From positions 1,950,001 through 1,982,000 of the forward strand of contig NZ_LN885086.1 in NCBI RefSeq assembly GCF_001458695.1: a stretch of DNA of 32,000 bases, written 5' to 3'. Both the position numbers and the translations under genes were made by a program. The DNA comes from Candidatus Nitrospira inopinata (GTDB taxonomy: Bacteria; Nitrospirota; Nitrospiria; Nitrospirales; Nitrospiraceae). Below are positions 1 through 32,000 of the stretch, one piece after another; position 1 is the stretch's first letter; every line of letters starts with the position of its first letter. The notes beneath the pieces were generated by a model that worked only from the letters and a program-made list of their open reading frames with translations, did no database searches and was not told where the DNA came from.

Positions 1-82
1 GGGTGTTGGCGCGGAGGAAAGAGCAAAGGTCAGAGCCGACAGTCCTTGATGAAGTTTCCTCAGGTCGATAAACAAGATCGCT

Positions 83-649
83 CTAGCTCACCACCCGCGT
101 AAGCGTGTTTTCATCCGTATGATGAAACAAATCCGGACGGCCGGGCATGAGAAGCTGGGTGTCTTCCCGATAGTGAAAGTGATTCCGATCTAAGATCGTC
201 ACGGTCAACTCGTACCGCACGGTCTTGAACTCCTTGGCGAGAAACCGGTTTGAGCAAATGCCATAGGTGTCCGATCCGGCCTCGGCCAGCAGGGTAAAGG
301 TCTTGGCAGTGGGCTCGGCCGTGCCGCCGGCGATCAGCGCCACCCCGCGCGGCACGATGAAACAGCGCAACGCCTGTCGCTCCTCCGGATCCCAGAGCCA
401 GTAGCCGACTTCTTCATGGAAGGGATCGGTCTCCCCGATCCGCCGCGCCACCGTGGCGTAGCGTAAGCCGTACAACACCTGCTCGTGATTGCGTATCGGT
501 CCGATCGGCTCAAAAGTGATCCGTTCGCGAAAGACGTTTCGTTCCGTCCCGCGATCGTCCCCCGGAGCCACGTCCGCACCTTTATCCCCCTCCCACACAC
601 CGGCCAGCAGCGCCAGCGGCCCGAGCTGTTTAATCAGATCCGAATCCAT
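83..649 (-). CDS. Nitrobindin-like heme-binding beta-barrel protein (DUF1794/THAP4-like), about 188 aa
   Basis: Taken from ORF 83..748(-). I place the start at the internal ATG at 649 (MDSDLIKQLGPLALLAGVWEGDKG...). AAGGAGG (rc of 654-660) lies just upstream, and the 33-aa extension is Arg/His-rich. The N-terminal L-x-x-L-x-G-x-W-x-G-x-G motif and the size fit the DUF1794 family as I recall it. Confidence 0.7.
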   Translation of the reverse strand: MDSDLIKQLGPLALLAGVWEGDKGADVAPGDDRGTERNVFRERITFEPIGPIRNHEQVLYGLRYATVARRIGETDPFHEEVGYWLWDPEERQALRCFIVPRGVALIAGGTAEPTAKTFTLLAEAGSDTYGICSNRFLAKEFKTVRYELTVTILDRNHFHYREDTQLLMPGRPDLFHHTDENTLTRVVS

Positions 650-886
650 AAGGCCTCCTTCTTGTTGACGATGGGACACCGGTGAGGTGACAAAAGCCCG
701 GACTGCGCCATTCGTAACCGTTCCGTATCTGTGGCGAAGCCGGCTCACTATCCCAGTCGTACAGGTTGTCCGTCAAGCGGGAGATGGAGGTCGGGCCCAT
801 TCGTCGAAGCAGCAAAAGCGCCAAAACTCCTATTGCTTCGTCTTGGTATACGTGTTAAGACGGAGCCTCCTCACCGAAGAAACGGT

Positions 887-1207
887 ATGATCATGACTCG
901 AGACTCTCACGTGGCGCGACAGTTCGGCGCCAGCATCACGTTGAAGCGAGCAGAAAGTTCCGATCGGCAGCTTTTCCTTGTGAAATACGACCCATCCAAT
1001 CAGACGATCCCGGGCCGGGTGAAAGCCATGGGGGGGAAAATCGTTTTGAGTGCGTCCGGTTGGATGTTGGCGGAACTGCCCTTTTCGCCGGCCATGAGCC
1101 TTCAAAAGACCCCGGGATTTCATTTCGTCAGGGGAGTGTCGATTGACCAACGCCGGCTGGAGCTGTTTCGGCGTGCGGTCGAGGGAGCAAAATCCGATCG
1201 CGGATAA
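887..1207 (+). CDS. Small hypothetical protein (106 aa), first gene of the 887-4139 operon
   Basis: Taken from ORF 731..1207(+). The start is moved to ATG 887 (MIMTRDSHV...) because the upstream part of the ORF is Arg/Pro-rich and overlaps the divergent promoter region. Codon third positions are G+C-rich, as in neighbouring genes. The pattern LFLVKYD...GGKIV...GWMLAELP...PGFHFV loosely resembles subtilase prodomain/I9-like folds. That resemblance is only a weak impression. The RBS is weak. Confidence 0.5.
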   Translation: MIMTRDSHVARQFGASITLKRAESSDRQLFLVKYDPSNQTIPGRVKAMGGKIVLSASGWMLAELPFSPAMSLQKTPGFHFVRGVSIDQRRLELFRRAVEGAKSDRG

Positions 1208-1231
1208 ACCGACCGAAAGAAGGAGGTGCCT

Positions 1232-1753
1232 ATGCCCAGTGTAGGTCAGGAGTTGCTGGATACCCCGTTTCCGGAAATGGTCACCAAATTGGCCCTCGGC
1301 ATCGCCGCGGGGCAAACGGCGTTGGACGAAGCATCGGTGGCGACGGCGAAACTGTTGGCCGAGACGACCGTGCCGATCGTGCTGAACGTCACACAGACCA
1401 TCGCCGCCGACGGGACCGTCAGTTTCTCACAGTCGCCCCCCGTGGACGTCTCGTTGCTGCAGATCGGTCTGCTCCCGACGTTCTATCAGTTCACCGAGGC
1501 GACGATCGAAGTCACCATGGATATTAAGACCACCACAAGCCGCGAAACCAACGTGAAGATCGCGGCGCAGGCCAAGGTGGGCTTCGCGGTCTGGAGCGCT
1601 TCCGTAAAGGTGGACGTGGCGCATAACCGCAAATACGGCAAAGAGGTCAGGGGCACGGCCCGACTGTTCACGAGACTGGCTCCGGTGCCGCCTCCCCCGC
1701 GCATTGCGCCGGAAGTGACCGTGGTCGATAACCGTCAGGGTGGAGGCGTGTAA
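1232..1753 (+). CDS. Hypothetical protein, paralog A (173 aa). N-terminal helix, conserved PTFY...EATIEVTMDIK core, Pro-rich tail ending in GGGV
   Basis: Taken from ORF 1226..1753. I prefer ATG 1232 because AGGAGG at 1221-1226 lies 5 nt upstream. It is a clear paralog of the next gene. Its architecture recalls DUF2589-type proteins, but that is from memory and low confidence. Confidence 0.8.
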   Translation: MPSVGQELLDTPFPEMVTKLALGIAAGQTALDEASVATAKLLAETTVPIVLNVTQTIAADGTVSFSQSPPVDVSLLQIGLLPTFYQFTEATIEVTMDIKTTTSRETNVKIAAQAKVGFAVWSASVKVDVAHNRKYGKEVRGTARLFTRLAPVPPPPRIAPEVTVVDNRQGGGV

Positions 1754-2283
1754 TGTCGATTCGTCTGACTCCGCGCGACGCGAATGGAGGGCAAGAGCTG
1801 GCGGGGGCGTCGCTGGCCGACCTCATCACGCAACTGGCGGAAGCCGTCGCCGAGGGACAGGCGAAATTGGATCTGTCGTCGGCGCAGGTCGCAGCCGAGC
1901 TGGCGAAGACGAAGGTGAAATTCATTCCGGCTATTCGGCAGATCATTGAAAAAGACGGCTCCATGCGATTCGAGCAGGCCGAGCCGATGGAGGTCAGCCT
2001 GCTCGATCTGGGCCTTCAGCCGACGTTCTATTCATTCTCGGAAGCCACCGTGGAAGTCACCATGGATCTCAAAGTCGTCGAGGAAACCACCGCGACGGGA
2101 AGCGGCCGTGCGCCGGCCAAGATGCTGTTTGCCAGCACCAGGTCGTTGCGGACCGAGCGCAAGCTGAATCGTGACGTGAAAATCTCCTCGAAGATGTCCG
2201 CCAAATTGGTTCCCGTGCCGGCGCCACCGCTGCTCGGCCCGGTGCGTGACGTCGAAGACCGGCGCGAAGGGGGCGGCGCCTAA
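1753..2283 (+). CDS. Hypothetical protein, paralog B (176 aa), same architecture, tail ending in GGGA
   Basis: ATG 1753 overlaps the upstream TAA (TAATG at 1751-1755). GGAGG lies at 1742-1746. The core VSLLDLGLQPTFYSFSEATVEVTMDLK matches paralog A. Confidence 0.85.
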   Translation: MSIRLTPRDANGGQELAGASLADLITQLAEAVAEGQAKLDLSSAQVAAELAKTKVKFIPAIRQIIEKDGSMRFEQAEPMEVSLLDLGLQPTFYSFSEATVEVTMDLKVVEETTATGSGRAPAKMLFASTRSLRTERKLNRDVKISSKMSAKLVPVPAPPLLGPVRDVEDRREGGGA

Positions 2284-2308
2284 AGAGGAACGATAATGGA
2301 GGAGGCCG

Positions 2309-2794
2309 ATGGCGGGTGAGATGAAAGTCGAAGATCTGCTCGGCGAGTTGGGACAGGCGATCCATACGGCGCAGATGCGTCTCAACAAGCAGAGGCAGGA
2401 ACGACCTCCGGGGTCGGCGGGATTGCCCACCACTCTTTCCATCAGCGAGACCGATCTCGAAGTCAAGATTCTGTTTGAGGAAAAACAGGGAAGCGCCCTG
2501 GTGAGGCCGGTCGGCCGGGCTTCCGCCGATACGCCGTCCGCCGCCTTTTCCACGCTCCGCGCGAAGATCGTGGCGGTGGCCGATGAGGACGTCCGTCCGC
2601 CGCAACGGACTCCCTCCGACGTGCGCGAGGAGATCATCAAGCGTCCGGATATCGCGCGTCTTGCCAAGATCTTCGGCGATCTCCAGGTCACGACCACGTT
2701 CGTGCCGGAGGCGGCCCGCTGGCTGGTGGACGTGGTGGAGCCGTCCGGCTCCGTGCTGCGGCGCATTCAGGTGGAAGACGGGAAGTCCCAATGA
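2309..2794 (+). CDS. Hypothetical protein (161 aa) whose N-terminus repeats the helix + SETDLEVKILF motif
   Basis: GGAGGAGG at 2298-2305 precedes ATG 2309. LEDLLGELGQAIHTAQMRL and LSISETDLEVKILF mirror LADLITQLAEAVAEGQAKL and FSFSEATVEVTMDL of paralog B. Confidence 0.75.
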   Translation: MAGEMKVEDLLGELGQAIHTAQMRLNKQRQERPPGSAGLPTTLSISETDLEVKILFEEKQGSALVRPVGRASADTPSAAFSTLRAKIVAVADEDVRPPQRTPSDVREEIIKRPDIARLAKIFGDLQVTTTFVPEAARWLVDVVEPSGSVLRRIQVEDGKSQ

Positions 2795-3381
2795 GCCCCT
2801 CCAAAGCCTCCAAGACCTCCAAGAACGGCCCTGCGTCCGCCGGCTCTCCGTCCGGGCCGACGACCGATGACCGACTCCAAGCGTTGATCGCCGAAAATCG
2901 GAAGCTCGGAGAAGAGTTGCAGGAAGCCCAAAAACTGGCTGCGGCGCTCGAAAAAACCAACGCCCAGTCGATCGCCGCTCGCGACAAGGCGTTGAAAGAG
3001 GCGGAAGTCGTGAAAAAAACCGCCGCGGAACTGAAAGCCCAGGTTGAAGAGCTGGCGGCCTCCAACCGCAAAATGACCGCCGAGATCGCGCGTCTCGCGC
3101 GTCAGGTGGAGCGCACGCCGCTGAATCCGGTGTCGCCCGAGGAGGCGGCGGCTCTGTTCGATAAGTTCATCGGCGGCATGAAGCTGTCTCGCACGCTCGA
3201 ACTGCGCGATGTCAATCTTACCTTGAAGGTCGCCACGGGCAAGTTGGGCAACCAGACCGTCCTTTTGCTGCCGGAGCCGGGCGCGGTCGATCCGGCGTCG
3301 CTCCACGAACTGAAGTTCAACCTGCGCGGCACGAACGTTGCCGAGGCATCGGACGCCGATCGTCCGGTCAAACGCGGATGA
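2791..3381 (+). CDS. Coiled-coil protein (196 aa). Low-complexity Ser/Pro N-terminus, long heptad-rich helix, C-terminal LELRDVNLTLKV strand motif
   Basis: ATGA start/stop overlap at 2791-2794. The segment RLQALIAENRKLGEELQEAQKLAAALEKTNAQSIAARDKALKEAEVVKKTAAELKAQVEELAASNRKMTAEIARLARQ is typical coiled coil. Confidence 0.75.
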   Translation: MSPSKASKTSKNGPASAGSPSGPTTDDRLQALIAENRKLGEELQEAQKLAAALEKTNAQSIAARDKALKEAEVVKKTAAELKAQVEELAASNRKMTAEIARLARQVERTPLNPVSPEEAAALFDKFIGGMKLSRTLELRDVNLTLKVATGKLGNQTVLLLPEPGAVDPASLHELKFNLRGTNVAEASDADRPVKRG

Positions 3382-4139
3382 GCAAAGAATCCCCCTCGGC
3401 GCGGCTCAAACGGTTGAGTCAGGAGGGAAAGCTCGCCTATGAAGCCGGGCGCTACGGTGAAGCCGAGAAGTGCTGGCGCGCGGCCCTGCGATTGGCGAAA
3501 CATGGCGCGCCGGGCACGGCCGTGGCCCTGCGCAACAACTTGGCAGGACTGTTTCACGCTCAGAAAAAGTACGCTCTTGCGGCGAAGTACTTCGCCGACG
3601 CCCTTGCCGTCTGCTCTCACGAGGATCCGGCCGCCGCTCCTTTGCGCGCCACGATTTTAAACAATCTCGGCGAGCTGTATCGCACCCAGGGAAAGACCGA
3701 ACGGGCTGCCGCATCGTTCGAGCAGGCCATTGCAATTCTGGAACGGTCGGCGGGCGGTCCGACGGTTCAACTCGCCCCGATGCTGAACAATCTGGCCGAG
3801 CTTCATCGGGCTACGGGAAAGCGTGAGCAGGCCGAGCCGCTCTATCGACGGGCGTTGGATTTGCTGGAAAAGACGCTCGGGCCCACACATGCCCAGGTCG
3901 CCGTGGTTCATAACAATCTCGGCGGGCTGCTGCTCGACGCCGATCGATTGGAAGAAGCCCAAACGGCCTTCGAGCGCGCGTTCGCGGTCCTGAGTCAAAC
4001 ATTGGGAGAACGGCACCCGCAAACGGCGCAGGTCATGCTCAACTGCGCCACGGCGTTGCGCCGTCGAGCCCATTCCCTCGAATCCCAAGCTCGTGCCCTG
4101 TTGACCCAAGTAACCGCCGACCATGCCTCGAAGGGGTAG
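3378..4139 (+). CDS. Tetratricopeptide-repeat protein (TPR_10/TPR_12, kinesin-light-chain-like), 253 aa
   Basis: ATGA overlap at 3378-3381. Repeated modules of the form NNLAxLyxxxGkxxxAexlyxrAL occur (NNLAGLFHAQKKYALAAKYFADAL, LNNLGELYRTQGKTERAAASFEQAI, LNNLAELHRATGKREQAEPLYRRAL, HNNLGGLLLDADRLEEAQTAFERAF). Confidence 0.85.
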   Translation: MSKESPSARLKRLSQEGKLAYEAGRYGEAEKCWRAALRLAKHGAPGTAVALRNNLAGLFHAQKKYALAAKYFADALAVCSHEDPAAAPLRATILNNLGELYRTQGKTERAAASFEQAIAILERSAGGPTVQLAPMLNNLAELHRATGKREQAEPLYRRALDLLEKTLGPTHAQVAVVHNNLGGLLLDADRLEEAQTAFERAFAVLSQTLGERHPQTAQVMLNCATALRRRAHSLESQARALLTQVTADHASKG

Positions 4140-4234
4140 AGGGCGAATCATGGGCACCGCGGCGGACTCTTATCTCCTTTGAACCGGCATGAAAAACTGG
4201 GCGTGTGACAGGGGCACGATCCGGCTCCATCGGC

Positions 4235-4264
4235 TTTACCGACAAAAAAATCGCGTGGTATAGT
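4235..4264 (+). promoter_or_regulatory. Putative sigma70 promoter with extended -10 for the proA-like gene
   Basis: TTTACC (4235-4240), an 18-nt spacer, then TGgTATAGT (TG at 4256-4257, TATAGT at 4259-4264). A CGCCGC-TCGC-GCGGCG hairpin follows at 4268-4283 in the leader. Confidence 0.4.
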
Positions 4265-4334
4265 CTGCCGCCGCTCGCGCGGCGAGACGAGAATGGATCA
4301 ACCGCCCGCCCCACGGAGGTCGAGAGGAGTCTCA

Positions 4335-5711
4335 ATGCCGGAAGTTCCTGCCAAATTGTACGTCGAGAAATTGCTGAAGGAGAGCCGCAGTGACGCAAGG
4401 CGGTTGGCCTTGGTGTCGGCGGCTGTCAAGGATTCGGCGCTGCGAGCGATGGCCGATGAGCTGGAAGCCGATGAACAGGCGATTCTCGCCGCCAATGAGC
4501 GGGACGTCGACGCCCTTGGTGCGTCGTACGAGGGCGACGTCGGCAAGGACCGAATGAAGGACCGAATGAAGGAATTGGTGGCGCGCGTGCGTCTGACGGC
4601 CGAATCCATCAAGGAGATGGCCGATCGGCTTCGCGTCGTCGCCGACTTGCCCGATCCCGTCGGCGCCGTCACCGGCAGATGGGAAAGGCCGGATGGACTG
4701 CAGGTCGAGCGGGTTCGCGTTCCGATCGGGGTGATCGGCGTCATCTCGGAGATGACTCCGCTGGTAACGGTCGAATCGATCGCGCTGTGCCTCAAGTCCG
4801 GCAACCTCTGTGTTTTTCGGGGCGCCCCCGAGTGGAAGGAAACGCATCGGGCCCTGGAAACGGCGTTGCGCCGCGCGGTGGAACGAAGCGGGCTCGCCGC
4901 CGGCCCGTGGATCGTGATCGACCGCCCTGACAAAGAGATAGCCCTCGAACTGATACGGTCCGGTAAAAACCTTGACGCCTTGATCACGCGCGGAGGGATG
5001 GGGCTTCGCAAGGTCGTGATGGAACAGGCCAAGGTGCCGGTGTTGTGTCATGACGGAGGGTTAACGCACCTCTACGTCGATGGGGAAGTCGACCTTCCGC
5101 TGGCGCAAAACGTGGTCATTAACTCCAAAGTCCAACGGGCCGCAGCCGCCAATTCGCTTGATACGTTGTTGGTCGAACAGATCGTCGGACGGCAATTCTT
5201 GCCTCCGCTGATCAACCGGTTGCTCGAGCAATTCAAGGTCGAGGTTCGGGGTTGCCCCAAAACCATCGCCCTGATGGGGCAGATGGCGATGACGGGCCAC
5301 ACGGCGATCGTTCCGGCGACGGACGCCGATTGGCGGACGCAGTTTCTCGGGCCGATCTTGGCCGTGAAGATGGTGGAGGGACTGGATGAAGCGATCGCCC
5401 ACATTGCCGGCCACGGTCCTTGTCTCACGGCGGTGATCGCGACGGATCGCTATGAGTCGGCGATGCGATTCGCGCGCGAGGTCGATGCCGGGGCCGTGTT
5501 GGTCAACGCGTCCTCGCGGCTGAACGCGGGAGACGGTTTCGGGCTCGGGGCCGATATCGGTCTCGGCACGGCGCGCCTGCACGCCAAGGGGCCGATCGGG
5601 TTGGAGCAGTTGACTTGCGAGAAATACGTCGCCTTCGGAACCGGCCAATTGCGAGCGCCCCATCCGGTTCCGGACACCTACTTCGACGCCATCATGTTGA
5701 AACGGGCGTGA
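4335..5711 (+). CDS. proA: Gamma-glutamyl phosphate reductase (ProA) family protein that is divergent and lacks the catalytic Cys
   Basis: Taken from ORF 4293..5711. The start is set at ATG 4335 (MPEVPAKLY...) with GAGGAG upstream. The protein is collinear with ProA: VRVPIGVIGVISE..., ITRGGMGL, LVNASSRLNAGDGFGLGADIGLGTARLHAKGP. The nucleophile motif reads QRAAAANSLDTLLV instead of QRP(S/G)TCNxxExLLV. Confidence 0.75.
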   Translation: MPEVPAKLYVEKLLKESRSDARRLALVSAAVKDSALRAMADELEADEQAILAANERDVDALGASYEGDVGKDRMKDRMKELVARVRLTAESIKEMADRLRVVADLPDPVGAVTGRWERPDGLQVERVRVPIGVIGVISEMTPLVTVESIALCLKSGNLCVFRGAPEWKETHRALETALRRAVERSGLAAGPWIVIDRPDKEIALELIRSGKNLDALITRGGMGLRKVVMEQAKVPVLCHDGGLTHLYVDGEVDLPLAQNVVINSKVQRAAAANSLDTLLVEQIVGRQFLPPLINRLLEQFKVEVRGCPKTIALMGQMAMTGHTAIVPATDADWRTQFLGPILAVKMVEGLDEAIAHIAGHGPCLTAVIATDRYESAMRFAREVDAGAVLVNASSRLNAGDGFGLGADIGLGTARLHAKGPIGLEQLTCEKYVAFGTGQLRAPHPVPDTYFDAIMLKRA

Positions 5712-5756
5712 CGTCCGTCGGGCGTCCATCGCATCGCCGTCCGTCGAGGCAAATTC

Positions 5757-7007
5757 GTGACGGAGGAGAAAAACGACGAGATACGGAAGGCGCTTCACGA
5801 CCATCTTGCGCAGTGGGGGCTCAAGCGATGGGCGACGGCCCGCGAGTACCTTGCCTGGCAGCAACGACTGGTAGCTCCCGAAACTCTTGAACGATTCGCC
5901 GAACAAGCCGAGCGAAGACGAGGCGGCCAGTCGTGCGCCGACGTCGCCTTTTACGATCTCTCGGCTCAGCCAGGCCTCCTTTCCGTCCTTCACAGCCAAC
6001 GGTACGATTATTATGAATCCGCGGGGTTGTCCGTGGCGTCTCGTATCGGAGACGCCGCCTGCATCCTCGATTTTGGCTGCGGAGTGGGAATTCTCACGAC
6101 GTTCTACGCCCGTCTCTTTTCCGATCGCCGTTTCGTCGGAATCGATCGTTCGGAAGCTTCGATCGCGGCCGCGCGACGCAAGGCCGACGAACTGGGTTTG
6201 AGCAACGTCCGGTTTGAGTGTCTGGACGTCGGCGCCGATCGCAATGGGCCGTCCGAAGCCTATGATCTGATCCTGTCCACCCACGCGTTGGTTCAACACG
6301 AGCGGGACCCCGGTCTTCCGAGTGCGAGCTGGCGGACTTTTGAAAGGGCGCGGGACGCCGGTCAACAGGCGGCGTTCGAACGTCGCACCGGCATGGGGGC
6401 CAGGCTTGACCGGCTCGCTTCAGTCTTGACTCGACAAGGGCGGATGATCGCGCTCGAAAAAACCAGACAGCTCGCCAGGCGGGTGCCGTTTCAACGGGCC
6501 ATGGCGGCCAGGGGAATGCATTTAATCGAGAAGCCGGAGCTGATCAGATACCGGATTTTTGAAGATGCGACGGATGACGGTCCGCTCTATCACGTGAGGA
6601 AAGGAATCGAGCCTTCGCTGGAATGGGACGAGTCGCCGGAGCCCGATGACGGCCTTCCTTTTGATCCCGTCTGCGTCACCAAGTCGTCGCGCGAGGTCGG
6701 CGCTCCCCTGTACGAAAACCACAGGCCGTCAGCGCAAGCGGCGTGGGAACGGCTGATCGACCGCATTGTCACCAAAGAAGCGACCCGTCGGGAGCCGGAT
6801 GGCCGGGAACTGCACGTGGAGCTGGGTATCGCGAACGGGCTTGCCTATCTTTACTGCGCCAATACCTTTGATCAGCGACAATTGGTCGTATTCGAGTCGG
6901 CCCATGCACACGCGCTCGAATCGTATTATAGGGAGATTGTAGAAGGCATGCCGTCACCGGCGCCATCGGGGAATTCACCGCGCGCCGATCGCGAAAAACA
7001 GAAGTGA
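5757..7007 (+). CDS. Class I SAM-dependent methyltransferase with a long C-terminal extension (416 aa)
   Basis: GTG start at 5757. Motif I is ILDFGCGVGILT. An acidic residue follows at the end of strand 2 (FVGIDRS), then the post-I region CLDVGA. About 200 aa of C-terminal sequence are unassigned. Confidence 0.8.
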   Translation: MTEEKNDEIRKALHDHLAQWGLKRWATAREYLAWQQRLVAPETLERFAEQAERRRGGQSCADVAFYDLSAQPGLLSVLHSQRYDYYESAGLSVASRIGDAACILDFGCGVGILTTFYARLFSDRRFVGIDRSEASIAAARRKADELGLSNVRFECLDVGADRNGPSEAYDLILSTHALVQHERDPGLPSASWRTFERARDAGQQAAFERRTGMGARLDRLASVLTRQGRMIALEKTRQLARRVPFQRAMAARGMHLIEKPELIRYRIFEDATDDGPLYHVRKGIEPSLEWDESPEPDDGLPFDPVCVTKSSREVGAPLYENHRPSAQAAWERLIDRIVTKEATRREPDGRELHVELGIANGLAYLYCANTFDQRQLVVFESAHAHALESYYREIVEGMPSPAPSGNSPRADREKQK

Positions 7008-7016
7008 GAGCACCGC

Positions 7017-7047
7017 CGGCGAGCCGTTCGGAACATGCTTGGCTCGC
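7017..7047. terminator. Possible bidirectional terminator hairpin between the convergent methyltransferase and lon genes
   Basis: GGCGAGCC (7017-7024) pairs perfectly with GGCTCGCC (7040-7047). The loop is 15 nt and only a weak T-run follows (gttcttcc). Confidence 0.35.
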
Positions 7048-7061
7048 CGTTCTTCCCGAGC

Positions 7062-9470
7062 TTACCGTGAGGCGATCGACGAAGCGGCCGGTTCCTCGGT
7101 ATCTTCGTGCGCGGACGCGGGCGATTCTTGATCGAACGCCGCGCGAAGGACCTCTTCGATCCGTTCGACCAGGACGAAGGTCAACCCCTCACGGACTTCC
7201 GCCGGGACTTCCTTCAAATCCTTCTCGTTCGCCTTCGGCAGAATGACGCGCGTAATGCCGGCGCGATGGGCCGCCAACACCTTTTCTTTGATGCCGCCGA
7301 CCGGCAGGACCAAACCGCTCAAGCTGATTTCGCCCGTCATGGCCGTGTCGCTCCGGACGGGTTTCCCGACGTAGGCCGAGGCCAGCGCCGTGACCATCGT
7401 CACACCGGCCGACGGTCCGTCTTTGGGAATGGACCCGGACGGCACATGGATATGGATGCCGTTGCGCTTGAAGCGGGAGATGTCGAGTCCCATGCTTTCG
7501 GCGTGCGACCAGAGATAGCTCCGCGCGGCTCGAGCCGACTCCTGCATGATGTCGCCCAGTTGGCCGGTCAGCGTCAGATCATGGTTGCCCGGCAAGAGCA
7601 TTGATTCGACGTAGAGGACGTCGCCGCCCGTGGGAGTCCAGGCCAACCCCGTCGCCACGCCGGGCGGCAGATTTTTTCGGGCTTCTTCGGGGATGAACCG
7701 TTCGGCGCCGAGCCAATCCCCCAGCGCGGCGGCTTGGATGACGACGGGCGTTCGCTCCCGACCTTCCGGCAATTCGGCGAAGGTCAGCGCGATTTTTCTC
7801 GTCAGCCGGCCCAACATCTGTTCAAGCTGACGCACGCCCGCTTCTCTCGTGTACCGGGTGATGATCAGGGTGAGCGCCTCGTCCGACAGGACGGCCTGGT
7901 GCGGCTCGATACCGGCTTCCTTCAGCCGGCGAGGCCACAGATACCGCCGGGCGATTTCCGCCTTTTCACGCTCGCTGTAGCCTTGCAGGCGGATGACTTC
8001 CATGCGGTCCAGCAACGGCTGACTGATCGTGTCAAGCGTATTGGCCGTCGTAATGAAAAAGACCTTCGATAAATCGAAGGGAAGATCCAGATAGTGGTCG
8101 CGGAACGTATGGTTCTGCGCCGGGTCCAGAATTTCCAGCAGAGCGGACGCGGGATCGCCGCGGAAATCGCGCCCCAGCTTGTCCACCTCGTCGAGCATCA
8201 ACACAGGGTTGTTGACACCGGCTCGACGGACGGCTTGGATGATGCGGCCAGGCAGGGCTCCGACGTAAGTGCGGCGGTGGCCCCGCAGCTCCGCTTCGTC
8301 GTGGACGCCGCCCAAGCTGAATCGCTCGAAGGTTCGTCCCATGGCCCGCGCGATCGACTGGCCCAAACTGGTCTTCCCGACGCCCGGAGGGCCGACCAAG
8401 CAGAGGATGGGGGCCTTCGCCGAGGGGTTCAGCTTGAGGACGGCCAGATGTTCGACGATGCGGTCTTTGACTTCCTTGATGCCGTAATGATCTTCTTCCA
8501 ATACCGCTCTGACCCGTGAGAGATCGAAACGTTCATCGGACGCCTTCGTCCAGGGCAGTTCGAGTACAAGTTCCAAATAGGCCCGCAGGACTTGATGGTC
8601 CGGCGAGGAGGGCGGGACCTTGGCCAAGCGATTCAACTCGCGCTCGACTTCCTTGCGCACGTGATCGGGAAGATCGGCTTCCGACACCTGCTTTTTGAGG
8701 GCCGAGATCTCGCCGTCTTCGCCCTCGCTTTCGCCGAGTTCCTGCTGGATCGCCTTGAGCTGTTCGCGCAGAATATATTCCCGCTGGCTCTTGGAGATTT
8801 TCTTCTGGGCGTCGTTGGCGATTTTGTCGCGAAGCTGGAGAATTTGGATTTCCTTCGAGAGCGCGGCGTAAAGGCCGCGGAGCAAGTCGACGGCGGAGGA
8901 ACACTCCAGCAGCGTTTGCTCTTCCGCTACCGTCAAATTGACCAGCGAGGTGATGCGATAGGCCAAGGCGACCGGATCGGATTCGTCGACCAAGGCGGCG
9001 CTGATCTCTTGGATGCCCGGAGATTGAATCGATCGCGAGAGATCGGACAGCAGTTCCTTAATCGCGCGATGGATGGCCTGTGCCTCGGTTGCCGTCGAGT
9101 CCGACGGGTGTTCGAGCAACCGCGCCCGCACCTTGAGGTACGGGGTCTTCTGTTCTTCTTTGATCAGCACGACACGATCCAATCCTTGCACCAGGACGTG
9201 CAGGCCGCCCTCGGAGGACTGACCGATCTGTTTGATGATCGCTTTGGTGCCGATGGTGTAGAGATCGGCCAAGCCGGGCTCTTCGGTCTGGGGGTGGCGC
9301 TGGGCGACGACTAAGATCGTTTTGTCCTCGGTCTTCATCGCCGCGTGAACCGCCGCGACCGAGCGTTCACGTCCGACGGTCAGCGGCATCATGACGCCGG
9401 GAAAGAGGACCGTCCGTTTGATCGGGAGTACAGGCAGAATCGTTAAGACGTTGTTTTCCACGGGATTCAT
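7062..9470 (-). CDS. lon: ATP-dependent Lon protease (endopeptidase La), 802 aa
   Basis: The N-terminal LON domain begins LPVLPIKRTVLFPGVMMPL. Walker A is GPPGVGKTSLGQSIA. The catalytic Ser motif is PKDGPSAGVTMVTALAS. The protein is full length. Confidence 0.97.
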   Translation of the reverse strand: MNPVENNVLTILPVLPIKRTVLFPGVMMPLTVGRERSVAAVHAAMKTEDKTILVVAQRHPQTEEPGLADLYTIGTKAIIKQIGQSSEGGLHVLVQGLDRVVLIKEEQKTPYLKVRARLLEHPSDSTATEAQAIHRAIKELLSDLSRSIQSPGIQEISAALVDESDPVALAYRITSLVNLTVAEEQTLLECSSAVDLLRGLYAALSKEIQILQLRDKIANDAQKKISKSQREYILREQLKAIQQELGESEGEDGEISALKKQVSEADLPDHVRKEVERELNRLAKVPPSSPDHQVLRAYLELVLELPWTKASDERFDLSRVRAVLEEDHYGIKEVKDRIVEHLAVLKLNPSAKAPILCLVGPPGVGKTSLGQSIARAMGRTFERFSLGGVHDEAELRGHRRTYVGALPGRIIQAVRRAGVNNPVLMLDEVDKLGRDFRGDPASALLEILDPAQNHTFRDHYLDLPFDLSKVFFITTANTLDTISQPLLDRMEVIRLQGYSEREKAEIARRYLWPRRLKEAGIEPHQAVLSDEALTLIITRYTREAGVRQLEQMLGRLTRKIALTFAELPEGRERTPVVIQAAALGDWLGAERFIPEEARKNLPPGVATGLAWTPTGGDVLYVESMLLPGNHDLTLTGQLGDIMQESARAARSYLWSHAESMGLDISRFKRNGIHIHVPSGSIPKDGPSAGVTMVTALASAYVGKPVRSDTAMTGEISLSGLVLPVGGIKEKVLAAHRAGITRVILPKANEKDLKEVPAEVREGLTFVLVERIEEVLRAAFDQESPASAHEDTEEPAASSIASR

Positions 9471-9518
9471 CCTTTTGTCACGTGTCGAGAGGCCGGTTTG
9501 GCCTGTCTCTTTATGGTT

Positions 9519-9527
9519 ATTTTATCA
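9519..9527 (-). promoter_or_regulatory. Candidate extended -10 element (TGATAAAAT) for lon
   Basis: The rc of 9519-9527 reads TGATAAAAT, about 50 nt upstream of the lon ATG. I see no good -35. An imperfect hairpin, GAGAGGCC..GGCCTgTCTC (9487-9509), would sit in the leader. Confidence 0.3.
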
Positions 9528-9589
9528 ACAGTGATAGGTTCATTGGGTGAGAAGTCAAGAGACGGAGCGTCTGAGAGGCAAACGGAAAT

Positions 9590-9622
9590 GAGGGGGGAAA
9601 AGGGGGAAGGGATGAGGGGGAG
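9590..9622. repeat. G-tract element, copy 1 (GGGGGG-AAAA-GGGGG-AA-GGG-ATGA-GGGGG-AG)
   Basis: Positions 9602-9622 (gggggaagggatgagggggag) match 19572-19591 (gggggaagggtgagggggag) apart from a single 1-nt indel. It lies in the lon/Nudix divergent intergenic region. Confidence 0.7.
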
Positions 9623-9791
9623 CCGCATTAGTGCAAAGCAGGCGGGGTTTGTGCTATCCATCGTCTAGGGGTCGGTTGGAGACTTTCTGTTTGCGGCGGG
9701 ATCGTTCGTTAACCGGATCGGTCTGTCGGGCTGATCGGTTCGCCTCGCCCACGGTCGGTCGCTCTCATGGGGCGGGGGTTCATTGCAGCCT

Positions 9792-10334
9792 ATGAACTAT
9801 TGTAGCCATTGCGGCGCTCCGGTCGTTCAAAAGATTCCTCCGGGAGACAACCTGCCCCGGCACGTGTGCAACCAGTGCGAACAGGTTCATTACCACAACC
9901 CTAAAATCGTGGCCGGGTGCATTCCCGAATGGGAAGACCGAATCCTCTTGTGCCGTCGGGCCATCGAGCCTCGGCTTGGGTTGTGGACGTTTCCGGCCGG
10001 CTTCATGGAGTTGGGGGAAAGCACCGAGGAGGCCGCGGTTCGAGAGACCAAGGAAGAGGCGCAGGCGGACGTCAAGATCACGGGACTGTACGCGGTACTC
10101 AGTCTTCCCCACATCGGGCAGGTCTATCTGGTCTTTCGCGGGCGCATGTTGAGCCCTTCTTGCGAGCCGGGGGCGGAGAGTTTGGACGTGCGGCTTTTCC
10201 CCTTGGCCGAGATTCCGTGGGAGGAGATCGCCTTCCCGGTGGTGCGCGAAACCCTTCGGCGCTACGTCGAGGACGCGGCGAGCGGGCGATTTCAATTACA
10301 CCTTGCCAGCCTTCAAGATCGCTTTCCTCTGTAG
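9792..10334 (+). CDS. NUDIX hydrolase with N-terminal zinc ribbon
   Basis: The zinc ribbon is CSHCG...18 aa...CNQC. The Nudix box is GFMELGESTEEAAVRETKEEAQA. I prefer ATG 9792 over TTG 9783. Confidence 0.85.
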   Translation: MNYCSHCGAPVVQKIPPGDNLPRHVCNQCEQVHYHNPKIVAGCIPEWEDRILLCRRAIEPRLGLWTFPAGFMELGESTEEAAVRETKEEAQADVKITGLYAVLSLPHIGQVYLVFRGRMLSPSCEPGAESLDVRLFPLAEIPWEEIAFPVVRETLRRYVEDAASGRFQLHLASLQDRFPL

Positions 10335-10348
10335 GAGTGCGAACGGCG

Positions 10349-10690
10349 TCAACCGGGTGGAAGGTCTCTCCGGTGGCTTGAGAGTCGTTCAAGAAGTCGG
10401 TTCAGCCGTTCTTGTTGGGGCGGCGCCACGGTGAGAAACTCCAATCCGATCCCGCAGCTTCCCGTCCATCGAACCGTTGCGTTCCCGATCATGATCGGCG
10501 CGGATTCGCCGGGCGGCTGCAGGTGCAGTTCCACCTGCATGCCGGTAAATGGGCGGATGACGCTCTCGATCCGGCATCCTCGTTGAGACAGATCTTTGAC
10601 CGTTCCGGTGTAGCGGAGCCTCTCCCGCTGGGCATGCACAAGGGTGACGGGAATCGCGACGGGAAACCGGTGATGCCTACGAACCATCAT
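10349..10690 (-). CDS. PilZ domain protein (c-di-GMP receptor-like), 113 aa
   Basis: RRHHR (RxxxR) lies at the N-terminus and DLSQRG (D/NxSxxG) about 25 aa later. The protein is single-domain in size. Confidence 0.8.
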   Translation of the reverse strand: MMVRRHHRFPVAIPVTLVHAQRERLRYTGTVKDLSQRGCRIESVIRPFTGMQVELHLQPPGESAPIMIGNATVRWTGSCGIGLEFLTVAPPQQERLNRLLERLSSHRRDLPPG

Positions 10691-10875
10691 CTGACGCGCT
10701 CGACGCTCTTTTCAGACGGCGTGGAAGAGTCACGTTGCCGCCGGTGCAGACTTTCTTGAGGCAGGCTATGGGCGTGTCACGATCTTGTCAATCAAAACGG
10801 AGATCTCAGCCGCCGTCGGAAGGAGGAGAAAATCGAGCGGACGATGCGTTCAAGGAAGGGACGGGCCGGTTATGT

Positions 10876-11337
10876 TCAGCGGAGCCAGTACCACGAACGA
10901 TAGTATCGAGGGCCCCACCAGGGTCTGTAGGAATAGGGCGGACCAAAGGCCCATGAATGGCCGAGAGAGAGCCAGAATCCCGCATGGGGCTGGAAGGTCA
11001 CAAACGGAAGGGGTGGATAAAGAATGGGAGCAAATTGGACGGTGGGACGATCGGCAACCTGTCGTTGCAAGGCTTCCGTCGCGGCCTCCTGTCGGTCTAC
11101 TTGTGCCTTGAGCCGGCTTACGGTGTTTTGGTGCGCGCGCAGTTGGTCTTCAAGCTGCGCGATCTTTTCGCGCTGAAGCTCATTCAACGTGTTGATACAT
11201 CTGGTCTGGGCAATCCCCGTGTAGGAGGAACACTCCCACGGTATCGAGAGGGACTCGGCGGAGGAAGGTTGGGCCGGTATCAAGAAAAGCATCGCGATCC
11301 AGCCGATTGTCAGTGCCGCCCGCGGGTTCTTTCTCAT
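10876..11337 (-). CDS. Secreted hypothetical protein with a coiled-coil middle and a Trp/Tyr/Pro-rich C-terminus
   Basis: Taken from ORF 10876..11397. The start is set at MRKNPRAALTIGWIAMLFLIPAQPSSAES, which reads as a signal peptide. The coiled-coil segment is LNELQREKIAQLEDQLRAHQNTVSRLKAQVDRQEAATEALQRQ. Confidence 0.6.
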   Translation of the reverse strand: MRKNPRAALTIGWIAMLFLIPAQPSSAESLSIPWECSSYTGIAQTRCINTLNELQREKIAQLEDQLRAHQNTVSRLKAQVDRQEAATEALQRQVADRPTVQFAPILYPPLPFVTFQPHAGFWLSLGHSWAFGPPYSYRPWWGPRYYRSWYWLR

Positions 11338-11494
11338 AAGGTTGAGAGTCTCGACCTTCAATTTGTATGTCTTATATATCGTATCACACCATACCACGAG
11401 AAAGGGCCGTTGAACAGGTCGATGGTTTGATTTTGGAGACCCCGGTCCCTAGAATGCCGGCTTGCAATGCCGGTTTGTCTGGAGGGACGATGGG

Positions 11495-12223
11495 GTGAAG
11501 GCTCGACGGGGGACTCCGAAAAATCGGTCGGGGAAGGGAAATCGCGGCTATGGGACGACGCTCGACTCGTCAACCAAGCGCCGGTTTCAGCAGCGTCTCC
11601 TAAAATGGTATCGGGAACATGGTCGTGATCTGCCGTGGCGAAAAACGTCGGATCCCTACCACATTCTCGTGTCCGAAGTGATGTTGCAGCAAACGCAGGT
11701 GGACCGCGTCATCCCCAAATATCATGAATTTTTGGAGCGTTATCCGAGTTTGGAAGATCTGGCGGAAGCGCCGGTGTCAGAGGTGAAAAAGACCTGGTAC
11801 CCGCTGGGGTACAATGTTCGGCCCGAGCGGCTGCATAGCATCGCGTGTGAAACGGTTGAAAAGTATGGGGGAAAGTTGCCTTCGGACGCGGAGGCCCTGC
11901 TGTCTTTCAAGGGCATCGGGCGATATACCGCTGGCGCGATCCGCTCGTTCGCGTTCAACGAGGACGCGCCGATCCTGGACACAAACGTCAGTCGGGTGCT
12001 TCATCGGGTGTTTGTGGCCGAGGGAGATCCCAAGGCGCAGAAGTCGAAATTGTGGGAGTTGTCCGAAGCCTTGATTCCTCGGGGCAGGGGCTATGATTTC
12101 AACCAAGCCATCATGGATTTCGGGGCGATGGTCTGCACGGCCCGGGATCCCTATTGTCTGCTCTGTCCGATGAAGTCGTTCTGTAAGACGTATCCGTTCG
12201 GCTCCAAAGCCTCCGGTGATTGA
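11495..12223 (+). CDS. mutY: A/G-specific adenine DNA glycosylase, MutY catalytic (HhH-GPD + 4Fe-4S) domain only
   Basis: Motifs present are LPWRKTSDPYHILVSEVMLQQTQV, FKGIGRYTAGAIRSFAF, ILDTNVSRVL and the cluster loop CTARDPYCLLCPMKSFC. I prefer GTG 11495 (GGAGGGA at 11481-11487) over TTG 11462. The protein ends about 25 aa after the Fe-S loop, so it has no MutT-like C-terminal domain. Confidence 0.85.
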   Translation: MKARRGTPKNRSGKGNRGYGTTLDSSTKRRFQQRLLKWYREHGRDLPWRKTSDPYHILVSEVMLQQTQVDRVIPKYHEFLERYPSLEDLAEAPVSEVKKTWYPLGYNVRPERLHSIACETVEKYGGKLPSDAEALLSFKGIGRYTAGAIRSFAFNEDAPILDTNVSRVLHRVFVAEGDPKAQKSKLWELSEALIPRGRGYDFNQAIMDFGAMVCTARDPYCLLCPMKSFCKTYPFGSKASGD

Positions 12224-12232
12224 GAATCGACC

Positions 12233-12643
12233 ATGAAGATGATCGAGGTGGCGGCCGGGCTCATCCGCCGAAACGGGCGATACTTGATTGCTCGGCGGAA
12301 GTCCGGCACCCATCTGGCCGGGTTTTGGGAATTCCCGGGCGGCAAGCGAGAAGCGGGCGAATCGTTGACGGAATGTCTGCAACGGGAACTGTTTGAAGAA
12401 TTGGGGATCCGAATCGACCTGCCGATCCCGTATCAAATCATCAGGCACGACTATCCTGAAAGAATCGTGGAGCTGCATTTTTTCCGCTGCGCCATCGAAG
12501 AGGGAGAGCCGACGGCCATAGAGTGCGAGGAGATTCGATGGGTGCGACCCGACGAATTGGCCGCGTTTGAGTTCCCCCCGGCCGACCGCCCGATCGTCAA
12601 GGCCTTGCAGCGCGACGACGAGGAAGGAAGGGGTGGGCGATGA
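12233..12643 (+). CDS. mutT: 8-oxo-dGTP diphosphatase / (d)NTP pyrophosphohydrolase MutT
   Basis: The Nudix box is intact: GKREAGESLTECLQRELFEELGI. WEFPGGK and the 136-aa size are typical of MutT. Confidence 0.85.
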   Translation: MKMIEVAAGLIRRNGRYLIARRKSGTHLAGFWEFPGGKREAGESLTECLQRELFEELGIRIDLPIPYQIIRHDYPERIVELHFFRCAIEEGEPTAIECEEIRWVRPDELAAFEFPPADRPIVKALQRDDEEGRGGR

Positions 12644-13356
12644 AGATCGTACTCGACATTGAAACCGTTCAGGCCCCTCGCGAGGAATGGGCTCGCATTA
12701 TAGGAAAGCCCCCGCAAAGCCAGGAAGACTTTGGGTTTGAACCGAGCGGCGATCTTTTTACGGCGGGGGCCGCCGAGGAGCGACGAAGGGCGGAGGACGA
12801 GCTGTACGCCAAGTCGGCGTTCGACGGCACCTTCAGTCGGGTGGTGTGCATCGGATTGTTGGAGTTCTCCGACCAGATGGAGGCCAGGGGCGCCGTCGCC
12901 TGGTACGGTCAAAACGAGCGGGAGTTGCTCAGCCGGTTCTGGGCGCGCCTCGCTCAGATTCGGCCCACGCTGTTTATCACACACAACGGCCTGGGATTCG
13001 ATTTTCCCTTCCTCAAGAAGCGATCGATCATCCATCAAGTCAAGCCGAGCATAGAGATCAATTTGGCCAAATTCAGGACGGAACCGATCTACGACACTAT
13101 GGCGATATGGAGCAACTGGGATACGAGGGGCTGGATCAAGTTGGACGTGCTGGCCCGCGCCTTACAGGTTGAAACCAAATCGGGGAGCGGGGAACAGGTG
13201 GCCGAGATGTGGGAAAAGGGTCAAGGGCCGGAGCTCGCCCGCTATTGTTTGCAGGATACCTACGTGACCTATGCCTGTTATTGTCGCATGAATTTCAAAC
13301 AGCCCCTGTCTCGAGAGGTGGTGCTACTGCAGCCTGAGTTGTTGGAGGTGAACTGA
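12640..13356 (+). CDS. RNase H-like 3'-5' exonuclease (PolB-exonuclease-like DEDD fold)
   Basis: ATGA overlap with mutT. ExoI is LDIET. HNGLGFDFPFL and YCLQDTY provide the ExoII/III-like acidic and Tyr motifs. Confidence 0.7.
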   Translation: MKIVLDIETVQAPREEWARIIGKPPQSQEDFGFEPSGDLFTAGAAEERRRAEDELYAKSAFDGTFSRVVCIGLLEFSDQMEARGAVAWYGQNERELLSRFWARLAQIRPTLFITHNGLGFDFPFLKKRSIIHQVKPSIEINLAKFRTEPIYDTMAIWSNWDTRGWIKLDVLARALQVETKSGSGEQVAEMWEKGQGPELARYCLQDTYVTYACYCRMNFKQPLSREVVLLQPELLEVN

Positions 13357-13980
13357 TGTCCCGTGCGGGGCGTCGCCGACAAGACGCCGGAGATTGATCA
13401 CCGCCGTTTGGGTTCCAGGCATCCAATTCGCCGTATAGGCCGGCGCCCTTTCGATCCGGGCCGCCACGCGCGGCCGAAATCCCAAGAATCTCTTTGATCT
13501 CCTTCCGCCCGTGGTTGAAACGGTGACGTGGAGGGAATCATGGTACCAATAGATGATGCCCGCAGCGGGTTCAGCGCCTGACCCTGCCGGTGGGGACACC
13601 GTGAAACCGACCAGTTGATTCGGTTTCGCTTGCGATAAACCGTCGGCTAGCAGGGGAGCTAGAAACTCGGCGTCCTCATCGCTGAATACTCTCATCGGCT
13701 TGCCGCCATCTACGGGCATATTCGCGGATGAATCGGTCACGTCCTCGGCCATGAGGCCTCGGATGACGGTCAAAAGCGTCGCCTGATCGATGACCGCCGG
13801 ATGATCGGCGGTAAAAGATCGGTCGATGATCGGTTTGAGATAGACCGTTCCCTTGGTGCTCTTGTGGGTGACTGGTTCTCCGTAACCGATGGAGAAAGCG
13901 GAGCACCCGGTCGCCAGAAAACTCAAGAACAGTGAGAATCCGGCGACGGAGCACGCGGGAACGTTCGACAAAACGGGCAT
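13324..13980 (-). CDS. Putative lipoprotein, hypothetical
   Basis: The N-terminus is hydrophobic and ends in the lipobox-like FLATGC. The start is ambiguous (TTG 13995, GTG 13989 or ATG 13980). Its 3' end overlaps the convergent exonuclease gene by 33 nt. Confidence 0.6.
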   Translation of the reverse strand: MPVLSNVPACSVAGFSLFLSFLATGCSAFSIGYGEPVTHKSTKGTVYLKPIIDRSFTADHPAVIDQATLLTVIRGLMAEDVTDSSANMPVDGGKPMRVFSDEDAEFLAPLLADGLSQAKPNQLVGFTVSPPAGSGAEPAAGIIYWYHDSLHVTVSTTGGRRSKRFLGFRPRVAARIERAPAYTANWMPGTQTAVINLRRLVGDAPHGTSVHLQQLRLQ

Positions 13981-13996
13981 GAGCGTCACAATCAAC

Positions 13997-14080
13997 CTAC
14001 CAAATACCTAAACCCATGAGAATCATACCGAGCGCAAGCCACCCCACCACACCCAGTGAAATGATCGATTCGACCGACAT
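13997..14080 (-). CDS. Possible 27-aa single-TM peptide (MSVESIISLGVVGWLALGMILMGLGIW)
   Basis: AAGGAG lies 8 nt upstream of ATG 14080. The stop is 1-16 nt before the lipoprotein start. The peptide is entirely hydrophobic. There is no other support. Confidence 0.3.
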   Translation of the reverse strand: MSVESIISLGVVGWLALGMILMGLGIW

Positions 14081-14576
14081 TCCAACAAGCTCCTTGCAAA
14101 GAGAAAGAAGAGAGCCACTTTTTGAACATCCATAATTACGGAAAAAATCGGGCATCTCTTGAGCCTCCCAAGAAGTTTGGATGTAAGCCAAGCAAATGTT
14201 ATACCGACTCGGTCATTAGCGATGCCACCACCTAGAGCTGCCGTGCTAAAAGTCTTGCTTAGATAAGCGTATCGGTCTGATGGACTATTTTGCCCGCTCG
14301 CCCGTCGAGGCAGGGGGATGTCGAGAGGGGAATGATAAAGAGCGCGCGTCAATCTCCTTGATTTAGGGGACGTGACACCGTCAATAACGTGACGACCCAA
14401 AGAGGGAACCATATGAAGGATGGAGAGTAAAAAGAGAACAGAAGAGGTGGCATGAGGAGAACAAAGTTGTCCACGAGCGAAGGGTGATCGGTACAGAAAA
14501 TGATCGTTAAGGCCGGCTCATGATCGGTGGGGTCGGGAATGCTCCGAACCGATCGGGACAAGAGAGAGAAGCGTTC

Positions 14577-15911
14577 TTACTTTCCGTAGAGTGTAGCTGC
14601 GGAGGCATCGAAGATGTCTTTGGTGGTCAACGTGCCGGGCTCAAAAGGGTCGGTCCCCTTCTCCCATACGACGGTGATGTTCCCATCCGTTCTTCCCATT
14701 CCTTGAGTGGGAGATTTGGTGGCATTCCGTTCCACCAGCACCTCGACGTGTTTTCCGATATATCTGCGGTTGCGCTCAAGACTGATCCGCCGCTGGATGT
14801 CCACCAACGTCGCCACGCGGGCCCCTTTGACCTGATCGGGAACGTCGTCCGGGTATTTTCTGGCGGCGATGGTGTGTTTGCGCTCGGAATACTTGAAGAT
14901 GTAGGCGGACTCAAATTGAATCCGTTCCACCACCCGTTGGGTCTCCAGAAAATCGTCGTCCGACTCCGAACAGAACCCGCAAATGATGTCCGTCGTGAGG
15001 GTGACGGCGGGAATGAGCGTTCTTATTCGCTCCACGAGCGCCAGATATTCCCCGGCCGAGTACGTTCGGCCCATCAGCTCCAGGATACGGTCGCTTCCCG
15101 ATTGAAGCGGGAGGTGGATGTGTTTGCAAATCTTCGGATGGGTGGCGATGGCCTGAAGCAACGCGGGGGGAAAGTCCTTGGGATGGGGCGAGGTGAAACG
15201 AACTCGATGGATGCCGGGAGTATCCGCCACTGCGCCGATCAAGCGGGCAAAATCCCAGTTTCCGTACCGGTAGGAATTGACGTTTTGTCCCAACAGAGTG
15301 ATCTGGGTGAAGCCGCGGGCCGCCGCGTCGCGCGCCTCGGTCAGGATGGACTCCGGATCGCGCGATCGCTCTCGTCCCCTCGTGTAGGGGACGACGCAGA
15401 ACGAACAAAAGTTGTCGCAGCCCCGCATGACGGTAATCCAGGCGTTGACCCCGTCGTTTCGATCCGGGAGGATCCCTTCATAGGTTTCGTACTCCGAGAG
15501 ATCAAGCGCAAAGCCCCTTTGAGCGAATCCCTGCTCCTGAGCGGCCAGGGCGTTTGAAAGCAACAGGGGAAGCTCTCGATAGGCGTCCGGTCCGGCCAAG
15601 ATGTCGATGAGCGGTTCTTGCCGGGCCAGTTCGCTCTTCAGATTCTGCGCCATACAGCCCAAAACGCCGATCACCAGAGGACGTCGCTTCTTGATCTCCT
15701 TGAGCTCCGTCAGATGCGCGTAAATCTTGTTGTGGGCGTTCTCGCGGATGGCGCAGGTATTGACCAGAAGCACGTCGGCCCGTTCACGATCCGGCGTGAA
15801 CGAGAACCCCTCGCGCTTTAGCAGGGCGCGGACCAGCTCGCTGTCCGACTCGTTCATCTGGCAGCCGAAGGTCTCGATGTGGACCAGGCGGGGCAAGGGG
15901 GTCGCCGTCAT
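14577..15911 (-). CDS. miaB: tRNA-2-methylthio-N6-dimethylallyladenosine synthase MiaB (radical SAM methylthiotransferase)
   Basis: VHIETFGCQMNESDSE marks the UPF0004 domain. The radical SAM motif is CDNFCSFCVVPYTRGRERSR. A C-terminal TRAM-like region is present. The start at ATG 15911 overlaps the upstream stop (ATGA at 15908-15911). Confidence 0.92.
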   Translation of the reverse strand: MTATPLPRLVHIETFGCQMNESDSELVRALLKREGFSFTPDRERADVLLVNTCAIRENAHNKIYAHLTELKEIKKRRPLVIGVLGCMAQNLKSELARQEPLIDILAGPDAYRELPLLLSNALAAQEQGFAQRGFALDLSEYETYEGILPDRNDGVNAWITVMRGCDNFCSFCVVPYTRGRERSRDPESILTEARDAAARGFTQITLLGQNVNSYRYGNWDFARLIGAVADTPGIHRVRFTSPHPKDFPPALLQAIATHPKICKHIHLPLQSGSDRILELMGRTYSAGEYLALVERIRTLIPAVTLTTDIICGFCSESDDDFLETQRVVERIQFESAYIFKYSERKHTIAARKYPDDVPDQVKGARVATLVDIQRRISLERNRRYIGKHVEVLVERNATKSPTQGMGRTDGNITVVWEKGTDPFEPGTLTTKDIFDASAATLYGK

Positions 15912-17245
15912 GGTTGTATCACAAGGTTTGGGGGCCGCTGCGGAACAGCGACCTGTCCCATGACCCAACGGTCCGTTGCGGCCGTGATGGTGACCGGCTT
16001 GATCTGATTATGAAGGTCATCGGTGTCGGCGACGGCTACTTTCGTGAAGTTCGGCGTGGTACCGTGTCGGAGACCATCCTGAACGCCCGTTTCAAAGAGA
16101 ACGGGGACCGTCGTTCCAATCTGCCGGTGATGGAATGCGAGCTGCTTTATGCGCCCGATGTCGCGGAGGACGTCGACGCGCTTGCGGATGATCGAAGGCG
16201 ACACGGCTCGCTGCATGCGGGCTGCGGCGGTTCCCGGCCTCGGCGAATAGGGAAATACATGGAGATAAGAAAAAGGCAGATCCGTCGCGACCGAGACGGT
16301 ATTGCGAAACGCCGCCTCGGTTTCTCCGGGGAAGCCCGCCATCAGGTCGGTCCCCAGCCCGAGTCGAGGGATTTTGGCGACGGCCCGCTCGATCAAATCG
16401 ACGTAAGCCTTGACCGTATGGCGGCGGTTCATGGCGTTCAGGACGCCGTCGTCTCCGCTCTGCAAGGGGACATGGAGCGAGGGGCACAGTTTCGAAGATC
16501 CGGCCAGGAGATCCAGCAACTCGTCGCCGACGGTCGTGGGTTCGATCGACGAAATCCGGATACGGTCGATGCCGTCGACTTGGTCAAGACGCCGGAGCAA
16601 CGAGCAAAAATCTCGGCCGTCGTGAACGTACCGTCCGATGTTCACGCCGGTCAGCACGATCTCCCGATAGCCGCGTGCGGCCAGGCCGGTCGCCTCTTCC
16701 AGAATGTCCTCGAGTCTTCTGCTCCGCTCGTGCCCTCGCGAAAACGGAATGATGCAAAAGCTGCACATGACGTTACAGCCGTCCTGGATCTTGAGGGGCG
16801 CTCTGGTTGAATCCGGCTCGCCGAAGTAAGGAAGATCGAAGTCTTGGCGCGATAGCGTCTTTGTATGGAGAATTTCCGGCGAACGGCGTTTCTCCAACGC
16901 ATCGGCCGGGGGCAGGTACGCCGGCAGATCCAGCTTGAATTGGTTGCCGACGACCAAGTCGATGCCGGCCTCGCGGGTGAGCCGCTCCAAGCCTATTTGA
17001 GCGTAACAGCCGGTCACGGCAATGAACGCATGGGGGGAATGTTTGAGGGTTTTGCGGATCAGATACCGCGACGTGCGTTCGGCGTCCTCCGTCACCGCGC
17101 AGGTGTTGAGCACGAGCAGGTCGGTCGGCCGGCCGAACTCCACCAACTCAAACCCCTTTCGGCGAAGTCCTTCCCCCAACACTGCCGACTCCGCGAGGTT
17201 CAATCGGCACCCCAACGTATGGAGCGATGCCCGGCGACTTGTCAT
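15908..17245 (-). CDS. mtaB: MtaB-like threonylcarbamoyladenosine tRNA methylthiotransferase (radical SAM)
   Basis: Motifs present are SLHTLGCRLNLAESA and CNVMCSFCIIPFSRGHERSR. The start is set at MTSRRASLHTLGC (17245). The longer ORF extension runs into the upstream pseudogene remnant. Confidence 0.85.
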   Translation of the reverse strand: MTSRRASLHTLGCRLNLAESAVLGEGLRRKGFELVEFGRPTDLLVLNTCAVTEDAERTSRYLIRKTLKHSPHAFIAVTGCYAQIGLERLTREAGIDLVVGNQFKLDLPAYLPPADALEKRRSPEILHTKTLSRQDFDLPYFGEPDSTRAPLKIQDGCNVMCSFCIIPFSRGHERSRRLEDILEEATGLAARGYREIVLTGVNIGRYVHDGRDFCSLLRRLDQVDGIDRIRISSIEPTTVGDELLDLLAGSSKLCPSLHVPLQSGDDGVLNAMNRRHTVKAYVDLIERAVAKIPRLGLGTDLMAGFPGETEAAFRNTVSVATDLPFSYLHVFPYSPRPGTAAARMQRAVSPSIIRKRVDVLRDIGRIKQLAFHHRQIGTTVPVLFETGVQDGLRHGTTPNFTKVAVADTDDLHNQIKPVTITAATDRWVMGQVAVPQRPPNLVIQP

Positions 17246-17329
17246 AAGACGAGCATTATAGAGACGGCGCTCCCGTTTGGGCAAGCTCGTGGAAGCGAGG
17301 GGTTTGGCGTGCATGTCAGCCTCGGCTCC

Positions 17330-17720
17330 GTCGGGCATAGGTGGCAAGCCCCGCCAGAGGGCGGCGCCGAACAGATACCAGGCCGCCGGCAGGGCACCGG
17401 CTTAAGACGCACCAGCCAGGCCTCCGCCTGGCCATTGGGATTGAAGCCATATCCCACAATCGCTTGCCCGTTGGGAGAAATGGCCGTGGCGTGTGTCAAG
17501 CACTAGCCGGTGAGGGAAGAGCCAGGCCATAGTCGGTGGTCAAGACGTCGAAGAGGGACCTCATGCCGTGCGCTTGATCCCATAAAAGGCCTTAAACCCA
17601 TTGGCGGAATCGCTCTACCCCACGATCACGGTCCCATCAATGGAAACTCGAGGACCTGCAATCAGCGACTTTTTCGACCGGCAGTAACCGCAACTGACAG
17701 GCTCGCTGACCGGAATTAGC
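17330..17720 (-). pseudogene. Decayed 3' part of a HAF-repeat / PEP-CTERM protein gene
   Basis: The minus-strand translation needs at least 2 frame changes and crosses at least 3 stops. It reads VSIDGTVIVG*SDSANGFKAFYG, then GMRSLFDVLTTDYGL, then LTG*CLTHATAISPNGQAIVGYGFNPNGQAEAWLV, then KPVP and (in another frame) AWYLFGAALWRGL. These are the HAF repeat and PEP-CTERM patterns. Confidence 0.55.
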
Positions 17721-18123
17721 TGCTACCGAACCAAGAATCCATCGGGCGGGCCTGTAATCCTTCGCCGTGGACCGGGATTATTGCAATTCATCCAGATAAG
17801 GTCAGATCGGGAGTTCGGTCCTGCAGTTCACTGGCGTGGATCGGGTCGAGTTGATTGGGAACAGGGCTTTTCGACTTCGCGAAATTTCTGCACAGCCGCG
17901 TCGGTGTTTCGCTGCCATTGCCGACAACGTGCCCTGCATCCGTCCCCGAGCTGGTCGAGATACCGGAGCCTCTCGTAATCCCACGCCCCGAAGAGTAGGT
18001 CCGTGGTCAAAGGGGTCAAACGCCTGGCCCAAACCTATCCCCTGCTCGATAAGAGCAAGATGCTCAACGACATCTCGGCGCCGGTGATGCAGCACGTCAT
18101 CCAAGGTCGCGATGCCATGGAAG

Positions 18124-19188
18124 TCATCGACGAGCTTGAGATCGTGTTTCAGCGCCATTACGCGCGGTTGAGGAAAACGAATTGCACTCGGGCTGCGCGT
18201 TAGCCGGGTTCCGTTTTCGTCGTGCTATGCCGATCATTCCGACCAGTCCTGACCCGAACAGCCAGATTGCGGCGGGCACGGGCACAGCTGGCGCAAATCC
18301 AGGATAGGCGTAACCGTTCGCCGAGGTGTAGTTGTAGCCGCCATCGACGCGGATGCCGAGATAGGCCGAGTTCACGGACGAAACATAAGCACTGCCGCAG
18401 TTGCTGCCGAAATCGCAGGCACCGCCGCCACTGATCGAGATGGCGAAGTCGAACGGTTGTGCCCCGCTGCCGAAAATGACGGGAATCGAAAAAGAAGTTT
18501 CGAACACGCCGGGGATGGCGGAACCCGAGTCGCCGCCGCCCATGATGTCCGACCAACCATAATTGGAATAATTGGTGATATTGTTCTCGGCATCGCGCGT
18601 GGACTGACGCGTGGCATCAAAACTGAACAGCAATTGATTATAATCGCAGATATTGCCGTCGCAGCTCCGGGTAAGAATCGAGTAATTGAAGTCGGAATAG
18701 GCGGCTGCACCCGCCAAGTCGTCGAGCGTGGCATGCAACGACAGATCGATATGGACATCGAAAGTCACTGTGCCGACTCCTAAGAGTCCTGCGCGACTGA
18801 TCGAGTCCGTCATGCTCATGTCGACACTGCCGCTCCCGCCGCCGATTTCGCCTGCATACAACTGAAAATGTCCCGCTCCGGCGTCCATTTCCGCCTGGGC
18901 GAATCCAAATGGTGAGATGACCCCGCTAAAACAGTTAGGACCGATGCTGGGAAGGCAGGGATGGCCTCCCGGCATTACATGGGCCGTCCCGCCAACTGCG
19001 TCTCCGTGTAGGATCAATGCGCCCGGAGCATTGAGTAATAAGGCGTCCGATGCTTCGTTAGTGGAAACCGACATGGACAGACTGGCCGAGGCCGGATTCG
19101 GTACCAGCGCCCCACACAACATGAGCATGGCTACCGACAGGCGGACGGACCGGTTGTGTTTCTGAAGAAACATTGAGCTGCTATTCAT
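18124..19188 (-). CDS. PEP-CTERM sorting-domain secreted protein (354 aa)
   Basis: A signal peptide is present (SVRLSVAMLMLCGALVPNPASA). The body is Gly/Ser/Asp-rich. VPVPAAIWLFGSGLVGMIGIARRKR is a canonical PEP-CTERM signal, but 28 further residues follow it. Confidence 0.85.
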   Translation of the reverse strand: MNSSSMFLQKHNRSVRLSVAMLMLCGALVPNPASASLSMSVSTNEASDALLLNAPGALILHGDAVGGTAHVMPGGHPCLPSIGPNCFSGVISPFGFAQAEMDAGAGHFQLYAGEIGGGSGSVDMSMTDSISRAGLLGVGTVTFDVHIDLSLHATLDDLAGAAAYSDFNYSILTRSCDGNICDYNQLLFSFDATRQSTRDAENNITNYSNYGWSDIMGGGDSGSAIPGVFETSFSIPVIFGSGAQPFDFAISISGGGACDFGSNCGSAYVSSVNSAYLGIRVDGGYNYTSANGYAYPGFAPAVPVPAAIWLFGSGLVGMIGIARRKRNPANAQPECNSFSSTARNGAETRSQARR

Positions 19189-19570
19189 AAATTCCCTTTC
19201 AATTGGTTAAAAGAACAATAAATTCAATTTGTTTTGGCGCTCATTGCGGAGAAATGATGCATCCAGGCGTTACGCCTGGACTTACGCCTCACAGATGATC
19301 CGATTCCCTCGACGCTCCTCCGTGCAGCTCATTTCCACTCCCGTCACATCCGCTCCAAACATCTCCGCTCATGCTCCGCCCTTTTTTATGGTAGGTAGTA
19401 GGTAGATGGTGAAGGCACGCTGGTGATCATGATGGCCTGTGTCTGAGCCGAACTCATCCCACCCTTCTAGCCATGGCCCCAGCTTGATCCTGCCGGCCCG
19501 GCCTGGTTCGGCCTGACAAACCAGCCGATTTTATAGCCCCCTTACCGTTAGGAAGTCAAACTCTTCAAAA

Positions 19571-19593
19571 GGGGGGAAGGGTGAGGGGGAGGG
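19571..19593. repeat. G-tract element, copy 2 (GGGGGG-AA-GGG-TGA-GGGGG-A-GGG)
   Basis: See copy 1. It lies in the divergent region between the PEP-CTERM gene and the 19704 gene, immediately upstream of a TGGTAAAAT extended -10 (19605-13). Confidence 0.7.
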
Positions 19594-19703
19594 CATGGTA
19601 AACATGGTAAAATGGGCAGCCGTTTGAAATTTCATCGGCTGCTTGTTCCGTGTTCCGGAAAGAAGCTTTGTCCTCATAGAAGAAAGGCTGCTGAGAAAAA
19701 ACA

Positions 19704-20120
19704 GTGTTTCGATTGGTTGTCACACTTGCCCTGTGGGGCGTTTTGCTTTCCGGCATGGAGAGTGGATGGGGGTCGTCGGCCCTGGCTGCAGATCAGCTTC
19801 CCGTCGAGCCGGACGTGGGCACCCGCCTGGATGAGCTGTATGACCATGAGGCCCGGCTCTTTATTGCGCTCTATTCTCTGGCCGGTGACGGCCGGATCGA
19901 CTATGTGACGGCCCGAGTGGTTCGGGAATATGCCCGCAGCGCCTATGGAAATCCCGTCTACCAGACGGAGGCTCAGCCCATCTTTTATTGGTGGAACCAC
20001 ACGATGTGGAACGATCCCGAGCAGGACGGAGTCAACGGCAACGAACGGGTCTATCAAGAGAACACGGATTTTGATATTTCCCGCTATAAGCCCTGCTCGT
20101 TCAACGGGCAGTCCTGCTGA
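19704..20120 (+). CDS. Secreted hypothetical protein (138 aa)
   Basis: GTG start. The signal peptide is MFRLVVTLALWGVLLSGMESGWGSSALAA. The mature part is Trp/Tyr-rich and ends in CSFNGQSC. The RBS is weak. Confidence 0.55.
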   Translation: MFRLVVTLALWGVLLSGMESGWGSSALAADQLPVEPDVGTRLDELYDHEARLFIALYSLAGDGRIDYVTARVVREYARSAYGNPVYQTEAQPIFYWWNHTMWNDPEQDGVNGNERVYQENTDFDISRYKPCSFNGQSC

Positions 20121-20238
20121 TCCGCAGCCGTTTCCGAACGTATTTCCCCTTACACATTTCGAGATTCTGCTGAAGAACCGCGGCGGCGATGATATGCTCC
20201 CCCGTACGTATGGGCTCGTTTGACGCGAGTGCTGCTTC

Positions 20239-21501
20239 GTGACCGACTCCACTTTCCAGTCTCGCTTCATCAATCGGCGTCTCGCCGTGATGTTGCCGTT
20301 GGGCTTCGTTTCGGGGCTCCCGCTTGCCCTGACCGCCGGTACCTTACAAGCCTGGCTGACGGTGGAAGGCGTCGATCTCAAAACGATCGGCGTGTTTACG
20401 CTGGTCGGTCTCCCCTATACGCTGAAATTTCTCTGGGCTCCACTTATGGATCGGGTCGTTCCCCCCTGGTTTGGGCGGCGCCGCGGATGGATGGTATTGA
20501 CGCAATCCTGCGTCGCGGCCGGGTTGGCCTTGATGGCGGCGACCGGTCCGCGCGATCATCCCGAGACGTTGGCGGTCCTGGCGCTTTTGGTGGCGTTTTT
20601 CTCTGCCTCGTTGGACATCGTCTTCGACGCCTACCGCACGGAGACGCTTCATCCCCATGAGCGGGGGTTGGGCGCGGCGGTCTGGGTCAACGGGTACCGA
20701 ATGGCGCTGTTGGTCGCCGGCGCTGGCGCCTTGATGTTGGCCGACGTTGTCGGCTGGCAAGCGACCTATCTGGTCATGGCGGCCGTCATGGCGGCGGGGC
20801 TTGTCGCGATCGTGGTGAGCCCGGAACCGATTCGGCTCGCCGATCCTCCAAAGAGTCTCGCCGAGGCCGTGGGCGCTCCCGTGAGAGAATTCTTCTCCAG
20901 GCCCCAAGCGGTGGGATTCTTGGCTGTGGTCGTGTTGTACAAACTCGGCGATGCCTTCGCGTCCTCGCTCCAGACCGCGTTTCTCATCGGAGGAGTCGGT
21001 TTCTCGTCCGTGGAAGTCGGGACGGTGAAGGGGGTCGGGATCTTCGCCACGCTCGTTGGCGCTTTACTCGGAGGAGCGATGATGACGAGGATGAGCCTCG
21101 TTTCCTCGCTCTTGCTCTTTGGCTTGTTGCAAGCGGTGTCGAATCTGGGATTTGCCGTCGTGGCCCTGATGGAAAAAAGCGCCGCCGTCCTGACGGCGGC
21201 GGTCGTGGTCGAAAACGTGACGGGTGGAATGGGGACGGCCGCCTTTGTGGCGTTGGTGATGTCGCTGTGCGATCCGCGCTACACGGCGACCCAATTCGCG
21301 CTGCTGTCGTCTCTTGAGGCGTTGGGGCGAGTCTTCGCGGGTCGTCCGTCCGCCGGTCTTGTGGAGGCGGTCGGATGGGCGGAGTTCTTTGTCCTAACCT
21401 TTGCGGTGGCTTTGCCGGGTCTCTTGGCGGTTTGGTCTCTCAGGCGTCACATCGAGCCGGAAGAAAGGAACGACGTTCCTGGCTTGCCCCGCGCCGTATG
21501 A
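20239..21501 (+). CDS. ampG: AmpG-family muropeptide MFS permease
   Basis: LGFVSGLPLALTAGTLQAWL...IGVFTLVGLPYTLKFLWAPLMDR is the AmpG N-terminal signature. The 420-aa protein is multi-TM throughout. Confidence 0.88.
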   Translation: MTDSTFQSRFINRRLAVMLPLGFVSGLPLALTAGTLQAWLTVEGVDLKTIGVFTLVGLPYTLKFLWAPLMDRVVPPWFGRRRGWMVLTQSCVAAGLALMAATGPRDHPETLAVLALLVAFFSASLDIVFDAYRTETLHPHERGLGAAVWVNGYRMALLVAGAGALMLADVVGWQATYLVMAAVMAAGLVAIVVSPEPIRLADPPKSLAEAVGAPVREFFSRPQAVGFLAVVVLYKLGDAFASSLQTAFLIGGVGFSSVEVGTVKGVGIFATLVGALLGGAMMTRMSLVSSLLLFGLLQAVSNLGFAVVALMEKSAAVLTAAVVVENVTGGMGTAAFVALVMSLCDPRYTATQFALLSSLEALGRVFAGRPSAGLVEAVGWAEFFVLTFAVALPGLLAVWSLRRHIEPEERNDVPGLPRAV

Positions 21502-21543
21502 TCTTATTCGGTTGGGCGAGCTTCGGAAAGGTCGGGGCATGAG

Positions 21544-21933
21544 ATGAGTCTTGCCCGTTTAGCTTTCTTGGTGGTGATCCTTGCCGGAGCGGTTTGGGCG
21601 GCATGGTCGAATCCGACGACGGACGACTATGTCCGGTTCGTCGAATCGGAGTTGCGCCGGGCACTCGATCGACTGGATGAACGGACTTCCGCGCGGGATC
21701 AACGGCTCATTCACGAGGTCATTCGCGCTCAGAGCAAGCAACTCATGGACGGCGTCGTTCGACCGGCCACGATTCGAAAAAATCGGGGGCTTTTCAGTTG
21801 GTATGAAACCCAGGTGGCCGGGACCAAGGTGGTCGTGCTCGGGATCGGTGGCCGGTTTGTCCCGATCAGCGGAGCGGAGGAAGCGGCAAAAACAATCGAA
21901 CGGCTGCTGCAAGAAAGGTCCTATAGGTCCTGA
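21544..21933 (+). CDS. Membrane-anchored hypothetical protein (possibly DUF4359-like)
   Basis: It has a single N-terminal TM helix (LARLAFLVVILAGAVWAAW) followed by a soluble ~100-aa domain. The family assignment is tentative and from memory. Confidence 0.6.
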   Translation: MSLARLAFLVVILAGAVWAAWSNPTTDDYVRFVESELRRALDRLDERTSARDQRLIHEVIRAQSKQLMDGVVRPATIRKNRGLFSWYETQVAGTKVVVLGIGGRFVPISGAEEAAKTIERLLQERSYRS

Positions 21934-21957
21934 TGTGCCTCGCCAACTCGGTGCTCC

Positions 21958-21966
21958 TGTGGATAA
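21958..21966 (-). promoter_or_regulatory. DnaA box (perfect TTATCCACA on the minus strand)
   Basis: TGTGGATAA at 21958-21966 is the exact reverse complement of the consensus. Confidence 0.6.
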
Positions 21967-22023
21967 CCGACTCCAATCAAGGTAAAACTCAGGATAAAAT
22001 CGGCCCTAAAACCGTAGAGCCGC

Positions 22024-22032
22024 CTATCCACA
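22024..22032 (+). promoter_or_regulatory. DnaA box (CTATCCACA, 8/9)
   Basis: One mismatch to TTATCCACA. It is inverted relative to the first box and lies about 40 nt upstream of the nrdJ -35. Confidence 0.5.
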
Positions 22033-22058
22033 GGCTACCCCCAAATTTCACAGAGACC

Positions 22059-22105
22059 CCACTATATTTAGTGTTGACAAAAAAAGTCGATAGCTATATG
22101 TAGTC
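22059..22105 (+). promoter_or_regulatory. Tandem NrdR boxes flanking and overlapping a sigma70 promoter (TTGACA at 22074-22079, TATGTA at 22097-22102) of nrdJ
   Basis: Box 1 is cCACTATATTTAGTGt (22059-22074). Box 2 is aTAGCTATATGTAGTc (about 22090-22105). Both are A/T-core palindromes resembling ACACnATATATnGTGT. Their centres are about 31-32 bp apart (three helical turns), the published NrdR operator geometry. Confidence 0.7.
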
Positions 22106-22237
22106 TCTCCACTGTTTGGCGGTCATGAAAGTGAGAGGAGGAAGAAGCTCTCATGTGTTTATGGCCAAGCTCACAGAGGACACATGCTACGTTGGCTCGC
22201 AATGCCGGGCGGTTCTGTTTCCACAAGGAGGAATCCC

Positions 22238-25200
22238 GTGAGGATTGAACGAAGATTCACCCATCGCGGTCGGAGTCCCTACGACGGAATCACGTTTGTC
22301 AAACGGTCGTCCGAGATTCGCAATCCGGACGGATCCGTCGTATTCAAGCTCGACAACATCGACGTGCCGGAGCAATGGTCTCAATTGGCCGTCGATATTT
22401 TGGCTCAGAAATACTTCCGAAAAGCGGGGGTTCCTCAGTGTGATCAGCAGGGGCAAACGCTGACGGGACCGGATGGGAAGCCCCTGTTGGGCGGGGAACG
22501 CGACGCGCGCCAAGTCTTCGAGCGAATGGCCGGATGTTGGACGCACTGGGGAAAGTCCTACGGCTACTTCACAACGCCGGAGGACGCCGAGGCTTTCCAC
22601 GATGAAATGTGTTACATGCTGGCGCGGCAGATGGCCGCCCCGAACTCCCCGCAGTGGTTCAACACGGGCCTCCATTACGCGTATGGTTTGTCGGGCCCCG
22701 CGCAGGGGCACTATTATGTCGATCCCGCCACCCGCGAGGTCGTCAAGGCGACGAACGCGTTCGAGCATCCCCAACCCCATGCCTGTTTCATTCAGTCGAT
22801 CGAAGACGATCTGGTCAATGAGAACGGGATCATGGACCTTTGGGTCCGTGAGGCGCGGCTGTTCAAGTACGGCTCCGGGACCGGCACCAACTTCTCCAAA
22901 CTGCGAGGCGAGGGGGAGGGACTGTCCGGCGGAGGCAAGTCGTCGGGCCTCATGTCTTTTCTCAAGATCGGCGATCGGGCCGCCGGCGCGATTAAATCGG
23001 GCGGAACGACCAGGCGCGCCGCCAAGATGGTCTGTCTGGACCTGGACCATCCCGACATCGAAGAGTTTATCGAGTGGAAGGTCGTTGAGGAACAGAAGGT
23101 CGCGGCGATGGTGACCGGGTCGAAAATTTGCGCGCAACGCCTGAACGGCGTGCTGAAGGCCTGCCACGTCGTCGACGGCCAAGGAGCCTTGAAACTGGAC
23201 CTCGATCCCAAGACGAATCCGATCTTGCGGGAAGCCCTGGCGCAGGCGCGAAGAGACATGGTGCCGGAGGCCTATATCCAGCGGATGTTTTCCTACGCGC
23301 AGCAGGGGTTCACGCACTTCGTCTTTCACGAATACGACACCAACTGGGACGGCAAGGCCTATCAAACCGTGTCGGGACAGAATTCAAACAACAGCGTGCG
23401 AATGCCCAACGAGTTTTTCGCCGCCCTTGACGCCGACGGCGATTGGCATCTCACGCGCCGGATCGACGGCAAGGTCTGCAAAACCCTCAAGGCCCGCGAT
23501 CTGTGGGATCGGATCGCCTGGGCCGCGTGGGTCTGCGCGGATCCCGGCACCCAGTACGATACGACGATCAACGAATGGCACACCTGTCCGGAAGACGGGC
23601 GAATCAATGCGTCGAACCCCTGTTCGGAATACATGTTTTTGGACGACACGGCCTGCAATCTGGCCTCGCTCAACCTGGCGGCGTTTTATACCGTCGATGG
23701 GCGGTTCGAGTTGGAAAACTTCCGGCACGCCGTGCGGCTGTGGACGATCGTGTTGGAAATCAGCGTGTTGATGGCGTCGTTTCCCAGCCGGTCGATCGCG
23801 GAGAAGAGCTATCGGTTCAGAACGCTCGGCTTGGGGTATGCCAATTTGGGCACGGTGTTGATGCGTCAAGGGATTCCCTATGATTCACCCAAGGCCCGCG
23901 CGATCTGCGGCGCCATCAGCGCCATCATGACCGGCGAGGCCTACGGCACGTCGGCGGAAATGGCCGCCGAATTGGGGCCGTTCCCGGGCTACGCGAAGAA
24001 TCGCGATCACATGCTGCGGGTGATCCGCAATCACCGCCGGGCGGCCTACAATGCCCCGCGCGAGGAATATGAGGGACTGACGATCAAACCGACGGGGATT
24101 CAACCGGAGAATTGCCCGCCCGATCTGCTGATCGCCGCCAGACGGGCGTGGGACCGGGCGCTCGAGCTGGGGACGGCCTACGGGTATCGCAACGCGCAAG
24201 TGACGGTCATCGCGCCGACCGGCACGATCGGGTTGGTGATGGATTGCGACACCACCGGGATCGAGCCGGATTTCGCCCTGGTGAAATTTAAGAAATTGGC
24301 CGGCGGCGGGTACTTTAAGATCATCAATCAGAGTTTGCCCCTCGCGCTGTCGACGCTGGGGTACACGGAGGGACAAGTCCAGGACATCGTGCGCTACTGC
24401 GTCGGTGCGCAAACCCTTAAACAGGCGCCGTTCATCAACCATGAATCGTTGCGGTCGAAGGGATTCGACGACGAAGCGCTGGCCCGTGTCGAAAACGGCC
24501 TGGCCCAGGCGTTTGATATCCAGTTTGCCTTTAACAAATTCATGCTGGGGGAGTCCTTTTGCACGGAGAAATTGAGGTTCAGCGAAAGCCAATTGAACAG
24601 CCCCTCCTTCAACATGCTCAAGGCGCTCGGCTTCACGCAGGAAGAAATCGCCGCCGCGAATGATTATTGTTGCGGGACGATGACGGTGGAGGGGGCGCCG
24701 CACTTGAAGGCCGAGCACCTTCCGGTCTTCGACTGCGCCAATCGCTGCGGTCGGATCGGCCGCCGCGCCATCGCCGTCGATGCCCACATCCGCATGATGG
24801 CCGCGGCGCAGCCGTTCATCAGCGGCGCGATCAGCAAGACGATCAACATGCCGCACGACGCCACGGTCGAAGACGTCAAGAACGCCTATCGGCTGGCCTG
24901 GGAAAGCATGGTCAAGGCGGTGGCGATTTATCGGGACGGCTCGAAACTGAGCCAGCCGTTGAGCGCCTCGACCGATAACGGAAAAACGGCGGAGGCTTCG
25001 GGCGCGGTGGAGGCGGTCGCGGAGAAGGTCACCGAGCGCGTGCTGGTCCGATACCTGGCCAAGCGGCGGCCGTTGCCGAGCCGGCGGAACGGCTATACGC
25101 AGAAGGCGATCATCGGCGGTCACAAACTGTATCTCCGAACCGGCGAATATGAGGATGGGACCGTCGGCGAAATCTTCCTCGACATGCACAAGGAAGGGGC

Positions 25201-25765
25201 GGCGTTCCGAAGCCTCATGAATTGCTTCGCCATCGCCATTTCTCTCGGCTTGCAACACGGCGTCCCGCTCGAAGAGTTCGTCGAAGCGTTCGTTTTCACC
25301 AGGTTCGAGCCCAACGGGCCGGTCAAGCTGAACGACCGCATCAAAATGTCGACCTCGATCATCGACTACATTTTCCGGGAGCTGGCGATCACGTATCTGG
25401 ACCGCTACGACCTGGCGCAGGTCAAGGAAGAGGATCTGCGGATGGATTCCATGAAAAAGGACGACATGGATCCCGAATGCGTGGAAGAGGAGGCGGACCT
25501 CAAGACCTTGGCCACCTCCGCGGTCCTCACGGAGCATCTGCCCGTTCGTCGGAACGGGGGGAGAAGCAGAAGTCATGACAATGGGCACAACGTGGCCAGG
25601 CAGGTTGAAATCAAGCGTGAGACCCTGACCCTGACCGAGGTGCAAAGCGCCAAGGTGAAGGGATACGAGGGAGACCCCTGCCCCGAGTGCAAACAGTTCA
25701 CGATGGTCCGCAACGGCACCTGCCTGAAATGCGTCAGTTGCGGCGCCACGAGCGGCTGCTCGTAA
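22238..25765 (+). CDS. nrdJ: Class II adenosylcobalamin-dependent ribonucleotide reductase, long form (about 1175 aa)
   Basis: Taken from ORF 22184..25765. I prefer GTG 22238 because AAGGAGG at 22225-22231 lies 6 nt upstream. The RNR barrel motifs are [43 protein letters not shown] and [10 protein letters not shown]. The C-terminal zinc ribbon is CPECK...CLKCVSCG. Confidence 0.95.
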
Positions 25766-26062
25766 TGGAGAAAGGGCCGCGCTCTAAGTGGAGCCTCCCG
25801 ACCGGTGAGCATGGCCCTTCCCGCTACCATGCCGCTACACCGATCGAATCATCGGAGAATGGCGCGGGCATCATCTGCACGAATCTGTCTGGCAGCGTGC
25901 CTTCAGGGTAGCCTGACGAACCGGGGCGGTCGGGGAATCCACAGCCCCCGGCTGACCGCCTGTGATAGGACCTGCCAACACCCTGGCAGATAGGGCAGAG
26001 AGCTGTGAAGGTGCGCCGGGAGAGGCTGACCAATCTACTCAATAGTTAGGTGCTTCCCATCA

Positions 26063-26884
26063 ATGAAGACATTTAGTCAACGCAAAGGGTTGAAGCCCGT
26101 CTCAGAGGTCATTCAAGTGACTTGGATGAGCGAGGAACTGCGCAACTCGTTGTGGAATGCGCTGGATACGGCGCTCTGGTCATCCGAAAATTTCGTCTGG
26201 CGCCAGCACGGTGAGCCACATATCGAGCCCTTCAGTAGGTCGTTGTGGTTCCATTACTTCAAGAAACCAATTGATTCGCGTCCCGACCAAAACGACGAGA
26301 TCCTCGGTGAGATTCGCAGATACTTCTTTGCCTGTGAATGGTACGAGGTCTACGATTTTCTTGAGTTTGTAGTCGCAGACTTTGCCCGTTCAAAACCGAG
26401 ATTGGCCGAGTATCTAAACTCGATCCTCGGGAGAGACCTTTCCGGCTATCGCTTTATTTCGGGGACGCTGGTTGATATCACGAACGAACAGGAAGTCCAA
26501 CTCCTCGACGAGGCGCTTGCGGACACGCGTTTTGTGGGTGTGTCCGCTCACCTCAAGCGCTCTCTAGAACTACTCGCCGATCGAGATAATCCTGATTATC
26601 GCAATTCAATCAAGGAATCTATCTCTGCGGTTGAGAGTATGGCTCGAATCATGACGGACAACTCCAAAGCGACTCTCGCTGATGCGCTTAAGGTGCTCGA
26701 AAAGAGTGGTCGCCTACATCCCGCTCTAAAGGAGGGATTTCTTAGGCTTTACGGGTACACGAGCGATGAGCAAGGCATCCGTCATGCGATGCTGGATGAA
26801 CCGAACTTGACTTCCGCCGACGCCAAATTTTTTCTCTTGTCGTGCACCTCGTTTGTTAACTACCTTAAGTCACAGGTGCCGTGA
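26063..26884 (+). CDS. AbiJ-N-terminal-domain (NTD4-like) protein with C-terminal HEPN-like domain, 273 aa
   Basis: The N-terminus MKTFSQRKGLKPVSEVIQVTWMSEELRNSLWNAL matches my memory of AbiJ-NTD4 proteins. The C-terminal helical domain carries YRNSIKESISAVESMAR and LYGYTSDEQGIRHAM (Arg/His dyad). G+C is much lower than in nrdJ. Confidence 0.6.
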   Translation: MKTFSQRKGLKPVSEVIQVTWMSEELRNSLWNALDTALWSSENFVWRQHGEPHIEPFSRSLWFHYFKKPIDSRPDQNDEILGEIRRYFFACEWYEVYDFLEFVVADFARSKPRLAEYLNSILGRDLSGYRFISGTLVDITNEQEVQLLDEALADTRFVGVSAHLKRSLELLADRDNPDYRNSIKESISAVESMARIMTDNSKATLADALKVLEKSGRLHPALKEGFLRLYGYTSDEQGIRHAMLDEPNLTSADAKFFLLSCTSFVNYLKSQVP

Positions 26885-26992
26885 ACGCACCTAACCTCTG
26901 CGTGCAGCGGACGCGTGTGAAGCAGCGTTGTGCTTTGCCAGCATCGTGCCCGCGCGCCGCTGACGCAGGTCGTTAGAGTGCAGGAAAAACAC

Positions 26993-27337
26993 ATGGCGAT
27001 ACCTACATACAAAGACATTGTCGAGTTGATAAAGAAAGGTGCCACCGTTGAGGCACAAGAAAGAATCATGGAGCTTCGTGAAGCTGTCCTTGAGCTTCAA
27101 GAAGAGAATGTCGCCTTGAAGCAAAAGAACCGGGAGTTGGAAGAAGCGCTAAAACTGAAGGGCGAACTCCACTTCGATGGGGCAGTGTATTGGCAAAACG
27201 AGAACAACAATCGTGTAGGGCCGTTTTGCCCCCAGTGCCTCGATGTCGATGAAAATCTGGTTCGGCTCCAGAATTACAATGATGCGTGGTATTGCACCAA
27301 GCACCGACAACCATACAATAAACAGTCAGGCCGGTAG
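26993..27337 (+). CDS. Hypothetical coiled-coil + C-terminal zinc-ribbon-like protein (114 aa)
   Basis: Taken from ORF 26930..27337, with the start at ATG 26993 (AGGAAA upstream). The heptad helix is EAQERIMELREAVLELQEENVALKQKNRELEEALKLK. The C-terminus carries CPQC...(18 aa)...CTKH. Confidence 0.6.
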   Translation: MAIPTYKDIVELIKKGATVEAQERIMELREAVLELQEENVALKQKNRELEEALKLKGELHFDGAVYWQNENNNRVGPFCPQCLDVDENLVRLQNYNDAWYCTKHRQPYNKQSGR

Positions 27338-27451
27338 CGCATGCACTCTAACTCGTTGTTCGTTCCGAGGCCAGAGACAGCGCGCCATGTTTCCTGTTGT
27401 TTCTGTGGCCGGCGCGGCACAACAACACGTTAGGCCACATGAAGAGCACCC

Positions 27452-27871
27452 ATGACGCGCTACGATCCTCTGACGAAAGAAGAACGAAGTGAGCGCATGT
27501 CGCGCGTTCGTAGCATCGACTCCAAACCGGAGTTGGTGGTACGCTGCCTTGTCCACAGCATGGGATACCGATACCGGTTGCACTCCGGCCGCCTACCCGG
27601 AAATCCGGATCTCAGCTTTAGTTCCAGGCGCAAGGTCATCTTCGTGCACGGGTGTTTCTGGCATCAGCACGGCTGCCGGAAGTATCGGATGCCAAGAACG
27701 CGAAAAGACTTCTGGGAGCCAAAACTTGAGAGAAACAAAGTGCGTGATCGTAAGGTCAGGGCGGAATTGCGAGCGATGGGGTGGCAAGCGATGGTGATCT
27801 GGGAATGTCAGACAAAGAACCAAGATAGACTGCAGCATCGACTCGTCGCTTTTCTGGAGCGTTCACGATGA
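27452..27871 (+). CDS. vsr: Very-short-patch repair endonuclease Vsr
   Basis: RSERMSRVRSIDSKPE, LPGNPDLSF, IFVHGCFWHQHGC, FWEPKLERNKVRD and VIWECQ are collinear with E. coli Vsr. Confidence 0.93.
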   Translation: MTRYDPLTKEERSERMSRVRSIDSKPELVVRCLVHSMGYRYRLHSGRLPGNPDLSFSSRRKVIFVHGCFWHQHGCRKYRMPRTRKDFWEPKLERNKVRDRKVRAELRAMGWQAMVIWECQTKNQDRLQHRLVAFLERSR

Positions 27872-29070
27872 GACAAGTGCGATCCGTCGAACTCTTTACA
27901 GGGGCCGGGGGACTTGCCCTAGGCCTCGAGAAGGCTGGTTTCCGTCACGATGCCTTGATCGAAGTTGACGAGCATGCCTGTTCGACTATCCATTTGAACG
28001 AATCCTTGGGACACCCGCTAGCCAAGGGATGGCGATTGTTCGCCGAGGACGTTCGCGGTGTTCAATACGAGAACGTGGTCAAGGGCGTGGATGTAAATAT
28101 GGTCGCTGGGGGACCCCCATGCCAGCCCTTTTCGCTTGGCGGCAAGCATCGCGCCTTTAAGGACCGGCGGGACATGTTCCCCGAAGCCGTGCGAGCAGTG
28201 AGAGAGTTGCGGCCACGTTGCTTCCTGTTTGAGAACGTCAAGGGCTTGCTGAGGCAGAGCTTCGCTACCTACTTCAACTACGTCATTCTGCAGTTATCCT
28301 ATCCAACCCTATCCAGGAGAGAGAATGAGAGTTGGGAGTCCCATCTCTCGCGGCTAGAGCGATGGCATACAAGTGGCAGGAGTAGTGAACTGTTCTACCG
28401 CGTGGTTTATCGGCTGCTGAATGCGGCGGACTATGGTGTGCCGCAGAACCGGCATCGCGTCTTTATCGTAGGCTTCCGGTCTGACCTCGAATGCGAGTGG
28501 TCGTTCCCCAAGCCGACGCACAGCATTGAGCGCCTCCTGTGGGCACAGTGGGTTGACGGACGATACTGGGACGAACACGAGGTTTCCAAGAAGGCCCGGC
28601 CGCCAATGCCGCCGCGTTTCCGGTCCCGCGTTGATCGACTTGCTTCGGATTATGGTTTGTTCGAGCCGCCAGGCCTCCGGTGCCGCACCGTGCGCGATGC
28701 GCTGAAGGGGTTACCTGATCCAAGAGACAAGCGTCACGCTGTCCCCAATCACGAATTTCGGGATGGCGCGCGCCCGTATCCCGGCCACACTGGAAGCGCG
28801 CTGGACGAGCCCGCGAAGGCGCTGAAGGCCGGTGATCACGGCGTGCCTGGGGGAGAAAACATGGTCGCCCTGCCGGACGGCGGCTGCAGGTACTTCACCG
28901 TTCGCGAGAGCGCGAGATTGCAGACATTTCCGGATGACTACCTCTTTAGCGGTTCGTGGACCGAGGCGATGCGCCAAGTTGGGAACGCTGTCCCTGTCGA
29001 ACTTGCCGCCGCAGTCGGGCAGAGCGTCATGGCCCAGCTTCGAGCAAGGAGCGCCGATGCCTCCCGATAG
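27868..29070 (+). CDS. dcm: DNA (cytosine-5)-methyltransferase
   Basis: Motif I is ELFTGAGGLALG, IV is GGPPCQPFS, VI is ENVKGL, VIII is QNRHRVFIVG and X is GNAVPVELA. ATGA overlap with vsr. Confidence 0.95.
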   Translation: MRQVRSVELFTGAGGLALGLEKAGFRHDALIEVDEHACSTIHLNESLGHPLAKGWRLFAEDVRGVQYENVVKGVDVNMVAGGPPCQPFSLGGKHRAFKDRRDMFPEAVRAVRELRPRCFLFENVKGLLRQSFATYFNYVILQLSYPTLSRRENESWESHLSRLERWHTSGRSSELFYRVVYRLLNAADYGVPQNRHRVFIVGFRSDLECEWSFPKPTHSIERLLWAQWVDGRYWDEHEVSKKARPPMPPRFRSRVDRLASDYGLFEPPGLRCRTVRDALKGLPDPRDKRHAVPNHEFRDGARPYPGHTGSALDEPAKALKAGDHGVPGGENMVALPDGGCRYFTVRESARLQTFPDDYLFSGSWTEAMRQVGNAVPVELAAAVGQSVMAQLRARSADASR

Positions 29071-29737
29071 GCCGAAACGAATCCAGCCTTTCAATCCGCT
29101 CGACAAGACGAATCTCGGTGAGAGTGTCGCTGGGGCACTTCTGCAGCAACCGGCGGGCCCGCTTCCGCCTGCGGAGCCATTCATTGGCGCCGGCGTCTAT
29201 GCCATCTATTACGACGGACCGTTTCCCTTGTATAAGGACATTGCGGAGCTTAATCGGAATGGCCGTTTTGGTTGGCCTATTTACGTTGGCAAGGCGGTAC
29301 CAGCCGGTGCGCGGAAGGGCGGATATGGTCTTGGAGCCGATCCGGGCCAAGCTTTGTTCAAACGCCTAGCCGAGCATGCCAGCTCGATTGAGCAGGCCAA
29401 CGATCTCGAAAGCGAGCATTTCAAGTGCCGATTCTTGGTTGTGGATGACATATGGATTCCGCTCGCGGAGTCGCTACTAATCGAAATGTTCTCGCCGTTG
29501 TGGAACAAGAGGATCGATGGCTTCGGCAATCATGATCCGGGCAAAGGGCGGTACAACCAACAGCGCTCTCTGTGGGACGAACTTCATCCGGGTAGGGCTT
29601 GGGCTGCCAAACTGAAGCCCCTTGAAGGCAATTTGCCTTCAGTTCGAGAGGGCGTTGCGGAGTATCTCACAAAAGCAAAGGCCGCGATTGTGGCCCAACA
29701 ACGCGCTGCAGCCGACACCGCAAAGCGGCGCGGCTGA
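29057..29737 (+). CDS. GIY-YIG restriction endonuclease, Eco29kI-like (226 aa)
   Basis: Taken from ORF 28832..29737, with the start at ATG 29057 (CAAGGAG at 29045-29051). It overlaps dcm by 14 nt. GVYAIYY...(about 25 aa)...PIYVGKA gives the GIY-YIG halves, followed by RLAEH, ESLLIEMF and GFGNHDPGKGR. The family call is from memory. Confidence 0.7.
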   Translation: MPPDRPKRIQPFNPLDKTNLGESVAGALLQQPAGPLPPAEPFIGAGVYAIYYDGPFPLYKDIAELNRNGRFGWPIYVGKAVPAGARKGGYGLGADPGQALFKRLAEHASSIEQANDLESEHFKCRFLVVDDIWIPLAESLLIEMFSPLWNKRIDGFGNHDPGKGRYNQQRSLWDELHPGRAWAAKLKPLEGNLPSVREGVAEYLTKAKAAIVAQQRAAADTAKRRG

Positions 29738-29776
29738 GCGCGAACGTTAGACGTCAAGGAGATCAGGAGGACGCAA

Positions 29777-29971
29777 GTGGACCCACTTACCGACGACCAG
29801 ATCCTACAGATGTTCCGAGACTTCGGCCTTGGATCCGAGGGTGAGCGCCGCCGCTTTCTCTCTGAAGCTCAGCTTGAGACCATGGCTGGCGCGCCGGGGC
29901 GCGCCCAGGTCTTCATTCGTGTTGAGTCGACTACGAGTCCGCGAGAGGGACGCCATGCCGAGTTGGCATAG
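29777..29971 (+). CDS. Small hypothetical protein (64 aa) coupled to the downstream protease
   Basis: GTG 29777 has AGGAGG (29765-29770) 6 nt upstream. The gene overlaps the protease start by 17 nt. I recognise no motif. Confidence 0.55.
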   Translation: MDPLTDDQILQMFRDFGLGSEGERRRFLSEAQLETMAGAPGRAQVFIRVESTTSPREGRHAELA

Positions 29972-30902
29972 CATCCTCGAAGACATTCGCAGGCGAGGTA
30001 GCATTCACGACGTCATCCGTCGTGAGTACCTGGCGAAGCTTCACGAGGTCACAGGCCGAAACGTGATCGTGTACTACTCCGGCTGGCTCCAGAAGCCCGG
30101 CCTCCCAGGTGTTCACGTCAATGACGCAGACAAGAACGGTTTCATGACGGCGATCCACCAGCTTGATCGGTCGAAGGGACTTGATTTGCTCTTGCACACG
30201 CCGGGCGGGGAGACCGCCGCCACCGAGTCATTAGTGGACTACCTGTATTCGATGTTCGGACCGAATATACGTGCGATCGTGCCGCAGATCGCTCTCTCCG
30301 CCGGGACAATGATCGCGTGCGCTACACGCGAGATTCTCATGGGCAGGCACTCAAGCCTGGGGCCAATCGATCCACAGTTCGGCCCAACGCCAGCTCACGG
30401 AATTATCGAAGAGTTCAAGCGAGCCCATGCGGAGATCAAGGCCGATCCGTCGAAGATCCACGTCTGGCAGCCGATTATTGCGAAGTACGCGCCGACGCTC
30501 ATCGGCGAATGCGAAAAGGCGATCAAGTGGTCTATCGACATGACGCGGGACTGGCTTCTTCGCGTGATGCTCGCCGACGAGCCCGATGCTAAGGCGAAGG
30601 CAGACGCGATCCTGGCAGAACTCGCGGATCACGCACTAACGCTGTCGCATGCGAGGCACCTGTCGGCGGAGAAGTGCAAGGCGCTCGGCCTGAAGATCAC
30701 TATGTTGGAAAGTGACCAGAGATTGCAGGAGGCGGTCCTATCGGTCCACCATGCTCTGATTCACACTCTCGGGGCGACAGGTGCCTTCAAGATCATCGAG
30801 AACCACCTCGGCGTTGCGTTCATTCAGATGGCGCAGACTGTCATCATGCACGGGCCAGCGGGGCAGCCGCCGGTCGCTGAGCTCGCGCCGCATGACGTCT
30901 AA
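29955..30902 (+). CDS. SDH-family (serine dehydrogenase proteinase, PF01972-like) Clp/SppA-fold serine protease, 315 aa
   Basis: Taken from ORF 29829..30902, with the start at ATG 29955 (MPSWHSILEDI...). VIVYYSGW, LDLLLHTPGGETAA, ALSAGTMIACA (nucleophile Ser) and LGPIDPQ are collinear with the ClpP/SppA fold. Confidence 0.8.
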   Translation: MPSWHSILEDIRRRGSIHDVIRREYLAKLHEVTGRNVIVYYSGWLQKPGLPGVHVNDADKNGFMTAIHQLDRSKGLDLLLHTPGGETAATESLVDYLYSMFGPNIRAIVPQIALSAGTMIACATREILMGRHSSLGPIDPQFGPTPAHGIIEEFKRAHAEIKADPSKIHVWQPIIAKYAPTLIGECEKAIKWSIDMTRDWLLRVMLADEPDAKAKADAILAELADHALTLSHARHLSAEKCKALGLKITMLESDQRLQEAVLSVHHALIHTLGATGAFKIIENHLGVAFIQMAQTVIMHGPAGQPPVAELAPHDV

Positions 30903-31013
30903 CATGCCGTTCGACCCGACGAGCGCCCTTCCTCGCCTTCGGCTCGGTCGGCCGCTCGCGGGTCAACGCCGGCGTTAGGCATCAACCGCCGCATTACACG
31001 CAGGAGTTTGTCC

Positions 31014-32000
31014 ATGCACAGTCGCAGACGGGGTATCTTTGGCGCATTGCTGCTTATTAGTTTTTGGCCGACACTCGCGCCCTTGGCTCAATCCACCGAA
31101 CCGCCGACAGCGGTCCTGTTCGAGAACGTGCGGGTGTTCGACGGCAAGTCCGACCGGCTTTCCGCGCCGCAGAACGTGCTTGTCGTCGGCAACAAGATTC
31201 AGTCGATTTCGACCGGCGCGATCTCGCCGCCCGCCGGCTCGCGGCTGACGCGGATCGCCGGCGGCGGGCGCACGTTGATGCCGGGGCTGATTGACGCGCA
31301 CACGCACATCGTGATGTCGACGATTCCGCTGGAGTTGGCGATGACCGCCGATCCCAACTACGTGCAGCTACGCGCCGTGAAGGCCGCCGACGAAATGCTG
31401 ATGCGGGGCTTTACCGCCATTCGGGAGGTGGGCGGCAACAGCTTCGGTCTGAAGCGCGCCATCGACGAGGGCCACCTGCGCGGGCCGCGCATCTGGCCGT
31501 CGGGCGCGACCATCTCGCAGACCTCGGGCCACGGCGACTTCCGCTCCCCTTGGCACGACGTGCCGCGGGCCAGCGGTACCCTGCACTGGAGCGAGCGCGC
31601 CGGGCACACGGCCATCGCCGACGGCGTCGACGAGGTGACGCTCCGGGTGCGCGAGCAGCTGATGCGTGGCGCCAGCCACATCAAGCTGCATGCCGGCGGC
31701 GGAGTCTCGACCGATTTCGACCCACTCGACGTGACCCAGTATTTCGAGGCCGAGATCAATGCTGCTGTGCGCGCGGCCGAGAACTGGGGCACCTATGTCA
31801 CCGTGCACGCCTACACGCCGCGGGCGATCCAGGTAGCGGTGAACGCTGGCGTCAAGTCGCTTGAGCACGGCAACCTGATCGACGACGCCACCGCCAAGCT
31901 GCTGGCCGACAAGGGCGTGTGGTGGTGTCTGCAGCCGTTCCTCGACGATGAAGACGCGATTCCGTTTCCGGCCGGCTCGCCGAACCGCCGCAAGCAGTTG
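31014..32000 (+). CDS. Secreted amidohydrolase-family metallohydrolase (3'-truncated by the window end)
   Basis: This gene is not in the ORF track because it has no stop within the window. I translated it by hand from ATG 31014 (CAGGAG at 31001-31006). The signal peptide is MHSRRRGIFGALLLISFWPTLAPLAQS. Further motifs are TLMPGLIDAHTH (HxH metal site), HIKLHAGGGV and TVHAY. The frame stays open for 329 codons to position 32000, and G+C is very high. Confidence 0.85.
   Translation, partial: MHSRRRGIFGALLLISFWPTLAPLAQSTEPPTAVLFENVRVFDGKSDRLSAPQNVLVVGNKIQSISTGAISPPAGSRLTRIAGGGRTLMPGLIDAHTHIVMSTIPLELAMTADPNYVQLRAVKAADEMLMRGFTAIREVGGNSFGLKRAIDEGHLRGPRIWPSGATISQTSGHGDFRSPWHDVPRASGTLHWSERAGHTAIADGVDEVTLRVREQLMRGASHIKLHAGGGVSTDFDPLDVTQYFEAEINAAVRAAENWGTYVTVHAYTPRAIQVAVNAGVKSLEHGNLIDDATAKLLADKGVWWCLQPFLDDEDAIPFPAGSPNRRKQL

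Follow-up and report, generated by a model that had tools for sequence, protein, structure and literature searches.

A widespread five-gene cassette of putative DUF2589- and Pepco-related proteins in Candidatus Nitrospira inopinata

What kind of machinery is encoded by six small, tightly packed genes of Candidatus Nitrospira inopinata, and does it belong to any known family? The genes, g1-g6, share the plus strand at 887-4139 of the window, the 32,000-nucleotide stretch of contig NZ_LN885086.1 (positions 1,950,001 to 1,982,000) that was analyzed here. A sequence-only reading had described them as a translationally coupled operon of unassignable proteins, perhaps a multi-subunit assembly (filament, shell or sensor-effector complex). 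The layout is as it described. The TAATG joining the g2 stop to the g3 start (1751-1755) and the ATGA overlaps of g4 with g5 (2791-2794) and of g5 with g6 (3378-3381) were all confirmed, and ribosome-binding sites lie in the 24-nt g1-g2 gap (GGAGG before 1232) and the 25-nt g3-g4 gap (GGAGGAGG before 2309). The reading frame would also allow a GTG start for g2 at 1226, yet the ATG at 1232 is favored because homolog N-termini read MPSVGQEL or MSVGQEL. A simple scan of the block returned no promoter-like site on the plus strand and fewer terminator-like sites than shuffled sequence, the sole plus-strand one lying inside g6. The region upstream of g1 is presumed to hold the operon promoter and 5' UTR; a simple promoter scan and an Rfam search of it gave no plus-strand σ70-like site and no Rfam match. 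Comparison with two Nitrospira relatives shows purifying selection on all six genes (dN/dS 0.02-0.41): g2 and g3 are very strongly constrained (0.02-0.04), g5 and g6 less so. The block is one real, tightly coupled operon (Table 1).

Table 1. Features of the operon and its products; nucleotide positions are those of the window.
Feature	Nucleotides	Strand	Residues	Remarks
Upstream intergenic region	749-886	+		Separates divergent gene (83-748, minus strand) from g1; ORF map
g1	887-1207	+	106 aa	
g1 conserved N-terminal peptide	911-937	+	9-17	A..FGA
g2 ribosome-binding site	1222-1226	+		GGAGG, 5 nt 5' of ATG; sequence
g2	1232-1753	+	173 aa	
g2 helix	1277-1315	+		[AG]-Q-x-x-L signature
g2 signature amphipathic strand	1490-1525	+	87-98	FTEATIEVTMDI
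g2 alternating stretch		+	~105-130	β-hairpin-like; β-moment analysis
g2 C-terminal tail	1673-1699 onward	+		PVPxP-type, Pro-rich, charged
g3	1753-2283	+	176 aa	
g3 helix	1813-1908	+	21-52	
g3 strand	2035-2070	+	95-106	FSEATVEVTMDL
g3 Pro-rich motif	2203-2229	+		KLVPVPAPP
g4 ribosome-binding site	2298-2305	+		GGAGGAGG, ahead of ATG 2309; sequence
g4	2309-2794	+	161 aa	
g4 N-terminal half		+	1-105	Minimal g2/g3 core, Trypco2/Pepco-like
g4 strand		+	45-56	ISETDLEVKILF
g4 C-terminal half	2612-2782	+	102-158	Small conserved α/β domain
g5	2791-3381	+	196 aa	
g5 coiled coil	2866-3114	+	26-108	After low-complexity N-terminus
g5 C-terminal module		+	~116-185	Helix plus strands LELRDVNLTLKV (aa 136-147), TVLLLPEP, LHELKFNLR
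g6	3378-4139	+	253 aa	

The six-gene order is conserved in part. The order g1-gP-gP-g4-g5, where gP denotes a g2/g3-type gene, is kept in about 62 of the 84 loci fetched, from more than ten phyla that include Nitrospirota, Acidobacteriota, Cyanobacteria, Chloroflexota, Actinomycetota, Proteobacteria, Chlorobiaceae and Verrucomicrobiota, among others; the g1-g5 block occurs in dozens of unrelated genomes and in no fewer than a dozen bacterial phyla, and g1 homologs adjoin g2 in 76 of the 84 loci. Haloarchaea carry the same five genes in permuted order, the gene in the g4 position being detected by the g2/g3 profile. Across species genomes, a scan yielded no fewer than 106 confirmed relatives. 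In contrast, g6, correctly read as a kinesin-light-chain-like TPR protein (TPR_12/TPR_10-type; TPR_12 E 1.6e-43), accompanies the block in only 12 of the 84 loci, in Nitrospira, Acidobacteriota and Pseudanabaena (upstream of the cassette there). The conserved unit is therefore five genes, g1-g5, and g6 is a lineage-specific accessory. Such strong co-conservation fits what a stoichiometric multi-subunit assembly predicts. Beyond g1-g5 the fetched loci share no conserved neighbor, protease and NTPase included. A defense or mobile setting, which the sequence-only reading had raised as a check, was not borne out: about nine annotated contexts contained no clear defense island, no phage context and a single IS200/IS605 pair, their neighbors being mostly housekeeping or regulatory genes, and no PADLOC model matched the cassette proteins.

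The absence of transmembrane helices and signal peptides had been read correctly as well. The highest Kyte-Doolittle 19-residue mean across the six proteins is 1.24, and none has a hydrophobic segment suited to a signal peptide or anchor. Likewise, no NTPase, nuclease or protease had been seen, and g1-g5 match no enzyme family in Pfam, NCBIfam, PADLOC or PHROGs.

The products of g2 and g3 are tandem paralogs, as proposed (BLASTP, 40% identity, E 1e-39). The 116 homologs of g3 are all annotated as hypothetical, none with a precomputed Pfam domain. Invariant residues of g3 include Q36, S82-L83-L84, G87, P90, F92, F95, E101, D105, R136 and P154-V155-P156-x-P158; E101 and D105 lie on the polar face of the signature strand, whose other face is hydrophobic, and PVPxP precedes the Pro-rich, charged tail. 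The strands alternate strictly, with high β-moments (0.77-0.97). Identity between Nitrospira and cyanobacterial or Chloroflexi copies of g2/g3 is 57-64%, reaching 64% against Coleofasciculus. The AF2 monomer of g3, one long helix followed by β-strands, is poorly modeled (pLDDT 60), which is consistent with an obligate oligomer.

The helix-plus-strand core was said to recur at the N-terminus of g4 and the C-terminus of g5, and all four of the strand motifs listed for g2-g5 are present. Profile comparison with hhalign upholds this reuse. The g3 and g4 N-terminal profiles align with P 2.6e-5 (score 34.3, shuffle maximum 15.2), and those of the g4 N-terminus and g5 C-terminus with P 4.1e-6 (34.1, maximum 14.6), making the g5 module homologous to the β-part of g4; against 20 column shuffles and reversed controls, the real scores were about twice the best shuffle and far above the reversed ones. 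A direct comparison of g3 with the g5 C-terminus detected nothing, so that this link is transitive only. Outside the shared core the proteins vary. The C-terminal half of g4 is replaced in other lineages by bona fide PASTA and HhH (DUF4332) domains, four long forms matching PASTA, DUF4332 and HHH_5, and PASTA also occurs in haloarchaeal g5. The g5 coiled coil differs in length among family members (about 100-400 aa), yet the C-terminal module stays conserved; Pfam returns only coiled-coil noise for this protein.

Two Pfam families lie nearby. The earlier comparison with DUF2589 (PF11655) holds as a remote relationship, since 8 of 35 g2/g3 relatives match it below threshold (best E 2.7e-4). The g2 and g3 of the window have no DUF2589 match at E up to 10, and a further ten, more remote relatives picked up by the g2/g3 profile have none at E 0.01, which places the family in a separate, unmodeled branch. 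Similarly, 6 of 35 g4 relatives match Trypco2 (PF19631; best E 8.9e-6), again a sub-threshold link; both families match some relatives only and none of the window's own proteins. On the basis of these profile similarities, we propose that g2, g3, the g4 N-terminus and the g5 C-terminus are divergent members of one superfamily that includes DUF2589 and Trypco2 (Pepco). Within it, g2 and g3 would be "long" members of the DUF2589/Pepco-like family, with a helix, a β-meander plus an extra hairpin, the signature strand and the tail.

Pepco/Trypco2 was defined computationally as a small effector that co-occurs with peptidases (Kaur et al., 2020; PMC7159879). It has since been described as a protease-activated, β-barrel pore-forming defense effector, an SDS-resistant 9-10-mer with basal amphipathic helices that forms a membrane pore once its C-terminal tail, Pro-rich and charged, is cut off by a protease (Evans et al., 2025; bioRxiv 10.1101/2025.11.14.688446). 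Like the cassette proteins, Pepco is small and non-enzymatic, with an N-terminal helix, a few amphipathic β-strands, a conserved acidic/charged face and a Pro-rich charged tail. However, one gene alone encodes it (about 117 aa), it assembles as a homo-oligomer, and its neighbor is a protease of trypsin-like or caspase-like type with sensors such as Avs/STAND and FGE fused to it. The cassette instead combines four divergent paralogs, two of them 173-176 aa long with an inserted hairpin, one with an extra domain and one with a coiled coil; it lacks a linked protease, NTPase or sensor, and the window's proteins fall short of the Pfam model. DUF2589 is uncharacterized, with passing mentions in the literature; short DUF2589-related genes, AF0414-AF0417, are clustered in Archaeoglobus fulgidus (PMC3949148), a row of short paralogs like that of the cassette.

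The remaining conserved protein, g1, has no Pfam match, I9 included, and models as a small α/β protein with a subtilisin-propeptide (I9)-like fold. The AF2 model (pLDDT 74.5 overall, 86-91 in the core) has the topology β-α-β-β-α-β plus a C-terminal helix. Its top Foldseek matches in the PDB are nearly all subtilisin propeptides, among them 2z58_B (TMt 0.79, rmsd 1.7 Å over 64 columns), a marginal match (E 3e-3) to a β-α-β-β-α-β sandwich that is a widespread fold; NikR and ACT-like domains of this common class stand lower in the list. The g1 profile, searched against PDB sequences, weakly ranked the Tk-subtilisin propeptide first (E 0.5). The predicted core is the open sandwich of the Tk-subtilisin and subtilisin BPN' prosegments, superposing on about 60 residues at an rmsd of 1.6-2.2 Å; sequence identity to the Tk-subtilisin propeptide is 20-24%. 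Unlike these prosegments, g1 stands free, with no subtilase gene alongside, and is extended by a C-terminal helix and by a conserved FGA peptide at its N-terminus. Given this model and the Trypco2 matches of g4 relatives, "unassignable" was too strong a term.

What might such proteins build? The best reading, which we hold tentatively at a little under an even chance, is by analogy a hetero-oligomeric ring or barrel of the Pepco type with a latent action on the membrane or envelope. Oligomerization, the geometry of a barrel, activity at membranes and the parts played by g1, g5 and g6 are all inferred. Bacterial gasdermins and EACC1 offer a likeness of concept, not of sequence or fold, as small latent proteins that oligomerize through β-strands and permeabilize membranes, yet they too are defined by a partner protease that the cassette lacks. 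Several observations run against a Pepco-type function: the neighboring protease by which Pepco is defined is not linked here, the annotated contexts hold mostly housekeeping or regulatory genes and no clear defense island, the cross-phylum conservation of g2/g3 is far above that usual for immune components, and the HhH (DUF4332) domain of some variants points to DNA rather than membranes.

A structural role fits the high conservation of g2/g3 at least equally well. It is possible, though rather unlikely, that the five proteins form a stable, non-lytic assembly and not a latent toxin: a scaffold, filament, tube or organelle-like body inside the cell or associated with the membrane, with g5 as spacer or tether and PASTA or HhH anchoring the structure to envelope or nucleoid. 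Extreme purifying selection and cross-phylum identity of g2/g3, the ordinary neighbors, the lack of a linked sensor, protease or NTPase, the variable coil and constant end module of g5, the PASTA and HhH fusions, and a distribution that is rare yet very broad and patchy, like that of gas vesicles, all argue for it. The logic recalls gas-vesicle (gvp) and R-body (reb) operons: compact and enzyme-free, these encode several small structural paralogs, their major subunits are very highly conserved, and they are scattered patchily over bacteria and (gvp) haloarchaea. Homology is absent, with no GvpA or RebB match in Pfam, and there is no AAA+ GvpN-type gene. The only experimentally characterized relatives, the Pepco proteins, are pore-forming effectors, and g1 aside, the cassette encodes no assembly ATPase or chaperone. 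Also counting against a structural assembly, we know of none reported in the carriers Rhodoferax, Sphaerotilus or Natronomonas.

It is improbable that the proteins are exported to build a pilus-like, adhesin-like or cell-wall-attached surface structure. A g3 relative (P0275) is fused to an OmpA peptidoglycan-binding domain, another relative (P0148) has a C-terminal domain resembling a type IV pilin head by eye, and PASTA occurs in long g4 and haloarchaeal g5, but these fusions are single cluster representatives, haloarchaea lack peptidoglycan, export segments are absent from all six proteins, and secretion ATPase, secretin and prepilin-peptidase genes are not conserved nearby. Least probable of all is a prophage or mobile-element remnant encoding virion or scaffold-type proteins: despite the patchy distribution and weak matches of g5 to phage scaffold/tape-measure profiles (PF06810, E 1.4e-4; PHROG tail and scaffold families, E 0.03 or weaker), which are confined to the coiled coil, it is largely refuted by tblastn of g3 (0 matches in 50,697 phage records), by the lack of matches in IMG/VR (family profile) and BFVD (Foldseek), and by flanks free of integrase and other phage genes, the single plasmid match being a 303-kb non-mobilizable Sphaerotilus megaplasmid.

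In the Pepco-type ring or barrel, g2 and g3 would form the body, while g4 and g5 would dock through the shared core and contribute an adaptor domain and a coiled-coil stalk or tether. The g1 protein may act as a propeptide-like chaperone or cap in assembly, or hold the complex latent, and g6, where present, may recruit a partner. Because neither protease nor NTPase is linked, the trigger would not be encoded in the cassette. Its likely output would be latent permeabilization of the membrane or envelope, delivered by g1-g5 as a self-contained, horizontally spread and previously unannotated module.

The six plus-strand genes g1 to g6 almost certainly constitute a real, conserved and translationally coupled operon, and their arrangement is not due to chance. 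An open reading frame (ORF) map agrees with the sequence-only reading on the position and orientation of all six, and the coupling junctions and spacers described there can each be read off the raw sequence. For g2 a GTG at 1226 is likewise open, but the ATG is the likelier start because homologue N-termini read MPSVGQEL or MSVGQEL. A simple scan found neither a plus-strand promoter-like site within the six-gene block nor a σ70-like site upstream of g1; the one plus-strand terminator-like site in the block lies within g6, and this count is inside the shuffled-sequence range. No Rfam match or tRNA was found around the operon. Computed against two Nitrospira relatives, dN/dS ratios place all six genes under purifying selection, with the strongest constraint on the two long paralogues g2 and g3.

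Features of the operon, its variants in fetched homologous loci (L numbers) and a downstream islet; loci are those carrying the gene family, of 84
Feature	Position	Strand	Loci	dN/dS	Basis or remark
g1	window 887-1207	+	76/84	0.11	ORF map
g2	window 1232-1753	+	84/84 (g2/g3 family, two copies in nearly all)	0.02-0.04	ORF map
g3	window 1753-2283	+	as g2	0.04	ORF map
g4	window 2309-2794	+	78/84	0.10-0.41	ORF map
g5	window 2791-3381	+	73/84	0.13-0.22	ORF map
g6	window 3378-4139	+	12/84	0.15-0.28	ORF map
g2/g3 junction TAATG	window 1751-1755	+			raw sequence
g4/g5 junction ATGA	window 2791-2794	+			raw sequence
g5/g6 junction ATGA	window 3378-3381	+			raw sequence
GGAGG in 24-nt g1-g2 spacer	window 1222-1226, before ATG at 1232	+			raw sequence
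GGAGGAGG in 25-nt g3-g4 spacer	window 2298-2305, before ATG at 2309	+			raw sequence
Haloarchaeal permuted version	L081 5980-9109; L082 5977-8781; L083				two long paralogues, short third replacing g4, then g5, g1
Four-gene variant	L035 6434-7432; L047 2573-3523; L060 644-1573; L062 6495-7439; L070 4112-5089				g4 of ~310-330 aa
AbiJ_NTD4-domain protein	window 26063-26884				E 1.5e-38
C5 cytosine DNA methylase	window 27868-29070				
SDH-type ClpP-like serine protease	window 29829-30902				

Nitrospira holds the closest relatives of g3 (97%). Further family members, in each case a 'hypothetical protein' lacking any Pfam domain, come from Acidobacteriota, Cyanobacteria, Chloroflexota, Verrucomicrobiota and other groups. 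In a scan of 185,579 species, each represented by a single genome, at least 106 loci were confirmed, 80 of which were fetched. Bacterial carriers among the fetched loci include Nitrospira; Solibacteres and Bryobacterales; Coleofasciculus, Pseudanabaena and Limnothrix; many Chloroflexota; Gaiellaceae and other Actinomycetota; Rhodoferax, Albidiferax, Sphaerotilus and Undibacterium; Sandarakinorhabdus, Parerythrobacter and Sphingomonas; Desulfatiglans and Desulfurivibrio; Chlorobiaceae; Opitutae and Pontiellaceae; and Gemmatimonadetes. Archaeal carriers are haloarchaea (Natronomonas, Haloferacaceae). Cultured carriers are Sphaerotilus, Rhodoferax ferrireducens, Undibacterium, Parerythrobacter, Sandarakinorhabdus and Natronomonas; in Sphaerotilus sulfidivorans, the only one whose RefSeq record was consulted, each of the five core genes bears the label 'hypothetical protein'. 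The set is rare, on the order of 0.06% of species, yet phylogenetically very broad, a spread that implies horizontal transfer, as does the 57-64% identity of the Nitrospira proteins with the Acidobacteria and cyanobacterial copies.

Gene families in the loci were delimited with iterative profiles built from the six window proteins and run against all ORFs of the 84 loci; these ORFs were called mechanically as the longest ORF, so some starts are over-extended. The order g1-gP-gP-g4-g5, where gP is any g2/g3 paralogue, is kept in about 62 of the 84 loci, and contig ends explain most exceptions. In two loci g1 is placed between the two paralogues, and the haloarchaeal order is gP-gP-gP(short)-g5-g1. 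Five loci, from Desulfatiglans, Verrucomicrobia, Opitutae, Pontiellaceae and Dehalococcoidaceae metagenome-assembled genomes (MAGs), have a long g4; a g5 gene was searched for downstream and is absent, which makes them a four-gene variant. The tetratricopeptide repeat (TPR) gene g6 is an add-on of the Nitrospira and Acidobacteria branch and lies upstream of the other genes in Pseudanabaena. The co-conserved block is thus not six genes but g1 to g5, hereafter the cassette, plus g6 as an add-on.

Clustering of flanking ORFs revealed no other neighbour gene common across lineages, and the only recurring Pfam family in 137 flanking ORFs from 54 loci is TPR. With no further conserved neighbour and the TPR gene only an add-on, the cassette is a self-contained five-gene unit. 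Its genes are strictly co-inherited, with no linked enzyme. The 25 commonest families of those 137 ORFs include no peptidase family. In about nine annotated contexts the cassette has neither a trypsin-like nor a caspase-like protease as a direct neighbour; the peptidase genes present (S58, M3, Lon) are unrelated and several kb distant. No subtilase gene occurs in the annotated contexts or flanking ORFs examined. The nine annotated neighbourhoods hold mostly ordinary metabolic, ribosomal, transport or two-component genes. They show no clear defence or mobile context of the kind the sequence-only reading had suggested looking for, apart from one IS200/IS605 pair near one of them. PADLOC matches in flanking ORFs are few and mostly to broad domain families such as UvrD-type helicases, radical-SAM (pVip) and Lon-like (BrxL) proteins, and they speak neither for nor against an association with defence islands.

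Some neighbours were noted in single lineages or genomes, and others in the window. In Solibacterales (L003/L004, 4806-6931), Amidase_2 and Volactin-family (actin-like) genes lie directly upstream on the same strand, in that lineage only. A single metagenomic genome (L086, 9764-10810) has an MscS-type mechanosensitive channel gene 37 nt after g5, also on the same strand. Within the window, ordinary neighbour genes occupy 83-748 (minus strand), 4293-9470, 11462-13356 and 22184-25765; they encode a THAP4/nitrobindin-like haem-binding protein, a proA-like aldehyde dehydrogenase, a methyltransferase, a Lon protease, an HhH-GPD glycosylase, a PolB-type 3'-5' exonuclease and a class II (B12) ribonucleotide reductase with a TSCPD domain. 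The window is syntenic with Nitrospira MAG JANDJI010000004 up to about 12 kb. Long ORFs without a Pfam match at 1e-5 (14520-15557, 15914-16810 and 16865-17506 on the plus strand, 18124-19188 on the minus strand) lie in or beside a low-GC patch (0.523 at 14-15 kb), where overlapping long ORFs on opposite strands make the true genes ambiguous. About 22 kb downstream of the cassette, at 26063-30902, is a small defence or restriction-modification-like islet with a GC content of 0.52-0.53 at 26-28 kb; it was not seen together with the cassette in other genomes.

The putative main subunits, g2 and g3, are tandem paralogues as the sequence-only reading had recognized, with 40% identity (E 1e-39), and the four strand motifs it quoted, with their preceding helices, are all present in the proteins. 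In the family alignment the helix carries an invariant [AG]-Q-x-x-L, followed by an invariant block S-L-L-x-x-G-x-x-P-x-F-x-x-F. The signature strand has a hydrophobic face (A, V, V, M, L, V) and an opposite face with invariant E101 and D105; R136 is also invariant, and an invariant P-V-P-x-P leads into a short Pro-rich, charged tail. The strands have high β-moments (0.77-0.97), and hydrophobicity nowhere reaches the level of a transmembrane helix, in line with the earlier claim. The AlphaFold2 (AF2) monomer of g3 (pLDDT 60) shows a 32-residue helix and then strands, with residues 106-144 disordered. Foldseek searches of this model against PDB and BFVD returned nothing below E 0.4, and this low-confidence model and lack of a match leave the fold of g2/g3 unassigned. 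Nothing meaningful came from searching PDB sequences with g3 or with the g2/g3 and g4 profiles.

Direct scans of g1 to g4 against Pfam, NCBIfam, PADLOC (PADLOC-DB v2) and PHROGs yielded no match, and g5 gave only coiled-coil noise, in PADLOC as cross-matches to JetC and LmuB. Tail-tube/Hcp proteins, type IV pilins and gas-vesicle GvpA, candidate relatives of g2/g3 on the helix-plus-sheet layout, gave no profile or fold match; in addition, the helix is not hydrophobic and a class III signal peptide is absent. RPW8 matches in 6 of 35 family members (best E 0.0046) are weak and were set aside. When the g2/g3 profile was run exhaustively against 1.84 billion cluster representatives, it recovered 979 clusters at E ≤1e-3 but only 33 at ≤1e-30, which indicates that the cassette family is a small and tight branch within a larger superfamily, most of which is unmodelled. 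Distant relatives in this superfamily include P0275, with a fused OmpA peptidoglycan-binding domain; P0148, whose C-terminal segment with two Cys resembles by eye a type IV pilin head; P0288 and P0282, with helical extensions of 300-400 aa; and P0146, which resembles a g2/g3 hybrid.

Profile alignments extend the g2/g3 core to g4 and g5. The N-terminal 105 residues of g4 align with g3 over the helix, the PT..SE..EV strand and the ST.R..VA strand, skipping the hairpins inserted in g3 (hhalign P 2.6e-5, score 34.3; the best of 20 column shuffles scores 15.2 and the reversed profile 10.9). The C-terminal 60 residues of g4 are a separate conserved domain, which in five loci is swapped for a bona fide PASTA domain and HhH/DUF4332 repeats. 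In g5 a coiled coil, about 100 to 400 residues long depending on the family member, is joined to a conserved end module consisting of a helix, G-E-x-x-L-K-V-A-F, G-F-V-x-P and L-H-E-x-x-x-R-F. An alignment pairs this module with the β-part of g4 (P 4.1e-6, score 34.1; shuffles reach at most 14.6). Direct comparison of the g3 and g5 profiles is not significant, so their relation is transitive only; with that proviso, the reuse of one helix-and-strand element claimed by the sequence-only reading is borne out. The C-terminus of haloarchaeal g5 carries, by eye, PASTA-like and GIGPTYA-type HhH segments like those on the bacterial long g4. A single core is very probably shared by g2, g3, g4 and g5.

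The cassette proteins had been called unassignable, and remote assignments do exist. The sequence-only reading named DUF2589 (PF11655) as nearest: weak sub-threshold matches occur in 8 of 35 g2/g3 relatives (best E 2.7e-4), and neither the window g2 and g3 nor ten mid-range superfamily members match it. The relation suggested by these profiles is a remote one only, and to that extent the sequence-only reading was right. DUF2589 is uncharacterized, and the literature searched contains just two passing mentions. One of them concerns a run of short DUF2589-related paralogous genes in Archaeoglobus fulgidus, AF0414-AF0417, reported to be specifically up-regulated on lactate (PMC3949148). These genes may represent a further cassette of several paralogues, more distantly related within the superfamily. 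Trypco2 (PF19631) gives weak, apparently sub-threshold matches in 6 of 35 g4 relatives (best E 8.9e-6); the window g4 has none at E up to 10, and g2, g3 and g5 do not match.

The original definition of Trypco2 is that of a domain of conflict systems that co-occurs with trypsin (PMC7159879). Trypco1 and Trypco2 have since been renamed Pepco and characterized in a 2025 preprint as a pore-forming immune protein (10.1101/2025.11.14.688446). Pepco, of about 117 aa, forms constitutive heat- and SDS-resistant 9-10-mer β-barrels whose lumen is charged and whose exterior is hydrophobic, with amphipathic helices at the base, and becomes toxic once a partner protease cuts off its Pro- and charge-rich C-terminal tail (10.1101/2025.11.14.688446). 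The same layout, a helix, alternating strands with a conserved charged face and a Pro-rich charged tail, recurs in g2, g3, the N-terminal half of g4 and the C-terminal module of g5, although homology to Pepco is remote. Unlike Pepco, which is a single protein encoded beside a trypsin- or caspase-like protease that is usually sensor-fused, the cassette brings together four different paralogues of 161-196 aa and has no linked protease. No published description of the cassette was found; the literature treats Trypco2/Pepco only as a single gene with a protease. We assign the cassette to the Pepco/DUF2589 superfamily as a putative multi-paralogue, protease-less elaboration with a propeptide-like partner.

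That partner is g1, which together with 36 orthologues has no Pfam match. Its AF2 model (core pLDDT 86-91) comprises a β-α-β-β-α-β unit and a C-terminal helix, the open-sandwich order of I9/subtilase propeptides. Nearly all top Foldseek matches in PDB are subtilisin propeptides (E 3e-3 to 2e-2), including those of subtilisins BPN' and E, with the Tk-subtilisin propeptide at E 3e-3, target-normalized TM 0.79, rmsd 1.7 Å and 20-24% identity. The g1 profile also ranks the Tk-subtilisin propeptide first among PDB sequences, not significantly (E 0.5). The modelled resemblance is marginal and the fold a common one; unlike I9/subtilase propeptides, g1 lacks a Pfam match and a nearby subtilase. Its N-terminal 'A..FGA' peptide, conserved and disordered in the model, suggests a docking segment. 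By its Pfam matches (TPR_12 at 147 bits over 4 stretches, cut-off 30.1; TPR_10 at 100.7 bits) g6 is a standard TPR_12/TPR_10, kinesin-light-chain-type protein, as had been read from the sequence; in PADLOC it matches a generic TPR model.

The cassette proteins probably form a hetero-oligomeric assembly. Within it g2, g3, g4 and g5 would co-assemble into a ring or barrel of the Pepco type, its body made of g2 and g3. The g4 and g5 proteins would be minor subunits supplying an adaptor domain (PASTA-like, or in variants PASTA with HhH) and a coiled coil as stalk or tether. A propeptide-like chaperone or cap is the role proposed for g1, and g6, where present, would be a recruiting scaffold. The Pepco-type barrel is held with slightly more doubt than belief. 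By analogy the output would be an action on a membrane; a latent membrane pore or cell-death function is rather less likely than not. As the cassette brings along no protease, NTPase or sensor, either its trigger would be encoded elsewhere or the complex would be constitutive.

A non-lytic structural assembly of the gas-vesicle or R-body kind is a serious alternative, although we consider it rather improbable. The dN/dS of 0.02-0.04 in g2 and g3, 64% identity across phyla, neighbourhoods of housekeeping genes, a ruler-like coiled coil of variable length and HhH domains all fit it at least as well as an immune effector. An exported surface structure, to which the OmpA, PASTA and pilin-like fusions would point, is very unlikely given the absence of signal or transmembrane segments and of secretion genes. 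A phage or mobile remnant is essentially excluded: g3 found no match by tblastn in a phage collection, and neither IMG/VR nor BFVD folds gave one.

The cassette is widespread and without annotation, and no Pfam, NCBIfam, PADLOC or PHROG model covers its core genes. That the genes stay together in order across more than ten phyla and in archaea, and that the putative main subunits g2 and g3 are under very strong constraint, points to an important assembly. The link to Pepco, which was shown only in 2025 to form pre-assembled β-barrel pores, gives specific biochemical predictions. It also raises the question of what a Pepco-type assembly does without a protease, and what a free-standing subtilisin-propeptide-like protein does beside it. 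It is possible, if doubtful, that the cassette encodes an unrecognized machine: a protease-independent hetero-oligomeric ring or barrel of four Pepco/DUF2589 paralogues with a propeptide-like chaperone, spread horizontally from haloarchaea to Nitrospira and acting as a new regulated pore or a new intracellular structure. If so, a pore would serve cell suicide or stress release without a dedicated protease, and the Pepco immune effectors, encoded by single genes, would have arisen from the cassette family by simplification or be its sister. Whether new regulated pore or new cellular structure, either would extend knowledge of the superfamily and of DUF2589.

Follow-up and report, generated by a model that had tools for sequence, protein, structure and literature searches.

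A strain-specific insert of mosaic composition between nrdJ and an ACT-domain gene in Candidatus Nitrospira inopinata

The sequence analysed is a 32 kb window of the genome of Candidatus Nitrospira inopinata, which was extended beyond its right end with contig CZLC01000025.1 (L081), identical to the window. Downstream of nrdJ, the open reading frames confirm the seven same-strand genes placed at 26063–30902 by the original prediction, and further genes follow towards an ACT-domain gene (Table 1). Several of the seven are tightly coupled: vsr and dcm overlap by 4 nt, dcm and the nuclease gene by 14 nt, and the final 17 nt of g6 overlap the start codon region of g7. For g2, an alternative GTG start at 26930 would give a protein of 135 aa.

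Table 1. Features at the nrdJ–ACT junction of N. inopinata; positions beyond 32000 are window-equivalent and lie past the window end
Feature	Position	Strand	Basis or remark
Insert, ~8.5 kb	25796 to ~34270		comparison with relatives
Left junction, non-coding	25796–26062		no counterpart in empty-site relatives
g1, 273 aa, AbiJ_NTD4 N-terminal domain and helical C-terminal domain	26063–26884	+	Pfam, PADLOC
g2, 114 aa, N-terminal helix/coiled coil and C-terminal CxxC...CxxC/H zinc ribbon	26993–27337	+	homologue alignment
vsr, very-short-patch endonuclease for T:G mismatches, at the start of the R-M cassette	27452–27871	+	Pfam, NCBIfam
dcm, C5 cytosine DNA methyltransferase, M subunit	27868–29070	+	Pfam, PADLOC
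Eco29kI-family GIY-YIG Type II restriction endonuclease, 226 aa from ATG	29057–29737	+	Pfam, PDB
g6, 64 aa, small protein paired with the SDH protease	29777–29971	+	conserved pairing, g6 HMM
g7, 315 aa from ATG, SDH-type ClpP-fold serine protease (phrog_11747)	29955–30902	+	Pfam, phrog, AF2
Secreted amidohydrolase, 453 aa	31014–32000, ends 32375	+	part of the insert, not host flank
73-aa ORF, small membrane ORF	32466–32687		gene calls
IS3 element	32738–33939		47-nt inverted repeats
IS3-family DDE transposase	32754–33866	-	NF033516
Right junction	~34270		homology to L005 resumes
ACT gene start	34508		

The order nrdJ, ACT-domain gene, RlpA, CorC is kept in 28 Nitrospira relatives, and in 12 of the 29 spacers measured nrdJ and the ACT gene are just 172–251 bp apart. 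In N. inopinata the two genes are separated by an insert of about 8.5 kb, the left two-thirds of which comprise the seven genes and the last 2.3 kb of which lie beyond the window end. On the left, homology to the sister genome L001 (94% nucleotide identity) ends at 25795, 30 nt past the nrdJ stop codon, and on the right homology to the relative L005 restarts at L081 position 18209; the ancestral spacer in N. inopinata corresponds to these 30 nt and the 237 nt preceding the ACT gene. The comparison with relatives supports the view that the seven genes are foreign to the nrdJ locus and were inserted beside nrdJ, as had been proposed, the junction being either empty or occupied by other cargo. 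However, the amidohydrolase, the 73-aa ORF and the IS3 element of N. inopinata are likewise absent downstream of nrdJ in 80 of 80 relatives, and therefore the real right boundary is the ACT gene: the insert continues for about 3.4 kb, including the amidohydrolase that had been taken for its right border.

The nrdJ–ACT site is plastic, since several relatives hold 0.5–5.9 kb of other DNA there. Among the relatives the spacer ranges from empty up to 8.7 kb, with cargo differing by lineage, namely a tautomerase and an alcohol dehydrogenase (ADH), AsmA/topoisomerase IB/RidA, or DegP, while the insert in L001 carries a ParE toxin and transposases. While such plasticity would allow for an ancestral segment lost in the other Nitrospira lineages, the 28 relatives across the genus that keep the nrdJ–ACT adjacency have no island gene within 10 kb, the sister genome has a different insert, and the island genes are closer to relatives from other phyla than to Nitrospira, which makes this scenario highly improbable. 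Variable hotspots that are flanked by core genes, lack an integrase and gather defence together with other accessory genes are known from E. coli and Pseudomonas pangenomes. With its conserved flanks (nrdJ and ACT-RlpA-CorC), its variable spacer and the lack of an integrase or tRNA the site in N. inopinata resembles them, but unlike in such hotspots the cargo in the sampled relatives is mainly metabolic or housekeeping-like. Conflict-type genes were found there only in N. inopinata and partly in L001 among the relatives sampled, and the nrdJ–ACT site is thus not supported as a defence hotspot.

With respect to base composition, the seven-gene segment has a G + C content of 0.567 compared to 0.596 for the remaining window, and the lowest 1.5-kb window of all 32 kb begins at 26001 (0.516, about 2.9 SD below the mean). 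The sliding-window profile accordingly recovers a minimum within the proposed low-G + C island, but clearly low values are confined to about 25.9–27.5 kb, i.e., the first 1.5–2 kb of the insert (0.52 vs 0.59), whereas the insert as a whole is host-like (0.593 vs 0.590 for the locus). By gene, the G + C content is 0.48–0.51 in g1 and g2, 0.55–0.60 in the restriction-modification (R-M) genes and g6-g7, and 0.66 in the amidohydrolase; the GC3 of dcm (0.68) and of the SDH gene (0.74) falls within the host range of 0.686 ± 0.074, and that of the amidohydrolase is 0.86. Earlier hand counts of 38–48% for g1, 68% for nrdJ and 78% for the amidohydrolase are replaced by computed values of 0.507, 0.604 and 0.659–0.666, respectively.

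These data bear on the idea of a single coherent, integrase-less defence island of low G + C content, reaching from nrdJ to a host amidohydrolase and consisting of seven genes whose modules all act against phages. The close spacing of the genes on one strand, the presence of a known R-M system together with a PADLOC candidate, the composition minimum at 26.0–27.5 kb and the lack of an integrase or tRNA would all be in line with it. However, its boundary and its coherence are largely refuted by the extension of the insert to the ACT gene and by its being a compositional and evolutionary mosaic; moreover, the G + C content of the whole insert matches the host, each cassette is found alone elsewhere, g2 has no defence association, and the site holds non-defence cargo in relatives. 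This idea is therefore unlikely to hold.

The best characterised part of the insert is the R-M cassette, in which all three genes exceed the curated Pfam or NCBIfam cut-offs: Vsr scores 98 bits against Pfam Vsr and 140 bits against TIGR00632 (cut-off 97.85), the methyltransferase 196 bits against Pfam DNA_methylase (PADLOC MTase_II, E = 3e-138), and the nuclease 227 bits against Pfam RE_Eco29kI. The nuclease also aligns with the Eco29kIR structures 3MX1, 3MX4 and 3NIC (E = 5e-41) including the GVYAIYY and IYVGKA motifs, and an identical vsr-M-R order with the same overlaps is found on a Paraburkholderia plasmid. The sequence thus supports a complete Type II R-M cassette of known type with an Abi-type candidate alongside, in agreement with the original prediction. 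As in the Eco29kI system, which recognises CCGCGG, the catalytic GIY/YIG motifs align to the structure and a C5 methyltransferase gene is adjacent and overlapping; unlike that system of enterobacterial plasmids, the cassette is chromosomal and resides in a nitrifier, and its nuclease is distant. Because the nuclease family is Eco29kI-like, CCGCGG is a plausible recognition sequence; the specificity is a prediction, as the identity to named Eco29kI-family enzymes is just 41–59% (about 41% with the enzymes of enterobacterial plasmids and 59% with the best match from a plasmid). Avoidance of CCGCGG is not stronger in N. inopinata than in relatives without the cassette (observed/expected 0.78 vs 0.74). 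The cassette would methylate a short palindrome and cut unmodified incoming DNA, and Vsr would repair the T:G mismatches that arise from deamination of 5-methylcytosine.

The first gene of the insert, g1, matches Pfam AbiJ_NTD4 with 133 bits (cut-off 34) and, over its full length, the single-gene PADLOC candidate PDC-S32 (E = 4.8e-110), the PDC systems being candidate defence systems (Payne et al. 2024, preprint, 10.1101/2024.01.29.577857). Like PDC-S32, g1 is a solitary single-gene module of variable regions, and its relatives at 63–74% identity, in Jeongeupia among other genomes, likewise stand alone, next to integrases or HigBA. It shares with the AbiJ-family Abi proteins (Anantharaman et al. 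2013, PMC3710099) the AbiJ-NTD4 N-terminal domain and an architecture of a 'sensor' N-terminal domain followed by a helical C-terminal effector. Unlike in this family, the C-terminal domain has no match in Pfam, including the HEPN models, and the Rx4-6H motif is missing from it; R240 and H241 instead form an adjacent and invariant pair in a low-confidence loop of the model. As Foldseek gave only weak HEPN matches (E above 0.6), the HEPN identity of g1 is not confirmed, while the other domain calls made for the seven genes agree with the Pfam, PADLOC and NCBIfam assignments. As a candidate sensor-effector protein of the Abi type, g1 might recognise a phage component with its N-terminal domain and thereby free a C-terminal toxin, possibly a HEPN-like RNase.

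In turn, g2 belongs to a family with a conserved N-terminal helix/coiled coil and invariant C79, C82 and C101, although all coiled-coil models scored under their cut-offs and Pfam domains were found in none of 119 clusters of homologues. At about 115 aa, with a coiled coil at its N-terminus and a Cys/His zinc site at its C-terminus, it is reminiscent of YabA, and one homologue is named 'regulator of replication initiation timing' by JGI; however, its score against Pfam YabA is below the cut-off (13.5 vs 30 bits, E = 0.11), and, whereas YabA is a conserved replication-control gene, g2 is accessory, solitary and patchy in occurrence. The homologues are solitary in four unrelated, often housekeeping contexts, and none of these four ties them to defence, g1 or R-M. 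Both g2 and the amidohydrolase, without any sign of a defence role, may be hitch-hiking cargo. Thus, of the two unassigned modules that had been put forward as defence candidates on account of their co-location, g2 loses ground, whereas the case for g6-g7 has become stronger.

The g7 protein matches Pfam SDH_protease (72.5 bits, cut-off 31.3) and, over its full length, phrog_11747 (E = 7e-90), and its AF2 model (pLDDT 85) matches ClpP/SppA folds with a probability of 1.0. It thereby resembles the ClpP-fold S49/SDH peptidases, namely the prohead maturation proteases of phages, SppA and the NfeD protease domain (1510-N), and shares with them HTPGG and an SxGT signature whose serine is invariant; HTPGG, S115, GPxDPQ, H232/R234/H235, H265 and K279 are invariant in its family. 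It scores far under the cut-offs for the NCBIfam SDH equivalog (83 vs 250) and for head maturation (25 vs 120), and it differs from the ClpP-fold S49/SDH peptidases in having no annotated signal peptide or membrane anchor and in its obligatory small upstream partner. Such a partner is not known for SppA, the NfeD protease domain or the prohead proteases. A small ORF lies directly 5' of the protease gene in 71 of 72 metagenome loci (66 of these ORFs are matched by the g6 HMM) and in 43 of 44 non-redundant viral, phage and plasmid loci, and all relatives of g6 are stand-alone proteins of 61–88 aa.

Among the lineages that have relatives of g7 at 70% identity or more are Thiomonas, Blastocatellales and Ardenticatenia. 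Three sequenced phages carry the protease gene amid accessory or hypothetical genes, outside the annotated head-assembly modules, with HicAB beside it in one phage and an integrase about 4 kb downstream in another. In a plasmid collection, a P. aeruginosa record of 44 kb has an integrase next to the gene, and a Klebsiella plasmid carries it amid lambdoid-type genes (DnaB-like helicase, RusA, antiterminator). On an Acidiphilium plasmid its neighbours are an IS1 element and a RES-Xre pair, and in L094, L200 and L219 they are Type I R-M genes. In a census of 150 neighbouring ORFs, which had no matched control, the top categories were Type I methyltransferases, mad2/mad8, integrases, Mrr and Y2 transposases. 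Therefore, g6-g7 is a conserved two-gene unit of prophages and plasmids that is found repeatedly beside Type I R-M systems. PADLOC v2, which matched PDC-S32 and MTase_II, contains no model for the pair and none related to it in sequence, and a literature search on the pair found no paper.

As to the origin of the insert, tRNA and Rfam searches found no tRNA and no Rfam family at the island, no convincing direct repeats flank the insert, in accordance with the original prediction, and there is no integrase within 10 kb on either side. The part of the island inside the window is free of integrase and transposase genes, as had been noted, but an IS3 transposase gene (NF033516, 304 bits) lies about 750 bp past the window end. 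This intact IS3 element abuts the insert, and in the metagenome contig L086 the same element links the island to another right flank (PEP-CTERM/AsmA genes), showing an IS-linked rearrangement. In addition, a 56-nt stretch of the left junction (25979–26033) is 89% identical to the different insert of L001, where it lies just 3' of an IS3-like transposase ORF. It might thus be argued that IS3-family transposition brought or assembled the segment, with the right IS3 and an older IS remnant on the left as a degenerate composite-transposon-like structure. However, the 56-nt stretch is unlike the intact IS3 of N. inopinata and has no inverted repeat marking an IS end, neither a target-site duplication nor a flanking direct repeat was found, and the IS3-like transposase ORF downstream of nrdJ in L001 shares just 41% amino acid identity with that of N. 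inopinata, which renders such an origin quite doubtful.

Relatives with 60–75% identity to each cassette are found in other phyla and in unrelated contexts, which argues for a mosaic and against one element. Four points are directly observed, namely which genes the insert contains, where it is inserted, its mosaic composition and the separate occurrence of each cassette elsewhere. The most likely interpretation, in which we have good confidence including the functions proposed, is a strain-specific insert composed of five or more independently mobile cassettes that differ in origin, in the nrdJ–ACT spacer of about 250 bp. These cassettes would be the single-gene AbiJ-NTD4 protein (PDC-S32), the solitary coiled-coil/Zn-ribbon gene, the Eco29kI-type vsr-M-R Type II system, the translationally coupled small protein and SDH-type ClpP-fold protease, and the secreted amidohydrolase with the small membrane ORF, capped by the IS3 element. 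Recombination at the conserved flanks together with IS activity, and not an integrase, probably built up the insert. Given their tight same-strand spacing, the cassettes could be co-transcribed and functionally linked in N. inopinata.

While the remainder of the insert is mostly ordinary, g6-g7 is its sole part with real potential for novelty. Conflict modules containing proteases include type II toxin-antitoxin (TA) pairs controlled by proteolysis, the protease effectors of Lamassu, CBASS and type III CRISPR systems, and retron-associated proteases. Like these, g6-g7 is found on prophages, plasmids and islands, often beside TA and R-M genes, as a translationally coupled two-gene module, but unlike the Lamassu, CBASS, type III CRISPR and retron proteases it has no nucleotide-sensing, ATPase or reverse-transcriptase partner. 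The pair may be an accessory module of mobile elements, in which the cognate small protein would set the activity or the target of the protease, be it as a substrate, as a pseudo-substrate inhibitor or as an adaptor. Most likely the pair would act in phage-host or phage-phage conflict, and its carriage by prophages is equally compatible with a benefit to the phage, such as anti-defence or the control of lysogeny.

The seven same-strand open reading frames of the original prediction are present, and its domain calls were all upheld by profile searches; the island that they had been taken to form at 26063-30902 is, however, only part of a longer insert. The genes that follow nrdJ in 28 Nitrospira relatives code for an ACT-domain protein, RlpA and CorC, and in 12 of 29 the spacer between nrdJ and the ACT gene is just 172-251 bp long, whereas here this trio lies 8.7 kb downstream of nrdJ. 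The window is identical from position 16063 on to contig CZLC01000025.1 (assembly GCA_001458715.1), and positions above 32000 continue its numbering past the window end. Homology to Nitrospira sp. JZ-3_Bin7 (hereafter the sister genome), which is the best relative in a one-genome-per-species collection with 94% DNA identity over the shared parts, ends at position 25795, 30 nt past the nrdJ stop codon, and homology to a second relative, locus L005, starts again at the equivalent of position 34271, 237 nt before the ACT gene. Together these 30 and 237 nt restore the ancestral spacer, so that the insert comprises about 8.5 kb. The amidohydrolase gene of very high G + C content that had been taken as the right flank is therefore insert cargo, as is a 73-aa hydrophobic open reading frame, and the true right edge is at about 34271. 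The comparison with related genomes called for at the outset revealed that neither the amidohydrolase gene nor a single one of the seven genes occurs within 10 kb in any of 80 loci with an nrdJ relative.

With an identifiable empty site and absence from close relatives the insert resembles a classical integrative genomic island, and it has neither the integrase nor the tRNA or tmRNA target nor the flanking direct repeats of such an element. In particular, a scan of the window found no tRNA, tmRNA or Rfam family, there is no integrase within 10 kb, and among direct and inverted repeats flanking the insert only the inverted repeats of an IS3-family element were convincing, all other matches being short and at chance level. 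In these respects the original prediction stands; its statement that a transposase is also missing does not, since the IS3 element is located just outside the window but within the insert, its DDE transposase being the sole mobility gene. Given that an integrase and att-like repeats are lacking, entry would probably have proceeded via recombination within the conserved flanking sequences, with IS activity contributing. A promoter consensus scan for operons returned no promoter-like sites, and terminator-like matches did not exceed those in shuffled sequences.

Features of the nrdJ-ACT region and of the preceding part of the window (GC3, G + C content at third codon positions; positions above 32000 lie past the window end)
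Feature	Position	Description	GC3
Second G + C dip	13500-15000	0.52-0.53 per kb	
Low-G + C ORF	14023-14412 (-)	129 aa	0.47
Strain-specific insertion	17287-19790	2.5 kb	
ORF within this insertion	18124-19188 (-)	354 aa	
nrdJ start region	22184-22240	differing public gene calls	
Insert	25796 to ~34270	~8.5 kb	
Left-junction stretch	25979-26033	56 nt	
AbiJ-like gene	26063-26884	AbiJ_NTD4 (PF18863), residues 3-153, 133 bits vs cut-off 34	0.595
Coiled-coil/Zn-ribbon gene	26993-27337 (or from GTG at 26930)	sub-threshold coiled-coil matches only	0.56-0.57
vsr	27452-27871	score far above curated cut-off	0.63
C5 methyltransferase (dcm)	27868-29070	DNA_methylase, 196 bits	0.68
Eco29kI-family nuclease	29057-29737	RE_Eco29kI, 226.8 bits vs cut-off 30.8; PADLOC REase_II, E 3e-69	0.60
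Small-protein gene	29777-29971	64 aa, no family	
Overlap of small-protein and protease genes	29955-29971	17 nt	
SDH-type protease gene	29955-30902 (from ATG)	SDH_protease (PF01972), 72.5 bits vs cut-off 31.3	0.74
Secreted amidohydrolase	31014-32375	453 aa	0.86
Hydrophobic ORF		73 aa	
IS3-family element	32738-33939	47-nt imperfect inverted repeats; transposase NF033516, 304 bits	

The same island was found in many metagenomes. One metagenome contig (L086) carries it together with the IS3 element and then continues into a different right flank, suggestive of either a rearrangement linked to the IS or a variant strain; at positions 7230-11360 of this contig, PEP-CTERM and AsmA/DUF748 genes take the place of ACT-RlpA-CorC. 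Close to the left edge, a 56-nt stretch is 89% identical to positions 19188-19243 of the sister-genome locus and is thereby common to two otherwise unrelated nrdJ-ACT inserts, the sister copy being located just 3' of an IS3-like transposase gene. An interpretation of this stretch as an IS end was discarded, as it lacks inverted repeats and does not resemble the IS3 element of this genome.

The nrdJ-ACT junction is a general accessory-gene site and not a dedicated defence site. It is plastic, holding 0.5-5.9 kb in relatives and more than 5.6 kb in the sister genome, and the larger inserts differ in content: a tautomerase and a zinc alcohol dehydrogenase (L003), AsmA/DUF748, topoisomerase IB and RidA (L025), a DegP-type protease (L042), an unknown 448-aa protein (L005), or PsiE, a ferredoxin, a ParE toxin and transposase fragments (sister genome). 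PADLOC found no significant match to a system in the inserts of L003, L005, L011, L025 and L042, and defence systems at the same site in related genomes, by which a hotspot would be recognised, were not found. In the sister genome the region 13613-23579 comprises PsiE, a 4Fe-4S ferredoxin, the ParE toxin, an IS3-like transposase, a Mutator-family transposase fragment and a CsgG-like protein, and no ACT-RlpA-CorC genes occur in the 10 kb downstream of nrdJ.

Some further observations concern nrdJ and the region preceding it. A second strain-specific insertion in the window is missing from the sister genome, where 228 bp are found instead, and holds a minus-strand open reading frame for which no Pfam match is on record. 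In two Nitrospiraceae relatives the match to nrdJ extends over about 4.65-4.70 kb (L037, 10001-14653; L044, 10001-14704) rather than 3.54 kb, so that the ribonucleotide reductase gene of these relatives may contain an intein or some other insertion. Public gene calls differ in the start of nrdJ, giving products of 1175, 1187 or 1193 aa, and upstream of the gene no B12 riboswitch or other Rfam element was detected.

With respect to base composition, the picture of a low-G + C island holds only for its left part. The island as first delimited has a G + C content of 0.567 compared to 0.596 in the rest of the window, and the lowest 1.5-kb window of all 32 kb, starting at 26001, reaches 0.516, about 2.9 SD below the mean; this low G + C content is confined to the left 1.5-2 kb of the insert. 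The restriction-modification (R-M) genes, including dcm, and the genes for the small protein and the protease are host-like in composition, and the insert as a whole (0.593) does not differ from the locus (0.590). Non-island genes have a GC3 of 0.686 +/- 0.074. The contrast had been overstated by hand counts on single lines, as nrdJ has a G + C content of 0.604 and not 0.68, the amidohydrolase gene about 0.66 and not 0.78, and the AbiJ-like gene 0.507 and not 0.38-0.48. The original observation is real but mis-delimited and over-stated on composition, and its interpretation is partly supported. Outside the insert, the second G + C dip of the window includes the open reading frame with the lowest G + C content (0.50) and GC3 of all, which may be another foreign gene.

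Along the insert the G + C content rises in steps from 0.48-0.51 over 0.55-0.60 to 0.66, and close relatives of each cassette occur elsewhere without the other cassettes. Taken together, the stepwise profile and these separate relatives point to separate acquisitions that would have been stacked at a single site. The island is an ordinary stack of accessory genes with a known type of R-M system and a catalogued defence candidate, in which the coiled-coil/Zn-ribbon gene, the amidohydrolase gene and the 73-aa open reading frame can best be treated as hitch-hikers.

The catalogued candidate is the AbiJ-like gene, whose product matches the PADLOC single-gene candidate PDC-S32 (PDLC04997) over residues 1-271 (E 4.8e-110). 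PDC-S32 belongs to a set of 145 candidates that were predicted by 'guilt by embedding' (10.1101/2024.01.29.577857), and a literature search on it found nothing relevant. Relatives with 63-74% identity are solitary genes, e.g. in Jeongeupia, and in one metagenome-assembled genome the gene lies beside an integrase and HigBA. AbiJ-NTD4 has been defined as a domain that is fused N-terminally to HEPN domains of the AbiJ type, and it has been proposed that a sensor or antitoxin N-terminal domain is thereby coupled to a suicidal RNase (Anantharaman et al. 2013, PMC3710099). For the C-terminal part of the protein, a HEPN assignment by sequence profile had to be rejected: residues 150-273 match no Pfam HEPN family even at E <= 10, a PDB sequence search for HEPN returned nothing, and the R-x(4-6)-H motif required for HEPN catalysis (PMC3710099) is absent. 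The invariant residues of this part are R180, E185, H219 and the adjacent pair R240-H241, the latter in a loop that is poorly modelled by AlphaFold. The AF2 model (pLDDT 82) shows an all-helical C-terminal part, and Foldseek retrieves the HEPN proteins 1wol and 2hsb (target-normalised TM 0.62, probability 0.69) as well as Csm6 and Las1, these fold matches being weak (E >0.6). Judged from its sequence, the N-terminal domain is solidly assigned and the HEPN part is not. By family, an Abi-type mechanism with a putative RNase chemistry can be attributed to the protein, which would probably act as a single-protein abortive-infection sensor-effector.

The coiled-coil/Zn-ribbon gene had been considered a defence candidate by its co-location with the AbiJ-like gene and the R-M cassette. 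Its family comprises 119 clusters, none with a Pfam domain, and is characterised by an unusually conserved N-terminal helix and the invariant cysteines C79, C82 and C101; an identification as YabA was rejected (PF06156, 13.5 bits vs a cut-off of 30, E 0.11). Homologues are found next to a methyltransferase with HicB and IS110, in a prophage-like region of Marinomonas, in a housekeeping stretch of Ferriphaselus, and adjoining MiaB-PhoH-YbeY. Since these four independent contexts have no neighbour in common, a link to the AbiJ-like gene or to the R-M cassette was rejected, and they provide no evidence for a tie to defence.

The R-M cassette consists of vsr, the C5 methyltransferase gene and the Eco29kI-family nuclease gene, which overlap by 4 nt (vsr/dcm) and 14 nt (dcm/nuclease). 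Membership of the nuclease in the Eco29kI family is borne out by its profile score, its GIY-YIG motifs and the adjacent methyltransferase alike, its GVYAIYY and PIYVGKA segments being aligned with GVYALYY and PIYVGKA in the Eco29kIR structure 3MX4 (E 5.5e-41). The same gene order with the same overlaps occurs on a Paraburkholderia plasmid beside integrase, PIN and SIR2 genes. According to what is known for these families, the methyltransferase is predicted to protect a short palindrome, which would be CCGCGG if the specificity follows that of Eco29kI, the nuclease to cut unmodified incoming DNA, and Vsr to repair T:G mismatches arising from 5-methylcytosine deamination. CCGCGG is in fact under-represented, with 15 sites compared to 29.5 +/- 4.9 in shuffled sequences. 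However, the ratio of observed to expected sites (0.78) is close to that in relatives lacking the cassette (0.74), and because these are equally depleted, avoidance of the site is uninformative on activity and was dismissed as a mark of an active Eco29kI-like system.

The last two of the seven genes code for the 64-aa small protein and the protease. The catalytic motifs of the protease are intact, as are those of the nuclease, and its AF2 model (pLDDT 85) matches ClpP and SppA structures with a probability of 1.0 and a target-normalised TM of about 0.6. Invariant in alignments of 37 and 47 sequences are HTPGG, S115 in SAGT, GPxDPQ, H232/R234/H235, H265 and K279. Its score against the SDH equivalog model of NCBIfam (NF047768) is 82.9 bits and thus below the cut-off of 250, and the possibility that it is a phage prohead (head maturation) protease was rejected on the basis of the NF045542 score (24.6 bits vs a cut-off of 120) and of the accessory position of the gene in three phages. 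As it falls far under both cut-offs, the protein is a subfamily of its own, best described by phrog_11747, which matches over the full length (E 7e-90). The best viral fold matches are giant-virus SDH proteinases, which are uninformative on function. The family has at least about 8000 clusters at 90% identity among the matches listed at E 1e-5, and relatives that are 70% identical or more were found in Thiomonas, Blastocatellales, Ardenticatenia, Latescibacterota and further lineages.

Of 72 metagenome loci, 71 have a small open reading frame directly upstream of the protease gene, mostly with an overlap at its start, and 66 of these reading frames match an HMM built from relatives of the 64-aa protein. 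Of 44 non-redundant loci from viruses, phages and plasmids, 43 show the same arrangement, which persists where the proteases are no more than 40-50% identical. Common to the small proteins are an N-terminal I..MF..LGL..E.R motif and a strand rich in serine and threonine, FIR..STT (V.YSS.T in distant members). In the overlap, the same nucleotides encode both the C-terminal HAELA of the small protein and the N-terminal MPSWH of the protease; more generally, a C-terminus H-A-E/K-L-A/E and an N-terminus M-P-S-W-H are read from one 17-nt stretch in two frames, by which both ends are conserved across phyla. The conservation of the overlap itself implies translational coupling of the two genes. A single-sequence search with the small protein among 1.84 billion representatives yielded no more than 15 relatives, all of them small and stand-alone, and none of the fusions that might have been informative.

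Mobile elements carry the pair, which is frequently situated close to defence genes, and it is present on 65 IMG/VR contigs. In the three sequenced phages the protease gene lies outside any annotated head-assembly module: in a Mu-like Shewanella phage it is flanked by the late regulator C and the lysis genes, in Porphyromonas phages HicAB is its neighbour, and in Gordonia phage BeeGee it is found between tail genes and the integrase. In the plasmid collection it adjoins an integrase in a 44-kb record of P. aeruginosa, has an IS1 element and a RES-Xre pair as neighbours in Acidiphilium, and is surrounded on a Klebsiella plasmid by genes of lambdoid type (DnaB-like helicase, RusA, antiterminator); a DNA search for a Klebsiella homologue of the cassette in complete E. 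coli genomes gave no match. Type I R-M genes directly adjoin the pair in two loci (L094, L219) and lie 2.6 kb away in a third (L200). In a census of 150 neighbouring open reading frames from 39 metagenome loci, which has no matched control, the most frequent PADLOC and Pfam families were Type I methyltransferases (4), mad2/mad8, Type IIG and integrases (3 each), and Mrr and Y2 transposases (2 each), and a CBASS-type S_4TM effector was also among them.

The pair can therefore be regarded as a real, mobile and uncharacterised two-gene unit. It is a plausible candidate for a role in conflict (defence, superinfection exclusion, addiction or anti-defence) and would probably act through regulated proteolysis. 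Given its conserved strand motif and its coupling to the protease, the small protein might be a substrate or pseudo-substrate of the latter. A more specific proposal, which is rather unlikely as it stands, assumes an undescribed two-gene conflict system in which the protease has the small protein as its cognate substrate, pseudo-substrate inhibitor or adaptor; once the pair is disturbed during infection, proteolysis would be unleashed or redirected, so that a phage or a competing element is blocked. Of the analyses originally asked for, the PADLOC run matched the methyltransferase, the nuclease and the AbiJ-like protein (PDC-S32), and PADLOC v2 contains no model for either the small protein or the protease, and a literature search for PF01972, SDH protease, S49 peptidase or ClpP-like proteins in a defence context found nothing relevant. 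The cassette is found neither in PADLOC v2 nor in the literature searched; the R-M type is known and PDC-S32 is already catalogued.

Taken as a whole, the island changes little, being one more stack of accessory genes at a plastic chromosomal site. It serves to document the defence repertoire of Candidatus Nitrospira inopinata, a model organism capable of complete ammonia oxidation, and if the 5-methylcytosine R-M system is active, this would bear on attempts at the genetic manipulation of this organism. The one element of the island with potential for novelty is the cassette of small protein and SDH protease, which, being abundant, strongly conserved, clearly mobile and only 1.1 kb in size, is the part worth pursuing.
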